A stretch of 64,000 bases of DNA from an uncultured Candidatus Saccharibacteria bacterium (lineage in GTDB: Bacteria > Patescibacteriota > Doudnabacteria > UBA920). A model generated the notes under the pieces. It ran no database searches and was not told the DNA's origin. It worked only from the letters and a program-made list of their open reading frames with translations. The translations under genes and the position numbers were made by a program. Shown here piece by piece: positions 1 through 64,000 of this stretch (positions are counted from its first letter, which is position 1; the number at the start of each line of letters is the position of its first letter). The stretch is from positions 212,480-276,479 of the forward strand of contig CAYQEU010000001.1 in NCBI GenBank assembly GCA_964416765.1. The letters run 5' to 3'.

Positions 1-53
1 GGGTAAAGGCTGGCATTTACGTCAGTATTTACTTTGGTTTCGGCTACTTCGTT

Positions 54-1175
54 GTGTCGAGACTTTACCGACACAAGGGATACGCGGGAATCGCCTTCAT
101 GTTTACCGTTGCCACCATCTGCGGCGCGTTCGGCTTATTCTGCCGCATCGCCGACAAGGAAGCTGACAACCTCGCCGCCCGTATCGGTTTGTACCGAACG
201 CAGGAGCAGGCAGACACCGACAAGCTTAACGCCAACGCGGCGACCAAGCTGGTCCGGGTTCTGACTACCACTCCGAAATACAAGCGGGCATCTGTCATTT
301 CTCCGTCGCTGTGGACTCGCTTGTTCGGAAGTTCGTCTTCCAACGGCAAGCCTATCGCGGCGAAACTCGTCCCCAAAGACGGCGAAACAATCCCCCCGGG
401 GATTTATCGGCGCGTGGACGACTTCACTTACAAATCCGGCAAGGACGGCGGTCTTTACCTCCATATTGCCATTCCCGATAAGTACGGGGTGGCAAATGAG
501 GAGGCGGAAGACTTTTACATTCCGTTCAACACTGAATTTGTCAGTCTCGACATTGGGAAGACGGACAAGGCTGGCACTACGGCGTCAACCGGTCCTCCCC
601 ATCTATTCAAATCCTATCCTCCGGATGGGCGGGGCTGGGTCGATGACCCGGGCAATTTTACCCCTTGCCCCGACATGATGACGCCGAAACCGGAAGTCAA
701 AGTGGGCGACGAACAGGCTACCCTGGTCGTCCCCGCGACTTACGAAAACGGCGTGCTCCTGTCGGACACCAGCACCGGCAAAAGGTTGCGCCTGCACCAG
801 GGCGACGTCTACTCCGTGGATGTTGACCCGCAGGCACAGGTGAAGTTTTCCAACTTCCATCCTTGCGCCAGTGCCGGGGGTTTGTCCATTTGGTACGACC
901 CTCAGTTAGACAGTCCCTTCAAACAGGGAGCGGGTGGACTCGAGTTCGCTTTCGACAAGTTCGACAGCGACCCCGATAACCGGTTCATGCCGGGCACCCA
1001 TTCCGAATTTGTCGCCTTAAGGGACGGCGATTTGCGCTTCAGGATAGTGGAACGGAAGGGGCACTACACGGACGACGACAGCGGTTACTATCCGGTAACC
1101 GTCAAAATAATCCGGCGTGCCTCCGAAGACAACAATCAGGGAGGAACCACAACTACCGTGGCCCAGTTGCGTTAA
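54..1175 (+). CDS. hypothetical membrane-anchored/secreted protein (GTG start in ORF track)
   Basis: 373-aa ORF with an N-terminal hydrophobic segment (IAFMFTVATICGAFGLF). No motif I recognise. Followed by a strong terminator. Confidence 0.45.
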   Translation: MSRLYRHKGYAGIAFMFTVATICGAFGLFCRIADKEADNLAARIGLYRTQEQADTDKLNANAATKLVRVLTTTPKYKRASVISPSLWTRLFGSSSSNGKPIAAKLVPKDGETIPPGIYRRVDDFTYKSGKDGGLYLHIAIPDKYGVANEEAEDFYIPFNTEFVSLDIGKTDKAGTTASTGPPHLFKSYPPDGRGWVDDPGNFTPCPDMMTPKPEVKVGDEQATLVVPATYENGVLLSDTSTGKRLRLHQGDVYSVDVDPQAQVKFSNFHPCASAGGLSIWYDPQLDSPFKQGAGGLEFAFDKFDSDPDNRFMPGTHSEFVALRDGDLRFRIVERKGHYTDDDSGYYPVTVKIIRRASEDNNQGGTTTTVAQLR

Positions 1176-1196
1176 AACTGGGCAAACGGATCGAGG

Positions 1197-1251
1197 ACGG
1201 CAGGAATCAATGGAAACATTGAAACCTGCCGTCTTTTTTATGCTAAAATTT
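1197..1251 (+). terminator. rho-independent terminator
   Basis: Stem gacggcagg...cctgccgtc followed by TTTTTT. Confidence 0.55.
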
Positions 1252-2785
1252 GAGTAACATGACCCATCTGCTAAAAGACTTTCGGTTCCAATTTGCCGTG
1301 TTTGCCATAGCCGTTATCGGCTTCTTTTCATTTATGCAGTTTGTGCCCTCGGCCGGTTTTTCCGATCCCGATGGGTATTATCATGCCGCCGCCGCGCGCC
1401 TTATTGCCGCCGGCAAGCTTCATGCCAGTTTTCCCTGGGCTTATTTTTCCACTTTGCGGGAACACTACGGCGACCAGCATTTCCTGTTCCACTTATTGAT
1501 GATCCCCATGAGCAGCCTGAAAGGGATGCACTTTTCCGTTGTGCTGTTCTCTTCATTAATGATTTTTGCTTTTGTCTGGTTGCTCCGGCGGCTGGGGGTG
1601 AAGTACCCCTTGCTGTGGGGAGGGTTTTTGGTTGTCAGTTCCATTGATTTCTTGTTCCGCATCAACGTTGTCAAAGCGAACACACTCTCTTTAATTTTGT
1701 TGTTCGGCACGGTGTGGCTCCTTATTAATAAGCGCCACCGCTGGCTGGCGCCCTTGTCAGCTCTGTTCGTTTGGACGTATGGTGGTTTTGTATTTTTGCC
1801 TTTGGTCGGGGGAGCATATGTGGCCGCAAAGCTTATCGCGGAGCGAAAGTTAAATTTATGGCCGTTGGTATACATTCTTTTGGGAATTGGTGTCGGATTG
1901 CTCCTGCACCCCCATTTCCCAAATTTAGCGGTTCACTTATATTATCAGTTGTTTGATTCGGGGATTTCCGCGGGTTTGAAAGTTCCGGTCGGGTCCGAGT
2001 GGTACCCGTATTCCGTGAATGATTTAGTTTCGGCCAACGGGCTAAACTTGCTGGCGTTCCTCGTAAGTACCGCGGTTTTGGCGGTGGAATTTACCAAGGT
2101 TAAAAGGGAGCACTCCGACGCAACCAATGCCGCGTTTTTGTGGTTTACCACCTTGGGGTTCCTGGCTTTGATGATCAGGAGCCGGCGCTTTGTGGAATAT
2201 TCGGTACCCTTTAATGTATTGTTTAGCAGTTACGTGGTGACAAAAGTCGTGAATCCGGAGTTTTGGGATACCACCAAGGAAGCCTTGAGATATTGGCACA
2301 TGAGATTTTTTACCGTTCTGTTGATATGGGTGCTGGTTTTGATCGGCGCTTTCAACGTTACCCGGGTTGAAGGGTGGTTGGCAGCTAGTACTGAAGCGGA
2401 AGCGTTGAAAGGTGCGGGGGACTGGCTGGCGGCTAACACTCAGCCTGGTGAAATCATTTTCAATACGAAGTGGGATGACTTGCCCCAATTGATGTACTTT
2501 GACCCGAATAATTACTATATTATTGGGTTGGATCCGACCTTTATGTACGCTTATGACCAGCACCTGTACCATAAGTGGCGACAGGTCGCGGACAACGACC
2601 CGGTGAAGTTTGGTAATTCCTACGCTGACATGCGCGATATAGTTAACAAAGATTTTAAATCCCATTACATAGTGCTGGAGAATGCCCGGGATGGAAAGTT
2701 AAAGTATTTCCTCGATGCCCACCGGAGTGAAGGGGCGAGCGAGGTCTACGAAGACGAGTTCTCGGCTATTTACGAAATAAATTAG
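1250..2785 (+). CDS. polytopic membrane protein, possibly a GT-C fold glycosyltransferase (ArnT/PMT-like)
   Basis: 511 aa with about 10-12 predicted TM helices in the first ~330 aa. Acidic motif SDPDGYYH in the first loop (DxD-like, as in GT-C enzymes). Soluble C-terminal domain. The functional call is tentative. Confidence 0.45.
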   Translation: MSNMTHLLKDFRFQFAVFAIAVIGFFSFMQFVPSAGFSDPDGYYHAAAARLIAAGKLHASFPWAYFSTLREHYGDQHFLFHLLMIPMSSLKGMHFSVVLFSSLMIFAFVWLLRRLGVKYPLLWGGFLVVSSIDFLFRINVVKANTLSLILLFGTVWLLINKRHRWLAPLSALFVWTYGGFVFLPLVGGAYVAAKLIAERKLNLWPLVYILLGIGVGLLLHPHFPNLAVHLYYQLFDSGISAGLKVPVGSEWYPYSVNDLVSANGLNLLAFLVSTAVLAVEFTKVKREHSDATNAAFLWFTTLGFLALMIRSRRFVEYSVPFNVLFSSYVVTKVVNPEFWDTTKEALRYWHMRFFTVLLIWVLVLIGAFNVTRVEGWLAASTEAEALKGAGDWLAANTQPGEIIFNTKWDDLPQLMYFDPNNYYIIGLDPTFMYAYDQHLYHKWRQVADNDPVKFGNSYADMRDIVNKDFKSHYIVLENARDGKLKYFLDAHRSEGASEVYEDEFSAIYEIN

Positions 2786-2798
2786 AATTTTCCCCAGC

Positions 2799-2827
2799 TT
2801 GGGATTTTGGCCATTTCGTGCTATAAT
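2799..2827 (+). promoter_or_regulatory. sigma70-like promoter (TTGGGA-17-TATAAT with TGC extended -10)
   Basis: ttgggattttggccatttcgtgcTATAAT. It lies inside the upstream end of the 2807 ORF, which argues for the later ATG start. Confidence 0.45.
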
Positions 2828-2875
2828 TTTCCTACTGTTAGAAAAGAGCCTAGAAACAGAAACAAAACCCAATTT

Positions 2876-3493
2876 ATGGACAAAACCTCGAATTTGGCTT
2901 TGATCATACAAATGATCGAAGCTGCTGAAAAGAACATCCAATCAGCCAAACAGCTGCTCCGAGAGGGCGCGACTGGGGCTGTTTCAACGCGTCCGGTTAA
3001 TAGCCAGGCTTTCATGGAGAAAGCCCGAACCCTCGGAATTACCGAACAGGGGAAGGTTATTGAAGGCGTGTTTGACGGCCAGAACATGGTTGGCCCTGAT
3101 GGCAAGCAATATCCGGTTCCGGCCAACTACGCTTCCAAGAGCAAACTTGTGGAGGGTGATGTATTGAAGCTCACTATTTCTGATGACGGATCCTTCATTT
3201 ACAAACAAATCGCCCCGGTAGAACGCCGGAAGATTTTGGGTATGTTAATCCAGGATGACAAAGGTGACTACCAGGTAGTTGCCGAAGGGAAGCCTTACAA
3301 GGTCCTGCTTGCTTCACTCACATACTTTAAAGCGGAAGCCGGCGATGAAGTTACGATTGTTTTGCCCCAAGAGGGCGACCCGCAATGGGCAGCTGTTGAA
3401 AATGTTATCAAAGCCGGTTCCAGTCCCGATGCGGAATTATCCGCTGACCATGGGATGGACCGCATGTCCCGCGAAGAAGAGGAAGAATTCTAA
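2876..3493 (+). CDS. hypothetical protein with acidic C-terminal tail (..SREEEEEF)
   Basis: The ORF track begins at TTG 2807 but that overlaps the promoter. The first ATG (MDKTSN..) is at 2876. No recognisable domain. Confidence 0.5.
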   Translation: MDKTSNLALIIQMIEAAEKNIQSAKQLLREGATGAVSTRPVNSQAFMEKARTLGITEQGKVIEGVFDGQNMVGPDGKQYPVPANYASKSKLVEGDVLKLTISDDGSFIYKQIAPVERRKILGMLIQDDKGDYQVVAEGKPYKVLLASLTYFKAEAGDEVTIVLPQEGDPQWAAVENVIKAGSSPDAELSADHGMDRMSREEEEEF

Positions 3494-3495
3494 AC

Positions 3496-4143
3496 ATGGG
3501 CACTATTGAACAAATTTTGGAGCGAAGGCCGGTAGTGTTGCAAATACTCCGGTTTATTGCCATTGGCGCGCTTAATACCACGCTCGATTTCATTATCTTC
3601 AACCTTCTTTCCAAGTCCTTAAACATTTACGCCGGCCGGGAATTGGGCTTTTTAACCATTGTCGGTTTTAGCGCCGCAATGGTTCAAAGTTATTTCTGGA
3701 ACCGCTATTGGACATTTGGAAGGGCGGGGGATATGAAAATGTCACCGGTAACCGAGTTTATCCGACTCATGATGGTGGGAGGCTTAGGAGCGGTCACGTT
3801 TGTGGCTGTACTTATTGGCGCTAAGTATGAAGTTTACCCCAGTTATTACCTCATCACTCTGGCAATTTTCCTGGGTGTGGAAATGATGTTGTGGCTTTTG
3901 TACGAATTGAAGAAGAAAGCCGACAGCCACGCCAACCACTTTATGGCTTTTGTCATCGTCAGTATTATTGGGTTGCTGATTAACGCCGCTATCGTGGGAT
4001 TAATGTCCAGCTATCTTTCCGGAACCCGGTTTGGGCTCAATCTCGACCTATTGAAAAATGAAGCCAAAATAGTTGCCACCGTGGCTTCCCTGATTTGGAA
4101 CTTCGTGGGTTACAAGCTATTTGTTTTCAGGAATAACCAGTAG
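3496..4143 (+). CDS. GtrA-family membrane protein (polysaccharide/lipid-linked sugar flippase-like)
   Basis: N-terminal LRFIAIGALNTTLDFIIFNLL is the GtrA signature. Four TM helices. About 215 aa. Confidence 0.65.
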   Translation: MGTIEQILERRPVVLQILRFIAIGALNTTLDFIIFNLLSKSLNIYAGRELGFLTIVGFSAAMVQSYFWNRYWTFGRAGDMKMSPVTEFIRLMMVGGLGAVTFVAVLIGAKYEVYPSYYLITLAIFLGVEMMLWLLYELKKKADSHANHFMAFVIVSIIGLLINAAIVGLMSSYLSGTRFGLNLDLLKNEAKIVATVASLIWNFVGYKLFVFRNNQ

Positions 4144-4169
4144 CTAAACCTGCCTTATTTAACGCTATA

Positions 4170-4198
4170 AAAAGCCCTATAAATGGGCTTCTTTTTAT
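4170..4198 (+). terminator. rho-independent terminator
   Basis: aaagccc tataaat gggctt followed by cttttta. Confidence 0.5.
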
Positions 4199-4212
4199 TG
4201 TATAATGCAATT

Positions 4213-5799
4213 ATGGCTGTATTTTATCGTACATATCGACCCCAAAAATTCTCCGAAGTTGTGGGACAGGCTCCTATTGTTTCCACTTTAAGGAACGCCG
4301 TTAAAAATGGCAGCGTGGCGCACGCGTATTTATTCACTGGAAGCCGGGGAGTGGGCAAAACTACCCTGGCGAGGCTTCTGGCCAAAGCGGTAAATTGCCC
4401 TAACGTTAAGGACGGGGAACCTTGCGGTACGTGCGAAGTTTGCCAGGCGATAAAGAATAATTTGTTCATTGATCTCGTGGAAATTGACGCCGCCTCCCAT
4501 ACCGGCGTGGATAATGTCCGTGAGCTTATCGAACATATTAAGTTCAAACCGACCTCAGCCAAGTACAAGGTGTTCATAATCGACGAAGTTCACATGCTTT
4601 CCAAAGCAGCTTTCAATGCTTTGCTGAAAACCCTGGAAGAACCTCCTGATCATGCTATTTTTGTTTTGGCCACAACCGACGTCCATAAAGTGCCGGCAAC
4701 TATTGTTTCGCGTACCCAGCGTTTTGATTTTTCCCGCATTACAACTTCTGACATCGTTGCCCAACTGGAAAAGGTAGTAAAAGCCGAAAAACTTAAAGTG
4801 GAGCCTCAGGTGTTGAGACTGATCGCCCGGCAAGCGGCTGGGGGTCTGCGCGACGCCCTGTCACTACTCAACAAAGTTGCCGCAAGCGGGGGGAAAGTTG
4901 GCTTACCGGAAGCGGAAACCCTTCTCGGCAGCGCTTCGCTCAACCACTCAGAAAAACTCGTGGATTTGATGGCAGAGGGCGACTCCAAAGCGATCCCGGC
5001 TTATTTTGAAGAACTGGAGCAAGCGGGAATCGATTTCGCCGTGTTTAACAAAAGCTTTTTGGAGTATCTTCGCGGGTTGTTGATTGCCAAAGTTACCGGC
5101 GATGTTCCGGCTGACTTTTTGCCTGAAGAAGCCTCGGTAATGGAAAACCAGGTGGCCAAAGTTAGTGCCGCACAGGTAATCCATTGGCTGCGCCTGTTTT
5201 TGCGATCATTTAAGGATTTGTCTTCAGTGCCAGAGCCAAGTTTGGCTTTGTTGCTGGCCGCCATGGAGGCGGTCATAAAGCCCGGGGTTATGACTGCGAC
5301 AGCTCAGCCAATTTCCACAGCCACACCAAAGGTAAGTCAGGCGGCCACAAAGTCTTCTGAGCAACAGACCTCTTCTTCTACTGCTCCTATTGCTCAGGCC
5401 ACGCGTACCGCACAGATTGATGATCCTATAGTCGAAGAAATCGTTGAGATAGATTATAAAGGCCAACCCTTTACTCTTGAAGAAGTTAAGGGTTTTTGGC
5501 CGGAAGTTTTAAACCGTCTCAAATTGATCAACAGTCCTTTGGCTACATTAATAAAGAATTCTCCAGTGGTTGAAGTCAGCGGACAGGAAATCTGTCTAAG
5601 TGTTAAGTTCCTATTCCATAAGGAGCACCTGGAAAGCAAGAAAATATACAGCTTAGTCACCAGTACTATTCAAGAGCTGGGTGGAAAGCCCTGCCGGCTC
5701 CGGATTTTGCTTAATGCTGAACCCCAAACGGAGGCTCCCACCGGGGTAGACGCTATAAGTGAGGTTTTGCGGGTTTTTGGTGGAGAACTAGTCGAATAA
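4213..5799 (+). CDS. dnaX: DNA polymerase III subunit gamma/tau
   Basis: YRPQKFSEVVGQ start motif, Walker A GSRGVGKTT, clamp-loader box IIDEVHML. TGTATAAT sits 7 nt upstream of ATG 4213, suggesting a leaderless or short-leader mRNA. The ORF track extends to 4183. Confidence 0.85.
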   Translation: MAVFYRTYRPQKFSEVVGQAPIVSTLRNAVKNGSVAHAYLFTGSRGVGKTTLARLLAKAVNCPNVKDGEPCGTCEVCQAIKNNLFIDLVEIDAASHTGVDNVRELIEHIKFKPTSAKYKVFIIDEVHMLSKAAFNALLKTLEEPPDHAIFVLATTDVHKVPATIVSRTQRFDFSRITTSDIVAQLEKVVKAEKLKVEPQVLRLIARQAAGGLRDALSLLNKVAASGGKVGLPEAETLLGSASLNHSEKLVDLMAEGDSKAIPAYFEELEQAGIDFAVFNKSFLEYLRGLLIAKVTGDVPADFLPEEASVMENQVAKVSAAQVIHWLRLFLRSFKDLSSVPEPSLALLLAAMEAVIKPGVMTATAQPISTATPKVSQAATKSSEQQTSSSTAPIAQATRTAQIDDPIVEEIVEIDYKGQPFTLEEVKGFWPEVLNRLKLINSPLATLIKNSPVVEVSGQEICLSVKFLFHKEHLESKKIYSLVTSTIQELGGKPCRLRILLNAEPQTEAPTGVDAISEVLRVFGGELVE

Positions 5800-5810
5800 T
5801 AAGCCAAAAA

Positions 5811-5820
5811 GTGCTATAAT
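5811..5820 (+). promoter_or_regulatory. extended -10 element (gTGCTATAAT)
   Basis: Same gTGCTATAAT string as at 2818-2827. Sits about 30 nt upstream of ATG 5852. Confidence 0.35.
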
Positions 5821-5851
5821 TTAGAGGTAAAAACCACTAAAAGAAACAAAA

Positions 5852-7384
5852 ATGGATATAAATAGCGTACCAAAAAAGTATCTCCTTGGCGCCATCGGCG
5901 TCCTGGTAGTTATTTTATTGTTAGTAACCCTGCTCCAACCTGGCAGTTTCCGCTACCAGGGAGGTAGCCCGACCGCGGATGACTTGGCCCGCAGCGCCCA
6001 AATTCAAAAAGAATACGCGGATTACCTGGCTTCCATCAAGCCTGATCCTGAGGCTAGCAAACAGCTGTTTTCTCAGGTCATAAGCCAAGACGAAGTCCAG
6101 AAAGACGTTGCTACCCAGCTGCAGGTAAACCAGAAGGTCACTATTCCGCAGGTACCGGATTCCCAGCTAACCCTGAGCAAGGAAAGCGGACAAGGCCCCA
6201 CGCAGCAGTTCTTTGAAGCATTGAAACCAATTGTCAGCCAGTTTACCGCGTTGACCGAACCGGCATCCCCGTCGTTGTTTACTGACGCTGATGCTGACCA
6301 GGTCGCCATAGAAACCAGCGCCGCTTTAGAAAGGATTTACAAAACACCGGTTCCAAAAGACGCCGTGGCCTACCAAAAAGCCCAGATCAACACTTTACAG
6401 CAATACCAGAGTCTGGCGCAGACTGCCAAAATTGCGCAGAATAACGCTGACTCAGCGCCGTGGCCCAAAGTATATAGCCAGTACGTTGTAATGAATGACC
6501 AGGTAGGCGTAATGAAATCGGAGTTCCAGCGTTTAGATAAACAGTATGGACTCACCGGAACTCGAGGCGTGTATGCTCAGCAAAGTTCCCACAATCCGCT
6601 TATCAAAAGTGCTGACGCGCAGTTTAGCGTAATTGTTACCGACGACATTTGGGCGAACATTGAAAAAGGGATTCGTGAGGGGATTGCGGCAGCGTTTGCC
6701 AAGTTCATGAACACATACTTGGATAAGCTGATTACCGACATCCAGAATAATTACTATGTTGCCAACTTCCTGTACTACACCGATGCGTTGGTGCGCGGAC
6801 AGTACGTCAATGATTATTTGAACAAGTATATCGCCGACCCGATTGACCGCGGCATTATTACGCGATTCATTCCGCAGTTCAGCTGTGCCAATAATAAACA
6901 GGATCTCGGTCCAATATTCGTAGCTAAGGCGCGGCAATATCTTGGGTTCGACCCGGCCACGATTGACCCGAACTCGTCCGACTTTTACACAAAAATTGCC
7001 CGGCTTCCTGACTTGTCCCCCGAACAGCAGGAGTTGGAATACCGCGATGCCGCCCAGGCTGCCATGGTTCAGGCTAACCAAGCCGCGATCATTGAACAGC
7101 TGACTCCGACAGGAACCAAACTGCCTCGCAGCGACGTTTTAGGGAAACAGATTACAACGACAGTCGCGTCGATTAATGCTTCCCTTCAAGCTTCGTTTAA
7201 CGCCAAACTGGGACTTGGTACGCAAAACACCCAGAGCGTCGTAAGCCAGCTTGTGTCGTCCACCATCCAGCAGTTTACTGATAAATACTTATTTAAGGGA
7301 GTAGTGCTGAAAGAACAAAATACTTGCATCCAAGTTCCGCAGTTGCAACCGATTATCCCAAGCGCCACCCCGACCACATTCTAA
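5852..7384 (+). CDS. hypothetical membrane-anchored protein
   Basis: N-terminal TM (LLGAIGVLVVILLLVTLL) then a Q/A-rich soluble region. No recognisable domain. Confidence 0.5.
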   Translation: MDINSVPKKYLLGAIGVLVVILLLVTLLQPGSFRYQGGSPTADDLARSAQIQKEYADYLASIKPDPEASKQLFSQVISQDEVQKDVATQLQVNQKVTIPQVPDSQLTLSKESGQGPTQQFFEALKPIVSQFTALTEPASPSLFTDADADQVAIETSAALERIYKTPVPKDAVAYQKAQINTLQQYQSLAQTAKIAQNNADSAPWPKVYSQYVVMNDQVGVMKSEFQRLDKQYGLTGTRGVYAQQSSHNPLIKSADAQFSVIVTDDIWANIEKGIREGIAAAFAKFMNTYLDKLITDIQNNYYVANFLYYTDALVRGQYVNDYLNKYIADPIDRGIITRFIPQFSCANNKQDLGPIFVAKARQYLGFDPATIDPNSSDFYTKIARLPDLSPEQQELEYRDAAQAAMVQANQAAIIEQLTPTGTKLPRSDVLGKQITTTVASINASLQASFNAKLGLGTQNTQSVVSQLVSSTIQQFTDKYLFKGVVLKEQNTCIQVPQLQPIIPSATPTTF

Positions 7385-7396
7385 AAGAACTAGCCT

Positions 7397-8641
7397 ATGG
7401 TAGAACAAAAAGACCAAGAACTAACCAACGAAACTTCAAGACCAGTTACAATTGCCCGGCACTCGCTGGGAATTGTAATATTACTGGCCATTTTAGGCGG
7501 CTTTTTTGGCGGCATCGCTTCAAATGCCTTTTTAGCCTCACGTCCGGAATGGGGAACCTTAAGCGGGAACGCAAACCAGACCGCGGCACAGAAAGTTGTA
7601 CTACAAGAGGATTCGGCTATTATCGACGTAGTGCAGCAAGCCAGCCCTTCCGTGGTTTCGGTTGTGATATCCAAAGACATTAACCAGTACCAACAGTACT
7701 CCAGTCCGTTTTCCGGCAGCCCGTTCAATTTTTTTGGGTTGGGAACCGGACAACAGCCTTCCAATAACACTCCTGACATTGAACAGGTTGGCGCTGGTAG
7801 CGGTTTTTTCGTCACCAGTGACGGGATGATACTGACTAACCGCCATGTGGTCGCCGACACTTCCGCCACTTACAGCGTGGTAACCAGTGATGGAAAAACC
7901 TACGACGCCAAAATTTTGGTGCGCGATACCATAAACGACCTGGCCCTCATTAAGATCGATATCCAGGGCGCACGGCCATTAACCTTTGCTGATTCCGACT
8001 CCATAAAGATAGGGCAGCAGGTACTGGCCATTGGCAATTCACTGGGGCAATACCAAAATACGGTTACCAGCGGAATCGTTTCCGGGATCGGGCGCACTTT
8101 GACCGCGGGGGGAGAAGGTGAAAGTGAACAGCTGGAAGGAGTCATCCAAACAGATGCCGCTATTAACCCGGGTAACTCCGGCGGGCCTTTGCTGAATTTG
8201 GCCGGCCAAGTCATCGGCATTAACACGGCGATTGACCAGGAAGGCCAGCTGGTTGGGTTTGCCATTCCCGCGCGGGACGCTCAAAAAGACGTGGAGAGCT
8301 ACCAAAAAACTGGCAAGCTTTCCCATCCTTTTCTAGGTGTGCGCTACGTGATGTTAAACGATCAGATTGCCAAACAGCAAAAAACTTCCCGTAACCAGGG
8401 CGCCCTGTTACTTGCTGGCGCGCAACGCGGCGACACCGCCGTGATATCAGGCAGCCCGGCTGACAAAGCAGGATTGAAAGAAGGCGATATTGTCATTCGG
8501 GTCAACGGCCATGACGTGAATACAAATAACACACTATCGAAAGAACTTAAGGATTATTCCGTGGGTGACAGGCTGCAACTAGCAATTGTACGTGATGGCA
8601 AAGAAATAACCGCCACAGTAACCTTAGAAGAAGCAAAATAA
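7397..8641 (+). CDS. htrA: HtrA/DegP-family serine protease with PDZ domain
   Basis: N-terminal TM. Trypsin-like catalytic motifs (TNRHVV, DLALIKI, GNSGGPL). C-terminal PDZ (GDIVIRVNG). Confidence 0.85.
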   Translation: MVEQKDQELTNETSRPVTIARHSLGIVILLAILGGFFGGIASNAFLASRPEWGTLSGNANQTAAQKVVLQEDSAIIDVVQQASPSVVSVVISKDINQYQQYSSPFSGSPFNFFGLGTGQQPSNNTPDIEQVGAGSGFFVTSDGMILTNRHVVADTSATYSVVTSDGKTYDAKILVRDTINDLALIKIDIQGARPLTFADSDSIKIGQQVLAIGNSLGQYQNTVTSGIVSGIGRTLTAGGEGESEQLEGVIQTDAAINPGNSGGPLLNLAGQVIGINTAIDQEGQLVGFAIPARDAQKDVESYQKTGKLSHPFLGVRYVMLNDQIAKQQKTSRNQGALLLAGAQRGDTAVISGSPADKAGLKEGDIVIRVNGHDVNTNNTLSKELKDYSVGDRLQLAIVRDGKEITATVTLEEAK

Positions 8642-9027
8642 TGGGAAAAGTGATGGGTCTGGATTATGGCACCAAACGGGTGGGAGTTGCTATATCGGAT
8701 GAATCAAGGACATTTGCCAGGGAAATCGGCATATGGCCCGCGGCGGAATTTTATCAGCATTTAAAGGGTTTCCTCGATGAAAATAATGATATTGATTCAA
8801 TCGCGATTGGCTTGCCGCTGAATATGTCCGGAGAGGACACTCACAAAACCCAGGAAGCAAGAAGTTTCGCCCACGAAGTACAAAACCGGACGGGCATAAA
8901 AACAGCATTAGTGGACGAACGCTTAACCTCTTCGATGGCCCGAAGTCTCCCAGGAGGCAACCATGATGTGGATTCGCTGGCCGCGCAATTAATTCTCCAA
9001 ACTTACTTAGACCAAAATAAAACATGA
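8641..9027 (+). CDS. ruvX: Holliday-junction resolvase-like RuvX/YqgF
   Basis: MGLDYGTKRVGVAISDE N-terminus is typical of YqgF. About 125 aa. Overlaps the htrA stop by 1 nt. Confidence 0.8.
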   Translation: MGKVMGLDYGTKRVGVAISDESRTFAREIGIWPAAEFYQHLKGFLDENNDIDSIAIGLPLNMSGEDTHKTQEARSFAHEVQNRTGIKTALVDERLTSSMARSLPGGNHDVDSLAAQLILQTYLDQNKT

Positions 9028-10025
9028 GTGAACTAAGACAAAATCCAATTACGAAACAATGGGTCTTGATTGCCCCAAAACGTTCCAAACGGCCGGAAGA
9101 TTTCAAAAGCGCTGTCGAACATGAAGATTTGCCTGAACTGGACCGGGCTTGTGTGTTCTGTCCCGGTAATGAAAGTTTAAACCCGGACCTATGCGATGAC
9201 GTGTGCCGTGTGCCCAACAACGGCAAGTGGGAAGTGCGGGTAATTAAAAATAAGTTTGAGGCTTTGGAAAAGACCGCGGTATACCGCCATAAGGAATTTT
9301 ATACTTCCCGTAGTGGTTATGGTGAGCATGAAATCGTCATCAACCGCCGCCACAACGAGCCGGTCGCGCTCCAGCCATTGAAGACCATCGACGCTACCCT
9401 GCAAACTTTTATCGAACGGATTAACGCCATGAAAGCGGATCCGAATTTGGCCTATGTGCAAGTGTTCCATAACCATAAGCATGAATCGGGGGCTACCGTG
9501 GTCCACCCACACTACCAAATTTTAGCGACCCCAATTGTCCCGCCGGATATACATTCGGAGATGCTTAACGCTTCACATTATTACCACGCCGAGAAAAGCT
9601 GTGTTTACTGCAACGTGGTGGCGGAAGAAATTGAAGTTAAAGACCGCCTGGTTTACCAGGACAAGAATTACGCGGTCATCGCCCCATACGCTTCCGAGCG
9701 CCCTTTCCAAATCAATATTTACCCCAAGACTCACCGCGCACGCTTTGAGGATATTAGTCAGGAAGAAATAAAAGGTTTAAGCGTGGTACTCAAAATGGTT
9801 CTCGGGCAAATGTACAACAAGCTTAATGACCCGGCGCTGAACTTTTATATCCACACCTTACCCATTCATCCTGGCCCCCAGGCCATGAATGAAGAGCGCA
9901 GCAGTCACTGGCACTTAACCATTTTGCCGCGTACTAATATTTGGGGTGGGTTTGAATACGCCACCGGTATTCCAATCGTACCGGTTAGCCCGGAGGTAGC
10001 GGCTAAATTTTTGAAAGGGGAATAA
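9024..10025 (+). CDS. galT: galactose-1-phosphate uridylyltransferase (GalT/HIT superfamily)
   Basis: Zn-binding CVFCPGNE and active-site HPHYQ (HxHxQ) motifs. Confidence 0.7.
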   Translation: MSELRQNPITKQWVLIAPKRSKRPEDFKSAVEHEDLPELDRACVFCPGNESLNPDLCDDVCRVPNNGKWEVRVIKNKFEALEKTAVYRHKEFYTSRSGYGEHEIVINRRHNEPVALQPLKTIDATLQTFIERINAMKADPNLAYVQVFHNHKHESGATVVHPHYQILATPIVPPDIHSEMLNASHYYHAEKSCVYCNVVAEEIEVKDRLVYQDKNYAVIAPYASERPFQINIYPKTHRARFEDISQEEIKGLSVVLKMVLGQMYNKLNDPALNFYIHTLPIHPGPQAMNEERSSHWHLTILPRTNIWGGFEYATGIPIVPVSPEVAAKFLKGE

Positions 10026-10026
10026 C

Positions 10027-10731
10027 ATGAAAAAGCTAATTATTGCCAACTGGAAAATGAATCCTGCGACGCTGAAGGAAGCCGAAAAGCTGGCAGGCAA
10101 AATTGACAAGAAACCCCTTAATAATGCGGTGTTGTGCCCACCGGCGGTATATCTGGCAAAAATTTCCTATCCAAATTTAGGCGCGCAGGATTGTTTCTGG
10201 AAACAGAAAGGCCCTTATACCGGGCAGACTTCTCCGGCGGCCCTAAAAAGCATGAAGGTCAAATACTGCATTGTCGGCCACAGTGAACGCCGTGCTCTCG
10301 GCGAAACAGATGAGGAGATCAACGGTAAAATATTGGCCCTGCAGGAAGAAGGCGTTATTCCGGTTCTGTGTATTGGCTACGGCACGACCATTGATGAGGA
10401 TGACATGGAAGTCATTGACGTACTGAAGAGTCAGCTGGACGCTGACCTTGTTGACGTGGATCCTAGTAAAGTTATAGTGGCGTACGAACCCGTTTGGGCG
10501 CTATCGAACGGTCCCGGCATGGCGAAGAAAACTCCCACGGGCGAGCACATCGAAAAAATTGCGTTATATATAAAAACCAAATACCGGGTGGCCAAAGTGC
10601 TGTACGGGGGTAGCGCCACAAGCGTGAACGCTACCCAAATACTTTCTGAACCTCACGTTGACGGGTTGTTAGTGGGTGGCGCCAGCCTGTTGCCTGAAGA
10701 TTTTAACAAAATCATTAATATCAAAATTTAA
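10027..10731 (+). CDS. tpiA: triosephosphate isomerase
   Basis: IIANWKMN, VGHSERR, YEPVWA and YGGS motifs. Confidence 0.85.
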   Translation: MKKLIIANWKMNPATLKEAEKLAGKIDKKPLNNAVLCPPAVYLAKISYPNLGAQDCFWKQKGPYTGQTSPAALKSMKVKYCIVGHSERRALGETDEEINGKILALQEEGVIPVLCIGYGTTIDEDDMEVIDVLKSQLDADLVDVDPSKVIVAYEPVWALSNGPGMAKKTPTGEHIEKIALYIKTKYRVAKVLYGGSATSVNATQILSEPHVDGLLVGGASLLPEDFNKIINIKI

Positions 10732-11180
10732 TGCTATACGTCGCGTCAGACCATGGCGGCTACCGGTTAAAGGAAAGCCTGAAAAAGTTTATGAAGGCTG
10801 AAGGCATCAAATTTTCGGATTTGGGGCCGGCCCGGTTTAAGAAAGACGATGATTATGTTGATTACGCCGCCCTTGTCGCCAGAAAAGTGTCGGCAAACCC
10901 CGAACGGGATTTAGGTTTGCTGATTTGCCGCAGCGGCCAGGGTGTTGCCATTGTTGCCAACAAGTTTAAAGGCGTGAGAGCGGCGTTGTGCTGGAATGTT
11001 GCCGAAGCAAAAATGAGCCGCCAAGACGACATGAGCAACGTAATATGCTTGCCCGCTGATTATATTAGCCCCGCGTCGGCGGAGCGAGTCTTGGACACTT
11101 GGCTGACAACTTTTTATTCCAAAGAGGAGCGGCATGTGCGGAGGGTGAATAAAATCAAGCAACTGGAGAAAGGGAAGTAA
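10731..11180 (+). CDS. rpiB: ribose-5-phosphate isomerase B
   Basis: RpiB/LacAB family (CRSGQGVAIVANKF). 149 aa. Confidence 0.8.
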   Translation: MLYVASDHGGYRLKESLKKFMKAEGIKFSDLGPARFKKDDDYVDYAALVARKVSANPERDLGLLICRSGQGVAIVANKFKGVRAALCWNVAEAKMSRQDDMSNVICLPADYISPASAERVLDTWLTTFYSKEERHVRRVNKIKQLEKGK

Positions 11181-11842
11181 TGTCGGTAATTGTTCCAGCC
11201 ATTCTTGAACAAACCCGCGAGGGGTTTGATGATAAGAATTTTATTATAGAGCGTATTAGCGGCGTGGAGCGAATCCATGTTGACTTTGCGGATGGCAAGT
11301 TTGTCCATTCTGAGACCCTAAAAGCTTCCGAGTTGGAAGGCCTCAACCCGGCTTTCAACTACGAGGCCCATTTGATGATTGCAGAGCCAGCTGACTTCTT
11401 AGATTACCAAATCGCGGGGTTTAAAACGGTTATTGTCCACTACGAAGCTTTTTCAAGCGAAGAGTCCATTGACCAAGCGGCGGTTGCCATCAAAAAACTG
11501 GGAATGCAGCCGGCCGTGGCCGTAAACCCAAACACTCCGGTGTCGGTGCTGCGTTATTTCGGCGACACTATCAGCAATTTTCTGGTTATGGGTGTCATTC
11601 CCGGAGCCCAGGGAAACCCATTTGTCCCAGAAACAGTTTCCCGCGTGGCGGAATTGAGGGCGTTATTGCCCCATGTTACAATAGAAGTAGACGGAGGGAT
11701 TAACTTCAGCAACGCAAAGGAAGTAATGGAGGCTGGAGCTGATTTGCTTGTGGTTGGTTCGGCGATTGTTAAAGCGGCTAGTCCGCAGGATGCCTACGCC
11801 GAAATCGAAACCACTCTTTTATCGGCCGAAACAAAAAATTGA
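11180..11842 (+). CDS. rpe: ribulose-phosphate 3-epimerase
   Basis: IVPAIL.., HVDFADGKFV and LVVGSAI motifs. 220 aa. Confidence 0.85.
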   Translation: MSVIVPAILEQTREGFDDKNFIIERISGVERIHVDFADGKFVHSETLKASELEGLNPAFNYEAHLMIAEPADFLDYQIAGFKTVIVHYEAFSSEESIDQAAVAIKKLGMQPAVAVNPNTPVSVLRYFGDTISNFLVMGVIPGAQGNPFVPETVSRVAELRALLPHVTIEVDGGINFSNAKEVMEAGADLLVVGSAIVKAASPQDAYAEIETTLLSAETKN

Positions 11843-12693
11843 TGCCCCAAATAAACATTAGTGAACTCGAATATAAAGCCAATGATATCCGCCAGGATAT
11901 TATTGACATGCTTGTCCAAGCTGGGAGCGGCCACTCCGCCGGGCCTTTAGATTTGGCCGAGGTATTCACCGCGCTATATTTTAATGTAATGAAACACGAC
12001 CCAACTCAGCCCAAGTGGGAGGCGCGGGACCGGCTAGTACTTTCATGCGGACATGTCTGTCCGGTGTTGTACGCGACTTTGGGCGAAGCCGGTTATTTTT
12101 CCAAAGAAGAGCTCAAAACACTCCGGAAGCTCGGTAGCCGGTTACAGGGTCATCCCCATAATTTAGCCTTGCCCGGTTTGGAAAGTTCTTCCGGCCCGCT
12201 GGCACAGGGTTCATCACAGGCGGTGGGCATGGCTTTGGCGCTGCGCCTCGATCGGTCCAGCTCGCGGGTATATTTGGTTATGTCTGATGGAGAACAGGAT
12301 GAAGGCCAGATTTGGGAAGCTGTCATGCTGGCGGGTAAAGAGAAGCTCCACAATCTTACGGCGATTATAGACCGCAACAACATCCAAATTGACGGTTACA
12401 CCGAAAATGTCATGCCACTTGAAGGCCTTAAAGCCAAGTACGAAGCTTTTAATTGGCATGTCATTGAAGTGGATGGGCACAACATCCGCGAGATCATTGA
12501 TGCTTGCAATGAAGCAAAAGCAATTTACGAAAAGCCGACCGTGATTATCGCACATACCATTCCCGGGAAAGGAGTTGATTTTATGGAAGGTAAATTTGAA
12601 TGGCACGGCAAACCGCCCAAGCCCGAAGAAGCAAAAGAGGCTTTGCATGAATTACGCACTTTAAGGGGCCAGATTAGGGGAGAGCACGAATGA
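11839..12693 (+). CDS. transketolase, N-terminal (thiamine-diphosphate-binding) subunit
   Basis: GSGHSAGPL.. and DGE..EG motifs. The enzyme is split into two genes, and this 4-nt-overlapped ORF is the N-terminal half. Confidence 0.85.
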   Translation: MMPQINISELEYKANDIRQDIIDMLVQAGSGHSAGPLDLAEVFTALYFNVMKHDPTQPKWEARDRLVLSCGHVCPVLYATLGEAGYFSKEELKTLRKLGSRLQGHPHNLALPGLESSSGPLAQGSSQAVGMALALRLDRSSSRVYLVMSDGEQDEGQIWEAVMLAGKEKLHNLTAIIDRNNIQIDGYTENVMPLEGLKAKYEAFNWHVIEVDGHNIREIIDACNEAKAIYEKPTVIIAHTIPGKGVDFMEGKFEWHGKPPKPEEAKEALHELRTLRGQIRGEHE

Positions 12694-13709
12694 TAAATGA
12701 ACACGCAAAATTAAACCCCGATATCGGAAAAGAAAACATTGAGCAAAAGCCCACGAGGGACGGTTTTGGCGATGCGTTAATGGAGCTTGGTGAACGGGAC
12801 GAAAAAGTCATGGCCCTAACGGGCGACTTGGCTGATTCAGTGCGCGTGGCCGAGTTCGCGAAAAAATATCCCGAACGGTTTATAGAATGCGGCGTGGCGG
12901 AGCAGAACATGATGGGTGTGGCCGCCGGGCTTGCTTTGGCCGGCAAGACGCCGTTCGTTTCTTCATATGCTGTTTTTTCTCCGGGCCGGTCTTGGGACCA
13001 GCTTCGGGTTTCGGTGGCTTATAGCCAGGCCAATGTAAAAGTGGCGGGAGCGCATACCGGAGTGTCCGTCGGGCCTGATGGCGCAACCCACCAGGCACTT
13101 GAAGATATCGCGATAACCCGCACTATTCCGAACCTGACCGTTATCGTTCCATGCGATTACTGGGAAACCAAGAAAGCGGCTTTGGCGCTGGGGGAAACCC
13201 AGGGACCCGCGTACTTCCGGTTTGGCCGCGAGAAAACCCCGGTGATTACCACCGAAGAGACCGTGTTCCAGGTGGGCAAAGCGGAAATATTCAAGGAAGG
13301 TACCCACGTGGCCTTAATTGGCTGCGGTCCGGTGCTATACAACGGGCTAATGGCCGCGCTGGAATTGGAACAGGAAGGCATCAGTGTTTTGGTAATAAAC
13401 AACCATACTATTAAACCCATTGATGTGGAAACCATTGTGTGGGCGGCTAAGCTAACCGGGGCCGTGGTAACGCTGGAGGAACACCAAGTCATGGGGGGAG
13501 CGGGAAGCGCGGTTATCGAAGTCTTAGCAAAGCATTACCCCGTGCCAGTTGAAATGGTGGGGATGCAGGACACGTTTGGCGAAAGCGGGGAACCCGATGA
13601 ATTGATTGCAAAGTACGGGATGCACAAGGAAAGTATCAAGGAGGCGATCAGAAAAGTTCTAAAACGCAAACCAGAAAAAACCACAGCTAAAAGAAAGGCA
13701 ACTAAATGA
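12690..13709 (+). CDS. transketolase, C-terminal (pyrimidine-binding) subunit
   Basis: Transketolase central and C-terminal domain motifs (FIECGVAEQNM). Confidence 0.85.
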   Translation: MINEHAKLNPDIGKENIEQKPTRDGFGDALMELGERDEKVMALTGDLADSVRVAEFAKKYPERFIECGVAEQNMMGVAAGLALAGKTPFVSSYAVFSPGRSWDQLRVSVAYSQANVKVAGAHTGVSVGPDGATHQALEDIAITRTIPNLTVIVPCDYWETKKAALALGETQGPAYFRFGREKTPVITTEETVFQVGKAEIFKEGTHVALIGCGPVLYNGLMAALELEQEGISVLVINNHTIKPIDVETIVWAAKLTGAVVTLEEHQVMGGAGSAVIEVLAKHYPVPVEMVGMQDTFGESGEPDELIAKYGMHKESIKEAIRKVLKRKPEKTTAKRKATK

Positions 13710-14728
13710 AACCCAAGCACGATATCATTTCCATAGGGGACCCAACCATAGATACTTTTTTGCTTATCCATGACATCAAAATCAAGAATGTCAAAGGCCA
13801 CAAGGAAGCAATAATCAGTTGGGGAGACAAACTCCCGGTAGACCAATACTACCGCACCGTGGCCGGCAACGCGGCAAACAACGCGGTTGGTTCCGCGCGG
13901 TTAGGCTTAAAAACCGCTTACTACACGGTACTAGCCCACGACACTGGAGGACGCGAAATCATCCACAAGATGAAAAAGGAAAAAGTGGATACTGAGTACA
14001 TTATGATAGATGACAAGCATCCCACCAATGCTTCAACGGTGCTTAGCTATCTCGGCGAAAGAACTATTTTCGTGTATCATGTCCACCGCAAATATAAATT
14101 GCCGAAATTGGCACCGAGTAGGTGGGTTTACCTGACCAGTATGGGGCAGGGGTTTGAAAAAATTTATAAAGATTTGGCTGCTTACCTTGATAGAAACCAG
14201 GTTAAATTAGGGTTTAACCCCGGAACTTTCCAGCTCCGCGCCGGAGTAAAAGTTAACGCGCCTATGTTGAAACGCACTGACCTGCTCTCGTTAAATAAAG
14301 AAGAGGCCCAAAGCTGGGTTGGTAATTTTAGCGACCCGGAAGAACTTTGCAAGCGCCTGCGAAAACTGGGCCCCAAAGCTATCGCCCTTACGGATGGACG
14401 CAAGGGAGCATATAGTTATAGTGACGAAGGGTTTTATTACATTCCCGAATTCCCCGGGCCGCGCATTGAGGCTACCGGTGCGGGGGATGCCTTTACGACC
14501 GCCTACATTGGCGCTTTGGCTCTGGGCAAAAAGCACTCTGAAGCATTACAATGGGGTCCAATTAATGGCGGGAGCGTGGTATTGCAAATCGGACCGCAAG
14601 CGGGATTGCTCAGCCAGTCCCAAATACATAACCGTCTGCGCAAACTAAAGACTTTCCGGTCAATCAGCATTGATTCACCAGAAATAAAAAAGAAAGTTGC
14701 AAAATTAGTAGCCAAGAAAAAGGACTAA
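13706..14728 (+). CDS. PfkB-family carbohydrate/nucleoside kinase (ribokinase-like)
   Basis: C-terminal GAGDAFTTAYIGAL signature and an N-terminal GG motif. Confidence 0.75.
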   Translation: MKPKHDIISIGDPTIDTFLLIHDIKIKNVKGHKEAIISWGDKLPVDQYYRTVAGNAANNAVGSARLGLKTAYYTVLAHDTGGREIIHKMKKEKVDTEYIMIDDKHPTNASTVLSYLGERTIFVYHVHRKYKLPKLAPSRWVYLTSMGQGFEKIYKDLAAYLDRNQVKLGFNPGTFQLRAGVKVNAPMLKRTDLLSLNKEEAQSWVGNFSDPEELCKRLRKLGPKAIALTDGRKGAYSYSDEGFYYIPEFPGPRIEATGAGDAFTTAYIGALALGKKHSEALQWGPINGGSVVLQIGPQAGLLSQSQIHNRLRKLKTFRSISIDSPEIKKKVAKLVAKKKD

Positions 14729-14729
14729 T

Positions 14730-14942
14730 ATGCCCATAGCCGGACAGAAAATGCATGACCCTAACATCCGATTGCGGCTCTTGCTGTTAGTGTTCGGCGG
14801 ATTGGTGGCCAGCGCCGCCCTATTGTACTGGCGTTCCGAGTATTTGGTGAGCCAGGAATACATTGATTTTCCGTCGAAAAAGCACATCACGATCCAGCAG
14901 CATTCGAACGTCCCCAAGGGTTACGAAGACTTATATAAATAA
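14730..14942 (+). CDS. small hypothetical membrane protein
   Basis: 70-aa ORF with one TM. It fills the gap between the kinase and gap, but coding status is uncertain. Confidence 0.25.
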   Translation: MPIAGQKMHDPNIRLRLLLLVFGGLVASAALLYWRSEYLVSQEYIDFPSKKHITIQQHSNVPKGYEDLYK

Positions 14943-14958
14943 TTAAAAACATAAAGAT

Positions 14959-15987
14959 ATGGCAGATAAAGTAAAATTAGCCATTAACGGCTTTGGCCGC
15001 ATTGGCCGCGAAGCTTTTAAGATCGCTTTGGACAAACCCGAAATCGAGGTAGTGGGCATCAATGACTTAACCTCACCGGCTGTTTTGGCGCAGCTTCTTA
15101 AGTTTGACAGCAACTACGGGCCTTACCACCGCGAAGTGTCAGCTGATGAAACCCATATTATAGTAGACGGCAAATCCTACGCCGTGACCGCGGAAAAAGA
15201 CCCGGCCGCTTTGCCGTGGGGCAAATTGGACGTTGACGTGGTTATTGAAAGCACAGGCCGGTTTACCGATCAGGAAAAAGCTTCCGCTCATTTGAAAGCC
15301 GGCGCTAAGAAAGTCATTATTTCAGCCCCGGCAAAAGATGAAGGCATTACCAAAACTTTTGTCCTAGGGGTGAACGAGCATGATTACAACGGGGAACAGA
15401 TTATCAGCAACGCCTCCTGCACCACCAACTGCATTACCCCGGTCGCCGCGGTATTGCATTCGACCTTTGGGATAGAAAAAATAATGATGACCACCATTCA
15501 CAGCTACACCGCGGAACAGAATTTGGTTGACGGTCCTCCTCCGGGCGGACACTCCAACGACATGCGCCGCGCCCGCGCGGCCGCGGTCAACATTGTTCCC
15601 ACCACGACCGGCGCCGCTATTTCCGCCGCCCAGGTAATCCCGGAACTTAAAGGGTTGTTTAACGGCCTTTCCATCCGCGTTCCAACCCCGGTCGGTTCCC
15701 TCTCCGACTTCGTCGCGTTGTTAAAAAAGAATGTCACCGTTGAAGAAGTTAACCAGGCGTTCATTAACGCCAGCCAGAACCCGATGTTCCTGGGGAAACT
15801 GGTGGTAACTGACGAACCGGTGGTATCGTCGGACATTGTGGGCAATCCGGCTTCGGCCATAGTTGACTTATCCCTGACCCAGGTGGTTGACGGCAACTTT
15901 GTGAAAATAGTCGCCTGGTACGATAACGAATGTGGTTATTCCAATCGTCTTGTCGAACAAGTAATCCTAGTTGGCCAGCACCAATAA
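14959..15987 (+). CDS. gap: glyceraldehyde-3-phosphate dehydrogenase
   Basis: INGFGRIGR, SNASCTTNC and WYDNE motifs. Confidence 0.9.
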   Translation: MADKVKLAINGFGRIGREAFKIALDKPEIEVVGINDLTSPAVLAQLLKFDSNYGPYHREVSADETHIIVDGKSYAVTAEKDPAALPWGKLDVDVVIESTGRFTDQEKASAHLKAGAKKVIISAPAKDEGITKTFVLGVNEHDYNGEQIISNASCTTNCITPVAAVLHSTFGIEKIMMTTIHSYTAEQNLVDGPPPGGHSNDMRRARAAAVNIVPTTTGAAISAAQVIPELKGLFNGLSIRVPTPVGSLSDFVALLKKNVTVEEVNQAFINASQNPMFLGKLVVTDEPVVSSDIVGNPASAIVDLSLTQVVDGNFVKIVAWYDNECGYSNRLVEQVILVGQHQ

Positions 15988-17228
15988 TGCCCATAAGATT
16001 CATTAAAAATTCCAGCAAGCTGAAGGACAAACGCGTGTTTTTGCGTTTGGATTTTAATGAAGAAGTTGACCATGGAAAACTCCTGGATGACTTTCGGCTC
16101 CGTTCCGTGGTCCCTACGGTTGAGCTGTTGTTAAAGCAAAACTGCCGGGTGATAATTGGCAGTCATATGGGGCGACCCGAAGGGAAGAAGGACAAGAAAT
16201 ATTCTTTACTCCCAGCGGCCCGCCACTTCGCCCAATTGCTCGGGAGACAGTTTGTGGAAAGTGGTGACCATATTCCCACTAACGCCGCGGGGAAGGCGGT
16301 TTTCTTTACCGGCGATATTACCGAGCATGAAATGCGCGAAAAAGTGGCTGGTGCCGAGGGGGCTGACCTAATCATTTTGGAAAACCTCCGTTTCTACAAA
16401 GGTGAGGAAGATAACGGGGTGTTGTTTTCGGAACAGTTGGCCAGTATGGCCGACGTTTACGTAAACGATGCTTTTGCCGTCTGTCACCGCAAAGCAGCGT
16501 CGGTAGCGGGGATAACCAAGTACCTGCCTTCATTTGGCGGGCTGCTTCTGGAAAAAGAAATAGCGGCCCTGAACCGCGTCATGAACAAACCTCAGTCGCC
16601 ATTTGTCCTGGTCATGGGAGGAATAAAAATTTCCGACAAGCAAAACACTTTGCAAAACCTTGGCCGCAAAGCGGATTACATCCTCCTCGGAGGCGGGCTG
16701 GCTAACCTGATGTTAAAGGCTCAAGGGTATGAAATTGGCTTGTCCAAAAGCGAAGACAATCCCCAGACGCGCAAAGTTGCTGACTTTATACTCAAAAATT
16801 TTAAGTCCAAAATAGTGTTGCCCCGTGACGTTGTGGTGGCAAAATCCCTGACCCGCAAATCCACGATAAAGGTGGTACCGGCCTACCAGGTCAAAAAAGA
16901 TGATATTATTTTTGATATCGGGCCGCAGGCTATTTTGGACTTCGCGGGCTACATAAAAAAAGCCAAAACCGTGGTATGGAACGGCCCGCTGGGCCATTTT
17001 GAAGTGAAGCCTTTCCACACTGCCACCATGGCGCTGGCTCGCGTACTCGGTGGCGTTGCCAGTCGTACCGCTTTTGGTGTTGTTGGCGGCGGTGAGACCG
17101 TGACGGCGGTGGAGAGGAGCCACCAGGCCCCGCACATTGACCATGTTTCCACCGGCGGCGGCGCTATGTTGGAATATTTGGCAGGCACTAAGCTTCCCGC
17201 GCTCCAGGCGTTGGAAGAAAGTAAATAG
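15987..17228 (+). CDS. pgk: phosphoglycerate kinase
   Basis: The PGK fold begins at ATG 15987 (MPIRFIK..RVFLRLDFN), overlapping the gap stop. The ORF track extends further upstream to 15930. Confidence 0.85.
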   Translation: MPIRFIKNSSKLKDKRVFLRLDFNEEVDHGKLLDDFRLRSVVPTVELLLKQNCRVIIGSHMGRPEGKKDKKYSLLPAARHFAQLLGRQFVESGDHIPTNAAGKAVFFTGDITEHEMREKVAGAEGADLIILENLRFYKGEEDNGVLFSEQLASMADVYVNDAFAVCHRKAASVAGITKYLPSFGGLLLEKEIAALNRVMNKPQSPFVLVMGGIKISDKQNTLQNLGRKADYILLGGGLANLMLKAQGYEIGLSKSEDNPQTRKVADFILKNFKSKIVLPRDVVVAKSLTRKSTIKVVPAYQVKKDDIIFDIGPQAILDFAGYIKKAKTVVWNGPLGHFEVKPFHTATMALARVLGGVASRTAFGVVGGGETVTAVERSHQAPHIDHVSTGGGAMLEYLAGTKLPALQALEESK

Positions 17229-18854
17229 ATGGAACAAAAAAAATATAAAAAAGTCGTTCTCGTGGTGCTCGATGGTTTTGGCGTGGCCTCTTACGGCCAT
17301 GGCAATGCCATCGCGCAGGCACGCCCCGAAGTCCTTGATTACATCGTGGGACATTACCCAAGCATAACACTGCAGGCTTCCGGCCCTTTGGTCGGCTTGC
17401 CTTGGGGTGAAATGGGGAATTCAGAAGTGGGACACTTAAATATTGGCGCTGGCCGCATTGTAGGCCAAGACTTGGGCCGCATTAATTCTGATATCCAAAC
17501 GCGGCAATTCTTCCAAAACCAGGCGTTTTTAGCGGCCTGTGAACACGTTAAAGAACACGGCTCCCGTCTCCATTTGGCCGGCATGATTTCCGGGGGAAAC
17601 GTACACAGTTCCGATGAGCATCTGTACGCGCTGCTTGCGTTGGCGGCGGAACAGGGGATAAAGGAAGTTTACATACACATGTTTACCGATGGGCGTGATA
17701 CCGGGGAGAAAGTCGCCCTGGATAGCATCAGCAAATTGAACCAAAAGATTGGCGAAATAGGGGTGGGGAGAGTCGCCAGCATCGCCGGGCGGTTTTACGC
17801 CATGGACCGAGGCAAGCACTGGGACCAAACCGAAATGACTTACCAAGCCATGGTAAATGGCATTGGTGTGGCCGCTTACAGTCCGGAGGACGCGATTTTG
17901 GATTCCTACAACCACGCTGTTTATGATGAAATGATCCGTCCGACTGTGATTGTCACCGACCCTGAAGAGTCCGGGGCCATGAAGCCAGTCGGGAAGATAG
18001 AAGAACATGATTCCGTGATCTTTTTCAATTTCCGGCAAGACCGGGCCACCCAGTTGGTACAAGCTTTTGTGAGCCCTGAAGTAATGAATTTGTCTTCGCA
18101 CCACGAAGCACCAGCAGACTTATGCATCGTCACCATGACCGAGTATTATTTCGGTCTCCCGGTAAAAATCGCCTACCCGACCCAGCCACTTGTTAACAAC
18201 TTATCCGAAGTCCTTTCCAAAGCGGGCTTAACCCAGTACCATATCGCAGAAAGCGAAAAATACGCGCACGTTACTTCCTTTTTTAACGGCGGCGTGAGCG
18301 ACCCCATGCCCGGGGAAGAACACCACATTGTGAAAAGCCCGGCTGACAACTCCAACAACTACTTTGACCATCCCGAGATGTCGGGCATGGAAATAACGGA
18401 TATCCTCGTGGACAAGATCCAGCATTCTGACATGAATTTCCTGCTGGCAAACTACGCGAATGGCGATATGGTTGGTCATACCGGCAACCTCGAAGCAGCC
18501 ATCAAAGCGGTAAAGTACCTGGACCGGTTTTTGGAAAAAGTCATGGAAGCATCTTTAGCTGCTGAGGCGGCCCTGATAATAACCGCTGACCACGGCAACG
18601 TGGAGCAAATGATAAATATCAAGACCGGCCAAATCGACAAGGACCACACTACCAACCCGGTGCCGTTCCTTTTGGTGGCCAGGGAATTTTGTTATGAAAC
18701 CCCGAAAAGCCGGGATTATCTATCATTGTCCTCCAGGGTTCCAGAAGGGGTAATCAGTGACATCGCTCCCACTATACTGGCACTTATGGGGCTTCCAAAA
18801 CCGCCGGAAATGACGGGAATTAACCTTCTTGAGACGTTGGAAACCGCTTCCTGA
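17229..18854 (+). CDS. gpmI: 2,3-bisphosphoglycerate-independent phosphoglycerate mutase
   Basis: VVLVVLDGFG, SEVGHLN and ADHGN motifs. 541 aa. Confidence 0.85.
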   Translation: MEQKKYKKVVLVVLDGFGVASYGHGNAIAQARPEVLDYIVGHYPSITLQASGPLVGLPWGEMGNSEVGHLNIGAGRIVGQDLGRINSDIQTRQFFQNQAFLAACEHVKEHGSRLHLAGMISGGNVHSSDEHLYALLALAAEQGIKEVYIHMFTDGRDTGEKVALDSISKLNQKIGEIGVGRVASIAGRFYAMDRGKHWDQTEMTYQAMVNGIGVAAYSPEDAILDSYNHAVYDEMIRPTVIVTDPEESGAMKPVGKIEEHDSVIFFNFRQDRATQLVQAFVSPEVMNLSSHHEAPADLCIVTMTEYYFGLPVKIAYPTQPLVNNLSEVLSKAGLTQYHIAESEKYAHVTSFFNGGVSDPMPGEEHHIVKSPADNSNNYFDHPEMSGMEITDILVDKIQHSDMNFLLANYANGDMVGHTGNLEAAIKAVKYLDRFLEKVMEASLAAEAALIITADHGNVEQMINIKTGQIDKDHTTNPVPFLLVAREFCYETPKSRDYLSLSSRVPEGVISDIAPTILALMGLPKPPEMTGINLLETLETAS

Positions 18855-18871
18855 ACATGGTAGAATGAGGA

Positions 18872-20620
18872 ATGGCTAAACAATGGCTAATTTCTCCTGA
18901 AGTACCTTCTGAATACACAGAACAGTTCCCCGAACAGAACCGTTTAGTTTTGCAGTTGCTCCACAATCGCGGCATTCCAGCCGTAAAGGTGGAGCATTTT
19001 TTGCAACCGGAATATGGAAACCTGTACAGCCCATTCCTGTTCCAGGAGATGGAAAAGGCCGTGGACCGGATTTGGGAAGCTATCGAGAAAAAACAGTCCA
19101 TTGTTATTTATAGTGATTACGACGCTGACGCGGTTACGGCCAACGCGCTATTACACCAAACTTTCCGCTATCTCGGCGTAGAGGTAAAGAGCTATATCCC
19201 GGACCGGTTTAGCGAGGGGTACGGTTTGAACGTTGATGCTTTCCGGCGGCTAAAGGAACAGGGCGCGGAAGTGGTCATTACCGTTGACTGCGGCACCAAC
19301 TCGGTGGCCGAAGCGAAGTTTTGCGCGGAAAATGGAATTGACTTGATCATTACCGACCACCATGAAATAACCGGGGATACACCCGAAGCTTACGCCTTGA
19401 TAAACCCAAAGAACCCTGCCGACTTGTATCCTGACAGCCAGATTACAGGCGTGGGAGTGGCTTATAAACTCGCCGCAGCGCTACTGTCCAACCAAGTTAA
19501 AGTTACCGCGGCAAAAAATATCCCTGAAGAAGAATACGTGCCGGAATGGGACAAGTGGTTGCTTGATTTAGTCGCTATCGGGACCGTGGCTGACGTGCAC
19601 TCCCTCCTGGGCGAAAACCGGATCTTGGTAAAGTTTGGGCTGAGGGTTTTATCCAAGACAAAATGGATCGGCCTGCGTCAGCTTATGGAAAACGCGGGGT
19701 TGGATTACGCTCATGAAAAAATGGATACCCGGACGATTGGGTTTTCCATCGCCCCACGCATCAACGCCGCCGGACGCATGGAGCACGCTGATCTCGCATT
19801 GCAATTGCTTATAACGGAAGATTTTGCCGAAGCTATTGAGCTTTCAAACCGGCTCGAAGAAATAAACCGTCGTCGGAAGGATATGACCGCGCGCATTGTT
19901 TCCGAAGCCAAAACCGAGGCTGAGTTAATTTTAGACCGCCGCGTGCTAATGCTGGCCAACCCCAACTGGCCGAAAGGTTTGGTGGGAATAGTGGCGGGCA
20001 AACTCGCCGACCAGTACAAGAAGCCGGTTTTAGTGCTGGAAAAAGGGGATAGCGAGTCCACCGGCTCGGCCCGCAGCGCCGGTGATTTTGATATCGTGGA
20101 GTGCCTTAAAGTCCATTCCCACTTATTGGTTAAATTCGGCGGGCACAAGCAGGCGGCCGGGCTGACCTTGAAGTCAGAAAATTTGGAAATATTTTACCAG
20201 GAAATTTTACGGTTCGCCGAAAACCGCCCAGAAGCCGAAAACAAGCAGGACATTTTGCAGCTTGAAGCCGAGTTAAAGCCGGAAGAGTTAACGATGGAAA
20301 CCGCGGAAGATATTGCCCGGCTGGAGCCCTATGGGGCCGAAAATCCGGTACCCGCGTTCATGGTCAAAGACGCCGTGGTGGTGAATTTCCGTTTGGTTGG
20401 AGCGGGCCAAAAACATATTCAGCTAAACGTGCGGGTCGGGGAAATGACCTTGGACTGCATCGGGTTCAACCTGGGTTACCTGGCACCCCGGATTGCCGCG
20501 GGAATGAAACTGGAATTGGCCGGTGAACTGATTACTGATTCATGGCAGGGAATAAAGAGACTAAAGTTAAAATTAATTGATGTTAAAATAATCGAAAATG
20601 TCGAAACAGTTAACAATTAA
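18872..20620 (+). CDS. recJ: single-stranded-DNA-specific exonuclease RecJ
   Basis: DHH-family motifs (IYSDYDADAVTA, ITDHHE) and a DHHA1 domain. Confidence 0.8.
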   Translation: MAKQWLISPEVPSEYTEQFPEQNRLVLQLLHNRGIPAVKVEHFLQPEYGNLYSPFLFQEMEKAVDRIWEAIEKKQSIVIYSDYDADAVTANALLHQTFRYLGVEVKSYIPDRFSEGYGLNVDAFRRLKEQGAEVVITVDCGTNSVAEAKFCAENGIDLIITDHHEITGDTPEAYALINPKNPADLYPDSQITGVGVAYKLAAALLSNQVKVTAAKNIPEEEYVPEWDKWLLDLVAIGTVADVHSLLGENRILVKFGLRVLSKTKWIGLRQLMENAGLDYAHEKMDTRTIGFSIAPRINAAGRMEHADLALQLLITEDFAEAIELSNRLEEINRRRKDMTARIVSEAKTEAELILDRRVLMLANPNWPKGLVGIVAGKLADQYKKPVLVLEKGDSESTGSARSAGDFDIVECLKVHSHLLVKFGGHKQAAGLTLKSENLEIFYQEILRFAENRPEAENKQDILQLEAELKPEELTMETAEDIARLEPYGAENPVPAFMVKDAVVVNFRLVGAGQKHIQLNVRVGEMTLDCIGFNLGYLAPRIAAGMKLELAGELITDSWQGIKRLKLKLIDVKIIENVETVNN

Positions 20621-21005
20621 CACTGACGGGGGAGCTCGCGGTAACCCCGGCCCCGCCGCCATTGGCGTGGTTATCCGCGACGAGGTCGGAGAAGTAATTT
20701 TTGAGCACGGGAGTTACATTGGCGAGACGACCAATAACATTGCCGAGTACAGTGCTTTGATTAAAGCGCTGGAAACCGCCCGTGACCTTGGCGCCGACGA
20801 AGTTAAAATTAACATGGATTCCGAGCTGATAGTCAAACAGATGCTCGGCCAGTATAAAATAAAGCAGCCAGCTCTGCAGGAACTGGCCGCGCAAGTCATA
20901 AAATTATTGAAAAACTTTTCCCGGTACAGTTTTAGCCACGTGCGCCGTGAATTCAATAAGGACGCTGACGCCATGGTAAACCAGGCGCTCGACGCCCGTA
21001 TGTAA
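20598..21005 (+). CDS. rnhA: ribonuclease HI
   Basis: INTDGGARGNPGPAAIGVV, TNNIAEY and a C-terminal D carboxylate. 135 aa. Confidence 0.75.
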   Translation: MSKQLTINTDGGARGNPGPAAIGVVIRDEVGEVIFEHGSYIGETTNNIAEYSALIKALETARDLGADEVKINMDSELIVKQMLGQYKIKQPALQELAAQVIKLLKNFSRYSFSHVRREFNKDADAMVNQALDARM

Positions 21006-22286
21006 TTACTTCAGCTGGAAAAACTTTAGTGTGGTACCATCAAGGAAATACACCAGATTGTGCCCGGGGTCACTGGTGTATTTTTTTATTTCGCCCGGGT
21101 TGGCTAATACATAAGTGTTGACGTGGTCCCGGGTATCCACTTCAGCCGCTTCAATTTTGTTTCCATTGGCGAACAGGACGAAACCGAGGTCGGCAATACC
21201 TTGCGGTAAAGACAAGCTGCCGGCGTCGCGCAGGATAAGCTGGGAGGCTCCTTTGCTGAAATCATAATCATACAATTCAAACCCCGTGGTATAAGCCAGC
21301 GCGGGAGCTCCCGCGTCAAATCCAACCTGTGTTACGCCGCCTTGGATTTCATCAAGGCTGTCGTTTACCCGGTAGAGAACATGGTCGGCCAGCAGGAAAA
21401 TTTCCTTGGAACGCGCCACGTACAACTCACTGGTTTGGAAAGCCGGAATATTATCCAACAGTACTTGAGTTTGGTCAGGGCTGTACAGGGGGCTGATAAC
21501 CAGCTGGGAGCCATTACCACTTGTTTGGACACGATACAGAGACCCTTGTTGGAAAGTGAACGCGCTAACCGAGGTCCCCACTTGGATGCGTTTGCCATTA
21601 CTAATTTCCGTTCGGTAAAGAGTGCCTTTTTCCAGGCTGTACAAAGAATCGTCCGGTCCAAAAGTGTAAGCGGTGTTGGCTTGCAAAGGGAGGGCGATAA
21701 GGGTTAAATCCGCGGCTTTATACAAGAGGCTTTTGCCGCCGCAACTCAACAACACATAATTTTGGGTTGGGCTGGCTGATAAGCTCACGCACGCCGAAGA
21801 TAGCTTGATTGTCTTCACGGCTTCGGTATGGCCGAATTTGGTTTGGACCAGGGAGGAATCGGTTAGATAGAGAGTGTAGTCACTGCCGGCAAAATAGTCC
21901 CGGACCTTGGCGCTGACAATTACCGGTGCGGCGTCATTGCGGATGAGGTGGAGCTCCTGCAGGTTGGCGCTGGCCCAGGTTACCTGGCCCGCCTTTAGCT
22001 GGAGGCGCTTGGACCAGTCAAAGTAGCCTTCCTTTTTCACCGTAACCAGATAATCTTTTGCTTTGAGGAAGCGGAGCGTCGCCGGAGTGGTGCCCTGCTC
22101 TTCACCGTCCAAATAAATCTTGGCTTTGGAAGGGAGAGTGCGTACGGACAGCAAACCCGTGGCGGACAGCTGGTCAGTGTTCCAGTCATAACTAATACCG
22201 CTCACGTAAAGCACGATGAGCGGGGACACTATTCCGAAGACAAGAAAGCCCAAGGCAATAAAAAGGTAACGGGTGCGTCGCTTCAT
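21006..22286 (-). CDS. membrane-anchored PEGA-domain protein
   Basis: N-terminal TM followed by a PEGA-like segment (KAKIYLDGEEQGTTPATL..KEGYFDW). Confidence 0.5.
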   Translation of the reverse strand: MKRRTRYLFIALGFLVFGIVSPLIVLYVSGISYDWNTDQLSATGLLSVRTLPSKAKIYLDGEEQGTTPATLRFLKAKDYLVTVKKEGYFDWSKRLQLKAGQVTWASANLQELHLIRNDAAPVIVSAKVRDYFAGSDYTLYLTDSSLVQTKFGHTEAVKTIKLSSACVSLSASPTQNYVLLSCGGKSLLYKAADLTLIALPLQANTAYTFGPDDSLYSLEKGTLYRTEISNGKRIQVGTSVSAFTFQQGSLYRVQTSGNGSQLVISPLYSPDQTQVLLDNIPAFQTSELYVARSKEIFLLADHVLYRVNDSLDEIQGGVTQVGFDAGAPALAYTTGFELYDYDFSKGASQLILRDAGSLSLPQGIADLGFVLFANGNKIEAAEVDTRDHVNTYVLANPGEIKKYTSDPGHNLVYFLDGTTLKFFQLK

Positions 22287-22364
22287 AAATCACCTTAATT
22301 TTAAGCGGTTTCCGGCACTTTTACAAGGCTGACAGAGGGGGACATTCTTGATATAATATACTGT

Positions 22365-23372
22365 ATGTTTCAAGCAAAAATCGGCATTGATTTAGGTACT
22401 GCCAACACTTTAGTCCATCTCCCGAAAAAGGGGATTGTAATAAATGAACCCACCGTGGTAGCGATTTCCCTAGAGGACAACCGTATTTTGGCCGTGGGGC
22501 AGGAAGCTAAAGAAATGCTCGGTCGCACCCCAGAAACCATTGTCGCCAATCGTCCCATGAAAGACGGTGTTATTGCCGACTACCGGGTTACCGAGGCCAT
22601 GCTTCGCTATTTTATCAACAAAGCGTTGGGGCGCGTCCGCTTTTTCCGTCCTGAAGTCATGATTTCCGTTCCGGGGGGCATTACTTCCACGGAACGACGC
22701 GCCGTTATTGAAGCGGCCCAGGCCGCCGGGGCCCGTTCCGCTTTTGTAATTAAGGAAACAGTTGCTTCCGCCATTGGCGCCGGCATTCCCATTTCTTCAG
22801 CCTCGGGGAATTTAATTATCGATATGGGAGGCGGCACGACTGACGTTGCCGTGCTATCGCTTGGCGGTATTGTAAATTCAACCTCCGTGCGCGTCGCGGG
22901 AAACCGTCTTGACCAGGCTATTGTGGATTATGTCCGCCGTAAACATGGCTTGGCTATTGGCGACCGCACCGCCGAAGAAATCAAAATAACCATTGGATCC
23001 GCCATGCTCATGCCGGAAGAGGAAGTCATGGAAGTAAAGGGGCGCGACATGATTACCGGCTTACCCAAGACCGTGAATGTCTCTACGAACGACGTGGTTG
23101 AAGCCATCCAGGAAGAACTGAAGGAAATTGTAAAAGCCGTAAAAGTTGTCTTGCAAGATACTCCGCCCGAACTCGCCAGCGATATTATTGATAAAGGGAT
23201 GATTATGACCGGCGGTACCGCCCAGCTCCGTAACCTCGACCACTACATTGCCCAGGAAGTGGGGGTTCCCTGTTACGTGGCGGAAGACCCTCTCTTATGC
23301 GTGGCGCGTGGGACCGGGGTAGCACTCGATAACCTCGATAGCTACAAAAAGAGTATATTAAGCATCAAATAA
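22365..23372 (+). CDS. mreB: rod-shape-determining protein MreB
   Basis: IGIDLGTANTLV. Actin-fold phosphate 1/2 and adenosine motifs. Confidence 0.85.
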   Translation: MFQAKIGIDLGTANTLVHLPKKGIVINEPTVVAISLEDNRILAVGQEAKEMLGRTPETIVANRPMKDGVIADYRVTEAMLRYFINKALGRVRFFRPEVMISVPGGITSTERRAVIEAAQAAGARSAFVIKETVASAIGAGIPISSASGNLIIDMGGGTTDVAVLSLGGIVNSTSVRVAGNRLDQAIVDYVRRKHGLAIGDRTAEEIKITIGSAMLMPEEEVMEVKGRDMITGLPKTVNVSTNDVVEAIQEELKEIVKAVKVVLQDTPPELASDIIDKGMIMTGGTAQLRNLDHYIAQEVGVPCYVAEDPLLCVARGTGVALDNLDSYKKSILSIK

Positions 23373-23375
23373 CAC

Positions 23376-23400
23376 CGGCCCTCTGGCCGGTTTTATTTTT
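23376..23400 (+). terminator. rho-independent terminator after mreB
   Basis: ccggcc ctct ggccgg followed by TTTTATTTTT. Confidence 0.6.
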
Positions 23401-23430
23401 GCCGCTCGCCCGATTATTTAGGCAAGAAGA

Positions 23431-23468
23431 AAACCGCAGGACTACGAATGTAGAACTGCGGTTTTCGG
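23431..23468. terminator. bidirectional hairpin terminator
   Basis: aaaaccgcag (14-nt loop) ctgcggtttt is a perfect 10-bp inverted repeat with A and T flanks. It serves the minus-strand ORF ending at 23490. Confidence 0.5.
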
Positions 23469-23489
23469 TGTGGTAAGGCTTGTGAATGC

Positions 23490-24053
23490 TTACGCGTTGG
23501 CTTGTTTCCGGTAGGGGTTCGGATGAACCTGTTCCAGGAGCGGCTGCTCCAACTCCAGCGCGTGCTGGTTTTTGCTTTTGCCCCAAGGAACCTTGAGGAA
23601 AAAGTTGATAGCCTGGCGCGCGGTAGGTGAGCCAGCCTTTATACTGGCGAGCGGCATAGGGAGCCGGTGGAACCATTTGGATTCCTCGGACTCCTCCATT
23701 TTCCGGTTGTAGTAAACCGGCCGGCCATTGCGGGTGGGGAACTCAAGATAGTCAGAGTTTGAGCTAAACTTGAGAGCCGCTTTGATGCGGCGGCACCTGC
23801 AACGGTAGATGTCTTCAGGACGAAGCTGGGGAGGAACCTCACCGAGGTCGATGAGGGTGTAGCCCGGTTTGACGTCGCCATCTGAGGCGAACTTCTGGGC
23901 TTGGTCCGTTGAATATGCCAGTACTACATAGGTGGCGGCGTAGTCGGGTCCGTTGATGTACGCCTCCGCTACGTGGAAGAGGTAGCAGCGTAGAGGTTTA
24001 CGTTCTGATTCTGTCTTGCGCGGAATCCTTGCCGGCGTTACTTTCTTTCTCAT
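23490..24053 (-). CDS. hypothetical protein (orphan, no recognisable domain)
   Basis: 187 aa. AGGAG lies 9 nt upstream of ATG 24053. It sits alone in a roughly 900-bp non-coding-looking gap. Confidence 0.4.
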   Translation of the reverse strand: MRKKVTPARIPRKTESERKPLRCYLFHVAEAYINGPDYAATYVVLAYSTDQAQKFASDGDVKPGYTLIDLGEVPPQLRPEDIYRCRCRRIKAALKFSSNSDYLEFPTRNGRPVYYNRKMEESEESKWFHRLPMPLASIKAGSPTARQAINFFLKVPWGKSKNQHALELEQPLLEQVHPNPYRKQANA

Positions 24054-24274
24054 GATATTGTTGCTCCTGTGTCTGAGGTAAGGGGTGTAAATGGATAAGC
24101 GGAAACAAAGCTATAGCCTTCGAATCCTCCATTTTCGTTGTCGCAATTATATCACAAAATCGGGTTTCTGTCAATGTTCCCAGTTTATTAACATTGTCCC
24201 GCAGATAAGCGATTTGTTAGATAGGCAAAAGTGTTTTATAATTTACATAGAATAAAAACTGAGAGAAACAAAAA

Positions 24275-24925
24275 ATGAAAAAGAAGTTTTACGTTTTTTT
24301 ATGCATGCTCCTCGGAGTAACTTTGTTCCTGATTATCCAACGCGCGCTGTTGGCGATTTATCTTATTTTTGCCGGCAGTAACTCCGGATTGATTTTTTTT
24401 GATCCATTACAGCTTCAGGTAATGACTTGGACAACCACTGCGATTGCCGTGGTTATTGGTTTGTTCTATGGCAACTACCTTGGACACCACTGGTGGCCGC
24501 TCGTCTATGGCGAGGATGATGTCCGGGCGCTCCGCGGTTTGGATATGGAAGAACCGGAAGAGGATACCCAGCGCTCAGTCACCATCAAACCGGTCCGGAC
24601 CCCTTCGGCGAAAGTCCGTTTGCGCAGTGAAACCCGCGACCAGGGCTGGGATTTTGATGACTTGATTAATTATGACGCGCCGGCTGTGGAAAGCTTGTCC
24701 GGTGCCAGCGCCCCCACTGTTATCTCCGCGGTTACTTTAGGAGAGGGAACTGAGACCAAGAAGCGCGGAGTGAGCAAAGCAAAAACTACCAAGACTAAAA
24801 CGGCCGCTAAGCCTTCCGTTAAACCTGGCACAAAGTCTGCTGCTAAATCCACAATTAAAAAACCGGCAGCGAAAAAGCCGGCCGCCAAGAAAACCGCGGT
24901 CCGCAAGACCAAACCAATCTCTTAG
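24275..24925 (+). CDS. membrane protein with histone-H1-like Lys/Ala/Pro-rich C-terminal tail
   Basis: Two or three N-terminal TM helices. C-terminal ..KTKTAAKPSVKPGTKSAAKSTIKKPAAKKPAAKKTAVRK. Confidence 0.5.
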   Translation: MKKKFYVFLCMLLGVTLFLIIQRALLAIYLIFAGSNSGLIFFDPLQLQVMTWTTTAIAVVIGLFYGNYLGHHWWPLVYGEDDVRALRGLDMEEPEEDTQRSVTIKPVRTPSAKVRLRSETRDQGWDFDDLINYDAPAVESLSGASAPTVISAVTLGEGTETKKRGVSKAKTTKTKTAAKPSVKPGTKSAAKSTIKKPAAKKPAAKKTAVRKTKPIS

Positions 24926-24927
24926 CC

Positions 24928-25284
24928 ATGACCGCTAAAAGTTTCCTTCTTTCCACCATTGGTCTGCTGCTGTTGCTGTGGGTGTATAAGATTTTCATGA
25001 TCAGCTATTTTGACCTGAGCGGCTGGGTCATGCCTATTGTCTACGCGCTTGGTATTATTGTTTTGACCATGTCCATGGTACGCCGGGCGGGGAAGCTTAA
25101 TACTTTTGAAGTTATCGTCGGGCTGATTTGGTGGACCGTCCTGGTCCTCCTCTGGGATTTTCTCTTTCTGACCGCTATAGTCGGTTACGGAATGTATTAC
25201 CATATCTATTTTTGGGTGGGTTATTTCGTGATGATGCTCACCATAATGGTTTTCCACAAGCGCGCCCCGTTGGATAAAAAATAG
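24928..25284 (+). CDS. small polytopic membrane protein
   Basis: 118 aa with 3-4 TM helices. Starts 3 nt after the upstream gene. Confidence 0.4.
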   Translation: MTAKSFLLSTIGLLLLLWVYKIFMISYFDLSGWVMPIVYALGIIVLTMSMVRRAGKLNTFEVIVGLIWWTVLVLLWDFLFLTAIVGYGMYYHIYFWVGYFVMMLTIMVFHKRAPLDKK

Positions 25285-25296
25285 GCGTTGACTACG

Positions 25297-25314
25297 GGTA
25301 TACGATCGTATACC
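25297..25314. promoter_or_regulatory. 18-bp perfect palindrome GGTATACGATCGTATACC overlapping the dinB promoter (candidate operator)
   Basis: Perfect inverted repeat between TTGACT (25288-25293) and the ATG at 25323. CATAAT -10 at 25314-25319. Confidence 0.4.
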
Positions 25315-25322
25315 ATAATAGC

Positions 25323-26648
25323 ATGGCTGTTTTTACCCCTAAAGTCATCATGCATATCGACATGAATAGTTATTTCGCCTCCTGCGAACAGCAGGAGAAT
25401 TTGGCGTGGCGGGGCCACCCCGTGGGGGTGTGCGAGCATTTGGGCGGAATTATTATTGCCGCCAGCATTGAAGCAAAGCGTTGGGGGATAAAGACAGGGA
25501 CGCCGGTTTGGGAAGCGCGGAAAATCTACCCGAAGATTATTTTGACCCCCACGCACCCTGATGTGTACCGCAAGTACACCCGGCGGTTCATGAAAGTTTT
25601 GGAGGATTATACGGAGCGCGTGGAGAAATACAGCATTGATGAAGCTTTTGTCGACTTAACTAAAGCGTGCAACATCCGCCAGCCGGTTTCCGCCGCCAGC
25701 GGGAAACTAAAAAAAGTTGACCCATGGCGGGAAGCCGAAAAGATCGCCAGGGAAATCAAGCGCCGCATCACGGCTGAGGTTGGTGATTGGCTGAAAGTTT
25801 CCGTGGGAATAGGGGATAATAAGCTGGTCGCTAAAATCGCTTCAGACCTGGAAAAGCCCAACGGCCTGGTGGTGGTGCGTCCGGAGGATAGAGACAAGCT
25901 GTATGACCGGCTCAAGCTGACTGATATTCCGGGAATTGCCAGGCGCATGGAACGCCGGCTGAAACACCTCGGCATTAACAGCCTCAAGGAGCTGCGCGAC
26001 TACCCGCTATCAAAGCTGGTGGCGTACTTTGGCATTATGGGTTACCACTTGCATAACATGGGCCAGTTACGGGGCAGCTGGAAGGAAGGGTTTACGCCGG
26101 TCGAGGAAGATCCGTTAAAGTCCATTGGCCACGTTTATACCGTGCCGCGGCAGTGGCGCCAGAGGCGGGTGTTTGAACCTGTGTTGTACAAGCTCGCGGA
26201 AATGGTGGCGGCGCGCCTGCGGGTTAACGGTTTGTTTGGAAACGTCTTGTCGGTGCATCTCCATGATTCGGAGCGCAACTGCGCCGGCCGCAGCCATAAA
26301 CTGGGCTATTACATCAATGACGGTCGGGAAATCTTTATGGAGGCCATGGCGCTGTTGAAATCATCGCCAATTTCATGGGAGGAGGTCACCCGGGAAATTT
26401 ATTTGGTGGGGATTACTGTTTCGGGCCTGCGTCCTTATTTTGGCCAGCAGAGCCTGTTTCCGGAAGCCGCTCGGGCGGAGCGGCTGACCAAAGCCCTGGA
26501 TAAAATTAACGACAAGTATGAGGACTTTACCGTGGCGCGTATTCCGGCATGGCAGGCGCGGGACATAATCCGCGATTCCATTGGGTTTGGGCGCATGAAA
26601 GAATTTCAAACCAGCCACGTGCGGGGCTCACACGGAAGGTTTTCTTAA
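25323..26648 (+). CDS. dinB: DNA polymerase IV (Y-family translesion polymerase)
   Basis: MHIDMNSYFASCEQ (catalytic D), SIDEAFVDL, and little-finger/HhH regions. The start may alternatively be M10 at 25350. Confidence 0.8.
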   Translation: MAVFTPKVIMHIDMNSYFASCEQQENLAWRGHPVGVCEHLGGIIIAASIEAKRWGIKTGTPVWEARKIYPKIILTPTHPDVYRKYTRRFMKVLEDYTERVEKYSIDEAFVDLTKACNIRQPVSAASGKLKKVDPWREAEKIAREIKRRITAEVGDWLKVSVGIGDNKLVAKIASDLEKPNGLVVVRPEDRDKLYDRLKLTDIPGIARRMERRLKHLGINSLKELRDYPLSKLVAYFGIMGYHLHNMGQLRGSWKEGFTPVEEDPLKSIGHVYTVPRQWRQRRVFEPVLYKLAEMVAARLRVNGLFGNVLSVHLHDSERNCAGRSHKLGYYINDGREIFMEAMALLKSSPISWEEVTREIYLVGITVSGLRPYFGQQSLFPEAARAERLTKALDKINDKYEDFTVARIPAWQARDIIRDSIGFGRMKEFQTSHVRGSHGRFS

Positions 26649-26668
26649 TTTTTCTTTTGGCCGCCAAA

Positions 26669-26680
26669 TGTGGTATAATA
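26669..26680 (+). promoter_or_regulatory. extended -10 promoter element TGTGGTATAATA
   Basis: TGnTATAAT lies about 22 nt upstream of ATG 26702. Confidence 0.4.
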
Positions 26681-26701
26681 AAGGCACATTTTTCGGTTGA
26701 A

Positions 26702-27034
26702 ATGATACCAATACAAAAATACAAAAATTTCTTTTCTGATTTGATCCGCCGCCACATGCTAATTCTGGGCCCTAATATTGCCCGGGATGTAGCGACACGC
26801 ACGGTAGGGCTGGTGGTTAACCAAAGCGGGGAAGTTCAGGATATTAAAGGGGACCCTCTTTTGGTACTCAAAGACCTGCTTGCCGGATATCGGAATTTGT
26901 CTGATCCCGTAACCCAGCTGGTGGCTTACCAGCTTCTCGAACAGTATCCCGGCATCAAAACCGAATACAATGACCCGATTACGCAAATTGACTTAACCTG
27001 CGCCCTTAACGACAAGAAGGAGACCGCCGCATGA
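26702..27034 (+). CDS. hypothetical protein
   Basis: The ORF track begins at 26549 inside dinB. A promoter at 26669-26680 and an ATG at 26702 (MIPIQKY..) give a 110-aa product that overlaps the histidine kinase start by 4 nt. Confidence 0.4.
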   Translation: MIPIQKYKNFFSDLIRRHMLILGPNIARDVATRTVGLVVNQSGEVQDIKGDPLLVLKDLLAGYRNLSDPVTQLVAYQLLEQYPGIKTEYNDPITQIDLTCALNDKKETAA

Positions 27035-28698
27035 TAGCCAGCATACTGCTGTTTATTGACTTCCTGTTACTCGGGGCGGTTTTTTATTTTTACATCAAGC
27101 GCATGCTGCGCGAGCGCGCCCGTTTGGAAGGCGCCGCGTCCCAGGGGTTGGAATTGCAGCAGAAGGTATACCAAATCCAGATTTTGCGGGAAATCAGCGG
27201 GCGTATTGGCTACTCACTCGACACCAGCAAAATTACCGAAATCATAACCAATAGCATTGGGAGCTTACTGGATTACGATACGGTGTCGTACGTTTTGTTT
27301 GATGACCCGGAAAATATCCTATTCAAGACCCATGTGCACCAGTCGGTGAACCGCATGTTTTTGGAAGAAGTGAAAACCCACATGATCCAGTCGGTCGTGT
27401 CAATCTGCGGTAATGAGTTGGACCTCAAGAAAGCCGACGAGCAGATTACCGGAACTATTTTAGACGACAACCTAAAAGGGCGGGTGGAATCTTACGTTAA
27501 TATCCCTGTTATTATTGGCAATCGGTTTTTGGGCCTGCTTAATGTTTCTTCGCAAAAGCCCAGCCTGTACGACCAGGAACAAGCCGCTATTTTGTATACA
27601 ATCACCAACGAAGCTGGGGCCGCTGTGTCACAGCTCGAATCGGTGTTGGAAAACGAACAGGGGAAACTGCGCGGCGTCATCTATTCCATGGCTGACGGGG
27701 TAATTATGGCCGATATGCATAACCAGCTCATGGTTTCGAACCCGGCGGTAAAAACCTTGCTTTCCATTCCGGCTAACCGTGAGATTAGTATGTTCGACGT
27801 GGTGGACGCGCTGGCGGGCAAAGTGGACCTGCGCACCAAGATAGAAGAGGCGATTTCCAAAGACGCGTCCATAAAAATCCCGGAATTATTCTTACGGGAC
27901 AAGGCACTGGAGCTCACCATAACCCCGGCTAAAGACCAGCAGGGAGAAATGATGGGTGTTTCCGTAATTTTGCATGACGTGACCGCCAATAAATCTCTCG
28001 AAAAATTGCGCCAGGAATTTACCGCCATGATGGTGCACGAACTGCGCGCGCCGCTTACCGCCGTGCGCTGGTCCAGCGAATCGCTCCTGAAAAGCATTGA
28101 TAACCCCGACCATGCCGCGGAAGTCCAGAAAATCAAGGATGGTGTTACGACTATTGAAAGCGCGGCGGGCAACATGCTTGACCTGGTAAACGACCTCTTA
28201 GATGTCGCCAAGATTGAAGCGGGCAAATTTGACCTCAATCTCCAGGAATATGACCTTGTTGAAGCCATAAAGGAATCAGTTAAGACTTTTGAAGCGCAGG
28301 CGGAGATGAAACACCTTAAGCTTAGCCTCATCTCGCTGGACAAATGCCGGCTTAAATTCGACAAAGTTCGCATTTCGCAGGTCATGGACAACCTGATCAG
28401 CAATGCGATAAAATACACTGACAGCGGAGAAATCGCGGTAAACGTGGCTTTGGACCAAGAAGCCAAGCAAGCCGTGGTATCTATTAAGGATTCCGGGCTC
28501 GGCGTGAGTAGGGAAGACCTGAACCAGCTGTTTTCCAAATTCAAGCAGCTTACCGCCACCGACCGTTCCCGAAAGGGTACCGGTCTCGGGTTGGTGGTTA
28601 GCAAAGGTATAGTAGAGGCGCATGGGGGGAAGATCTGGGCCGAGAGTCCCGGTGAGAACATGGGCAGTACCTTTTCTTTCTCTATTCCAATTAAATAA
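27031..28698 (+). CDS. sensor histidine kinase (TM, GAF-like, PAS-like, HisKA, HATPase_c)
   Basis: H-box HELRAPLTAV. N, G1 and G2 boxes (NLISNAIKYT, DSGLGV, GTGLGL). Confidence 0.8.
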   Translation: MIASILLFIDFLLLGAVFYFYIKRMLRERARLEGAASQGLELQQKVYQIQILREISGRIGYSLDTSKITEIITNSIGSLLDYDTVSYVLFDDPENILFKTHVHQSVNRMFLEEVKTHMIQSVVSICGNELDLKKADEQITGTILDDNLKGRVESYVNIPVIIGNRFLGLLNVSSQKPSLYDQEQAAILYTITNEAGAAVSQLESVLENEQGKLRGVIYSMADGVIMADMHNQLMVSNPAVKTLLSIPANREISMFDVVDALAGKVDLRTKIEEAISKDASIKIPELFLRDKALELTITPAKDQQGEMMGVSVILHDVTANKSLEKLRQEFTAMMVHELRAPLTAVRWSSESLLKSIDNPDHAAEVQKIKDGVTTIESAAGNMLDLVNDLLDVAKIEAGKFDLNLQEYDLVEAIKESVKTFEAQAEMKHLKLSLISLDKCRLKFDKVRISQVMDNLISNAIKYTDSGEIAVNVALDQEAKQAVVSIKDSGLGVSREDLNQLFSKFKQLTATDRSRKGTGLGLVVSKGIVEAHGGKIWAESPGENMGSTFSFSIPIK

Positions 28699-28710
28699 CC
28701 AAATTAACCT

Positions 28711-29100
28711 ATGCCTATGCCAAAAATCGTAATCGCGGAAGATGACCAGTTAATTAACACTTCGCTGGTGCAGGGTTTTCAGGACGCCGGTTTTGAGGTA
28801 ACCTCCGCCCCCGATGGGGAAGTTGCGGTTGCCAAAATTAAGGAAGTAAAACCCGACGTTGCGGTTTTGGATATCATGATGCCCAAACTCGACGGGATTG
28901 GCGTGATCTGGGAAATGAAAGCAGACCCGGACACCGAAAAGATTCCCGCCGTGGTTTTGACCAACTTAAGCGACGCGGAGACAGTCAGTAAAATTTTGGA
29001 AGCCGGAGCAGCGGACTACCTGCTGAAAAGCGACCAGTCGATTGACCAGGTTGTCCAAAAAGTGCGCGAAGTGCTCGACCGACAGGTGAAAATTGGATAA
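28711..29100 (+). CDS. stand-alone response-regulator receiver domain (CheY-like)
   Basis: EDD.., phospho-acceptor in VLDIMMPKLDG, and conserved T and K positions. 129 aa with no output domain. Confidence 0.8.
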   Translation: MPMPKIVIAEDDQLINTSLVQGFQDAGFEVTSAPDGEVAVAKIKEVKPDVAVLDIMMPKLDGIGVIWEMKADPDTEKIPAVVLTNLSDAETVSKILEAGAADYLLKSDQSIDQVVQKVREVLDRQVKIG

Positions 29101-29103
29101 CGC

Positions 29104-29571
29104 ATGGCCAAGCACAAGCTTTCAGTCATAGCCCATAACATTCGCTCCTTACATAACGTGGGAGCGATTTTTCGCACGGCTGATAGTCTGGGCGTGGCCA
29201 AAGTATACTTGTCCGGATATACGGGAGCTCCGCCTGACCCCCGGCTGGCTAAAGTGGCGCTGGGCGCGGAAAATTTTGTCCCTTGGGAAAAGCACAAGTC
29301 CGCGGTGAGGTTGATTAAGAAATTGAAAGTCAATAATCCAAAGCTAACAATTGCGGCGTTAGAGAATAACATTCCCCGCAAAACGGTTTTGCTGGACCGG
29401 TATAATCCAAAATCCGAAATGGTCTTAATAGTGGGAGAGGAAACCAAAGGCATACCCAAAAACATTTTGGAACTTTGTGACGTAATCCTGGAGATTCCCA
29501 TGAAAGGCCACAAGGAAAGCTTGAACGTTTCCGTCGCGTTTGGGATTGCCGCGTACACTCTCTTGAACTGA
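29104..29571 (+). CDS. SpoU/TrmH-family RNA 2'-O-methyltransferase (TrmL-like)
   Basis: RNVGAIFRTA, LVVGEETKGI and a C-terminal SPOUT knot. 155 aa. Confidence 0.75.
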   Translation: MAKHKLSVIAHNIRSLHNVGAIFRTADSLGVAKVYLSGYTGAPPDPRLAKVALGAENFVPWEKHKSAVRLIKKLKVNNPKLTIAALENNIPRKTVLLDRYNPKSEMVLIVGEETKGIPKNILELCDVILEIPMKGHKESLNVSVAFGIAAYTLLN

Positions 29572-29682
29572 TAATTTGCCAAATTTGCCGAAAAGTTGTC
29601 CTGTGACGTAATTTAACCGGCTTTGTTACAAGTAAGATTCACCCCCTTGTGGATTACTCTTCCGTCAGGATCTTCCCGGCTC

Positions 29683-29716
29683 AAAACTGCCCATAAATAT
29701 AGGCAGTTTTTTCTTT
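29683..29716 (+). terminator. rho-independent terminator
   Basis: aaaactgcc cataaatat aggcagtttt followed by ttcttt. Confidence 0.6.
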
Positions 29717-29735
29717 ATGAAACGTTTCCCAAACC

Positions 29736-29764
29736 TTTGACCTGACCCATGAAGTGGAGTATAA
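29736..29764 (+). promoter_or_regulatory. mraZ promoter (TTGACC-17-TATAAT)
   Basis: Near-consensus -35 and -10 elements with 17-nt spacing. About 90 nt upstream of mraZ. Confidence 0.55.
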
Positions 29765-29781
29765 TTCACTTGTGATGGCAA

Positions 29782-29808
29782 AAAGTGGATAAAAGTGGGG
29801 ATAAGTGG
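29782..29808 (+). promoter_or_regulatory. MraZ operator: three AAGTGG(A/G) direct repeats at 10-bp periodicity (a fourth at 29751)
   Basis: AAGTGGata AAAGTGGgga tAAGTGGgaa, immediately downstream of the -10. Confidence 0.5.
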
Positions 29809-29853
29809 GAAACCCAAAAGATCCTTTAAAACGCCGGAATACACCAAGAAATT

Positions 29854-30285
29854 ATGTTTATCGGAGAATTCACAGCAACAATTGATGAAAAGGGAAGAAT
29901 TTCCATTCCGGCCAAGTTCCGCTCCCAACTTAAGTCCCAGGTAGTCGTCACTCGCGGTCTGGATAATTCACTGTTTCTGTATACATTAGACGAGTGGAAG
30001 AAGCTTGCGGAAAAATTGGCCAGTCTCCCAATTTCTACTGCCAATACCCGAGCTTTTTCCCGTCTGATGCTTGCAGGAGCCATGGATTGCGATATCGACA
30101 AGCAAGGCCGCATTGTGTTGCCTGCGTACCTGAAAGAGTTTGCCAAAATCAAAAAGCGCTTGGTGTTTGCCGGTCTTTATAACCGGGTGGAAGTCTGGAG
30201 TGAAGAGCTCTGGGAAAAATACAAGGCGCAGACTGAAAAGCAGAGCAATTCAATTGCTGAACAGTTAGGCAGTTTAGGAGTATAA
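29854..30285 (+). CDS. mraZ: transcriptional regulator MraZ
   Basis: MFIGEFTATIDEKGRISIPAKFR. Duplicated MraZ domain. 143 aa. Confidence 0.85.
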   Translation: MFIGEFTATIDEKGRISIPAKFRSQLKSQVVVTRGLDNSLFLYTLDEWKKLAEKLASLPISTANTRAFSRLMLAGAMDCDIDKQGRIVLPAYLKEFAKIKKRLVFAGLYNRVEVWSEELWEKYKAQTEKQSNSIAEQLGSLGV

Positions 30286-30287
30286 CG

Positions 30288-31232
30288 ATGGCTTATCGCC
30301 ACGTGCCAGTTCTTTTAAATGAAGCTTTGGGCTATCTGGAACCGCAGCCGGGCCAGAATTTCGTTGACGCCACGCTTGGCGGCGGGGGATATACCAGAGC
30401 AATTTTGGAAAAAGTTTTTCCCGCCGGAAAAGTCTTAGCGATTGACCTCGACCCGGACGCGCGAGAAAACTTTGCGAATACAATCTCTGGAAAAAAATAC
30501 GCCAAGAATGTAGTGGTGGCGCCGGGAAATTTCCGCGACATCGACCACATTTTGCGCAACCACAAGTTCCATGACATATCCGGGATTGTGGCCGACCTGG
30601 GCCTGAGCTCCCATTTAATAGATGAAGCCGGCCGGGGAATTTCCTTCCAAAAAGATGAGCCATTAGACATGCGGTTTGACCCGTCAGGACCAACTGACGC
30701 GAAGTTTATTTTGAATAACTCTTCGCTTGACGAGCTAACCCGTATTTTTAAGGAATATGGCGAAGACCCCGCGGCACGCGGCATCGCGAAAGCGATTGTG
30801 GTGGGGCGGGAAGAAAAGCGTTTGGCAAGCGCGCAGGATTTGGTGGAGGCGATCACGCGAGGGTTGCCCAAGCCAAGAAAGCATTTATGGCAGCAGTCGG
30901 CACGCCGGATTTTCCAGGCGGTTCGCATGGCTGTAAACCATGAGCTGGAAAGTTTGGAAAGTTTTTTGCCCAAGGCGTTTGATTTGCTCAATCCCGGCGG
31001 CAAAATGGTCATTGTTTCTTTCCACTCGCTGGAAGACAGGGTAGTCAAACAGTTTTTCGCCGGGTTGGCCAAAGGCTGTATCTGCCCCCCGGATTTTCCC
31101 TACTGCCAATGCGGCAGGAATCCGAGAGGAAAGATTTTGACGAAAAAACCCGTCACCGCCAGCGAGAAAGAACAGCAAGATAATTCACGAAGCATACCCG
31201 CCAAATTAAGGGCAATACAAAAAATCAATTAG
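30288..31232 (+). CDS. rsmH: 16S rRNA (cytosine1402-N4)-methyltransferase RsmH
   Basis: HVPVLLNEALGYL, DATLGGGG, and its position after mraZ. Confidence 0.85.
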   Translation: MAYRHVPVLLNEALGYLEPQPGQNFVDATLGGGGYTRAILEKVFPAGKVLAIDLDPDARENFANTISGKKYAKNVVVAPGNFRDIDHILRNHKFHDISGIVADLGLSSHLIDEAGRGISFQKDEPLDMRFDPSGPTDAKFILNNSSLDELTRIFKEYGEDPAARGIAKAIVVGREEKRLASAQDLVEAITRGLPKPRKHLWQQSARRIFQAVRMAVNHELESLESFLPKAFDLLNPGGKMVIVSFHSLEDRVVKQFFAGLAKGCICPPDFPYCQCGRNPRGKILTKKPVTASEKEQQDNSRSIPAKLRAIQKIN

Positions 31233-31257
31233 TAAATCGAAATAAAAACAAACAAAA

Positions 31258-31722
31258 ATGTTCAAATCCTTCGAAAAGTCCCGGGCAATGGGCCCGGCCA
31301 TCTCTGTTCGCTTTAATAACGGTTCCCGCACATATTCCCGTCCTTCTTACGTCAAAACCAGCCGCTCTTCGGGCCGTAACGCCCGCCACAGATGGCTATC
31401 TTCCCTAAAAGCATTGGCAACCCCAGCCGGCGACTTCAAACAGTACGCGGTTTATGGGTTAATGGGATTGCTTGGTGTCTTGGTGATTTCGCATGTTTTG
31501 CTGATCAATGGCGCTTCCGCCAACGGTTACGAAATGCGCAAAATCCAGAACGCCATTGCCCAGCAAACTGAAATCGAACAAAATTTAGAACTTAAAACAG
31601 CGCAAATGGCTTCCCTTAATTCGGTTGACCAGGCCGCCGCCATGAACAGACTAGTAACGGTCACAAACCAGGAATTCCTCGCTCCAGCCACACTCACGGC
31701 CTACCGCACTGCTTCGAAATAA
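31258..31722 (+). CDS. ftsL: FtsL-like cell-division protein (positional call)
   Basis: Single TM then a coiled-coil segment, sitting between rsmH and ftsI. It has an unusually long N-terminal basic extension. Confidence 0.45.
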   Translation: MFKSFEKSRAMGPAISVRFNNGSRTYSRPSYVKTSRSSGRNARHRWLSSLKALATPAGDFKQYAVYGLMGLLGVLVISHVLLINGASANGYEMRKIQNAIAQQTEIEQNLELKTAQMASLNSVDQAAAMNRLVTVTNQEFLAPATLTAYRTASK

Positions 31723-31730
31723 AATTTACC

Positions 31731-33488
31731 ATGGTTAAAAAAGCCCTCAGAAAGCCCACCAACCAACCAGACACAACCCAGAAAAGAATGGTCACTTTGA
31801 CTGTTCTTTTGTTTTTAGCATTTTTGGTAATTGTCGGGCGTCTGTTCCAGCTTCAAGTGGTGTCCGGCAGTGATTACCGCAGCCTGGCCCAGGACCAGTA
31901 TACCCTGGTAAAGAAACTTACTCCGGTGCGCGGAGAAATAAAAATCATGGACCACTTCTCGGGACAGCCTTATACGGTAGCCACATCATTGGATAAGGAC
32001 CTCGCTTACGCGGTACCGGAATCAATCACCGACCAGCAGGCTTTTGCTAAAACCGTAAGTGAAATTTTAGGAATGACTGTTGACGACGTAATGTCGAAAA
32101 TATCCGACCGCAGTAAAAAATATGTGGTGTTAAGGCACGAACTCTCTGATGAGGAGGAAAGCAAATTAAAAGCGCTTAAGTTGACCGGGCTTAACTTTGA
32201 CCCGGAAACCGTGCGATTCTATCCAGAGAACGCCTTCCTGAGCCAGGTGCTGGGCTATGTCGGGTATGCTGACACTGAGAAAACAGGACGTTACGGCTTG
32301 GAACAATATTTTAATACTCAGTTGGCCGGTTCTCCTGGCTCCATTGACCAGGAGAAGGACGCCAGCGGCGTGTGGATTTTTGGCGGCAAGAGGGATGTGA
32401 CCCCCGCGCAGAACGGTCAAACCCTGGTGCTGACAATTGATAAAAACATCCAGTTCCAAACCGAGAGCATTTTGAAAGAGGCGGTAACCGAGCACGGAGC
32501 AGATAGCGGTTCCGTCATTGTAATGGACCCGAAAACCGGGGCCATTCTTGCCATGGCTACTTACCCTTCCTTTGACCCAAACCAGTATTCCAAAGCAAAA
32601 AGTCCCCAGGTTTACAGTAACCAGCCAACCGTGGGGAGCTATGAACCAGGATCCATCTTTAAGCCCATCACTATGGCCATGGCCGTTAATGAAGGTAAGG
32701 TGGGGCCGAATACTACTTACGTAGACACCGGGGAAATCAATGTAGATGGTTTCAAAATCCAAAACTCAGACCATAAAGCGCACGGCACTCAAACCATGAG
32801 CCAGGTCTTGGAAGAATCTCTGAACACCGGCGCGATTTTTGCCAAGGACCAGATTGGCAACAAATTATTCACCGACTATGTCCGCCGGTTCGGTTTTGGA
32901 AAGGATACCGGCATTGAACTTCCGGAAGCGGCGGGAAACTTGAGTGGTTTGAATACAAACGTGGAAGTTAACTTTGACACAGCTACTTTTGGCCAGGGGA
33001 TTAACGTTACCCCGATCCAACTGATGCAGGCCTACAGCGCTTTTGCTAACGGCGGCAAAATGATGAAGCCGTTTATTGTGGGTTCAACAATAGATTACAA
33101 AGGCAAGTCCACGGTTACGGTTCCTCAAGTCGTGGGCCAGCCAATTAGCTCGCAGACCGCGAGCGCCATATCCGCCATGCTGGTTAACGTAGTGGAACTT
33201 GGCCACGGCAAAAAAGCCGGCGTAAAAGGTTATTATGTCGGGGGCAAGACCGGGACAGCACAGGTACCGCGTGAAGACGGGAAAGGGTATGACCCCAATG
33301 ATAACATTGGTTCGTTTATTGGCTACGCGCCCATTGAGGACCCCAAGTTTATCGCCATCGTGCGGGTAAATCACCCGCGTGACGTGCAGTTCGCGGAAAG
33401 TTCCGCCGCCCCTGCTTTCGGCAAGATCGCGCAGTTCTTGCTGAATTACTTTAACGTCCAGCCCACGCGTCCCATAACCGGTAAATAA
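31731..33488 (+). CDS. ftsI: penicillin-binding protein (class B transpeptidase, FtsI/PBP2-like)
   Basis: N-terminal TM, dimerisation domain, and transpeptidase motifs SIFKP, SLN and KTGTA. Confidence 0.8.
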   Translation: MVKKALRKPTNQPDTTQKRMVTLTVLLFLAFLVIVGRLFQLQVVSGSDYRSLAQDQYTLVKKLTPVRGEIKIMDHFSGQPYTVATSLDKDLAYAVPESITDQQAFAKTVSEILGMTVDDVMSKISDRSKKYVVLRHELSDEEESKLKALKLTGLNFDPETVRFYPENAFLSQVLGYVGYADTEKTGRYGLEQYFNTQLAGSPGSIDQEKDASGVWIFGGKRDVTPAQNGQTLVLTIDKNIQFQTESILKEAVTEHGADSGSVIVMDPKTGAILAMATYPSFDPNQYSKAKSPQVYSNQPTVGSYEPGSIFKPITMAMAVNEGKVGPNTTYVDTGEINVDGFKIQNSDHKAHGTQTMSQVLEESLNTGAIFAKDQIGNKLFTDYVRRFGFGKDTGIELPEAAGNLSGLNTNVEVNFDTATFGQGINVTPIQLMQAYSAFANGGKMMKPFIVGSTIDYKGKSTVTVPQVVGQPISSQTASAISAMLVNVVELGHGKKAGVKGYYVGGKTGTAQVPREDGKGYDPNDNIGSFIGYAPIEDPKFIAIVRVNHPRDVQFAESSAAPAFGKIAQFLLNYFNVQPTRPITGK

Positions 33489-33497
33489 AAAAGCCAG

Positions 33498-33755
33498 CTA
33501 GTGCTGGCTTGGATCTTTGCAATTTTCGTGGTGGTGGTGGGGAAACTCTTTTTTCCCCCAGTGGACTTCGTTCCAGATGCGTTCATGAACGAAGTAAAGG
33601 AAGGTGCTGGCAACATTGGAGATACCGACGAACCCGATCGTGAGCTTAAAGTTGCCGGTAATTAGGTAGATAAGGGTGGCATCGGAAACCAGGATAATGC
33701 CGCGGTAGGTGAGGGCTTTGACAATCGAACGAGAATGGTTTTCTTGGAAGGCCAT
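33498..33755 (-). CDS. small membrane protein (DUF2061-like)
   Basis: 85 aa with two TM helices. Tentative resemblance to DUF2061 (..TYRGIILVSDATLIYLITG..). Confidence 0.35.
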   Translation of the reverse strand: MAFQENHSRSIVKALTYRGIILVSDATLIYLITGNFKLTIGFVGISNVASTFLYFVHERIWNEVHWGKKEFPHHHHENCKDPSQH

Positions 33756-33832
33756 TAAGTTGTGATTTTACTTTATTTTCTTTTTTGCGGATAACCTTTA
33801 GATATTATATTCTACAAATAGAATACAGACAA

Positions 33833-36052
33833 ATGGAGAAATTATGGCGCACAATTAAAAAGGGTTTTCTGTATCTGGCCGGATTTGTAGCTTTCGGCTT
33901 TTTCGGCATTTTCGTCTTTCTCGCCATCATATCCACAGTAGTTATCTGGCATTACACCAGCGGATTGCCCAGCTATGACGCGGTGGTGAAAAGAAACGTG
34001 GTTGAATCGAGCAAGATCTATTCCCGTGACGGAACACTCCTCTATGAATTTCACGGCGAAGTAAAACGCACGCGCGTTGACCTCGGCCAAATTTCTCCCT
34101 ACCTCCAACAGGCCACAGTGGCCATTGAGGACAAGGATTTCTACAAACACGGGGCAGTTTCCATCACGGGCATTATCCGCGCGGCGCTGGTCAACTACCA
34201 GTCTGGTTCCGTCACTCAGGGGGGCAGTACCATTACCCAGCAGTATGTTAAAAATGCCTTGCTTAGTTCGGACCGTTCGTTTGGCCGCAAAATTTCCGAA
34301 GTCTTTTTGGCATATAAGATCGAATCACACTTGAGCAAAACCGAAATTTTAAACCTATACCTTAACGAGATCCCTTACGGACGCAACGCGTATGGAGCTG
34401 AAGCAGCCAGCGAAGCGTATTTCGACAAATCAGCTAAAGACCTGACTCTGGAGGAAAGCGCTTATCTGGCCGCGTTGCCGCAGGCGCCCAGTTTACTTAG
34501 TCCCACCGGTTCCAATCCCCAGTTGTTGGAAACCCGCAAGAACACCGTGCTAGAAATCATGAAAGAGCAGGGCTACATTAACGACCAGCAATTTGAGGAA
34601 GCTCGGGATGGGGAAGTGGCTTTCAAAGACCCGCACACCACGCTCATTGCCCCTTATTTTGTTTCTTACATCCAGAATTACCTGACCCAGAAATACGGCA
34701 ACCAGTTTTTGCGCGAAGGGGGATTGAAAGTATACACCACCTTGGACTTAAAACTTCAGGCTTTGGCGGAAAAGGCCGTGGCTGATGGCGTGGCTAGAAA
34801 CGAAAAAGAAAACAACGCGCACAATGCCGCGCTAGTTGCCATGGAGCCTGGCACAGGCAAGATTTTAGCCATGGTAGGCGGCAAGGACTATTGGGGCGCG
34901 CCCGTGCCCAAGGGGTGCAACCCCGGTACCACGGGAAGGAATAGCTGTACTTTTGAACCCCACGTAAACGCCGCGGCGTCGCAGCGACAGCCGGGATCCT
35001 CATTCAAACCTTACGTTTATGTTACTGCGTTCGGCCGGGAGTTTGCTTATAACCCCCAGTCTACCGTCGTGGACTCGCCAACCAGTTTTGGCAATTACAC
35101 GCCGCGCAATTATGACGGCGGCTACCATGGTACGGTAACCATGCGGCAGGCTCTAGCCGGCAGTTTGAACGTTCCTGCTGTTAAGGTCCTGGCTTTGGTC
35201 GGGGTTGATAAAGCCACGAACACCGCGCATGGCCTCGGCATTACCTCGCCGCTAAAGGATTGCGGGCTGACTTTGGTTTTGGGCGGCTGTGAGGTGCGCC
35301 TGGTGGACCATGTTGCCGGCTATGCTTCCATTGCCAATGGTGGCAAGGCAAATCCAGCCACGCCATTTTTGAAAATTATCGATAAGGACAACAAAGTTCT
35401 GGAAGAATACCAACCTCAGAACAAGCAGGTGGTAGATCCGGCGGCGGCCTATGAATTACTGAGCATCATGACTGATAATGACGCCAGGACATACATTTTC
35501 GGCAAGAACTCGCCGCTGTACTTCCCGGACCGGATTGTGGCCGCTAAAACCGGCACCACTAACGCCTGGAAAGACGGGTGGACCCTCATGTGCACCCCAC
35601 AATTATGTTCGGGGGTGTGGACGGGCAATGACAATGGTCAGCTGATGAGGCAGGGGGCTGACGGTGTCTTTACCGCCGCTCCCATAGCGCACCAGTTCAT
35701 GGAACAGGCGCTCCAGGGCGAGCTGTCCCAGCAATTCCCGGTTCCCTCGGATATTGTCCAAATTAACTACAATAAAAACACTAACCGACCCGCCGGTTCC
35801 AATGATAAGAACGTGAAAGTGATGTCGTTTGCGTATTATGCCTTGCCCAAGGATATCCAGCAGCTGGCCAGTCCCGGCAGTTCACAACTGAGGATTAAGC
35901 CCAAAGCTACCGTCCCGTCCGGGGGCGCGGGCAATACTAACAGCCCCACAAATACGAATGTCCCGCCGGCTAATACCTCGCCGCCAGGCAATACTCCGGC
36001 AGACTCGCCGGTCACCTCAATTTTTACCCCTTCCATCAAAAAAGAGAACTAA
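33833..36052 (+). CDS. class A penicillin-binding protein (PBP1A; glycosyltransferase + transpeptidase)
   Basis: GT51 motifs (IEDKDFYKHGAV, GGSTITQQ), transpeptidase SGSSFKP and KTGTT. Pro/Thr/Asn-rich C-terminal tail. The ORF track begins at TTG 33785 and the first ATG is 33833. Confidence 0.8.
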   Translation: MEKLWRTIKKGFLYLAGFVAFGFFGIFVFLAIISTVVIWHYTSGLPSYDAVVKRNVVESSKIYSRDGTLLYEFHGEVKRTRVDLGQISPYLQQATVAIEDKDFYKHGAVSITGIIRAALVNYQSGSVTQGGSTITQQYVKNALLSSDRSFGRKISEVFLAYKIESHLSKTEILNLYLNEIPYGRNAYGAEAASEAYFDKSAKDLTLEESAYLAALPQAPSLLSPTGSNPQLLETRKNTVLEIMKEQGYINDQQFEEARDGEVAFKDPHTTLIAPYFVSYIQNYLTQKYGNQFLREGGLKVYTTLDLKLQALAEKAVADGVARNEKENNAHNAALVAMEPGTGKILAMVGGKDYWGAPVPKGCNPGTTGRNSCTFEPHVNAAASQRQPGSSFKPYVYVTAFGREFAYNPQSTVVDSPTSFGNYTPRNYDGGYHGTVTMRQALAGSLNVPAVKVLALVGVDKATNTAHGLGITSPLKDCGLTLVLGGCEVRLVDHVAGYASIANGGKANPATPFLKIIDKDNKVLEEYQPQNKQVVDPAAAYELLSIMTDNDARTYIFGKNSPLYFPDRIVAAKTGTTNAWKDGWTLMCTPQLCSGVWTGNDNGQLMRQGADGVFTAAPIAHQFMEQALQGELSQQFPVPSDIVQINYNKNTNRPAGSNDKNVKVMSFAYYALPKDIQQLASPGSSQLRIKPKATVPSGGAGNTNSPTNTNVPPANTSPPGNTPADSPVTSIFTPSIKKEN

Positions 36053-36068
36053 TTTAGTTCTCTTTTTG
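36041..36068. terminator. bidirectional terminator between PBP1A and msrA
   Basis: agagaactaatttagttctct followed by ttttt. It overlaps the PBP1A stop. Confidence 0.5.
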
Positions 36069-36605
36069 GTATTCGGGTTTTACGTCAGCCTTGAAATCTT
36101 TGTATAGCTTGGTAATTTTGGGATCGATTACCAGGCGGCAATATCCAGCGGTCCGGTTCCGTTCATAATAGTCCTTGTGTTCCGGCTCCGCGGGATAGAA
36201 ATTTTCATATGGAGTTATTTCGGTGACTATTGGGTCCGGGTATTTGCCGCTTTCCGCGAGCTCCGCTTTGGACTGTTCCGCTACCTGTTGTTGTTCCGGA
36301 CTGTGATAAAAGATAGCCGAACGGTACTGGGTCCCTTCGTCATAACCCTGCCGGTTCAGCGTGGTGGGGTCATGGGTGGCCCAAAATACTTCCAGTAACT
36401 TTTTGTATGAAATCACGCCGGGGTCAAACTCAATTTGCAGGCACTCTGCGTGGCCGCTGGCACCAGAGCTGACTTGGAAATAGCTTGGAGAGGGGATAGT
36501 GCCTCCGGAGTATCCGGGCGTGACTTTGCTGACTCCATTAAGGCGGCGGAACACTGCTTCGGTGCACCAAAAACAGCCGTTGGCTAAAGTCGCGGTTTCT
36601 GTCAT
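36054..36605 (-). CDS. msrA: peptide-methionine (S)-S-oxide reductase MsrA
   Basis: N-terminal GCFWC catalytic motif. Confidence 0.85.
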   Translation of the reverse strand: MTETATLANGCFWCTEAVFRRLNGVSKVTPGYSGGTIPSPSYFQVSSGASGHAECLQIEFDPGVISYKKLLEVFWATHDPTTLNRQGYDEGTQYRSAIFYHSPEQQQVAEQSKAELAESGKYPDPIVTEITPYENFYPAEPEHKDYYERNRTAGYCRLVIDPKITKLYKDFKADVKPEYQKEN

Positions 36606-37015
36606 TCCGTTGCCTCGTTTTTTTTCATAACCAGGCAGGAGCCATTAATGCAGAAATGCTGGCCGGTTTGCGTTTCCTGGTCATCATCAAACAAATGGCC
36701 GAGGTGGCTGCTACACTGGGCGCAGCGGACCTCAGTCCGGTGCATGCCCATGCTGTCATCCGGTATCATTTCGACGCTCCCCGGGATGGCTTGGTCAAAG
36801 CTGGGCCATCCGACCAAGCCGGGAATAGAAGTATCGAACTTCGCATCTGATTTAAACAGTACATTGCCGCAAACCGCGCACGCAAACATCCCTTTTTCCG
36901 TGTTGTTGAGGATTTCACTGCTGAACGGTGCTTCGGTACCGCCCTCCCGCAATATTTTATACTGTTCGGGGGTGAGCTTGTTTTTTAATTCATCTTCATC
37001 AATTTGTATTTTCAT
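36602..37015 (-). CDS. msrB: peptide-methionine (R)-S-oxide reductase MsrB
   Basis: Two CxxC Zn motifs and the catalytic RCAQCSSHLGHLF. Confidence 0.85.
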   Translation of the reverse strand: MKIQIDEDELKNKLTPEQYKILREGGTEAPFSSEILNNTEKGMFACAVCGNVLFKSDAKFDTSIPGLVGWPSFDQAIPGSVEMIPDDSMGMHRTEVRCAQCSSHLGHLFDDDQETQTGQHFCINGSCLVMKKNEATE

Positions 37016-37071
37016 AAAGCCCTTTCTTTAATGGTTTAATTGTGGAATACTAAGAGGCTCCCGTCAAGGAC

Positions 37072-37114
37072 TTGACAAAACTAGTTAGATGGCTAATAAT
37101 TAGGTAACTAACTA
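37072..37114 (+). promoter_or_regulatory. marR promoter (TTGACA-17-AATAAT) with an embedded inverted repeat TAGTTAG..CTAACTA (candidate MarR operator)
   Basis: Consensus -35 TTGACA at 37072-37077. The palindrome arms at 37083-37089 and 37108-37114 flank the -10. Confidence 0.4.
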
Positions 37115-37124
37115 ATTTATCCTC

Positions 37125-37565
37125 ATGAGCGGGGCGAACTATACGGATAACGAAAATTTAAGGAAGTTGCTGTTCCATTTGTCGAAAAAGTGCAAACTAG
37201 ACATGGAACGCCGCTTTCTGAGCGCAAAAATCGGGATCACCCCTTTCCAGTATGCCGCTTTGGTAGTACTGAATAAACAACCGACTACATTAAATGAGTT
37301 GGCTCGCGCCTTGCTCATCCAGCCGCCTTCCTTGGTTCCCGCCGTCGAGCACCTGGCCCAAGCCGGCTTGATTGAAAAATCAGCCGACATAAGCGACCGC
37401 CGCAAAATCCAATTGACCGTTACTCCGGAAGGCAAGGAATTACTAAAGAAGAAACTCTTTGAGGGGTCGGGCGATAAGTTAAACAGCGCTTTCCACGCTC
37501 TGGAAAAAACCAAACAGAAACAGCTCGTTAACCTATTAGAAGAATTAAACGATAACTTGAACTAA
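37125..37565 (+). CDS. MarR-family transcriptional regulator
   Basis: Winged-helix region ..LNELARALLIQPPSLVPAVEHLAQAGLIEKSADISDRRK... Confidence 0.75.
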   Translation: MSGANYTDNENLRKLLFHLSKKCKLDMERRFLSAKIGITPFQYAALVVLNKQPTTLNELARALLIQPPSLVPAVEHLAQAGLIEKSADISDRRKIQLTVTPEGKELLKKKLFEGSGDKLNSAFHALEKTKQKQLVNLLEELNDNLN

Positions 37566-37569
37566 CTAT

Positions 37570-40011
37570 ATGACACCAGAAGTTACTCCAATGGAAAACC
37601 CCAACTCTGCCGCGACTGAGCACATACCTCACGACCAGCAAACCGGATTCCGCAAATGGCTGCCGTTGGTAGTCTTGGCTTTGGCCCTGGCTATCATAAT
37701 CATTGATACCACTATTTTAAACGTATCACTGCGCACTATTATTAATGACCTCCATACTAATATTAAGAGCATTCAGTGGGTCATTACCGCGTACGCGTTG
37801 ATGCTAGCCGCGTTTACCATTACTGGCGGACGCTTGGGCGACCTGTTCGGCCGCAAAAAGACTTTCATGATCGGTGCTGTGGTTTTTGCCATCGGGTCTT
37901 TGCTTACTGCAATAGCCCACAGCGTCGGAACCATTATTGTTGGTAACGCCATCATTGAAGGGATCGGCGCCTGTTTGATGATGCCTGCGACAGCTTCTTT
38001 GCTGCTCGCCAATTACCGGGGGCGTGACCGCGCCATTGCCTTTGGCGTATGGGGCGGCATTGCCGCTGCTTCCGCCGCTTTGGGTCCGATCGCCGGAGGC
38101 TGGCTTACCGACAACTTTTCCTGGCGCTGGGCTTTCCTTATCAACATTGGCGTCGCCGCCATTTTGATTCTCGGTGCAACTATTATTCGCGAATCCCGCG
38201 ACCAAAAGGAAAAACCGGAACTGGACATTACTGGCATTATCCTGTCGTCTTTGGGGCTGCTAACCCTGGTGTATGGCTTTATTGAAGCTTCAACTTATGG
38301 CTGGCTGCATGCCAAGGAACAGTTGGTATTATTCCACCATACCTTAAACCTGGGGAATTTTTCCGTCACCCCGATATTTGTAGCTTTGGGTTTGGTGATT
38401 CTCGGCCTGTTTGCCCTTTGGGAAAAGCGCGTCATGAGCCGGGGACACACGCCTTTAGTTTCGTTGAACTTGTTTAAAAACCGCCAGTTCCTGGTTGGAT
38501 CCCTTATAACCTCAATTATGACCATCGGGATGGCTGGATTAACTTTTTCCATTCCCGTGTTCCTGCAGGGCGTGCGCAACCTAAGCCCGTTTGATACCGG
38601 GCTGGCCATGCTTCCGATGCCGTTGGCCATTTTCGTTTCCGCACCACTGTCTTCTTTCCTGGTTAAGTTCCTGAAGCCAAAACGGATGGTTCAGGCAGCT
38701 TTGATCATTGCCAGCACCGGTTTCCTTATCCTTCACTATAGTCTGAAGGTGGACGCTACCGTGTGGTCATTGGCACCGGGATTTGCCATCTTCGGGTTTG
38801 GCATGGGGTTCATGTTCGCCCAGCTTTCCAACCTGACTTTGTCCGCGGTTGACGTGCACGAAGCGGGAGAAGCTTCTGGTGTAAACAATACTTTCCGCCA
38901 ATTGGGCCAGAGTTTGGGTTCAGCAATTTTAGGCGCAATTTTGATTTCTTCCCTGGGCACCAATTTAGTTTCAGGTGTTAACAACAGCTCGGTCATTCCT
39001 GAGCCGGCCAAAGTGGCCATTGCGGAGAACATGCGCCGCCAGTCCGACAGTATTGAATTTGGGGGACAAAACGCAAGTGCCGCCAACGCCCCCGAATTTA
39101 TCGTCAATGAAATTACTAACGTGGTCCACCAGGCCACCACTGATGCCAGCCGTGAGGTAACTATTTATGGCGTCGCGTTCTTGTTGTTGGCTTTTATAAT
39201 TTCATTCGGGTTAGAAAATGGCCCTGCCGGAGGACATAACCCTGAAAAAGCTGATGATAGCCCGGAGGCCGAAGCCGTAGTCGCTACTGAAGGGTCGGGA
39301 TCCGAAGAAACAGAACCGGAAGAAGTGGATAACCAGCCTGAGCCAATTACCGCCCAGCGGGGCGTTTCCGCCGGAAAAGCAGGAGCATTGGTTCTCGCCG
39401 GGGTTGTTGTTGCCGGTGCTGCCGCGGGAACAGCAGGATATTATTATGGTAAGAACAAAGGTGTCGCGCCTATTGTGGTACAGCAAAACATTCAGCAGCC
39501 GCAAGTTGCGGGCACTGCGGAGTGGACGCCATTGTTCAACCCGACCGTTCCGCCAACTTCGGTGGACGGGGGATATGCATCAACTGCAAATAATGCCACG
39601 AATTCTTCCAGTGACCAGAGGGTCGCCGGTGCCACCACGGAAACCCCGGTGGCTGCCGTTACCTACACGGACGCGAATGTTAGATTTACCATGAACATGC
39701 CCGCTGATTGGAAAACCGTTTCCAAGAGCAGTGAAGTTACTATAAACACTCCCGACCATCACGCTTACAGCATCCAATCCTATTCCACCGGGAGCGGCCA
39801 GGATGACCAGGCGGGACTACAGGCTTTCCTTAACCGCCAGTCTAACTTAAAGAATATCGAACCCACCACCTTTAATGGCTACAAGGGTTACAGCTTCGAT
39901 GTAGCGGGGTATTATAAAAAAGGTTATGCCATTTTATCCGGCGGCCGGTTGTACTATATATTAGGCACAGTTTTAACTGATCCCGAATTAGCAAGCTTTA
40001 AAACGATGTAA
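37570..40011 (+). CDS. MFS transporter (DHA2/EmrB-QacA-like, 14 TM) fused to a C-terminal ~280-aa extension containing an extra TM and a soluble domain
   Basis: MFS signature GGRLGDLFGRKK. 14 helices in the first ~530 aa, then an acidic linker, one further TM (ALVLAGVVVAGAAAG) and a beta-rich C-terminal domain. Confidence 0.75.
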   Translation: MTPEVTPMENPNSAATEHIPHDQQTGFRKWLPLVVLALALAIIIIDTTILNVSLRTIINDLHTNIKSIQWVITAYALMLAAFTITGGRLGDLFGRKKTFMIGAVVFAIGSLLTAIAHSVGTIIVGNAIIEGIGACLMMPATASLLLANYRGRDRAIAFGVWGGIAAASAALGPIAGGWLTDNFSWRWAFLINIGVAAILILGATIIRESRDQKEKPELDITGIILSSLGLLTLVYGFIEASTYGWLHAKEQLVLFHHTLNLGNFSVTPIFVALGLVILGLFALWEKRVMSRGHTPLVSLNLFKNRQFLVGSLITSIMTIGMAGLTFSIPVFLQGVRNLSPFDTGLAMLPMPLAIFVSAPLSSFLVKFLKPKRMVQAALIIASTGFLILHYSLKVDATVWSLAPGFAIFGFGMGFMFAQLSNLTLSAVDVHEAGEASGVNNTFRQLGQSLGSAILGAILISSLGTNLVSGVNNSSVIPEPAKVAIAENMRRQSDSIEFGGQNASAANAPEFIVNEITNVVHQATTDASREVTIYGVAFLLLAFIISFGLENGPAGGHNPEKADDSPEAEAVVATEGSGSEETEPEEVDNQPEPITAQRGVSAGKAGALVLAGVVVAGAAAGTAGYYYGKNKGVAPIVVQQNIQQPQVAGTAEWTPLFNPTVPPTSVDGGYASTANNATNSSSDQRVAGATTETPVAAVTYTDANVRFTMNMPADWKTVSKSSEVTINTPDHHAYSIQSYSTGSGQDDQAGLQAFLNRQSNLKNIEPTTFNGYKGYSFDVAGYYKKGYAILSGGRLYYILGTVLTDPELASFKTM

Positions 40012-40047
40012 AAAAACGCCCCTAAGGGCGTTTTTATTTTTTCAGGT
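40012..40047. terminator. bidirectional rho-independent terminator
   Basis: aaaaaacgcccctaagggcgttttt followed by atttttt. Confidence 0.6.
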
Positions 40048-40573
40048 ATTTTAGCAGTACTAAAGCGCTTCGTTCTTCGCTCATGCTGCCGTCAAGACAC
40101 ATTTGTTCAGCTTGTTCCCGGGATACCCATTCCATGGCAATGTCTTCACCTTCTTCGAGGTTTTGCGCTTGCTGTTCAGAGTTATTAACCACAAAATAGA
40201 ACAAGTCCCACACTACGGTGGCGCCGCAAACAGATTTGTGGAAGAAAGACAGGTCAGTAATTTTCAGGCCCGCTTCCTCCGAGGCTTCCTTAATAGCGGC
40301 AGCTTTGGCGGCTTGAGCGATGTCTACTCCGCCGGCCAGCGCGGCGTTGTATTCTTCCAACGAATCATAAACTTTTCCGCCGGGTAGACGGTAATCGTAT
40401 GTTTGCAGTTCGTGACGGAATTCTTTTGACAGCAAAACCCCATCATCTTTGGGAATGATCAGCCGCACGCCCGGCGACCGGCGCGCGTATTCAAACGTTT
40501 TGGATTTACCGCCGAGGTCGACTTCCTGCTCGACTACTTCGATAATGCGACCCTGATATGTGATTTTTTCCAT
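40034..40573 (-). CDS. NUDIX hydrolase (ADP-ribose pyrophosphatase-like)
   Basis: Nudix box GGKVYDSLEEY..AAIKEASEEAGL. Confidence 0.7.
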   Translation of the reverse strand: MEKITYQGRIIEVVEQEVDLGGKSKTFEYARRSPGVRLIIPKDDGVLLSKEFRHELQTYDYRLPGGKVYDSLEEYNAALAGGVDIAQAAKAAAIKEASEEAGLKITDLSFFHKSVCGATVVWDLFYFVVNNSEQQAQNLEEGEDIAMEWVSREQAEQMCLDGSMSEERSALVLLKYLKK

Positions 40574-40574
40574 A

Positions 40575-41042
40575 TTACTGTTTTAATTCTGCCAGCGCGG
40601 CCTTGGCATACTGGATTTCCGCGGGGCCAATTGGCCCTTCAATGTGGTCGAGTTCTTCTTCGGTGAACCAACGGCACTCTACTTCAGCTTCATCTTCTTC
40701 CAGTGTTATATGGTCAGACTTGGCCCGGGCAAAATACAGTAGGTTTACGTGTTCATGGTCTTGGTTGATGTTATGCCGGGACAGGAACCGGGGAGGAATG
40801 AGTTCCTTGTAGCCTGGGATTTCCACGTAGATTTGGTTCTTTGGCGGCACCAGCTCAATATCCAATCCTACTTCTTCTTTTACTTCCCGGATTGCGGCCT
40901 GATTCGGATCTTCGTGCGGTTCTATGTGGCCGCCAATTCCGAGCCAGAGACCGTATTTGTCGTGGGTGCGAAGCAATACTTTGTTGTTGTAAACCACCAT
41001 GACGCCGACGGTGAAATCTATTTTATCGTGGATATGGGACAT
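40575..41042 (-). CDS. NUDIX hydrolase
   Basis: Nudix box GGHIEPHEDPNQAAIREVKEEVGLD. Confidence 0.75.
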   Translation of the reverse strand: MSHIHDKIDFTVGVMVVYNNKVLLRTHDKYGLWLGIGGHIEPHEDPNQAAIREVKEEVGLDIELVPPKNQIYVEIPGYKELIPPRFLSRHNINQDHEHVNLLYFARAKSDHITLEEDEAEVECRWFTEEELDHIEGPIGPAEIQYAKAALAELKQ

Positions 41043-42133
41043 TATTTATAGCCGGTTAAAAGTTTACTTTCACGTTTGAATCGGGCAATAGCGAGTTCAA
41101 TGAGTTTGTCGATTAGCTTGGGGTAGGAGAGTCCGGATGCCTGCCATAGCTTGGGATACATGCTGATTTTGGTAAAGCCGGGGATGGTGTTAACTTCGTT
41201 CACATATACCTTCCCTTTAGCGGTCATGAATACGTCAACGCGCGACATCCCCTCGAGGTTTAATACCTTAAAGGTTTTCAGCGCGAGTTCCTGGATTTCT
41301 TTCATTTTTGCTTTGGTTAGCCGCGCGGGAATTTCCAACCCCGCGCCATCTTCGTCTATATACTTGGCTTCGTAGGAATAAAATTCATGGTGCGGGAGAA
41401 TCTCGCCAACTACGGAAGCCTTGGGGTTTTCGTTGCCCAAGACCGCGCATTCGAGTTCACGGCCCTTAATAAATTCCTCAACAATAATTTTAGTGTCGAA
41501 TTGGAACGCTTCTTTAATGGCCTTTTTGAATTCGGCTTCATTATGGGCCTTGCGCACACCAATGGACGAGCCCATATTGGCGGGTTTTATAAATACCGGC
41601 ATTTTGAGGGAGGATTTTACTTTCTTAAAGTCAATCTTATCGGCAAAGGTAAAGGTAAAAGATTTGGCGGTATTGATCCCCGCTTCCTTCAGTAACCGCT
41701 TCATTACGTCTTTGTCCATGCCCACTGCTGACCCTAAGACTCCTGGCCCCACGAATGGAATCCCGGCCAGCTTTAATAGTCCCTGCATTGTGCCATCTTC
41801 ACCCAAGGGGCCATGGAGTACAGGGAATACGACGTCAATCTTTCCGGCGCTGCCTCTCTCTAAAGTCACTAATTCGCTTGAGCTGTCGGCGCGCATGACC
41901 GCGGTATTGTTCGCCTTATTCAGTTTTATAAGGTTGGGGTCGTTACCGTTCAAAAGGAAGTTAGCCTCGCTCTTATGCCAAACGCCTTTTTTGTCGATGC
42001 CGATTAATACGGGTTCATACTTGGTTTTGTCCAGGGCATCAATAACGTTTTTGGCGGATTGCAGGGAAACTTCGTGCTCGGCGGACTTGCCGCCGAAAAT
42101 AATACCGACTCTAATTTTTTTCTTTGCGCTCAT
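41042..42133 (-). CDS. ddl: D-alanine--D-alanine ligase
   Basis: VFPVLHGPLGEDGTMQG.. and ATP-grasp motifs. 363 aa. Confidence 0.85.
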   Translation of the reverse strand: MSAKKKIRVGIIFGGKSAEHEVSLQSAKNVIDALDKTKYEPVLIGIDKKGVWHKSEANFLLNGNDPNLIKLNKANNTAVMRADSSSELVTLERGSAGKIDVVFPVLHGPLGEDGTMQGLLKLAGIPFVGPGVLGSAVGMDKDVMKRLLKEAGINTAKSFTFTFADKIDFKKVKSSLKMPVFIKPANMGSSIGVRKAHNEAEFKKAIKEAFQFDTKIIVEEFIKGRELECAVLGNENPKASVVGEILPHHEFYSYEAKYIDEDGAGLEIPARLTKAKMKEIQELALKTFKVLNLEGMSRVDVFMTAKGKVYVNEVNTIPGFTKISMYPKLWQASGLSYPKLIDKLIELAIARFKRESKLLTGYK

Positions 42134-42135
42134 TG

Positions 42136-42990
42136 TTATGGTAATTGGTTAGTATCTATGCCGTTGTTACGGTAATTTTCATTTAAGCCGTCCAAGGCGG
42201 CCATGTCTTCTTCTGTGATGTCAAAATTAAAGACATCAATGTTTTCCTTAATGCGTTGTTGGTGGGTTGATTTGGGAAGAGGGATACATCCGTGCTGCAT
42301 GCTCCAGCGAATCAAAACTTGCGCGTTGCTTTTGCTGTACTTTTGGGCAATCGCCGTAATCCTCTCATCACCAATGCGGGAACCGTGAATGAGTGGGCAA
42401 TATGCTTGAAGCAATATGTTCTGGGAAGCACAGTAATCCAGCAGGTCTTTTTGGTATAGAAAAGGGTGGAATTCAACTTGATTTACCGCGGGGGTTATTG
42501 TGGCGTATTCTTTCATTTCTTCCAAATGCTTTATGGCATAGTTGGATACGCCTATAGCTTTGGCTTTTCCGGCGGCATAAATTTCTTCCATGGCTTTCCA
42601 GCTTTCTTTCCGTTTGGGCTGCACACTTTGGATTAATTCCCCAACCGGCCAGACCGGGATTGGCCAATGCACCAGGTAGAGATCCGCATAATCAAGGCCG
42701 AGTTTACTTAGTGATTCATCTATGGCTGCGTGGGCGCTCTCGTATCCCTGGTCCGCGTTCCATAGTTTTGTCGTTATGAACAGTTCCTCTCTGGGAATTC
42801 CCGATTTCTTTATGGCTCGTCCGACTCCTTCTTCATTGCCGTAAATTTTCGCGGTATCAATCAACCGGTAGCCAGCTTCAAGCGCCCACAGCACTGCCTG
42901 CTCCACGTCGGTCCCATCGCTGACTTTCCAGGTACCCAGACCAAGGTGGGGAATACTGACGCCATTATTTAAAGTTAGGGTTTTTTCCAT
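42136..42990 (-). CDS. aldo/keto reductase (2,5-diketo-D-gluconate reductase-like)
   Basis: LGLGTWK, IDTAKIYGNE and LYLVHWP motifs. Confidence 0.8.
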   Translation of the reverse strand: MEKTLTLNNGVSIPHLGLGTWKVSDGTDVEQAVLWALEAGYRLIDTAKIYGNEEGVGRAIKKSGIPREELFITTKLWNADQGYESAHAAIDESLSKLGLDYADLYLVHWPIPVWPVGELIQSVQPKRKESWKAMEEIYAAGKAKAIGVSNYAIKHLEEMKEYATITPAVNQVEFHPFLYQKDLLDYCASQNILLQAYCPLIHGSRIGDERITAIAQKYSKSNAQVLIRWSMQHGCIPLPKSTHQQRIKENIDVFNFDITEEDMAALDGLNENYRNNGIDTNQLP

Positions 42991-43001
42991 ATGTTTAGCG
43001 T

Positions 43002-43586
43002 TTACTTCTTGTTCCAGGCGCGCGCCAGCTGGTTTATTAGTTCACCAAGACCTGTTTTGTCTACGGTGGAAAAGGGAATAACCGGATAAGGGGCCGCCGC
43101 CTCCGATACCAGCTTGATTTGTTTTGCTTGTTCGCCGCGCTTGAGTTTATCAATCTTATTAGCCAAAACAATTACGTTTTTACTGCTCTGGGACAGGTCA
43201 GCGAGCATCTCTCGGTCGAGGTCAGTAAGGCCAACCTTAGCGTCCACTATTAACACGACCGCGCCCTGGGAAACTTCCGATTCAAACAGATACCAGTCGA
43301 TGAGTTCACGTAAAATTTCGCGGTTCTCTTTGGAGCCGCGGGCAAAGCCGTAACCGGGAAGGTCAACCAGGTAAAACTGCTTGTTTATTAGAAAAAGGTT
43401 TATTACTTTAGTATGCCCCGGGGTGGGGCTGGAGCGTGCCAAATCTTTTTGCTGGGCCAGAACATTGATGACGCTGGATTTGCCAACGTTGGAGCGGCCA
43501 ATAAAAGCGACCTGGGGGGTGCCGTCATAAAGGACATCGTCGTCTCCAACCAGGCTTTTAATGAATTTTGCGGAAGTTATTTTCAT
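43002..43586 (-). CDS. engB: ribosome-biogenesis GTPase YsxC/EngB
   Basis: G1 VAFIGRSNVGKSS, G3 DLPGYG, and NKIDK. Confidence 0.8.
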   Translation of the reverse strand: MKITSAKFIKSLVGDDDVLYDGTPQVAFIGRSNVGKSSVINVLAQQKDLARSSPTPGHTKVINLFLINKQFYLVDLPGYGFARGSKENREILRELIDWYLFESEVSQGAVVLIVDAKVGLTDLDREMLADLSQSSKNVIVLANKIDKLKRGEQAKQIKLVSEAAAPYPVIPFSTVDKTGLGELINQLARAWNKK

Positions 43587-43604
43587 GCTCTTTTATAGTA
43601 CCAA

Positions 43605-43634
43605 AAAACCGCCCGGTAATATAGGGCGGTTTTG
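43605..43634. terminator. hairpin terminator downstream of the 43649 minus-strand gene
   Basis: aaaaaccgccc ggtaatata gggcggtttt. Confidence 0.5.
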
Positions 43635-43648
43635 CTTGTTTAAAGGAT

Positions 43649-44467
43649 TTACCGGTCGGAATTGGAGTTAATTGGGAAATTGGCGTTGCCTCTTGCGTTA
43701 ACATTTCCGCTGCTGGAGGCCTTAAAGCCAGCTAGCAGCTTCACTATTTTACCGGCATCCTGCCGGGCTGTTTTCAGGTCGGCGACCGCTGTTTTAATCT
43801 TTGCCCGGGCATCCTTCAAAGCTTGGGCATTGGTTTGCGCGACTGTTTTATCACCATTATCCGGTTGTAATCCAGAAACCAGATCAATGGCAGCCTGAGC
43901 CTGGGTATTGGCATCGAGTATCTTGCTGTGCATTTCCGCCATAAGAGCTACTGCTGAGCTGGTGTCGTTTCCGTCTGTCTTAGCCTGGTCTAAGCGGGCT
44001 TGCAATTTGGTTTCGAACGAGGTCATAAGGCTGACTATATTCAACACACGGTCCGCGGCTGCTTCAATGCGGCCTTGGGGCAAAACCAGCATGTAAATTC
44101 GGTAGCCCTTGGTAAGTGACTGGGAATCTTCCCTGATCGCCGCGATATCTGTTTCCCCTCCTACTTTTGTTTTCAGCTGGTTCATGTCCGTAATGGATAC
44201 CTGGATAGAAGCCGTTAGGGAGGTTTTTTCCGGGGCTGACAGCCGTTTCATTTCGTTGATCCTCGCGGTCAACTCATTCATTGCTTTGATTCGGTTGTCA
44301 ATTTGGGTGGTTGTCTTGGTCCGCAAAGCTTCGGCGGCAGTGTCAGTCCCGACGCGGGTATTGCTTTGTTTGCTTACGGTCATGGCTTGGGCACCAAACG
44401 CTGGTAGCGTCACCGCACTAATAGCAAGGATAGTGAGGGCGGCGGAAAAGAAATTTAGTTTTTTCAT
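43649..44467 (-). CDS. hypothetical secreted protein (signal peptide, alpha-helical/coiled-coil)
   Basis: N-terminal signal peptide MKKLNFFSAALTILAISAVTLPAFGA, then Ala/Thr/Lys/Gln-rich helical sequence. Confidence 0.45.
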   Translation of the reverse strand: MKKLNFFSAALTILAISAVTLPAFGAQAMTVSKQSNTRVGTDTAAEALRTKTTTQIDNRIKAMNELTARINEMKRLSAPEKTSLTASIQVSITDMNQLKTKVGGETDIAAIREDSQSLTKGYRIYMLVLPQGRIEAAADRVLNIVSLMTSFETKLQARLDQAKTDGNDTSSAVALMAEMHSKILDANTQAQAAIDLVSGLQPDNGDKTVAQTNAQALKDARAKIKTAVADLKTARQDAGKIVKLLAGFKASSSGNVNARGNANFPINSNSDR

Positions 44468-44484
44468 GTTATTGGAAAAGTTAA

Positions 44485-44784
44485 TTACTGGGGATTAGCG
44501 CTTTGGTCCATTTGGTTTGCGTCGTTTCCCAAATTATTCATCTGGTTATCTATATTATTGAGGTCGGTATCCAGAGAAGAATTTGAGTTGTCTGAATTGG
44601 TAGTTTCGGAATTAGCGTTACCGTTTGTTGCTTCACTATTGTAATTTGCGGAATTATCCACGGTATTCGCTTCGTAATTGTTGGCGTTATTGGTATAGGA
44701 ATTACGGGCCAGCGCATACCACACCGCTCCGATTAGCAATATGATCACTACTAAGATGCTGGCTATTTTGGCGTTTTTTGACAT
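44485..44784 (-). CDS. small membrane-anchored Asn/Ser-rich low-complexity protein
   Basis: One TM, then an N-, S- and D-rich low-complexity sequence. Co-directional with the upstream gene. Confidence 0.35.
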   Translation of the reverse strand: MSKNAKIASILVVIILLIGAVWYALARNSYTNNANNYEANTVDNSANYNSEATNGNANSETTNSDNSNSSLDTDLNNIDNQMNNLGNDANQMDQSANPQ

Positions 44785-45053
44785 AGGGAAAGTTTATTTA
44801 ATGCTAAGCCATAGGGCGGCGTACCACCCTACTAAGTATACACCCAATCCGTCATTTATATCGCTCGCCACACAGGGCAAGTTTCGTATTAATGTGCCAC
44901 AATGCGTCTTCATGATTCTTCATTAAATCTTTATCTGGCTTACTCGAGTTATAGCCACTTTAGTTAAGCGGTAAAAAAACCGACACCTTTTGGGGACTAT
45001 TCCGTTTATTAATACAACTACAAATTAACGCATCAATGAAGGAGGTGAAAAAT

Positions 45054-45152
45054 ATGCCAAAGGATAATGGAGGTCAGTTCCAGGAGGGAAGTGACCGTGC
45101 TCGTGAAGCCGGTCAAAAGGGGGGTCAAAGCAGCAGTGGGGGTAATCAATAA
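45054..45152 (+). CDS. KGG-repeat stress-induced small protein (32 aa), not in the ORF track
   Basis: RBS aAGGAGGTGa 6 nt upstream. MPKDNGGQFQEGSDRAREAGQKGGQSSSGGNQ matches the KGG stress-induced repeat family (YciG/YmdF-like). Confidence 0.5.
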   Translation: MPKDNGGQFQEGSDRAREAGQKGGQSSSGGNQ

Positions 45153-45187
45153 GTTTTAACTTAATCTATATGAGGAGGTGAGTATAT

Positions 45188-45274
45188 ATGGCACGAGGAA
45201 ACCAAGATTCAAAACGTGATTCCCAAGGGGGAAATCGCAAACAAGGGGACAGTTCCCACGATAGTAATAGATAA
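45188..45274 (+). CDS. second small hydrophilic protein (28 aa), KGG-like, not in the ORF track
   Basis: RBS GAGGAGGTGa upstream. MARGNQDSKRDSQGGNRKQGDSSHDSNR sits in tandem with the previous gene. Confidence 0.4.
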   Translation: MARGNQDSKRDSQGGNRKQGDSSHDSNR

Positions 45275-45314
45275 ACATTCCGCACGGCATTAATGCAAAA
45301 ATACGATCTTTTTT

Positions 45315-45343
45315 ACTCTGCAAAATATAAACTATTTTGCAGA
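45315..45343. repeat. perfect 12-bp-arm palindrome CTCTGCAAAATA-taaac-TATTTTGCAGAG
   Basis: Read directly from the sequence. The same CTCTGCAA..TTGCAGAG core recurs at 63235-63252. Confidence 0.5.
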
Positions 45344-45625
45344 GAATAAAGGCTCGTATAAAGATAAATATATGAGAAAAAACTTAAGTATAACAGTGGC
45401 GGATGTACGACGGGGCATGAAATCCAAACTCACCAGCTTAAAGCAAATTAGGGTGGATTGTTCAAGGCAGTTGAGGAGCTTTGGGCTGGGACTAAGGCTC
45501 CGGGTCAAAAACAGGTCTGTTAGGTCTGATATAGTGCCCCGGCACGGGCTAAGCAAGATATTCCGTTAGGATATAGAAAAGGCAGCCGACGTTAATGGTC
45601 GCTGCCTTTCCGCTGTTTATCACTG

Positions 45626-45784
45626 TTACTCTGCGTTGTCTTCCTTGCACCCGACTACGCTGCCGCAATCCTTACAGGAAGTAATCTCCCTGTCCATCGG
45701 TGCTCCGCATCCTGATGCGGAATTTGAACGCCAAGTAAAAGTATTATTATGGTCGCAATCTTCTGGTGCTAGCTTCTCAACCAT
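45626..45784 (-). CDS. Cys-rich small protein (52 aa; four Cys pairs, Zn-ribbon-like)
   Basis: GGGAGGAG RBS precedes the internal ATG (MVEKLAPEDCDHNN..CGAP..CKDCGSVVGC..). The ORF track extends to 45829 without an RBS. Confidence 0.4.
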   Translation of the reverse strand: MVEKLAPEDCDHNNTFTWRSNSASGCGAPMDREITSCKDCGSVVGCKEDNAE

Positions 45785-45826
45785 GGTCTCCTCCCGAATA
45801 TAAAATTGACTGCGAGTTAAGTATAC

Positions 45827-45854
45827 CAAAAAACCGCCTTTTAGGCGGTTTTTA
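45827..45854. terminator. hairpin terminator aaaaaccgcc-tttta-ggcggttttt
   Basis: Perfect stem with A and T flanks. It is downstream of the 45857 minus-strand gene. Confidence 0.55.
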
Positions 45855-45856
45855 TG

Positions 45857-46153
45857 TTAACCCCGGAAATTCCTCATTCGGTCGTTAAATTGGCGGCGGC
45901 GGAACTCTTCGTCCAGTTCTTCGGTGCTTTTTTGCGGCTGAACTTCTTGCTCTTGTTTCTGCATGAATTTTTCCGTCAGCTTGTCTATTGCTACTCTGTC
46001 GTCGTTTTCGGAGCTTTCTTCTTTACCGGATTCTTCTCCTGTCTGTTCATCAGTACTCTGTTCATGGCGCCTTTGTATATCTAAGTCAGTTTCGGGGATG
46101 CTGTCTACCGGCGGGATGGAGTGGCTTTCAAATGAGATTTTATTTTCTGGCAT
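45857..46153 (-). CDS. acidic hypothetical protein
   Basis: 98 aa, Glu/Asp/Gln-rich, immediately upstream of the CPBP protease gene. Confidence 0.35.
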   Translation of the reverse strand: MPENKISFESHSIPPVDSIPETDLDIQRRHEQSTDEQTGEESGKEESSENDDRVAIDKLTEKFMQKQEQEVQPQKSTEELDEEFRRRQFNDRMRNFRG

Positions 46154-46157
46154 TTAG

Positions 46158-46895
46158 TTAAGATATTAAATGAAGCAAGAAAGGAATGAGAACAAACATT
46201 GTCAGGTCAGCGGTGGCATGAGAAAACATGGCCGACGGCAATCCTTTTTTCCAGTACAGCCAGCCGAAGACCAATCCGCCCAAACCGTTCAAGACGATAG
46301 CACGGACGACCACCAAGGGGGTAATGGCGGCGAGCGCAGCAGTCGCCGGTAAATGGCCCAGGCCAAAGAGTATTGCCGCCAGTACTATTGATGCCCACAT
46401 TAAGCCAGTGTGATTTTTAGGTTCGGCGACGCCGCCAATTTTCGCAAATATCCAAACGAATAGCGATACAAAGAATAATCTCATAAGCAACTCTTCAACA
46501 ATCCCGCCGTACAAAGGGACTATGAGCATTTTCCAGGTATCAATTTTTACTGATTCTATGGTTAGGTTGGGAAGAAACCGGCTGAAAGCATGGTCACCCA
46601 CGGTGATGAGCACCGCCGCTAGTACTCCAAGAGCAACAGATATCGCAATTGTCTTGGTTTTGGTTTCATTATTATGAACTAAGTCGGTGGAAAGTCCCGT
46701 AGCGCGCGCCGCTCTGAGGCCAAAGAATACTGCGACCGCTAGAATTACACTAGTTTGCACCAGGATTAGCAACACTATGACCGGAAGAGGAAAAGGCGCG
46801 TTTTTTAGGGAAGACTCTAATAGGGACAGGATATAAGGAATTCCTGCCGCGGTTCCAAGAAGCCCTAAAAGCAAATAGCCAAAAAATCTTTTCAT
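46158..46895 (-). CDS. CPBP-family intramembrane metalloprotease (CAAX protease/Abi-like)
   Basis: EELLMRLFF (EExxxR) and FGLGHL motifs. Six to seven TM helices. Confidence 0.7.
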   Translation of the reverse strand: MKRFFGYLLLGLLGTAAGIPYILSLLESSLKNAPFPLPVIVLLILVQTSVILAVAVFFGLRAARATGLSTDLVHNNETKTKTIAISVALGVLAAVLITVGDHAFSRFLPNLTIESVKIDTWKMLIVPLYGGIVEELLMRLFFVSLFVWIFAKIGGVAEPKNHTGLMWASIVLAAILFGLGHLPATAALAAITPLVVVRAIVLNGLGGLVFGWLYWKKGLPSAMFSHATADLTMFVLIPFLLHLIS

Positions 46896-47092
46896 AATTT
46901 AGTATAACAAAAAACCGCCATTGTAGGCGATTGAGTGGTGGGTGGGGTCTTGGCTGGCCTCCTCGGTCGCGGAAAACCCAAACTACAATATCCATAGGCT
47001 TTCCCAGCCGAAATTATTATACCAATTTTGACCCTCCTCGGACAGGCCAAAATGAGACAAATAAGACACTATAAAAAGGGGTGCTCAGTGTC

Positions 47093-47602
47093 TCATTTAT
47101 AAACGCATAAGTCCATTACTATTGGGTTAACAACCAAATAAATCTGCCACAACAAGAGAATTGAAAATATTAAAAATAGGGTTACAAAAATCAGTTTTTC
47201 TTTTGACCAACGTTCTTTAGCGATGACTGGATATTTTTGTTTAATAATTTCATGGAACTTGCGGAAGAAGGCCACAAGAATATAGGCAAATCCTAAAAAC
47301 AACAAACTTTTTAGTGCCTGATTGCCGGATGTAGTGTGCGGGACTCCGCAGTAAGATTGGGCAAGAAAAATTAAGAGTGATATTTCCGCAGCAACAAAGA
47401 ATAAGGCCCTTAGTACCACAAATCCGGCCATAAACATTATTATGGCGAGCAATGCTATCAATACCACCCCTTCAGTAATTCCTAGAGCTGCAAGGAAATG
47501 GCTTCCAAAATAACGATACCCAAGAAAAAATAGGCCAGTAATCACTAACGAAAAAGCGGCAGGTAGTATATTTTCTTTGCGAAGCAAAAGCTTTATATTC
47601 AT
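47093..47602 (-). CDS. small polytopic membrane protein (operon gene 5)
   Basis: 169 aa with four TM helices. The start overlaps the upstream stop (ATGA). Confidence 0.5.
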   Translation of the reverse strand: MNIKLLLRKENILPAAFSLVITGLFFLGYRYFGSHFLAALGITEGVVLIALLAIIMFMAGFVVLRALFFVAAEISLLIFLAQSYCGVPHTTSGNQALKSLLFLGFAYILVAFFRKFHEIIKQKYPVIAKERWSKEKLIFVTLFLIFSILLLWQIYLVVNPIVMDLCVYK

Positions 47603-48687
47603 AAAAGGTTATTCTTGAGTTTAACATTTTTCTTATCAGCCTGGACGTATTTTAATAAATCCTCCTCCCGCTCCAAGCCCCTGATCCGACCAGATACAAA
47701 GCCAAGGCGATAATCTATTCCTTCACTCATTAAACGCCAATTAGAGCCTTGTAGAGCTTTTTGGATGGCATTCTTCAAGTCTTTCTTACTGGTGTATTCA
47801 TCTCTGCCTTCTTTACTGTCGACGGCAGTAAAACCGACAACAACATCCTTAGTCATCTGAGGCGGCTGAAATTGCATACTAGTATATCCAGCGGCCTCAA
47901 ATACTGGGGCTAGAATTTTCTGGACTTCACCGAACGGTAGCTTTTTTATTTTGGCTATCGCATCGTATAAATCTTTATTTTTATCTCTTTCTTCCCACTC
48001 TTTGGCAAGCCTGCCCATTTCCATCAAGCGATGATATTCTTCAACGGCTTTATCTCCCTTTTCTTTATCAAAACAAAACCGCTTGCGGTCTTCTTCATAG
48101 TGCTCGTCAGGCTTTTCTTCTTTAATATGCAAGTCTAGAGTTTCGACCTCGGCATTGCCGCAACTATCACAGTTGTAAGTTATGGTAATAACTTCTCCGT
48201 TTCTTTCATCTTGGGAAGACATCTCGTGCTGACACTTTAAACACAAGTGAGGCTTAGTTATATATTCTTCGTTGTCCTCATAAAAAGCCCGTCTAGGCAG
48301 GCACTTATTCGGACAATCGTAGAAGAATAGAACCCGCTCAGATTCACCCTTGATGTCAAGGTGTTTGCTTGTACTACTCATCCCGGAGCCGCATTTCAGG
48401 CATTTTACTCCTCTGGGGGCAATAGCGTTCTCTTCGTGTTCATCTCTGCGACGATCGCGCTCCATCCATTCCCGAATAGTTTCTGGCTTGCGCATATATC
48501 GCTCGGCGCATTCGTAATACAGAGTTAGCTGATGGACAACGTATTGGGCATGCTTTTTATCCTTTTCTTGTCCTTCGTATCTGGACATATCCTGATTTAA
48601 CACAGCATCTTCCGATATTCTACATCGGCTGACAGTTATGGAGTCATAGAGGTCGCTATAATAAATTTCGTCTTTAAGATGCTTCAT
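47599..48687 (-). CDS. hypothetical protein with duplicated C4 zinc-ribbon (operon gene 4)
   Basis: Two paralogous segments: CLKCGSGMSS..(~22 aa)..YDCPNKC and CLKCQHEMSS..(~20 aa)..YNCDSCGN. No catalytic motif recognised. Confidence 0.5.
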   Translation of the reverse strand: MKHLKDEIYYSDLYDSITVSRCRISEDAVLNQDMSRYEGQEKDKKHAQYVVHQLTLYYECAERYMRKPETIREWMERDRRRDEHEENAIAPRGVKCLKCGSGMSSTSKHLDIKGESERVLFFYDCPNKCLPRRAFYEDNEEYITKPHLCLKCQHEMSSQDERNGEVITITYNCDSCGNAEVETLDLHIKEEKPDEHYEEDRKRFCFDKEKGDKAVEEYHRLMEMGRLAKEWEERDKNKDLYDAIAKIKKLPFGEVQKILAPVFEAAGYTSMQFQPPQMTKDVVVGFTAVDSKEGRDEYTSKKDLKNAIQKALQGSNWRLMSEGIDYRLGFVSGRIRGLEREEDLLKYVQADKKNVKLKNNLL

Positions 48688-49829
48688 ACTTTTACATCCT
48701 GCACTTCAATGTTATCACCAAAAAATTCTTGGACAAGTTCGTTATATCGATAGAAGTCTCCTAAGATTTTCATTGCAAGCTCGAGATCTAAACTACCATC
48801 TATTCTAAATAATTTAATTTTACTACATTTTATCTTTGTGTCTTCGGCTCCCGAGCTCCATTTATAAGCTACTCTTCTATTATGTTCTTCGGAAGTGTAG
48901 ACCATTACAGCAGGATCAAAGTGTACAAATTTTTCTATATTTTTATTCCAAAGCATATGAACATACTTATGGAGAATATATTTGTTAGACTTAGCTGGTA
49001 TAATTTCTTCTATCTCAATTGATTTCATACCATCTTTAGTATTACTAATATAAAATTCGGTCCTTATTAGCGAATAGGCGAAGTCTAGTAATGGGTCTTC
49101 TGTGCTTCTTGTGTGAATAGTCACTCCCTTAAAATTAGGGTCGTTCATTCTTCCAATACTAAATTTAGGACCAAACCAATGATCCATTTCTATAAGCTCA
49201 CTAACCTGTAATGTACGTGAAATCCTTATAGGATCCAAAGCTAAACTTAGTTCTAAATTTTTATTTTGAGACACTTCTCGCAAGTAGGCAGTTATCTCAG
49301 TGAAATTGACAGAATGGTATCTACGTAGATAAGGATGGTAGTAAATCCTATACATGTTTTTATATATAATATACTGATTTTCTAAACGAAAGTCGGGAGT
49401 TATTTTTACCAATCCATATCTATCAAATTTTAAATCTGTTATAACATCAGACAAGTTAGATTTTCTTATATCCTTGAAAATAAAATCTTCCTTTTTTGGA
49501 TAAAGACTCCAAAGATCGCTCTCAATTAAATGGCAAGCATATACATCGGGAGAATAATTGCTTTTGCTCACCATGAAGTGAACGACAGGGTTATTTATTT
49601 TCAAAAAATCTTCAACCGCCTCAGTAGTAAGTATGCCGACCTGGGCTCTATACATTTCGATTAAGCATCGTAAATTATAACCAATATCTGATTGGGCTTC
49701 CATATAACGATATATCATCAACGGAAAGATGTTTTCATTAGCCAATTCTTTACACAAAATCAAAAGATAATGCTCAGCTGAGCTGAGCATCTTTTTATCA
49801 TTATCGAATATAAATTTAGCAATATTCAT
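48684..49829 (-). CDS. hypothetical protein (operon gene 3)
   Basis: 381 aa, Tyr/Lys-rich and AT-biased codon usage. No recognisable domain. 4-nt overlap with gene 4. Confidence 0.5.
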   Translation of the reverse strand: MNIAKFIFDNDKKMLSSAEHYLLILCKELANENIFPLMIYRYMEAQSDIGYNLRCLIEMYRAQVGILTTEAVEDFLKINNPVVHFMVSKSNYSPDVYACHLIESDLWSLYPKKEDFIFKDIRKSNLSDVITDLKFDRYGLVKITPDFRLENQYIIYKNMYRIYYHPYLRRYHSVNFTEITAYLREVSQNKNLELSLALDPIRISRTLQVSELIEMDHWFGPKFSIGRMNDPNFKGVTIHTRSTEDPLLDFAYSLIRTEFYISNTKDGMKSIEIEEIIPAKSNKYILHKYVHMLWNKNIEKFVHFDPAVMVYTSEEHNRRVAYKWSSGAEDTKIKCSKIKLFRIDGSLDLELAMKILGDFYRYNELVQEFFGDNIEVQDVKV

Positions 49830-49837
49830 TTTAGCAA

Positions 49838-51196
49838 TTAAAAAGGTATATCATCTACAGAAACTTCTTTTTCAACTACCGGCATTAGGTCTTCTGCCTC
49901 TAGCCCCTCTAGCAACAAATTTGTATCTGCCTGTGGCAATTCTTGGACTGTTTTTAACTTTTTCTCAATAGTTCTAGATTTTTTAGCCGCATCTTCAATA
50001 GTATTACTTGCTTCACTCAACTTCTTTTGCGTTTTTTCTAAGATATCTCCAAATCTTCCAAACTCTGTCTTTACAGCTCCCAAAATTGACCAAACTTCTC
50101 CAGAACGTTTTTGAATAGCCAAAGTTCTAAAGCCCATTTGCAAACTATTTAACAGCGCACCTAAAGTCAAAGGGCTAGTAACTATTACTCTGCATTCTCG
50201 CTGGAGCATCTCGCATAATCCCGGCCTTCTGGCAACTTCTGCGTATAAGCTTTCATAAGGTAAAAATAGTATGCCGAAATCAGTGGTATGAGGAGGATTA
50301 ATATACTTATCTCTTATGGATCGTGCCTCTGTTTTGATTCTGATTTCTAGTTGTTTAGAAGCTGCTTCCACTAAATCGGCATCTGCATTTTCATAAGCTT
50401 CTACGAGTCTTTGATAATCTTCTTGCGGAAATTTAGCATCAATAGGCAACCAAATTGGTTGCTTTGAATCATCGGGTCCAGGCAGTTTAATAGCAAATTC
50501 AACACGTTCGTTGCTTCTAGGTTTAGTAGCAACATTTTTATCATATTGCTCAGGATTTAAAATTTGTTCCAAAAGCGAACCTAACTGAACTTCACCCCAT
50601 ATACCCCTAGTTTTTACGTTTGTTAAAACTTTCTTTAAGTCTCCAACACCTAAAGCAAGGTTCTGCATTTCTCCCAAACCTTTATGGACCAATTCCAATC
50701 TGTCGCTTACTAATTTAAATGAGTCTCCAAGTCTGCGTTCTAAGGTAGCGTGCAATTTTTCGTCTACGGTCGCACGCATTTTTTCTAACTTTTCCTCATT
50801 GCCTTTTTGTAGTGAATCTAGCTTTTTCTCAACCACATCTTTTACTTGATCCAGCTTCTTTTCACTCTTATCTGTCAGTCCGGTAATTGTTTTGGATAGA
50901 GCATCAAAGTTCTTATTTTGAGCTTCCGCAAATTCAAAATTTCTTTTATCTACCGAGTCTCCAAAAGTTTTAATGGTATTTGCTAATTCTTCTCTCGTTA
51001 TTTTATTGTTATTCGCTAGCTCGGTCCTATTAGTAGAAAACTCTTCTTTGACCGTTTTTTCGATGCGCTCGATAGTCTTATCAATGCTTGCATTAATACT
51101 TTGCTCAGGGTCAGTATTTTTACTTGCGTTTTTTATGACCAAATAAATAATAAGCCCTTCTAGCAAAACGGTAATAACAAGTAAAATAAGTATCAT
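49838..51196 (-). CDS. rmuC: RmuC-family DNA recombination protein (operon gene 2)
   Basis: N-terminal TM, long coiled coil, and the RmuC signature RGIWGEVQLGSLLEQIL (compare E. coli RmuC ..GNWGEVQLERvLE..). Confidence 0.7.
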   Translation of the reverse strand: MILILLVITVLLEGLIIYLVIKNASKNTDPEQSINASIDKTIERIEKTVKEEFSTNRTELANNNKITREELANTIKTFGDSVDKRNFEFAEAQNKNFDALSKTITGLTDKSEKKLDQVKDVVEKKLDSLQKGNEEKLEKMRATVDEKLHATLERRLGDSFKLVSDRLELVHKGLGEMQNLALGVGDLKKVLTNVKTRGIWGEVQLGSLLEQILNPEQYDKNVATKPRSNERVEFAIKLPGPDDSKQPIWLPIDAKFPQEDYQRLVEAYENADADLVEAASKQLEIRIKTEARSIRDKYINPPHTTDFGILFLPYESLYAEVARRPGLCEMLQRECRVIVTSPLTLGALLNSLQMGFRTLAIQKRSGEVWSILGAVKTEFGRFGDILEKTQKKLSEASNTIEDAAKKSRTIEKKLKTVQELPQADTNLLLEGLEAEDLMPVVEKEVSVDDIPF

Positions 51197-51222
51197 ATAT
51201 TTAACTTAATTAGTTTGAAAGA

Positions 51223-54200
51223 TTAAAGAATAGGTTTAATATTCATTTCATCCAATTTTTTCCATAAACTATCCAGAGCTTTTTCCTTGTTTCGATAAAA
51301 AGCACTACCCGTAACACGCCAGAACTCCCAGCCAGCTCTGCGTAATTGCCTTTCTCTTACTTGATCTTCTTCCCAATTCTCTAAAGTATGATATTGGTCA
51401 CCATCGCATTCTACCGCCAATCTAGATTCTTCACCCTGAACAACTAAATCAATTCTATACCCAATTACCGGATATTCAGGTAAGACCTGATATCCTTTAT
51501 CAATCAATAAGTTGCCAACATCAACGGAAAATTGAGAAGCCCTACCAGCGTCAAATTCTTTCTTAAGTGCTTCACGTCCAGCATGCAGTTCTTCTTTCTT
51601 TGGGTCATAGAACCAGTTCAATATCTTATATCTCCAATCATTTTGATTACCCAATGATTCCAAAGGTAAGGAATGGAATAAGAACATCTGATCACGAGCT
51701 CTCGAGGCGGCAACGTTAAATCTACGTTTTGCGTCTTCATTAGTTAACGGTGCTACCGTATCATTTTTGTCATTCGGATTTAAGGCGCGAACCATAGACA
51801 ATAGCATTACATCACGCTCATCGCCTTGAAACTTATAAGCATCACCACACTGAATCTGTCTTTCTTCAATTTCTTTTTCAGTAAGTACGCCTTGAACTAC
51901 GAGATTTCTTATTAACTTTTCAATGTATTTAGCCTGATCTTCAGCTAACAGAGAGATTATTCCAAAAGTGCACAATCGGCCATCGGGACGTTTCTGATAT
52001 TTTGGGTCTTTAAGACACTCCACTAATTTGTTTATAATTGCTTCTGCTTCGGGCTCGTTAACTTTGTTATTAGTATTTTGGTAGCCTTTTTCAATAAACA
52101 CCGGAACCAGTGCAGGCTTTAGTAAGCCCTTAGGATTAGGATAACGCAATGGTTTAAGCTTGCCCTCGTAAATATGGTGATTACTAAATGCAATGATTTC
52201 AGGAACGCATCGGAAGTGTTCATTAAGCTGAATAATATTAGATAGTCTAATTTTGGCTAAATCAAACAAACTAGAAGTAATGGAAAAGCTATCTTTGAAT
52301 GGAATATCAAATAAAAATCTAGAAATTAGCTCAAATATCCTTTCCTGATCTTGAAATATACCTGCGGGGCTTATTTGCTCAGGATCACCTACTACCAAGA
52401 GCTTCTTGCCTAAATACCCAATTGTTAAACCTCGGATATCGCATTGACTTGCTTCATCAAATATCACCACATCAAATAAACCAGGTTTAGGTTCTGCAAA
52501 CATTTGCGCCGCCCGATGCAAAGGCATGATCCAGACAGGTACAGCATTCTTGGCTTCTTTTAGAGCCTCTTGAGCTGCTCTTAAATGTGTAACCGCATAT
52601 TTGCCAGTACCTTTTCCATATTTTTTCATTTCATGCGACCAAGCCATTAAAGCGTCGCGCTGCGGTTTTGTAACCTTATCAATCTGTCTTTGCCAGGCGA
52701 GAACAGTAACCAGTTCTGAATTTAACTGGTATTCCTTTTTCGTAAGTCGTTCAAATCTATTTTGCAATTCGTCAATATCAATATGATCATGGATAGTATC
52801 CAACCATGATTCTAGTCTTGCTATTTTCCATGCCAGTTCTAAATTTTTAGGATAATTTAATTTTTTATGATGTTCTGCAAGTTCTTTTAGGTCAGAAAAA
52901 AGGTTGGGAGCAACTTTAGAAATTCTTGAAGAAATCTCCTTAAGCTTTATGGATTGATTTCTATTCTCATGAATAATGTTCAATTCTTCAAAGGATGCTT
53001 TCCATCCAGATGAACTCCTTTTTTGCAGAGCATCAATTAAGTTTTTAACTATCGGGTGCTTAGTTTTATCATTTACGGAATCTTGTAATTTTAGGGTCCA
53101 TCCGGAAAACAATTTTTCTAACTCGATAAGTTCAAATTTTGCTACTGTGGAAGTAATGATAGCTATGATCCTTTCTATATCAGTAGGACTGGTAAAAGAT
53201 AAGTCCGATAGTTCTTTCGTTTTCTGGCAAAAAGAGTTTATGCTAGCGTATTCATCGGTATAATTTACTATTCTATGCAGACTGGCACATAGTACTTCAA
53301 GTTTTACGATATCTACCAATATATCAAAATCGGGAGATGATTTAAGACCGGAAAAACTCTGTTCAAGTAAAAGTTCAATTTCCTTTTGTGCTTTGATGGC
53401 CTGTACGTAATGGCGGAACAGTTCAACACTTTCCTTTTCAGTAGGTGCACTTCCATTCACCGTGTAAGTTTCTAAGACTTTTTTAGCGATTGAGGGTAAG
53501 AGGATTTTATTTAAAGTAGTTATCTTTCCTCCATTTTTAACTTTTTCAAGTAAAGCATTTACTGCCTTATTTAGATCATTAATAGAAAGTTGCGTTTTAC
53601 CCTCAACTTCGTGACCTAATAAGGCATTGTGACAAGTGCCGATTAAACTTATTTTTTCGGAAATTTTCTCAATTACTGTCCGCCATTTTTCCTTTTCGTG
53701 AGTACTCGAAGCACAAAGATTAAAAATTTCTAACTCATATCCCTCACGAATCGAGTTTAGTAATTTCTTAGCATCTAGCAATTTATTCCATACGCTGGTT
53801 AATTCTGCTGGTTCAAATTCCAGGTTTTTATGATTGAATACTTCGCTAGAGGTTTGAGCTTTATTAGAAAGATCCCTATACGAAGCAAAGGCTTGTAATA
53901 CAGCTTCTTCGTCAGGTAACGTAGATAGCGGGGGTAATTCGTATTTATATAAATCTCTATCCTCTCGGGTTAAATGAGATAATAGTTCATGGCACGCAAC
54001 TATATCTTGATCCGTAAAATCAAGCTCTATCTTAAAATCTATATTATCAGTGAACCAATCAATATCGCCAGTTTTCCTATGTTTATTTACCAGCTGCGCC
54101 GCGTCAATTGGTTTAATGACTTCGTTACCAATATTTATTTCTGCAGTTGAGTCAGTGAGAATATAATGTCGTATCTGATTGGCTAGGTCTGCCTTTTCTG

Positions 54201-55842
54201 CTCGAACATCTTTTAGCTCCTTTCTAAAACGTTCCGCACGTTCCTCGCTAAATTTTGTGTGCCGCTCTCCTAAGTTTGAGCTTATTTCGCTAATTGATTG
54301 CTGGAGAACATCATCTCTCTTTGCAGTTTGGTGAAGTTGAGACACTGCCAAGCTACGAATATTTTCTGGTAGCTTATCTCTTAATACTTCTAGAGCCTTA
54401 CTTGTTTGGGAGGTAACTAAAACCGTCTTACCTTGCGCTAAGAAGCGGGATATTAGATTGGCAATCGTATGACTTTTACCAGTTCCGGGTGGACCTTTAA
54501 CTACAACACCATAATTTGAATCTAAACGTTCGGCAATTCTTTTTTGTTCATCATTCCACGGCAATGGGAAAAAGAGTTCTGATTCAGTAATTGACTTTTG
54601 TGCGGATCCGTCGGAAGATCCACTTTTGGTCTGTTCTTCATAGTCCCCAATAAGATCTTTGATAAACTCGGTGGGCTCAATATCACTTTGTTCTATATCT
54701 CTACGAATAAGTCCGGCGTATTTCGACCACAAGTCATTATTACGCTTACGTGCAAAAATAACTGGGGCATTCCAAATGGCTGGTACTTCTGTCAGCTCAG
54801 GAGCAGTTACCATTTGGTCAGTAAATTTATCTTCGCTATCGGTTGATATGTAATTGATTAGTGTTCTGCTTTGAGTTTTCAGAGATTGCAGATGCCAGAA
54901 ATCGAAAGGATTTGCATTAATTGCATCGGTCCAAGCAATAAGATCCATTTCCGCAGGATTATCCATTTCATACAGAGGAGACGTTTCTACAAATCCTCTA
55001 AACATCGTATCTGCAGAAATCTCAATGACTCGCTTGGAAGCATCAAAGTCAATTGTTAATGGAGTTAGGAAAACAGGAGCGTATATTGCACCCACAGACT
55101 TACTTTGCCACGTAAGAAGACCTTGACCCAACAGAAGCTCATAACTATCACCTTCATTTTTTAGCAATAGTCTTAGCGCATATAATTGATCGTATAAGAG
55201 GTTTGCTTTATAAACCTTTTTAACCTTATTTGCCCAAGGCTCCCAATCGTTTTTAATATAACCCTTTAATAATTTCTCGAGCTCAGGATGATCATTCCAA
55301 TGATCTTCTAGGTACTGAAGTTCAATATGCTCTGGTAAACTCTGTGGGTTGACGGTAACCCAATCTTCCAATATTTTAGGAATTCTTTGACCCTGCTCAT
55401 AGCTCTTTTTAAAATTTTTAAATTCGCTGATCCTATTTTTGTCTTGATCAAAACTTATTTGGCGATCTATTTTTTCTTTAGGCTTTGGCTGTGTAAGTGG
55501 TGTAACTTCTTCAATCCATTCTTCTAAAGCTTTTGGTAATACTGGCGCGCTCTTGATGTTCTTTTTCTCTACACGTAACCAAGCAGCAGACGAAGGGAGA
55601 ACCTCGGTATTACTTTCAGTTTCAAACGGCCTAATAGATAAGTTCTCCACATCTAATGGAAAATCAGCCAACCACCATGGAGATGGTGGGGTTGCAACAT
55701 TTCTAAAATCTCGGACTACTGCATCATCAAGAGATAAAGCCTTTTCTAAGTAAGTAAATAATCTTACTATCTTATTTCCCTGATCACTTATACTTTTAAC
55801 AGTAGGACCTTTTTGTTCTGTAAGAGGTACCTTATCGGACAT
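51223..55842 (-). CDS. 1539-aa SF1 helicase (Upf1/DNA2-like AAA_11/AAA_12) with N-terminal DUF4011-like region and C-terminal DUF559/Vsr-like PD-(D/E)xK endonuclease domain
   Basis: Walker A VVKGPPGTGKSHTIANL. Motif II VVIFDEASQ. Motif III LLVVGDPEQ. Motif VI FNVAASRARDQMFLFHS. C-terminal IGYRIDLVVQGEESRLAVECDGDQYH resembles the DUF559/Vsr nuclease module. Confidence 0.8.
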   Translation of the reverse strand: MSDKVPLTEQKGPTVKSISDQGNKIVRLFTYLEKALSLDDAVVRDFRNVATPPSPWWLADFPLDVENLSIRPFETESNTEVLPSSAAWLRVEKKNIKSAPVLPKALEEWIEEVTPLTQPKPKEKIDRQISFDQDKNRISEFKNFKKSYEQGQRIPKILEDWVTVNPQSLPEHIELQYLEDHWNDHPELEKLLKGYIKNDWEPWANKVKKVYKANLLYDQLYALRLLLKNEGDSYELLLGQGLLTWQSKSVGAIYAPVFLTPLTIDFDASKRVIEISADTMFRGFVETSPLYEMDNPAEMDLIAWTDAINANPFDFWHLQSLKTQSRTLINYISTDSEDKFTDQMVTAPELTEVPAIWNAPVIFARKRNNDLWSKYAGLIRRDIEQSDIEPTEFIKDLIGDYEEQTKSGSSDGSAQKSITESELFFPLPWNDEQKRIAERLDSNYGVVVKGPPGTGKSHTIANLISRFLAQGKTVLVTSQTSKALEVLRDKLPENIRSLAVSQLHQTAKRDDVLQQSISEISSNLGERHTKFSEERAERFRKELKDVRAEKADLANQIRHYILTDSTAEINIGNEVIKPIDAAQLVNKHRKTGDIDWFTDNIDFKIELDFTDQDIVACHELLSHLTREDRDLYKYELPPLSTLPDEEAVLQAFASYRDLSNKAQTSSEVFNHKNLEFEPAELTSVWNKLLDAKKLLNSIREGYELEIFNLCASSTHEKEKWRTVIEKISEKISLIGTCHNALLGHEVEGKTQLSINDLNKAVNALLEKVKNGGKITTLNKILLPSIAKKVLETYTVNGSAPTEKESVELFRHYVQAIKAQKEIELLLEQSFSGLKSSPDFDILVDIVKLEVLCASLHRIVNYTDEYASINSFCQKTKELSDLSFTSPTDIERIIAIITSTVAKFELIELEKLFSGWTLKLQDSVNDKTKHPIVKNLIDALQKRSSSGWKASFEELNIIHENRNQSIKLKEISSRISKVAPNLFSDLKELAEHHKKLNYPKNLELAWKIARLESWLDTIHDHIDIDELQNRFERLTKKEYQLNSELVTVLAWQRQIDKVTKPQRDALMAWSHEMKKYGKGTGKYAVTHLRAAQEALKEAKNAVPVWIMPLHRAAQMFAEPKPGLFDVVIFDEASQCDIRGLTIGYLGKKLLVVGDPEQISPAGIFQDQERIFELISRFLFDIPFKDSFSITSSLFDLAKIRLSNIIQLNEHFRCVPEIIAFSNHHIYEGKLKPLRYPNPKGLLKPALVPVFIEKGYQNTNNKVNEPEAEAIINKLVECLKDPKYQKRPDGRLCTFGIISLLAEDQAKYIEKLIRNLVVQGVLTEKEIEERQIQCGDAYKFQGDERDVMLLSMVRALNPNDKNDTVAPLTNEDAKRRFNVAASRARDQMFLFHSLPLESLGNQNDWRYKILNWFYDPKKEELHAGREALKKEFDAGRASQFSVDVGNLLIDKGYQVLPEYPVIGYRIDLVVQGEESRLAVECDGDQYHTLENWEEDQVRERQLRRAGWEFWRVTGSAFYRNKEKALDSLWKKLDEMNIKPIL

Positions 55843-55952
55843 AACGAATTTTGCGTTGGTAAATATGCCTTATTTTAGCATTTTTTATTCAATGTTTACA
55901 AAGGATAGACGTTCATAATCTATCCAAAAAGAATTTAGATTTTCTTTAACTT

Positions 55953-56594
55953 TTATTTATTTACGACCCATTCAGCTGGTAGATAACCAGAAAGACCTAC
56001 TTTATCTTTATCAACGTCGTTAACTCCAGCGAGAATCCTCACTCTTCGGTACGGAAAACTTTTATCAATGAGCTGTACTTTTGATCCGTTGCCTACACAA
56101 AATGCACCGGGAATTTCTAAAAGGCCTAGAAAATCTTTGGCTGCAAGAGCCTTGCCGATAGCTTCAGCGTCATCTTTAGTTTTACCAAGACAGATATTTT
56201 GATCAGTGCCGTCGTATCCCGGAATACGAAGATAACCTTGATCACCAACTTTCATACTTTCCCAATCCCCACCGGTTGCAGCGGTAGTAGCAGGTTGATT
56301 ACCATTTTGAATTTCTGCGGACTTTTGTCGGGCACTATCTTTTGAGCTGCTGGCTATACCAATAACAATTGGCAGTCCAAACAATAAAAGTAGTGCGGTT
56401 AATACTTTATGCCTGCTGAACCAGTTTCTTAAATCACTCTGACACTGGGGACACTTCTTGGCCGTGGCATTGATTTCTGATTTGCAATGCGGACACACCT
56501 TAGTTGCTTGCATTCTTGTAGCATGGTCTTTCCGGCAAACGGATAAACAAAAGGGGCTACCCGCTTGCCTGACAGCCCCTTTCGGAACTGCCAA
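55953..56594 (-). CDS. Zn-ribbon membrane protein (N-terminal CPHC..CPQC, one TM, extracytoplasmic domain)
   Basis: CPHCKSEINATAKKCPQCQ then a TM (VLTALLLLFGLPIVIGIA). The start is ambiguous between M1 at 56594 and M28 at 56513. Confidence 0.45.
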   Translation of the reverse strand: MAVPKGAVRQAGSPFCLSVCRKDHATRMQATKVCPHCKSEINATAKKCPQCQSDLRNWFSRHKVLTALLLLFGLPIVIGIASSSKDSARQKSAEIQNGNQPATTAATGGDWESMKVGDQGYLRIPGYDGTDQNICLGKTKDDAEAIGKALAAKDFLGLLEIPGAFCVGNGSKVQLIDKSFPYRRVRILAGVNDVDKDKVGLSGYLPAEWVVNK

Positions 56595-57057
56595 CCAACC
56601 TTTCGGCTGGTGACCATGCTACTGGAAGCAAGACGGATAGCCGCCTTCATGTAGCATGGTTCTTGCGCCATACCTCGCATTTCTACGAGGGTTAGGACAT
56701 TAATTTGTTAAGCTAATTATACGATATTTTGACGATTCCGTATAATCCCGTCCATCCTATACTATTCCCCTGATTTTGCGAAGTCCCAAGTTATCAACAA
56801 GTTTTCTTGCGTTTCCAAAGGCTTTATGGTAATTTTTAAATACAAATTAATACATGCGAGGTTCTGCCCGGTTTCGCTCAGATTTTCCCGGAAGTAGTAC
56901 GCACCTATCACTGCGGTACTTCCAGACTCAGGATTCATAGACCCATGTTGGGGTACAACACCTTTTGGTGTCGTACTTCCACGTCCGTGGCCTCAAAGAA
57001 GTAACCGACCCAAAGGGGTCGGATTTTTGTTAATAGGCCGCGAGAAAGAAAAAATAT

Positions 57058-58341
57058 ATGGCAACGAATAAGTTGCAAATCCAGCAAGTTAGTATTGGAC
57101 TGCTTAAGCCCGCGCTTTATAACCCGAGGAAACACACGCCTCAGGCTATGGAGCAATTAAAAGCATCGATTAAGAGGTTCGGGTTAGTCGATCCCATTAT
57201 CGCCAATGGTGCTGCAAGCAGAAAGAATATTGTCATAGGAGGACACTTTAGACTGAAAGCTGCTAAAGAACTTGGATATAAACAAGTTCCGGTAGTTTAC
57301 TTAAACATTCCAAATGTTAAAAAAGAAACTGAATTAAATCTTCGGCTCAACCGCAATACGGGAGAATGGGATTTCGAGCTACTCAAGTCCTTCGATATGG
57401 ATCTGCTGCTGGATGTCGGCTTTGATGATACCAACCTTTCAAGTATTTGGAATGATACGCTGCAAACTGAGGATGATGAATTCGACGTTGAAAAAGAATT
57501 AAAGAAAACCAAGAAACCGAAAACCAAACCGGGCGAAATCTACCAGCTCGGCAGCCATAGATTAATCTGCGGCGATTCAACAAACGTAGATGTTGTAAAA
57601 ATCTTACTTGGCAAAAATCAGGCTGACATGGTTTACTGCGATCCGCCTTTCAATATTTCTCTGGACTACGACAAAGGCATCGGCAACAATGTTGGCAAAT
57701 ACGGCGGAATTCATACCAATGATAACCGGACGGATTTGGAATATCGCAAGTTCCTCAAAGCAACAATGGAAAATGGCTTAGCAGTTTCCAAGAAAAATTT
57801 ACACATATTCTACTTCTCCGACGAAACCTACATCGGTATGATCCAATCTTTATTTGCAGAATTAGGCCTGCAAAATCGTAGGGTTTGTATGTGGGTAAAG
57901 AATAACCAAAACCCTACACCGCAAATTGCTTTCAACAAGGTCTATGAACCAGTAACCTATGCGACCCGAGGCAATCCATACCTCGCTAAGATCGTGACTA
58001 ATCTTAACGAGATTTTGAATAAGGAGGTAGGTACTGGCAACCGTGTCCATGACGATATTTTAGACCTCTTTAATATCTGGCTCGCCAAGCGCAAAGCCGG
58101 ACAAGATTACAACCACCCAACCGAGAAACCGCCAACGCTTCATGAGAAAGCTTTGCGCCGTTGCACTAAACCTGGCAATTTAGTCTTAGATTTATTCGGC
58201 GGTAGTGGATCAACTTTGGTTGCGTGCGAGCAGCTCAAGCGCAAGTGCTTCTTGGTAGAATTCGAACCGATCTTTTGCGATCTGATTATTAAGCGTTTTG
58301 AAAAGCTAACGGGCATTAAAGCCAAGAAGTATGAAAACTAA
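57058..58341 (+). CDS. ParB-like nuclease domain fused to DNA N6-adenine/N4-cytosine methyltransferase (beta-class)
   Basis: ParB/Srx box IVIGGHFRLKAAKELG. MTase motif IV VYCDPPFN precedes motif I DLFGGSGST. Confidence 0.8.
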   Translation: MATNKLQIQQVSIGLLKPALYNPRKHTPQAMEQLKASIKRFGLVDPIIANGAASRKNIVIGGHFRLKAAKELGYKQVPVVYLNIPNVKKETELNLRLNRNTGEWDFELLKSFDMDLLLDVGFDDTNLSSIWNDTLQTEDDEFDVEKELKKTKKPKTKPGEIYQLGSHRLICGDSTNVDVVKILLGKNQADMVYCDPPFNISLDYDKGIGNNVGKYGGIHTNDNRTDLEYRKFLKATMENGLAVSKKNLHIFYFSDETYIGMIQSLFAELGLQNRRVCMWVKNNQNPTPQIAFNKVYEPVTYATRGNPYLAKIVTNLNEILNKEVGTGNRVHDDILDLFNIWLAKRKAGQDYNHPTEKPPTLHEKALRRCTKPGNLVLDLFGGSGSTLVACEQLKRKCFLVEFEPIFCDLIIKRFEKLTGIKAKKYEN

Positions 58342-58747
58342 GCAGCAAAAACAACTGCTTCTAGAGCAGCTCAAGAAAACGCCAATTGTTCAGGTTGCCT
58401 GTGAAAAGACTGGGGTCGGCAGGGCAACCTACTATCGCTGGATGAAAGATGATAAAGCCTTTGCCAAAGAGGCCGAAGAAGCCTTGCAAGCTGGAAGTCT
58501 CATGGTCAACGATATGGCTGAAAGCCAGCTTATGGCAGCCATTCGGGATAAAAATATGACGGCAATTATCTTTTGGCTGAAACACCATCATCCGACCTAC
58601 GGCACGAGAATAGAAATAAACGGACACTTAAAAACTTCTTTTGAAGAATTAACACCAGAGCAAGAAGCCTTAGTCCGTAAGGCTTTGAGGCTCGCAGCCT
58701 TGGATACTAATACCTATGATAATGGAAACACAAAACATACTCCCTGA
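58331..58747 (+). CDS. terminase small subunit-like HTH protein
   Basis: N-terminal HTH (VACEKTGVGRATYYRW). 138 aa. Overlaps the TerL start. Confidence 0.45.
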   Translation: MKTKQQKQLLLEQLKKTPIVQVACEKTGVGRATYYRWMKDDKAFAKEAEEALQAGSLMVNDMAESQLMAAIRDKNMTAIIFWLKHHHPTYGTRIEINGHLKTSFEELTPEQEALVRKALRLAALDTNTYDNGNTKHTP

Positions 58748-60233
58748 CCTCATTACTAAGATCATCAAGGACAAAGCAGTCAGAATTCAGGTAACTACAC
58801 AAAGCCACTTTTGGTTTTTCAACGTCTACTTTAGCGATTACGTAAGATATCAGACTGCCCCTTTCCAGCGAGAAATGTTTGCACTGAGCGAAGACGAAAC
58901 GATAAAAAATTTGGTTGTAGTGGCATTTCGCGGGTCTGGCAAAACCACCATATTTAATCAATCGTATCCGCTTTGGGCGATCCTCGGAAAACAACAGAAG
59001 AAATTCGTTCTTATACTTGCCGAGACTATGAATCAAGCCCGGCAAATATTAAAAAATATCAAGGAAGTTTTAGAAACCAATGACTTGCTTCGCAGAGACT
59101 TAGGGCCGTTCACTGAGGAGGAAACGAGGAACTCATCTACCATTAACTTCCTCAATTACAAAGCCAAAATTATGGTTGCTTCCAAAGAAAGCAGCATTCG
59201 CGGTATTAAGCACGGAGCACATCGGCCAGATTTGATCATCCTCGACGATATTGAAGATATTAATTCTGTTAAAACCCGCGAATCGAGAAACAACACATAT
59301 ACCTGGCTGACTGGAGATGTAATGCCGCTCGGCGACCCAAAGACTCGCCTGATCTTTATTGGTAATCTTCTGCATGAAGACTCACTCTTAATGCGGCTTA
59401 AAAATGGCATAGATGAAGGTAAGCTACGGGGTCAATATCGGCTATACCCTTTGGTGCAAGATGACAAAATTTTATGGCCCGGCATGTACCCAACAATGGA
59501 CGATATCGAGCAGTTGAGATTAAGCCAGGGAAACGAAATTGCATTCCAACGCGAGTACATGCTTAGAATTATTCCGGATGAAGACTGGGTAGTACAACCT
59601 GAGTGGATACAATACTACGACGTACTGCCAGACAGCAAATACCATGACTACACCTGTATTGGCATCGACCTTGCTATTTCAGAAAAAGAAGCTGCTGATT
59701 ATACTGCCATGGTACCGGCATTGGTAACCGGCAACAGAGATAATTTGAAAGTTTTTATCTTGCCCATGATTATTAACAAACGGCTAACGTTCTTAGAAAC
59801 ACAGGAGGAAGCAAAAAATCTCTCTATGGGTATTGGGAGCGGCAGGCGTGCAAAAATCTATGTCGAAGATGTTGCGTATCAGCGGGCATTCATCCAAGCG
59901 ATACACGCTGCCGGATTTCCTGTAAAAGGCGTTTCAGTGCACGGCCAAGACAAACGCGCAAGGCTTAATGCCAATGTATACCTTGTCCAAGCTGGCAAAG
60001 TTTTCTTTCCGACAAAAGGTGCAGAACTTCTAATCCAGCAACTCGTTCATTTTGGCGTGGAAAAGCATGATGACTTAGCAGACGCTTTTGGCATACTGCT
60101 ATCCAAAATCATTGAGGAAGATAACAAGGGAGGTATGGTCATAACTGGAACTTCGTACAGAAACCGATCGGACTGGAATACGCTCAACAGCAGGCAAAAA
60201 CATATGTTACAGGAAAGACACGGGGGTTATTAG
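58716..60233 (+). CDS. phage terminase large subunit (Terminase_6-like)
   Basis: ATPase P-loop VVAFRGSGKTT. Walker B LIILDDIEDI. C-terminal RNaseH-like nuclease acidic residues (VEDVAY.., HDDLADAF). Confidence 0.75.
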   Translation: MIMETQNILPDLITKIIKDKAVRIQVTTQSHFWFFNVYFSDYVRYQTAPFQREMFALSEDETIKNLVVVAFRGSGKTTIFNQSYPLWAILGKQQKKFVLILAETMNQARQILKNIKEVLETNDLLRRDLGPFTEEETRNSSTINFLNYKAKIMVASKESSIRGIKHGAHRPDLIILDDIEDINSVKTRESRNNTYTWLTGDVMPLGDPKTRLIFIGNLLHEDSLLMRLKNGIDEGKLRGQYRLYPLVQDDKILWPGMYPTMDDIEQLRLSQGNEIAFQREYMLRIIPDEDWVVQPEWIQYYDVLPDSKYHDYTCIGIDLAISEKEAADYTAMVPALVTGNRDNLKVFILPMIINKRLTFLETQEEAKNLSMGIGSGRRAKIYVEDVAYQRAFIQAIHAAGFPVKGVSVHGQDKRARLNANVYLVQAGKVFFPTKGAELLIQQLVHFGVEKHDDLADAFGILLSKIIEEDNKGGMVITGTSYRNRSDWNTLNSRQKHMLQERHGGY

Positions 60234-60415
60234 AGCCTAAAAAGTTACCAACAGGGCGTCCTGGACGCATCAAGAGGGTTCTGGCATCAATATACCGTAA
60301 GGAAAATTAACAATTCTTGCGGTAAGACCGCTGACAATAAGGCAAAACAGCGGATAGAGCGTGTAATATCACCTTTCCTAAACCTTTTTAGGCATGGAAG
60401 CAAAACCTTCCAGAG

Positions 60416-61723
60416 ATGCGCCGCAAGCCCAAAACAATGGAATTAGTACCAACCCAAACCAAATATTGCCTGTATGCTCGTAAGAGTACTGAGGACTCTT
60501 CCGAAAAACAGGCTTTGTCCATAGATTCTCAGGTCAAAGAAATGCTGGCTATTGCCGAGCGCGAAAATCTAGATGTCATAGACATTCGCCGCGAAGCCCA
60601 TTCGGCTAAGGATTCAGGACAGCGGCCAGTATTCCGCGAGCTATTATCGGATATTCGAAGCGGCAGGTTTAATGGTATTTTGACGTGGGCGCCGGATCGA
60701 CTGAGCCGTAATGCCGGAGACTTAGGGTCGGTGGTCGATTTAATGGATGAGAAGCTGCTAGTGGAAATAAAGACGTACGGCCAAACATTTAAGAATTCAC
60801 CGAACGAAAAGTTTTTACTGATGATTCTTTGCAGTCAAGCGAAACTAGAAAACGATAACAAGAGTATTAATGTAAAAAGAGGTTTGAGGACAAGATGCGA
60901 AATGGGATTATGGCCAGCCCCTGCGCCCATGGGTTACTTAAACGAAAAGAAAGTTGATAGAAAAGGCTATTTGATAATTGATCAAGAGCGTGCGCCAATT
61001 ATCAAACAAATGTTTGAAAAAGTAGCTTACGAAAAATGGAGCGGCCGCAAACTTTATCATTGGCTGAAGTTCGACCTTAATTTTAAAACTCCATTAGGCA
61101 ATAAAGGGTTAACCTTAAGCAATATTTACATAATTCTTCAAAATACTTTTTATTATGGCGATTTTGAGTTTCCCAGAAAAAGCGGTATCTGGTACAAAGG
61201 CAAGCACGAACCAATAATTAGTAAGGAACTGTTTGGCTTAGTTCAAGAACAAGTCAGGACGAATGTTATAAGGGTGGAAGACAAAGAATTTGCTTTTACA
61301 AAACTAATGACCTGCGGTTTATGCGGTTCGGGTGTTTCAGCTGATGAGAAATTCAAGAAGCAGAAAAACGGAAATATTCACCGCTATATCTATTACGGCT
61401 GCACGAAATCCCGAGACAAACACTGCAAAAGTGGGTATATTTCTGAAGATGATTTAATCACACAACTAGAAAAACTAGTGGATAAAGTTGACTTCAGCGA
61501 AGCAGATATTAAAGAGAAAATAAAGCATGAGGTAACGCGCTTCAAAAAGTTCCAGCAGTATGTAATTGGCGCAAAAGAAAAAATAGTTATCGGGAATATT
61601 GATATTCAAAACTATACGAAGTTTATTTTTAGGGAGGGTAGCAATACCGAGAAACGTGAACTGCTTACTTGTTTTAAAAACGATATACAAATTAATAGCA
61701 AGGAGGTTATCTTAGTCCAATAA
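60416..61723 (+). CDS. large serine recombinase (integrase/resolvase family)
   Basis: Catalytic motif YARKSTEDS..Q, recombinase domain, and Zn-ribbon CGLCGSG..YYGC. 435 aa. Confidence 0.8.
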   Translation: MRRKPKTMELVPTQTKYCLYARKSTEDSSEKQALSIDSQVKEMLAIAERENLDVIDIRREAHSAKDSGQRPVFRELLSDIRSGRFNGILTWAPDRLSRNAGDLGSVVDLMDEKLLVEIKTYGQTFKNSPNEKFLLMILCSQAKLENDNKSINVKRGLRTRCEMGLWPAPAPMGYLNEKKVDRKGYLIIDQERAPIIKQMFEKVAYEKWSGRKLYHWLKFDLNFKTPLGNKGLTLSNIYIILQNTFYYGDFEFPRKSGIWYKGKHEPIISKELFGLVQEQVRTNVIRVEDKEFAFTKLMTCGLCGSGVSADEKFKKQKNGNIHRYIYYGCTKSRDKHCKSGYISEDDLITQLEKLVDKVDFSEADIKEKIKHEVTRFKKFQQYVIGAKEKIVIGNIDIQNYTKFIFREGSNTEKRELLTCFKNDIQINSKEVILVQ

Positions 61724-61755
61724 GCGCATTATATTTTATAATCAACTACCTAATC

Positions 61756-62664
61756 TCATTCAATTTTTCTACCATCTCTCACCCCCAAAATATGGGGCCA
61801 CTCCATCCCGTCTTTTATCGTCCAATATAAGGATGGGTGACCGTTTAAATGTTTAAACCTTAATTCGCAGTCGGTAAGCGTTTTAGTCCTTCTGCGAATA
61901 AGGTAAGCATTAAGCCATCGCTTAGCAGCCGGCATTGACTGAAAACTTTTAATAGATTTAAGTCTCGCTTGTAAATGGGAATTATAGAGCTCGACTAAGT
62001 TTGTATCTCTCGGACAGTCTTTAATGGTTAGGTACTGAAACAGAATATCTCTGCGATCGTTAATTTCAAAAATTATATCCCTGACTTTTTGGTCGTCTTT
62101 GCCATAGCGATCAAGCACATACCGCATGGCACCAGTAATTGCCATATCCGTCTGCGCTTCCAAGAATACCCTATTCCTAAGGCTTGCAAAGAATTGATGA
62201 TAGGTGTCTTCCGTCCTTACCCGAAGAAAACGTCTTAGATTTTCTAAAAAGTGATTTTGGCAAAGTTGTATCTTAGCAAACGGATACGCCTTGGCCAGTG
62301 CTGACTTAACCGTCATTCGATCATCGCACACCACCACCTTGAGTGGATAACCACACTTCTTCAACTGTCGAAATATTTCAGTGAACGCTAAATGACTTTC
62401 AGACTTTGCCAACACCCCGACCGGGATATCATGGGTAAGGTAATCAATACCATAAATGAACGGTATCTTCTGGTTTTGATCTGCGACCTTCACAAACTTA
62501 CCGTCTAACACCAAAATACCAGAGAACTTTCGTGGGTCACAAAACTGTTCAGTTAGGGCAGTATTGTCAGGTAAGGTATTGAGTTGAGATACAACGTGAA
62601 CATACGCATCGGACCCTGATATATTATACTCGTCACCCAGTTTTCTAAAAGGTACACCATCCAC
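61756..62664 (-). mobile_element. IS256/Mutator-like DDE transposase, C-terminal ~300 aa. The N-terminal ~130 aa appears to sit in another frame at 62704-63090, so the gene is probably frameshifted or a pseudogene
   Basis: D (LVLDGKF), D (VVCDDRM) and the signature C-terminal TNLVELYNSHLQARLKSIKSF (TNxxExxN). The catalytic region begins near residue 50 of this ORF. Confidence 0.45.
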
Positions 62665-63184
62665 GTATTGGGATCCACAAAATCGGTGGTCTGGCGCCGT
62701 GATTTATCGAGAATGACTTATGACATGACTTACAAAAATATCGCTTCCGGCTTCCTTCGCTGCCGCGCTTAATAGTTCGCTTGCTACCACAGAGCAAGCA
62801 TTTTGGGTTCTTTTTTTTAACATTGCTGAGGCTAACTTAATTATTAAATTTCCCATAATTATAACAAAAATCCGGTCGAGTGTCGATGCTTTCCGCATTG
62901 CATTGTGTTGAAGATAACGTTCACGTTTGAGTGCTTGGACCGGCAATCGGCTTGACAACCAGTAAGGTGCGGAAAAAATTTCATCTAAGAAAGTATTATA
63001 TTTTGTTAGCAATTTCAAAAAGTAGAAATTAGATACATACAGTAAACACAATATGTTTAAGGTATATATCTGAATTTTACAAACGATCACTAGTCAAACC
63101 ACGATTTTGTCGCTCATCTGTGAGCGGCTTTTTAATTTGACGCACGAAAATTTAAACGGAAAGCGGATCCGTCCGTCCATGACA

Positions 63185-63214
63185 TTGCATGTAAATATGG
63201 AGTGCTGGTATAAT
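63185..63214 (+). promoter_or_regulatory. sigma70-like promoter TTGCAT-18-TGgTATAAT
   Basis: Near-consensus -35 with an extended -10, pointing rightward into the structured non-coding region. Confidence 0.5.
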
Positions 63215-63220
63215 ATTCAG

Positions 63221-63525
63221 TAGAAAAGCCTAAACTCTGCAATTTTGCAGAGCATGGCATTATCCTCAGCAACAGAGACGGCTCTCCGACCGCCACTCGT
63301 TGCTGAGGTGCCCAATCGCAAGGTTGGGAGACGGTACCCGAAAGGGTGCCGCCGGTAGGTAGGGGGGCCCTTTTTGAATCCCTGCCTACCAAAATAACCT
63401 CAGCAACAACCAACGAAATAAAAAGTAAACATGGCCGCAAAGGGCTCCCCCTCCATTTTCGGTCAATACTGCTTATAAAACAAAAGGTTGCTACTGCTGA
63501 GACTGCTGCTCAGCAGTTTTATTTT
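63221..63525 (+). ncRNA. candidate structured non-coding RNA of ~300 nt, unidentified family
   Basis: Sits between the promoter and a terminator (ctgctgag-actgctg-ctcagcag + TTTTATTTT, 63494-63525). Contains a 5' palindrome (63235-63252), mutually exclusive helices built from three CCTCAGCAAC or GTTGCTGAGG elements, a GAAA-tetraloop hairpin whose G.U pair only works on the + strand (63333-63350), and GC-rich stems. Confidence 0.45.
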
Positions 63526-64000
63526 GTCTAGCCAATTCTGCGTTCTCTTTCCAAACACTATACTTTTCCACCAAAGTTTGTCGGAGCTCATACGTATTAC
63601 CGTGGCTTAGAAGCCCTAAATATGACTGCAAAGTTTCATTTCTTGGATTCTGCTTCACTCTACGGAAAGCTCTTCGTTCTGTACTTTTCCGTACGATTCT
63701 ATGAGTGGGAAAATGAACCCAGCCTAGAAAATCAACACCGGAAGCGAGAGGTTTAATAAATAACTTATCCGGATGTAAAGACAGATGCAAGTTTGTTTCT
63801 AAATAAGTAGAAATGTTGGGAATCAAATTTTCTAAATAAGAGCGATCGTGATGGAATATTACAAAATCATCTGCATAGCGGATACAATGCTGGACTTTCA
63901 GTTTCCGCTTCAAAAACTGATCGAATTCATTCATGTAAACATTCACTAAAAGCTGCGAGGTCAGGTTACCAAGCGGCAAACCTATATTGGGCCTGCCTTG
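63491..64000 (-). CDS. reverse transcriptase, partial (N-terminus beyond window end), with diversity-generating-retroelement-type motifs
   Basis: The frame stays open to the window edge: ..QGRPNIGLPLGNLTSQLLVNVYMNEFD (RT motif 4 with SQ rather than the SP seen in group II and retron RTs) then IRYADDFVIF (motif 5 YxDD). The ORF track starts at 63979 only because the frame runs off the window. Confidence 0.8.
   Translation of the reverse strand, partial: QGRPNIGLPLGNLTSQLLVNVYMNEFDQFLKRKLKVQHCIRYADDFVIFHHDRSYLENLIPNISTYLETNLHLSLHPDKLFIKPLASGVDFLGWVHFPTHRIVRKSTERRAFRRVKQNPRNETLQSYLGLLSHGNTYELRQTLVEKYSVWKENAELARQNKTAEQQSQQ

What the first reader, a model, noticed from the sequence alone, without database searches (positions are those of the whole stretch)
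63185..63525. Structured ~300-nt RNA with its own promoter and terminator, convergent with the RT
A TTGCAT-18-TGgTATAAT promoter fires rightward into a region with the following features:
- a start-proximal palindrome;
- three copies of CCTCAGCAAC or GTTGCTGAGG arranged so that the middle copy can pair with either flanking copy (switch-like alternative helices);
- a GAAA-tetraloop hairpin whose G.U pair is valid only on the + strand;
- a GC-rich stem;
- a canonical hairpin plus U-tract terminator whose stem is encoded by the last codons (QQSQQ) of the convergent RT.

It matches neither RNase P, tmRNA, SRP nor 6S RNA by eye. It could be a novel sRNA, a retroelement-associated RNA (for example a DGR template-bearing transcript in unusual orientation), or an IS-associated regulatory RNA.
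Basis: seen in the sequence. Interest (0 to 1): 0.6.

Follow-up and report, generated by a model that had tools for sequence, protein, structure and literature searches.

The report
LOOT leader RNA on mobile island
The flagged region is a real structured RNA with its own promoter, but it belongs to an already catalogued family of unknown function (LOOT RNA, Rfam RF03000). Comparing it with about 115 relatives suggests that LOOT is a gene-control leader carried on integrase-bearing mobile islands of ultra-small (CPR) bacteria, not part of the neighbouring reverse transcriptase system.

Summary
**Observation:** confirmed. Window 63227-63350 (+) matches Rfam LOOT RNA (58.2 bits, threshold 46.4). 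A second, diverged copy lies at 56571-56698 (-).

- palindrome = P1
- the three 10-mers = the two arms of P2 plus a downstream repeat of the 5' arm
- GAAA hairpin = P4
- GC stem = a hairpin holding a pseudoknot strand and a U-tract

**RT link:** the convergent RT is a genuine DGR RT, but its TR and VR lie on its other side, beyond the window end. LOOT is not its template.

**Findings from 115 distinct LOOTs, nearly all from Patescibacteria:**
- A 10-bp pseudoknot joins the P2 apex to a tail followed by a U-run. All 10 pairs covary and 97% of cells are paired.
- Nearly every LOOT sits 0-75 nt upstream of a same-strand ORF, and these ORFs are heterogeneous, accessory-type genes.
- In 40/117 a copy of the P2 5' arm is present, usually 1-8 nt before the ATG.
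- 48/115 loci carry a large serine recombinase, often about 190 nt away and divergent.

**Best reading:** a cis-acting attenuator/translation switch for cargo genes of a mobile island. The window copy has lost its gene.

**Verdict:** new member of a known kind. The mechanism is inferred, not shown.

The parts
63185..63214 (+). Promoter of LOOT copy B: -35-like TTGCAT (63185-63190), 18-nt spacer, extended -10 TGgTATAAT (63206-63214). Predicted start about 63221.
   Evidence: Sequence read. Not listed by the consensus scan because the -35 is 3/6. -10 boxes are common at this position across the family.
63109..63138 (+). Terminator-like hairpin plus T-run just upstream of the LOOT B promoter. It would insulate LOOT B from upstream transcription.
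63227..63350 (+). LOOT RNA core (Rfam RF03000), copy B. P1 63227-63259, with receptor-like CCUAAA/CAUGG internal loop. P2 arms 63264-63273 and 63299-63308. P3 63310-63329 (GCAA loop). P4 63333-63350 (GAAA loop).
   Evidence: 58.2 bits, threshold 46.4, full-length model match. Helices covary in 115 sequences.
63280..63287 (+). Pseudoknot 5' strand GGCTCTCC, in the apex of P2.
   Evidence: Pairs with 63362-63369. The family helix has 10 pairs, all with compensatory changes, and 97% of cells paired.
63354..63390 (+). Its loop carries the pseudoknot 3' strand GGGGGGCC (63362-63369) and a U-tract (63371-63375).
63398..63407 (+). Third copy: exact repeat of the P2 5' arm (CCTCAGCAAC), able to pair with the P2 3' arm. 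In complete units this repeat sits 1-8 nt before the start codon.
63431..63478 (+). 15-codon ORF (MAAKGSPSIFGQYCL), 23 nt after the third copy. Probably not a real gene; it sits where relatives carry the cargo ORF.
   Evidence: this copy is the outlier for distance to an ORF.
63493..63527 (+). Intrinsic-terminator-like hairpin plus T-run that ends the read-through transcript. It overlaps the last RT codons and stop.
63491..64000 (-). C-terminal half of a DGR-type reverse transcriptase, convergent with LOOT. A neighbour, not part of the RNA.
   Evidence: Complete gene, bAvd, TR and VR are in L186.
56511..56721 (-). LOOT copy A with its complete leader. -10 TATAAT 56721-56716. Rfam core 56698-56571. 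P2 arms 56659-56650 and 56622-56614. Pseudoknot 56642-56635 with 56562-56555. U-tract 56552-56545. P5 56569-56561 with 56542-56534. Third copy 56526-56517. ATG 56513-56511.
55953..56513 (-). Cargo gene of copy A: a 186-aa zinc-ribbon protein with a membrane-like segment.
57058..61723 (+). Island core between the two outward-facing LOOTs: ParB-DNA methyltransferase (57058-58341), small terminase-like (58331-58747), large terminase (58716-60233), large serine recombinase/integrase (60416-61723).
   Evidence: The same genes neighbour LOOT in many other loci.
61756..62797 (-). Mutator-family (IS256-like) transposase in two frames. Probable IS insertion separating the recombinase gene from LOOT B.
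   Evidence: In L193, L296 and L202 the recombinase stop is only 68-88 nt before LOOT.

Best explanation
The feature is a copy of LOOT RNA (Rfam RF03000), made from its own promoter.

**Fold.** Four hairpins. P1 carries a tetraloop-receptor-like internal loop. P2 is long. P3 and P4 are GNRA-capped. A fifth helix, not in the Rfam model, joins the apex of P2 to a tail about 10-25 nt after P4. This pseudoknot helix is followed immediately by a U-run.

**Role.** I read LOOT as a cis-acting 5' leader for accessory ('cargo') genes of mobile islands in Patescibacteria. These islands carry a large serine recombinase and often terminase and ParB-methylase genes.

**Inferred mechanism.**
- A weak local hairpin at the P2 apex forms first.
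- When the tail is transcribed, it can displace that hairpin and form the GC-rich pseudoknot.
- With the U-run, the pseudoknot acts as an intrinsic terminator. Where the ATG is close, it also buries a Shine-Dalgarno-like tail.
- In about a third of leaders, read-through RNA carries a copy of the P2 5' arm right at the start codon. The P2 3' arm can pair with either copy, so the state of P2 decides whether the start region is free.
- An unknown effector or condition that holds the Rfam fold (P2 plus apical hairpin) would give both read-through and translation.

**The window copies.** Copy A (56.5-56.7 kb) is a complete unit in front of a zinc-ribbon membrane protein gene. Copy B, the finding, has the full leader but no gene. 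It runs into a terminator inside the 3' end of a convergent DGR RT gene. I take it to be an orphan leader or short RNA at the island's edge.

**Shown:** family membership, the helices including the pseudoknot, the repeat, and the gene and island context.
**Inferred:** termination, switching, polarity, and the existence of an effector.
For: **Membership**
- 58.2 and 59.9 bits against a threshold of 46.4, both full-length.
- 18 of 18 relatives tested pass at 73-95 bits.

**Strand**
- The P4 T.G pair.
- 428 of 2875 cells in P1, P3 and the pseudoknot are G.U.

**Pseudoknot**
- On a structure-blind MAFFT alignment of 115 distinct sequences, all 10 pairs show changes on both sides and 97% of cells are paired. 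Sliding the partner by 1-3 columns drops pairing over the whole structure to 39-46%.
- The longest apex:tail helix is 9-16 bp in most sequences, against 6-7 bp with swapped or shuffled tails.
- Between the two window copies the helix changes compensatorily: GGCTCTCC/GGGGGGCC versus GGCTATCC/GGGTAGCC.

**U-run:** at least 5 T in the 10 nt after the helix in 105/117.

**Local apex hairpin**
- Mean -6.2 kcal/mol, overlapping 4-7 nt of the pseudoknot strand in most of the 113 sequences analysed (range 2-11).
- The pseudoknot duplex averages -17.2 kcal/mol.

**Leader role**
- All 105 LOOTs with enough flank have a same-strand ATG ORF.
- Median distance from pseudoknot end to ATG is 44 nt. About 90% are within 75 nt and 23 are within 25 nt.

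**Repeat**
- Present at >=9/10 identity in 40/117. A 10/10 match occurs in 36/121 distinct sequences and never in swapped controls.
- At least 15 different arm sequences are involved.
- The gap to the ATG is 1-8 nt in 35/38.
- The two pairings are nearly iso-energetic: mean difference +1.8 +/- 3.2 kcal/mol.

**Cargo:** heterogeneous. Zinc-ribbon membrane proteins, DNA methylases, nucleases, a superinfection-immunity protein; 54/89 have a membrane-like segment.

**Island link**
- A recombinase homologue is in 48/115 loci.
- 20 are divergent with their start 125-570 nt from LOOT; 3 are tandem with the stop 68-88 nt upstream.
- Phage-type terminase, ParB-methylase and integrase assignments.
Against: - No transcript data exist. 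Termination at the pseudoknot U-run is inferred from its form only.
- If the pseudoknot terminator belongs to the native fold, the polarity of the two controls conflicts unless the apical hairpin state is the 'on' state. That is my assumption.
- Two-thirds of LOOTs lack the repeat.
- Some spacers of 60-140 nt are AT-rich and could hold a separate promoter for the ORF.
- The downstream genes share no pathway, which is unlike a metabolite riboswitch.
- Copy B and L318 have no ORF at all, so LOOT can persist as a stand-alone RNA.
- The 115 sequences were collected with a strict pattern that fixes several positions and helix lengths, so they are a biased sample of the family.
- I could not read the original description of LOOT (its supplement is not held). 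I cannot say whether the pseudoknot was already noted there.
Confidence: 0.6

Rival explanations
1. LOOT is a stand-alone, trans-acting small RNA, as Rfam labels it. It ends at the pseudoknot plus U-run, and the ORFs behind it are separate genes. The repeat of the P2 arm would be a target site or a by-product.
For: - Rfam type is 'Gene; sRNA'.
- A strong GC helix plus U-run follows the core in nearly all members.
- ORF-less copies exist: window copy B and L318.
- Some long AT-rich spacers contain TATAAT-like boxes before the ORF.
Against: - In the native fold the P2 3' arm is paired, so it is not free to act in trans.
- P2 sequences differ between copies even within one genome, so only the local repeat matches.
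- 23/105 ORFs start within 25 nt of the helix, which leaves no room for a promoter.
- The repeat sits 1-8 nt from the ATG in 35/38.
Confidence: 0.2
2. The RNA belongs to the diversity-generating retroelement, either as a template or primer RNA, or as an antisense regulator of the RT mRNA.
For: - LOOT B converges on the RT, and its read-through terminator lies in the last RT codons.
- Homologous RTs (41-48% identity) lie convergent downstream of LOOT in L293, L240 and L318.
- The third copy can pair with GGTTGCTACTGCTGAG, which overlaps the terminator's 5' arm.
Against: - TR and VR lie on the other side of the RT, on the RT strand, with A-specific differences.
- The region has no repeat in the window.
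- LOOT is on the opposite strand to the RT.
- Copy A and more than 110 other LOOTs have no RT nearby.
- In L293 and L240 a cargo ORF lies between LOOT and the RT.
Confidence: 0.07
3. The conserved sequence acts at the DNA level as a recombination or attachment site for the neighbouring serine recombinase. The hairpins would be incidental inverted repeats.
For: - Tight linkage and fixed spacing to the recombinase gene.
- Two outward-facing copies flank the island in the window.
- A similar pair occurs in L337.
Against: - 15% of helix cells are G.U, which is meaningful only in RNA of this strand.
- Helices covary with no sequence conservation, unlike protein-bound att sites.
- The conserved nucleotides are those of a tetraloop and receptor.
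- A promoter precedes the element, and a U-run and ORF follow it.
- In five loci a tRNA gene lies beyond the recombinase stop, a more usual integration target.
Confidence: 0.05
4. LOOT has no switch and no effector. It is a constitutive 5' structural module that stabilises the mRNA and insulates transcription of cargo genes. The alternative pairings would be tolerated by-products.
For: - The downstream genes are heterogeneous.
- The conserved nucleotides are mostly structural: the receptor and the GNRA loops.
- No conserved junction core is evident.
Against: An exact 10-12-nt repeat of the P2 arm, which changes whenever P2 changes and sits at the start codon, is hard to keep without selection for alternative pairing.
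Confidence: 0.15

Closest known systems
LOOT RNA motif (Rfam RF03000; from Weinberg et al. 2017, PMC5737381; shown as a metagenome-based family in PMC7779021)
   Same: Full-length match above the curated threshold for both window copies. Same P1-P4 layout, the conserved CCUAA...AUGG loop, and two GNRA hairpins.
   Different: The window copies score lower (58-60 bits) than most relatives (73-95). The apical part of P2 fits the model poorly. The features I add (pseudoknot plus U-run, start-codon repeat, recombinase-island context, Patescibacteria hosts) lie outside the Rfam model. I could not check them against the original description.
Translational 'on' riboswitch expression platforms, such as the Vibrio vulnificus add adenine riboswitch (own knowledge)
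   Same: One strand of an aptamer helix can pair either with its partner in the aptamer or with the start region of the mRNA. The start region therefore resembles the displaced strand, as with the P2 arm repeat here.
   Different: No ligand is known or implied. The regulated genes share no pathway. The switching helix is an internal hairpin (P2), not the closing P1.
Pseudoknot riboswitches that bury the ribosome-binding site (SAM-II, preQ1-II) and intrinsic-terminator attenuators (own knowledge)
   Same: A 3' tail pairs with a hairpin loop. The tail is G-rich and Shine-Dalgarno-like in some members, and it is followed by a U-run.
   Different: Here the helix spans two whole hairpins (P3 and P4) and competes with a local apical hairpin. 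Termination has not been tested.
Prophage 'morons': accessory genes with their own promoter and terminator at the ends of temperate elements (own knowledge)
   Same: A stand-alone promoter-leader-gene unit at the edge of an integrase and terminase island. The cargo includes methylases, superinfection immunity and membrane proteins.
   Different: Morons are not known to share a conserved structured leader RNA. That shared leader would be the new aspect.

Membership tests
LOOT RNA (Rfam RF03000) | Covariance-model score at or above the curated gathering score (46.4 bits), with a full-length match | tested here: met
   63227-63350 (+) 58.2 bits, model 1-121/121. 56571-56698 (-) 59.9 bits.
LOOT RNA (Rfam RF03000) | P1 hairpin with the conserved asymmetric internal loop CCUAA / AUGG | tested here: met
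   Across 115 sequences the loop covaries as A/C (90), C/U (15), C/C (10). Its likeness to the 11-nt GAAA receptor is from my own knowledge.
LOOT RNA (Rfam RF03000) | Long P2 hairpin followed by two short GNRA-capped hairpins (P3, P4) | tested here: met
   P2 has 10 bp, P3 a GCAA loop, P4 a GAAA loop. P3 is 97% paired with 7/8 covarying pairs. P2 shows 67% on the MAFFT alignment because of register shifts, but 106/121 have a perfect 10-bp arm match.
LOOT RNA (Rfam RF03000) | Apical extension of P2 (P2a) as drawn in the model | tested here: inconclusive
   There are many non-standard pairs in both window copies. A local hairpin is possible in all members, but it overlaps the pseudoknot strand.
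DGR template repeat (TR) / DGR RNA | A near-repeat (VR) elsewhere that differs at adenines of the TR | tested here: not met
   63185-63525 has no repeat in the window. The real TR/VR pair is at L186 14528-14658 and 14981-15112.
DGR template repeat (TR) / DGR RNA | Same strand as the RT gene | tested here: not met
   The RNA is on +, the RT on -. G.U pairs fix the RNA strand.
Retron msr-msd RNA | Located next to and on the same strand as a retron-type RT, with flanking a1/a2 inverted repeats | tested here: not met
   The RT is DGR-type, with bAvd, TR and VR. The RNA is convergent, and most LOOTs have no RT nearby.
Group II intron RNA | Match to intron domains flanking the RT ORF | tested here: not met
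   No Rfam intron hit at the gathering threshold or at E<=1 in 55800-64000.
Metabolite riboswitch | Conserved structured domain consistently upstream of genes on the same strand | tested here: met
   105/105 have a same-strand ORF; median distance 44 nt.
Metabolite riboswitch | Downstream genes form a coherent pathway that points to a ligand | tested here: not met
   41 Pfam families among 89 ORFs, with no common pathway.
Metabolite riboswitch | Ligand binding changes the structure | not testable with these tools
   Needs in-line probing or a similar assay.
Intrinsic terminator | GC-rich helix immediately followed by a U-run | tested here: met
   A canonical one at 63493-63527. The pseudoknot helix plus U-run at 63362-63375 has the same form but with a distant 5' strand. 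Function not tested.

The most novel reading that the evidence does not exclude
LOOT is a new class of riboregulator dedicated to the cargo genes of serine-recombinase mobile islands in Patescibacteria. An effector-sensing 'on' switch sets the choice between a local apical hairpin and a long-range pseudoknot. That choice sets transcription read-through. A start-codon copy of the P2 arm then couples the same fold to translation. The effector could be an island- or host-encoded signal tied to the element's state.
Probability: 0.3. Interest if true: 0.7.

Novelty: new member of a known kind. Interest (0 to 1): 0.5.

Why it matters
LOOT has been an orphan, metagenome-only RNA family with no host and no proposed role. 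I found no functional study in the searchable literature.

This window and its relatives:
- Place LOOT in named Patescibacteria genomes.
- Tie it to a recurrent mobile island (integrase, terminase, ParB-methylase).
- Add a strongly covarying pseudoknot and a start-codon repeat, which turn 'unknown sRNA' into a specific attenuator/translation-switch model.

The model can be tested with simple termination and reporter assays. If confirmed, it would be one of the few regulatory RNAs described for CPR bacteria, and a shared control module for accessory genes of mobile elements.

For the scan itself, the lesson is that the RT next door is a coincidental, or at most loosely linked, neighbour.

Tried and rejected
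- **Viral contigs (IMG/VR).** Three pattern scans gave only chance matches; none had the P1 or P3 hairpins. LOOT as defined by these patterns is therefore not represented there.
- **VR/TR-like repeats.** I looked for repeats of the region in the window and found none.
- **Other Rfam families.** A permissive scan of 55800-64000 gave nothing else except a chance-level mgtC-leader hit at E=0.74.
- **tRNA or tmRNA as an integration target.** None in the window or in L186.
- **Literature.** LOOT appears only in the discovery paper, where my text search found the word only in the reference list, as an author's surname, in the Rfam 14 paper (a figure legend) and in one methods paper. The discovery paper's supplement, which holds the description, is not available. 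Searches on Patescibacteria prophages and structured RNAs found nothing relevant.
- **P4-to-P5-loop pairing (AAAGGG/CCCUUU).** I first thought the P4 3' arm paired with the P5 loop. I dropped this for the P2-apex pseudoknot, which covaries. The GAAA/U-run complementarity is expected from composition alone.
- **Self-cleaving ribozyme or small insertion with target-site duplication.**
  - Ribozyme: no conserved junction core.
  - Insertion with duplication: P1 lies outside the repeats.
- **Operator or att-like signals.** An alignment of the recombinase-LOOT intergenic region shows a conserved extended -10 for LOOT and a palindrome, but nothing I could interpret further.
Full report
**1. What is in the sequence**

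- A TTGCAT-18-TGgTATAAT promoter lies at 63185-63214.
- The hairpin CTCTGCA/TGCAGAG lies at 63235-63252.
- The 10-mer CCTCAGCAAC occurs at 63264-63273 and again at 63398-63407. Its complement GTTGCTGAGG lies at 63299-63308.
- A GAAA-capped hairpin at 63333-63350 has a T.G pair that works only on the + strand.
- A GC-rich stem pairs 63354-63364 with 63380-63390.
- A hairpin plus T-run at 63493-63527 overlaps the RT stop codon.

The 310-nt stretch folds far better than shuffles, z = -7.8.

**2. Identity**

A scan of the whole window against Rfam gives only two hits, both to LOOT RNA (RF03000).

| Copy | Position | Score (threshold 46.4) |
|---|---|---|
| B (the finding) | 63227-63350 (+) | 58.2 bits |
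| A | 56571-56698 (-) | 59.9 bits |

Both are full-length matches.

|---|---|
| Palindrome | P1 |
| First two 10-mers | The two arms of P2 |
| GAAA hairpin | P4 |

The internal loop of P1 (CCUAAA...CAUGG) closely resembles the classical 11-nt GAAA-tetraloop receptor, CCUAAG/UAUGG (own knowledge). Most invariant nucleotides of the family are therefore tertiary-structure scaffold.

LOOT is listed by Rfam as a metagenome-based sRNA (PMC7779021). I found no paper on its function. The supplement of the discovery paper that describes it is not held.

**3. Not part of the retroelement**

A public contig with the same proteins (L186) extends the window.

- The RT is complete there, and a bAvd gene lies beside it.
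- A TR/VR pair lies at L186 14528-14658 and 14981-15112, at the 3' end of a 709-aa target gene.
- TR T's on the + strand are replaced in the VR, which is adenine mutagenesis on the RT strand.

So a real DGR lies just right of the window. Its template is on the far side of the RT and on the other strand. Nothing in the window repeats 63185-63525.

A homologous RT is convergent downstream of LOOT in three other loci (L293, L240, L318). The adjacency therefore recurs, but more than 110 other LOOTs have no RT nearby.

**4. Relatives**

Pattern scans of viral contigs gave only chance hits. A stricter pattern matched both window copies and none of the 100 shuffles.

- It found 41 loci in species-representative genomes and 110 in metagenomes.
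- Record titles name almost only Patescibacteria/CPR lineages: Paceibacteria, Saccharibacteria, Uhr-, Falkow-, Nomura-, Doudna- and Roizmanbacteria, and WWE3.
- About 142 of 155 matches have an intact P1 hairpin.
- All 18 loci that I re-scanned pass the Rfam threshold at 73-95 bits.

This sample is biased by the pattern, which fixes several nucleotides and helix lengths.

**5. A pseudoknot outside the Rfam model**

In both window copies a segment in the apex of P2 is complementary to a segment after P4.

| Copy | P2-apex strand | Tail strand |
|---|---|---|
| B | GGCTCTCC | GGGGGGCC |
| A | GGCTATCC | GGGTAGCC |

The difference between the two copies is compensatory.

- Across 117 LOOTs, the longest apex:tail helix is 9-16 bp in nearly all. 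With swapped or shuffled tails it is 6-7 bp.
- On a structure-blind MAFFT alignment of 115 distinct sequences, the helix has 10 pairs. All 10 have changes on both sides, and 97% of cells are paired.
- Sliding the partners by 1-3 columns drops pairing to about 40%.
- The helix is followed at once by a T-rich run: at least 5 T of the next 10 nt in 105/117.
- The apex can also form a weak local hairpin, mean -6.2 kcal/mol. This corresponds to the apical part of P2 in the Rfam model and uses 4-7 nt of the pseudoknot strand in most of the 113 sequences analysed (range 2-11). The pseudoknot duplex averages -17.2 kcal/mol.
- G.U pairs make up 15% of cells in P1, P3 and the pseudoknot, so the constraint is on RNA of this strand.

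**6. LOOT sits in front of genes**

All 105 LOOTs with at least 400 nt of flank have a same-strand ATG ORF.

- The median distance from the end of the pseudoknot to the ATG is 44 nt.
- About 90% are within 75 nt.
- 23 are within 25 nt, which leaves no room for a separate promoter.
- In some of these the G-rich tail (GGGGAG) lies at Shine-Dalgarno distance from the ATG.

The ORFs are diverse:

- zinc-ribbon membrane proteins (9 of 89)
- DNA methyltransferases (6)
- secreted nucleases
- DUF4352
- trypsin-like peptidases
- a superinfection-immunity protein

54/89 have a membrane-like segment.

Copy A fits this pattern: its leader ends 3 nt before the ATG of a 186-aa zinc-ribbon protein. Copy B is the outlier. 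Only a 15-codon ORF follows (63431-63478), then the terminator inside the RT gene.

**7. The three 10-mers**

The downstream repeat of the P2 5' arm is a family feature.

- It is present at >=9/10 identity in 40/117.
- A perfect 10/10 match occurs in 36/121 distinct sequences and never when arms are swapped between loci.
- At least 15 different arm sequences show it, so the repeat changes whenever P2 changes.
- In 35/38 cases the repeat ends 1-8 nt before the ATG, and no Shine-Dalgarno sequence is present.
- With nested-only energies, the P2 3' arm pairs about equally well with either copy: mean difference +1.8 +/- 3.2 kcal/mol.
- In copy A the minimum-energy fold uses the downstream copy. In copy B it uses the upstream one.

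This is the layout of a translational switch.

**8. Mobile-island context**

Between the two outward-facing window copies lie four genes with phage-family matches:

- a ParB-DNA methylase
- a small terminase
- a large terminase
- a large serine recombinase (integrase)

Searching these proteins against the 115 LOOT loci gave the following.

- The recombinase is in 48 loci.
- In 42 of those 48 it lies upstream of LOOT.
- 20 are divergent, with the recombinase start 125-570 nt from LOOT (mode about 190).
- 3 are tandem, with the recombinase stop 68-88 nt before LOOT.
- Six loci repeat the arrangement of copy A: cargo <- LOOT, then ParB-methylase, terminases, recombinase.

Copy B matches the tandem arrangement if the frameshifted Mutator-family transposase (61756-62797) is taken as a later IS insertion.

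In five loci a tRNA gene lies 420-570 nt beyond the recombinase stop. That is a plausible integration site. The window has no tRNA.

The rest of the window is ordinary chromosome: Ddl, a penicillin-binding protein, a GTPase.

**9. How it most likely works**

The steps below are inferred, not shown.

- LOOT is transcribed from its own promoter as the 5' leader of a cargo gene at the edge of the island.
- The compact fold forms co-transcriptionally. P1's receptor presumably docks a GAAA loop.
- The local apical hairpin forms first.
- When the tail emerges it can take over the apex strand. This makes a GC-rich helix next to a U-run, which I read as an intrinsic terminator.
- Where the ATG is close, the same helix acts as a trap for the ribosome-binding region.
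- In the repeat-bearing third of the family, read-through RNA is translated only if P2 stays closed, because an open P2 3' arm captures the start region.
- All three platform types give one polarity if the Rfam fold (P2 plus apical hairpin) is the 'on' state and the pseudoknot or open-P2 states are 'off'.

What stabilises the 'on' state is unknown. The mixed cargo argues against a metabolite of one pathway.

Copy B would make a ~150-nt RNA ending near 63375 and a minor ~305-nt read-through RNA ending at 63527.

**10. Rivals**

- **Stand-alone sRNA.** This remains possible, given the strong terminator form and the ORF-less copies. It does not explain the start-codon repeat or the very short spacers.
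- **DGR template role.** Excluded (section 3). An antisense effect of read-through RNA on the RT 3' end is possible but rests on two loci.
- **DNA-level recombination site.** Unlikely, given the G.U pairs and sequence-free covariation.
- **Constitutive stabiliser or insulator without switching.** This fits the structural nature of the conserved bases but not the maintained repeat.

**11. Verdict**

- The object is a new member of a known but uncharacterised family.
- The added value is comparative: host phylum, island linkage, pseudoknot, and switch layout.
- These make the function of LOOT testable.

Noticed in passing
L186 13076-17081 (window coordinate = L186 + 50415, so from 63491 to beyond the window end): A complete diversity-generating retroelement. 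[quoted passage not shown] The Avd orientation is unusual.
   Followed up: partly
window 61756-62797 (-): A Mutator-family (IS256-like) transposase split into two overlapping frames (302 aa and 50 aa). It looks like an IS insertion between the serine recombinase gene and LOOT B. Ends and inverted repeats were not mapped.
   Followed up: partly
window 56860-57045: The region between the LOOT A promoter and the ParB-methylase gene contains two hairpins that both start with GGAAGTAC, plus a bidirectional terminator-like hairpin at 57005-57022. It has no Rfam match, and it may be another small RNA or a regulatory site.
   Followed up: no
L245, L206, L194, L200, L199 (tRNA positions): A tRNA gene lies 420-570 nt beyond the stop of the serine recombinase gene, convergent with it, in five loci. 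This may be the integration site of these islands.
   Followed up: partly
L337 6354-6475 (-) and 14066-14187 (+): Two outward-facing LOOT copies lie 7.6 kb apart, as in the window. Here a tmRNA gene (9226-9625) and a tRNA gene lie between them.
   Followed up: no
L247 1-125 and 7368-7422: A 7.4-kb metagenome contig begins and ends with nearly the same LOOT sequence and carries a distant serine recombinase. It may be a circular or excised form of such an island.
   Followed up: no
L242 ~4083-4160 (+): A LOOT P1 hairpin is fused directly to the ORF MARNLKRYYQAWELRQ..., with the ATG inside the CATGG of the receptor loop. It looks like a deletion of the LOOT core between short repeats (ATGGCAAGAAAT).
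   Followed up: no
L276, L225, L257, L223, L271 (intergenic region between the recombinase start and LOOT): A 14-bp perfect palindrome, TGCATAGCTATGCA, is conserved in the ~190-nt divergent promoter region. It may be an operator.
   Followed up: no
window 49838-55842 (-): A 1539-aa protein with superfamily-1 helicase domains and a C-terminal MTES_1575/DUF559 nuclease domain lies next to an RmuC gene, directly beyond the cargo gene of LOOT A. The pairing looks defence-like.
   Followed up: no
alignment A1, columns 9 and 28 (window 63234 and 63253): The two variable positions of the receptor-like loop in P1 co-vary as A/C (90), C/U (15) and C/C (10), and never A/U. None of these is a standard pair, which suggests a tertiary constraint.
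   Followed up: partly

Follow-up and report, generated by a model that had tools for sequence, protein, structure and literature searches.

The reverse transcriptase (RT) fragment that runs off the right edge of the window, the 64,000-nt stretch of DNA analyzed here, is very probably the 3′ half of the RT gene of a complete, chromosomal Patescibacteria (CPR) diversity-generating retroelement (DGR) of architecture B3, for which a homing cycle and a template repeat (TR) RNA are proposed. A DGR uses error-prone copying to rewrite the tip of a single protein; DGRs have been catalogued in the thousands and CPR genomes are rich in them.

The only part of the element within the window is the C-terminal 169 codons of the RT gene and its stop codon (63491..64000, minus strand; stop codon at 63491-63493). 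The translation of this interval is stop-free up to the terminal codon (QGRPNIGLPLGNLTSQLLVNVYMNEFDQFLKRKLKVQHCIRYADDFVIFHHD...AEQQSQQ*), and both peptides quoted in the sequence-only reading, which had proposed a truncated RT with LGNLTSQ and YADD at this edge, were found in the translated fragment (...IGLPLGNLTSQLLVNVYMNEFD... and ...IRYADDFVIF...). The LGNLTSQ of RT motif 4 (63953..63973, minus strand) corresponds to residues 185-191 of the 344-aa RT and has the form of the DGR signature, [I/L/V]GxxxSQ; the catalytic YADD box of motif 5 is at 63866..63877 on the same strand. The fragment matched Pfam RVT_1 above the cut-off (E 4.9e-10) and was matched by 3406 database proteins at E<=1e-3, the best of which were 60-73% identical, and it is therefore not a chance open reading frame.

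The right end of the window had no exact match in viral, genome or metagenome contigs. The sequence beyond it was instead reached via the serine recombinase protein encoded at window positions 60416-61723, and is that of the Logan contig SRR11845619_14970 (93,315 bp), from which a locus named L001 was fetched. L001 and the window are identical over their 13,585-nt overlap, beyond which L001 extends for another 4,591 nt (~4.6 kb) to the end of the contig. Window coordinates equal L001 coordinates plus 50415, and coordinates in the extension are given in square brackets. No repeat of the TR/variable repeat (VR) type was found inside the 64-kb window; the TR/VR pair, the target gene and the Avd gene, which had been expected just beyond it, are all on the 4.6-kb extension. 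The N-terminal 175 codons of the RT gene also lie past the right edge (L001 13586-14110 [64001-64525], minus strand), and complete an intact open reading frame of 344 codons (L001 14110..13076, minus strand).

Comparison of the full RT with solved structures gave 8ub7_A (328 aa), which we take to be the Bordetella phage enzyme bRT, as the best match, with an E value of 1.1e-43 over residues 5-307. The best group II intron RT reached E 4.4e-22 and a chain described as a ‘retron-type’ RT 6.9e-22. The SQ of motif 4 aligns between the two proteins (IGIPIGSLTSQ in 8ub7_A, IGLPLGNLTSQ here), and L-P-L-G-N-x-T-S-Q is invariant in 16 clade members. Judged by motif 4, the Y-x-DD box and the scores against solved chains, the RT is of the DGR lineage, as had been suggested from the fragment; those scores likewise give no sign of the clustering with group II or retron RTs that had been named as evidence to the contrary.

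That the fragment might come from a group II intron RT/maturase, whether in an intron or free-standing, is suggested by its best NCBIfam match (TIGR04416, group_II_RT_mat, E 2.2e-18) and by the annotation of some homologs as ‘reverse transcriptase/maturase family protein’. However, the TIGR04416 match amounts to 66.5 bits against a cut-off of 300, and the group II RTs in the PDB match 20 orders of magnitude less well than the DGR RT. Enzymes such as GsI-IIC (6ar1) and 7uim have in common with the RT described here the RVT_1 fingers and palm and an N-terminal extension that aligns, but their E values range from 4e-22 to 5e-17 and their motif 4 contains SP where SQ is found here. The RT, at only 344 aa, also lacks any added maturase/endonuclease region, neither the window nor the extension yielded a group II intron RNA family, and the presence of Avd, TR and VR is at odds with such an origin, which we regard as vanishingly improbable.

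Read 5′ to 3′ on the minus strand, the gene order of the element is target(VR) - TR - (avd, opposite strand) - RT. The TR (131 nt; L001 14528-14658 [64943-65073], minus strand) and the VR (132 nt; L001 14981-15112 [65396-65527], minus strand; target codons 657-701 of 709) are 0.4-1.0 kb upstream of the RT start, whereas the absence of such a pair within ~5 kb had been put forward as an argument against a DGR. The near-repeat with adenine-specific mismatches that had been predicted was also found: in the 132-column alignment of the 131-nt TR with the 132-nt VR, 20/20 substitutions are at TR adenines, and there is one additional 1-nt indel. As adenines make up 40/131 of the TR, the chance of 20/20 is ~0.305^20 = 5e-11. 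The TR frame is intact and includes 8 AAC codons and 1 AAT codon, with codon positions 1 and 2 accounting for 35 of the 40 adenines. Up to 22 codons could vary in principle, giving ~7e20 possible proteins.

Avd is found in most DGRs, though not all. The avd gene of this element (131-133 aa; L001 14105/14111-14506 [64520/64526-64921], plus strand) was identified by a match to bAvd (PF22296, E 9.5e-16, above the cut-off); its product had no sequence match among solved Avd chains. Such an accessory gene had been anticipated beyond the window, but not its location on the strand opposite the RT gene, which is normal for CPR DGRs. The avd stop codon is inside the loop of the stem that follows the TR. 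At the other end, the ATG codons of avd and RT are back to back on opposite strands in the palindrome-like sequence ATGCATATG, 0 or -6 nt apart (L001 14105-14113 [64520-64528], both strands), an arrangement established from L001 and from the tblastn coordinates of relatives. The promoter of each gene must therefore be inside the other gene or farther off, and expression of the RT may depend on read-through of the post-TR stem-loop or on a promoter within avd.

GTDB genome contigs were scanned with an RT alignment, and 80 loci were recovered, mostly from Patescibacteria MAGs, with RT identities of 55-70%; phage DGR RTs are at most 39% identical to the RT described here. An avd gene was detectable in 75/80 loci, in every case (75/75) immediately upstream of the RT gene on the opposite strand. 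In 60/80, a TR/VR pair was present in which 80% or more of the differences were adenine-specific, with the TR between the avd 3′ end and the target. Some relatives vary: L046 has two VRs for a single TR, L071 has a second TR/VR pair in the locus, and in L006, L008, L013, L019 and L032 the VR is downstream of the RT gene on the opposite strand.

Wu et al. (2018) defined architecture B3, ‘TR-(avd)-RT’, as a TR upstream of a reverse-strand avd that is followed by the RT gene (PMC5758913), and this is the order found here. Roux et al. (2021) described a cellular DGR clade 2 that is restricted to Patescibacteria (PMC8144416). The element is a typical complete CPR DGR of architecture B3, an already described class. 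It resembles other CPR DGRs (B3; clade 2) in its gene order and inverted avd and in its PcfJ-like class of target, and nothing essential differs; the frameshifted VR allele and the position of the element in a low-GC island, beside TerS, TerL, a serine integrase and candidate defense genes, are features of this locus.

The signals at the end of the VR were also sought. In DGRs, the IMH at the VR end differs from the IMH* at the TR end, and a GC-rich inverted repeat lies downstream of the VR. The final 18 nt common to TR and VR (GTTCGCGTTCCGTTTTCG) are identical and A-free. The VR ends in CGCAAG and the TR in CGAAAG, and in most relatives inspected a CGCAAG at the VR end likewise stands against CGAAAG (or CGAAAC) at the TR end. 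As this difference is common to most relatives, the twentieth substitution looks like a fixed IMH/IMH* difference and not a product of mutagenesis. The 3′ UTR of the target contains degenerate 8-nt CTTTG repeats after the VR (L001 14922-14950 [65337-65365]) and a 5-bp GC hairpin, CCCCCGAAGGGGG (L001 14909-14921 [65324-65336]), which is 57 nt after the VR and does not adjoin it. Over 60 loci, CTTTG occurs 2.1 times per 110 nt after VRs compared with a background of 0.19 (~11-fold), and was absent after TRs. The repeats are mostly 8 or 16 nt apart and are then followed by a GC hairpin; they are found at the equivalent place in L002-L081. Speculatively, the repeats may be what designates the VR as the acceptor in place of the TR.

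The VR forms the 3′ end of a 709-aa target open reading frame (L001 14952-17081 [65367-67496], minus strand), as had been expected of the target. Its protein cluster has a single member; its family, with 227 matches at 45-68% identity, consists of ~700-aa proteins, several of which are annotated ‘PcfJ domain-containing’ and come from Patescibacteria. PcfJ-like targets are category g of Wu et al. (PMC5758913). In the AlphaFold model of the target (pLDDT 85.8), the N-terminus adopts a GNAT-like fold (Foldseek E 1e-5) and the C-terminus forms a beta-alpha-alpha-beta domain; the model also contains helical regions and the PcfJ-like domain (Pfam E 1.4e-7). A fold search with the whole model returned GNAT matches only, and the C-terminal domain was therefore modelled separately, using a relative with an intact tail in place of this allele (pLDDT 87.6). 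C-type lectin or lectin-like chains made up 9 of the 12 best PDB matches of this domain, at weak scores (E 0.025, TM 0.46-0.49), and a search of a viral fold library with it gave nothing significant (E 0.18). Of the predictions made from the window, the C-type-lectin fold is thus the one that is weakly supported; it is likely for the VR domain, as judged from the model of a relative.

One extra base in the VR relative to the TR produces a +1 frameshift opposite an A-rich stretch of the TR (...AACGATAAA...). The assembled target follows the family frame up to LWLD and then reads GCMGAPGLPVESRLRVRVPFSQEKLKNLVPC*, so that its last 44 codons are outside the conserved frame. The conserved tail (...VWARPGYQWNLDYEFAFRFRKKNSKT*, the C-terminal 26 residues) sits in the +1 frame, where it matches the family consensus W-A-x-P...F-V-F-R-x-R-K. 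The VR evidence is that of one assembled consensus allele, and the frameshift may have arisen during error-prone homing or may be an artefact of deriving a consensus from a mixed population; it could also represent a dead allele or a decaying target. This copy of the target is probably without a working tip until the next round of homing rewrites the VR.

The displacement of the ...W-x-x-P...F-x-F-R-x-R-K tail from its frame, together with the adjoining IS256/Mutator-type transposase and phage-like remnants, raises the prospect that the cassette is a real DGR that no longer works on its target, that is, a relic with a decaying VR. This is unlikely. The RT (344 aa), Avd and the TR frame are all intact, and the substitutions in the VR are all adenine-specific, with no ordinary drift. 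The indel faces A-rich TR sequence, a setting in which DGR RTs are known to make indels, and such cases are shown by Wu et al. (PMC5758913, Figure 4 legend). Indels were found in 4 of 60 TR/VR pairs, two of them not multiples of three, and shifted tails occur in at least two other family members (P0150 and P0159). Homing from the intact TR would, moreover, repair the frame.

The RNA around the TR was examined as well. An extended -10-like box, TGGTATAAT, is upstream of the TR (L001 14884-14892 [65299-65307], minus strand) and is a putative promoter for a TR RNA, as suggested by its sequence; it was not called in a scan for two-hexamer promoters. It is followed by a structured leader of ~215 nt 5′ of the TR (L001 14659-14877 [65074-65292], minus strand), which contains an A-rich clamp strand (L001 14758-14768 [65173-65183]). 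Directly 3′ of the TR there is a 10-nt U-rich linker (L001 14517-14527 [64932-64942]) and then a terminator-like 9-bp stem-loop with the U-tract UUUUUCUUUU (L001 14494-14517 [64909-64932], minus strand). A search of Rfam, including its RT-associated motifs, returned no match in the leader, TR or spacer at E<=5.

The conservation of the leader was assessed by aligning the promoter-to-terminator regions of 59 loci. RNAalifold, applied to the 29 closer sequences, folded the leader into 49 pairs in six helical segments: a hairpin P1, a helix P2 that encloses P2a, and a helix P3 that encloses P3a and P4. A loop resembling GGCUAMGGCUU is found on both P1 and P2a. The cells of these columns were paired in 93.9% of cases, compared with 37-46% when the partners were slid by 1-3 columns, and the covariation score was 0.636 against 0.11-0.17 for the slid partners, with compensatory changes in 43 pairs. 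None of 500 shuffles reached the observed values.

The A-rich tract separating P2 from P3 can pair with the U-rich linker 3′ of the TR. The resulting duplex was paired in 78% of cases (49-56% when slid) and had a covariation score of 0.342 (0.11-0.15 when slid); it constitutes weaker evidence than the leader helices because of the low sequence complexity of this region. For the stem-loop after the linker, RNAalifold recovered only 5 pairs, the variable stems having been misaligned by MAFFT. When the loci were read sequence by sequence, every one had a GC stem of 6-9 bp after the linker, differing in sequence, and then a U-run.

Handa et al. found, in 207/278 Avd-type DGRs, CPR included, both an ‘Avd-binding’ stem-loop just after the TR and a duplex joining sequences upstream and downstream of the TR, the ‘cPRT Stop’; upstream of the TR, only 40 nt were examined (10.1101/2023.10.23.563531). 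The post-TR stem-loop and the clamp duplex described here fit that picture, whereas the 5′ leader and a duplex strand located ~100 nt before the TR are beyond the region that it covered. Conservation across the clade suggests that the leader, clamp duplex and stem-loop are probably RT-Avd docking and stop elements, whose BPP-1 counterparts are mostly located 3′ of the TR.

The element can be compared directly with that of the phage BPP-1 (mtd-avd-TR-brt; 8ub7 and following). The RTs are homologous over their full length, including the SQ motif, with YADD here at the position of YMDD in bRT. Both elements also have an Avd and adenine-only differences, and both carry the VR at the 3′ end of their target. 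In each, moreover, a stem-loop immediately follows the TR, and sequences on the two sides of the TR form a duplex. Unlike BPP-1, which has a 140-nt 3′ spacer, the element described here has its conserved RNA structure 5′ of the TR; the sequence 3′ of its stem-loop is antisense avd, and the upstream strand of its clamp precedes the TR by ~100 nt, two helices being inserted. Its nearest GC hairpin is 57 nt from the VR end, with none directly adjoining, and its target is a cytoplasmic-looking GNAT/PcfJ protein where that of BPP-1 is a phage tail fiber. Finally, the BPP-1 template is within an avd-TR-RT operon RNA, in contrast to the self-contained TR RNA proposed here. We suggest tentatively, as a possibility rather than an expectation, that the TR of CPR B3 elements is a self-contained ~400-nt non-coding RNA with its own promoter and 3′ stem-loop and a permuted 5′ docking scaffold, belonging to a family absent from Rfam.

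By the DGR mechanism established for BPP-1, and with the layout of the TR RNA taken from its conservation in the clade, the element would operate as follows. The TR would be transcribed as its own RNA of ~400 nt from the extended -10 promoter, with the structured leader first, the TR clamped by the long-range A-rich/U-rich duplex, and the stem-loop and U-tract last. RT-Avd would then reverse transcribe this RNA with random insertion opposite adenines. Replacement of the VR by the cDNA would recode up to 22 codons, the source of the ~7e20 protein variants, in the C-terminal, probably lectin-like, binding domain of the target; the same homing step, from the intact TR, would restore the VR frame.

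The GC content falls from ~50% to 36-44% at ~46 kb in the window and stays there to the end of the contig. The 50%-GC part of the window encodes DnaX, RecJ, PBPs, Ddl and DinB; Patescibacteria are the sole organisms named among the relatives of this DnaX, which fits a CPR host. The low-GC part encodes RmuC, a 1539-aa helicase-nuclease (PDC-S37, Hhe-like), a ParB-like DNA methyltransferase, TerS, TerL, the serine integrase, the IS256/Mutator-type transposase, the DGR and a DUF4268 protein (PDC-S11). None of the island proteins scanned was a capsid or tail protein, and the region is therefore considered a mobile/defense island and not a recognizable complete prophage; it looks like such an island or a satellite-like remnant. 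The transposase open reading frame (302 aa, PF00872; window 61756-62797, minus strand) is preceded by a 50-aa zinc-finger-like open reading frame in another frame, and the gene could be frameshifted or subject to programmed frameshifting.

Two full-length copies of the LOOT RNA (Rfam RF03000) are present in the island, LOOT A at window 56571-56698 (minus strand) and LOOT B at 63227-63350 (plus strand). Their scores, 59.9 and 58.2 bits, exceed the gathering score of 46.4. The copies are inverted with respect to each other and flank a 6.5-kb phage-like module that contains the ParB-methyltransferase, TerS, TerL, serine integrase and transposase. Each copy is preceded at ~20 nt by a GGTATAAT box and followed by a GC hairpin and T-run, and from these sequences the two look like independently transcribed small RNAs; the LOOT RNA is thereby placed in a Patescibacteria-like genome. 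A zinc-ribbon protein with a likely membrane segment is encoded directly downstream of LOOT A (window 55953-56594, minus strand); as its listed open reading frame overlaps LOOT A, its true start is probably an internal ATG (MQATKVCPHC...). LOOT B is convergent with the RT gene, 140 nt from the RT stop codon. Between them, a 9-bp terminator-like hairpin over the last RT codons (AEQQSQQ*; window 63493..63517, L001 13078-13102, plus strand), followed by TTTATTTTGT on the plus strand, may mark the end of the RT transcript.

The proximity of a structured RNA to the RT gene, and of candidate defense genes to both (DUF4268, PADLOC PDC-S11, E 3e-124; the 1539-aa helicase, PDC-S37, E 4.7e-67), could be read as the signature of a retron or a defense RT (DRT/UG/Abi) in a defense island, with LOOT as the non-coding RNA partner, and weak matches to the Drt2, Drt3a and retron St85 models were indeed obtained. 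These matches are far under their cut-offs, however (44 vs 390, 40 vs 200 and 31 vs 235 bits), and in PADLOC the generic RT model scored best, above all UG/DRT models. Searches for retron RNA found nothing, and neither a retron nor a DRT would account for an adenine-specific TR/VR pair. LOOT was also rejected as a part of the DGR, because it was not found in 11 related DGR loci, its second copy, 6.7 kb away, has no adjoining RT, and each copy comes with a promoter-like box and a terminator-like hairpin of its own. A retron or defense RT is accordingly a very improbable identity for the fragment.

The RT gene thus belongs to a DGR, and as a DGR the locus adds little, its architecture and target class having already been described. 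It is nevertheless a clean, complete example on a long contig, and it shows a CPR DGR beside TerS, TerL, an integrase and candidate defense genes; according to Wu et al., almost nothing was known of the phage association of CPR DGRs (PMC5758913). The main residual interest of the locus is in its frameshifted VR allele and the RNA architecture of B3 elements. A frameshifted VR beside an intact TR is an example of the price of error-prone homing and of a lesion that renewed homing from the TR could repair. From the locus and ~60 relatives, a well-supported secondary structure is obtained for the RNA that surrounds the TR in B3 elements, and this structure makes it testable whether the RT-Avd-RNA mechanism of the Bordetella phage extends to the inverted-avd architecture.
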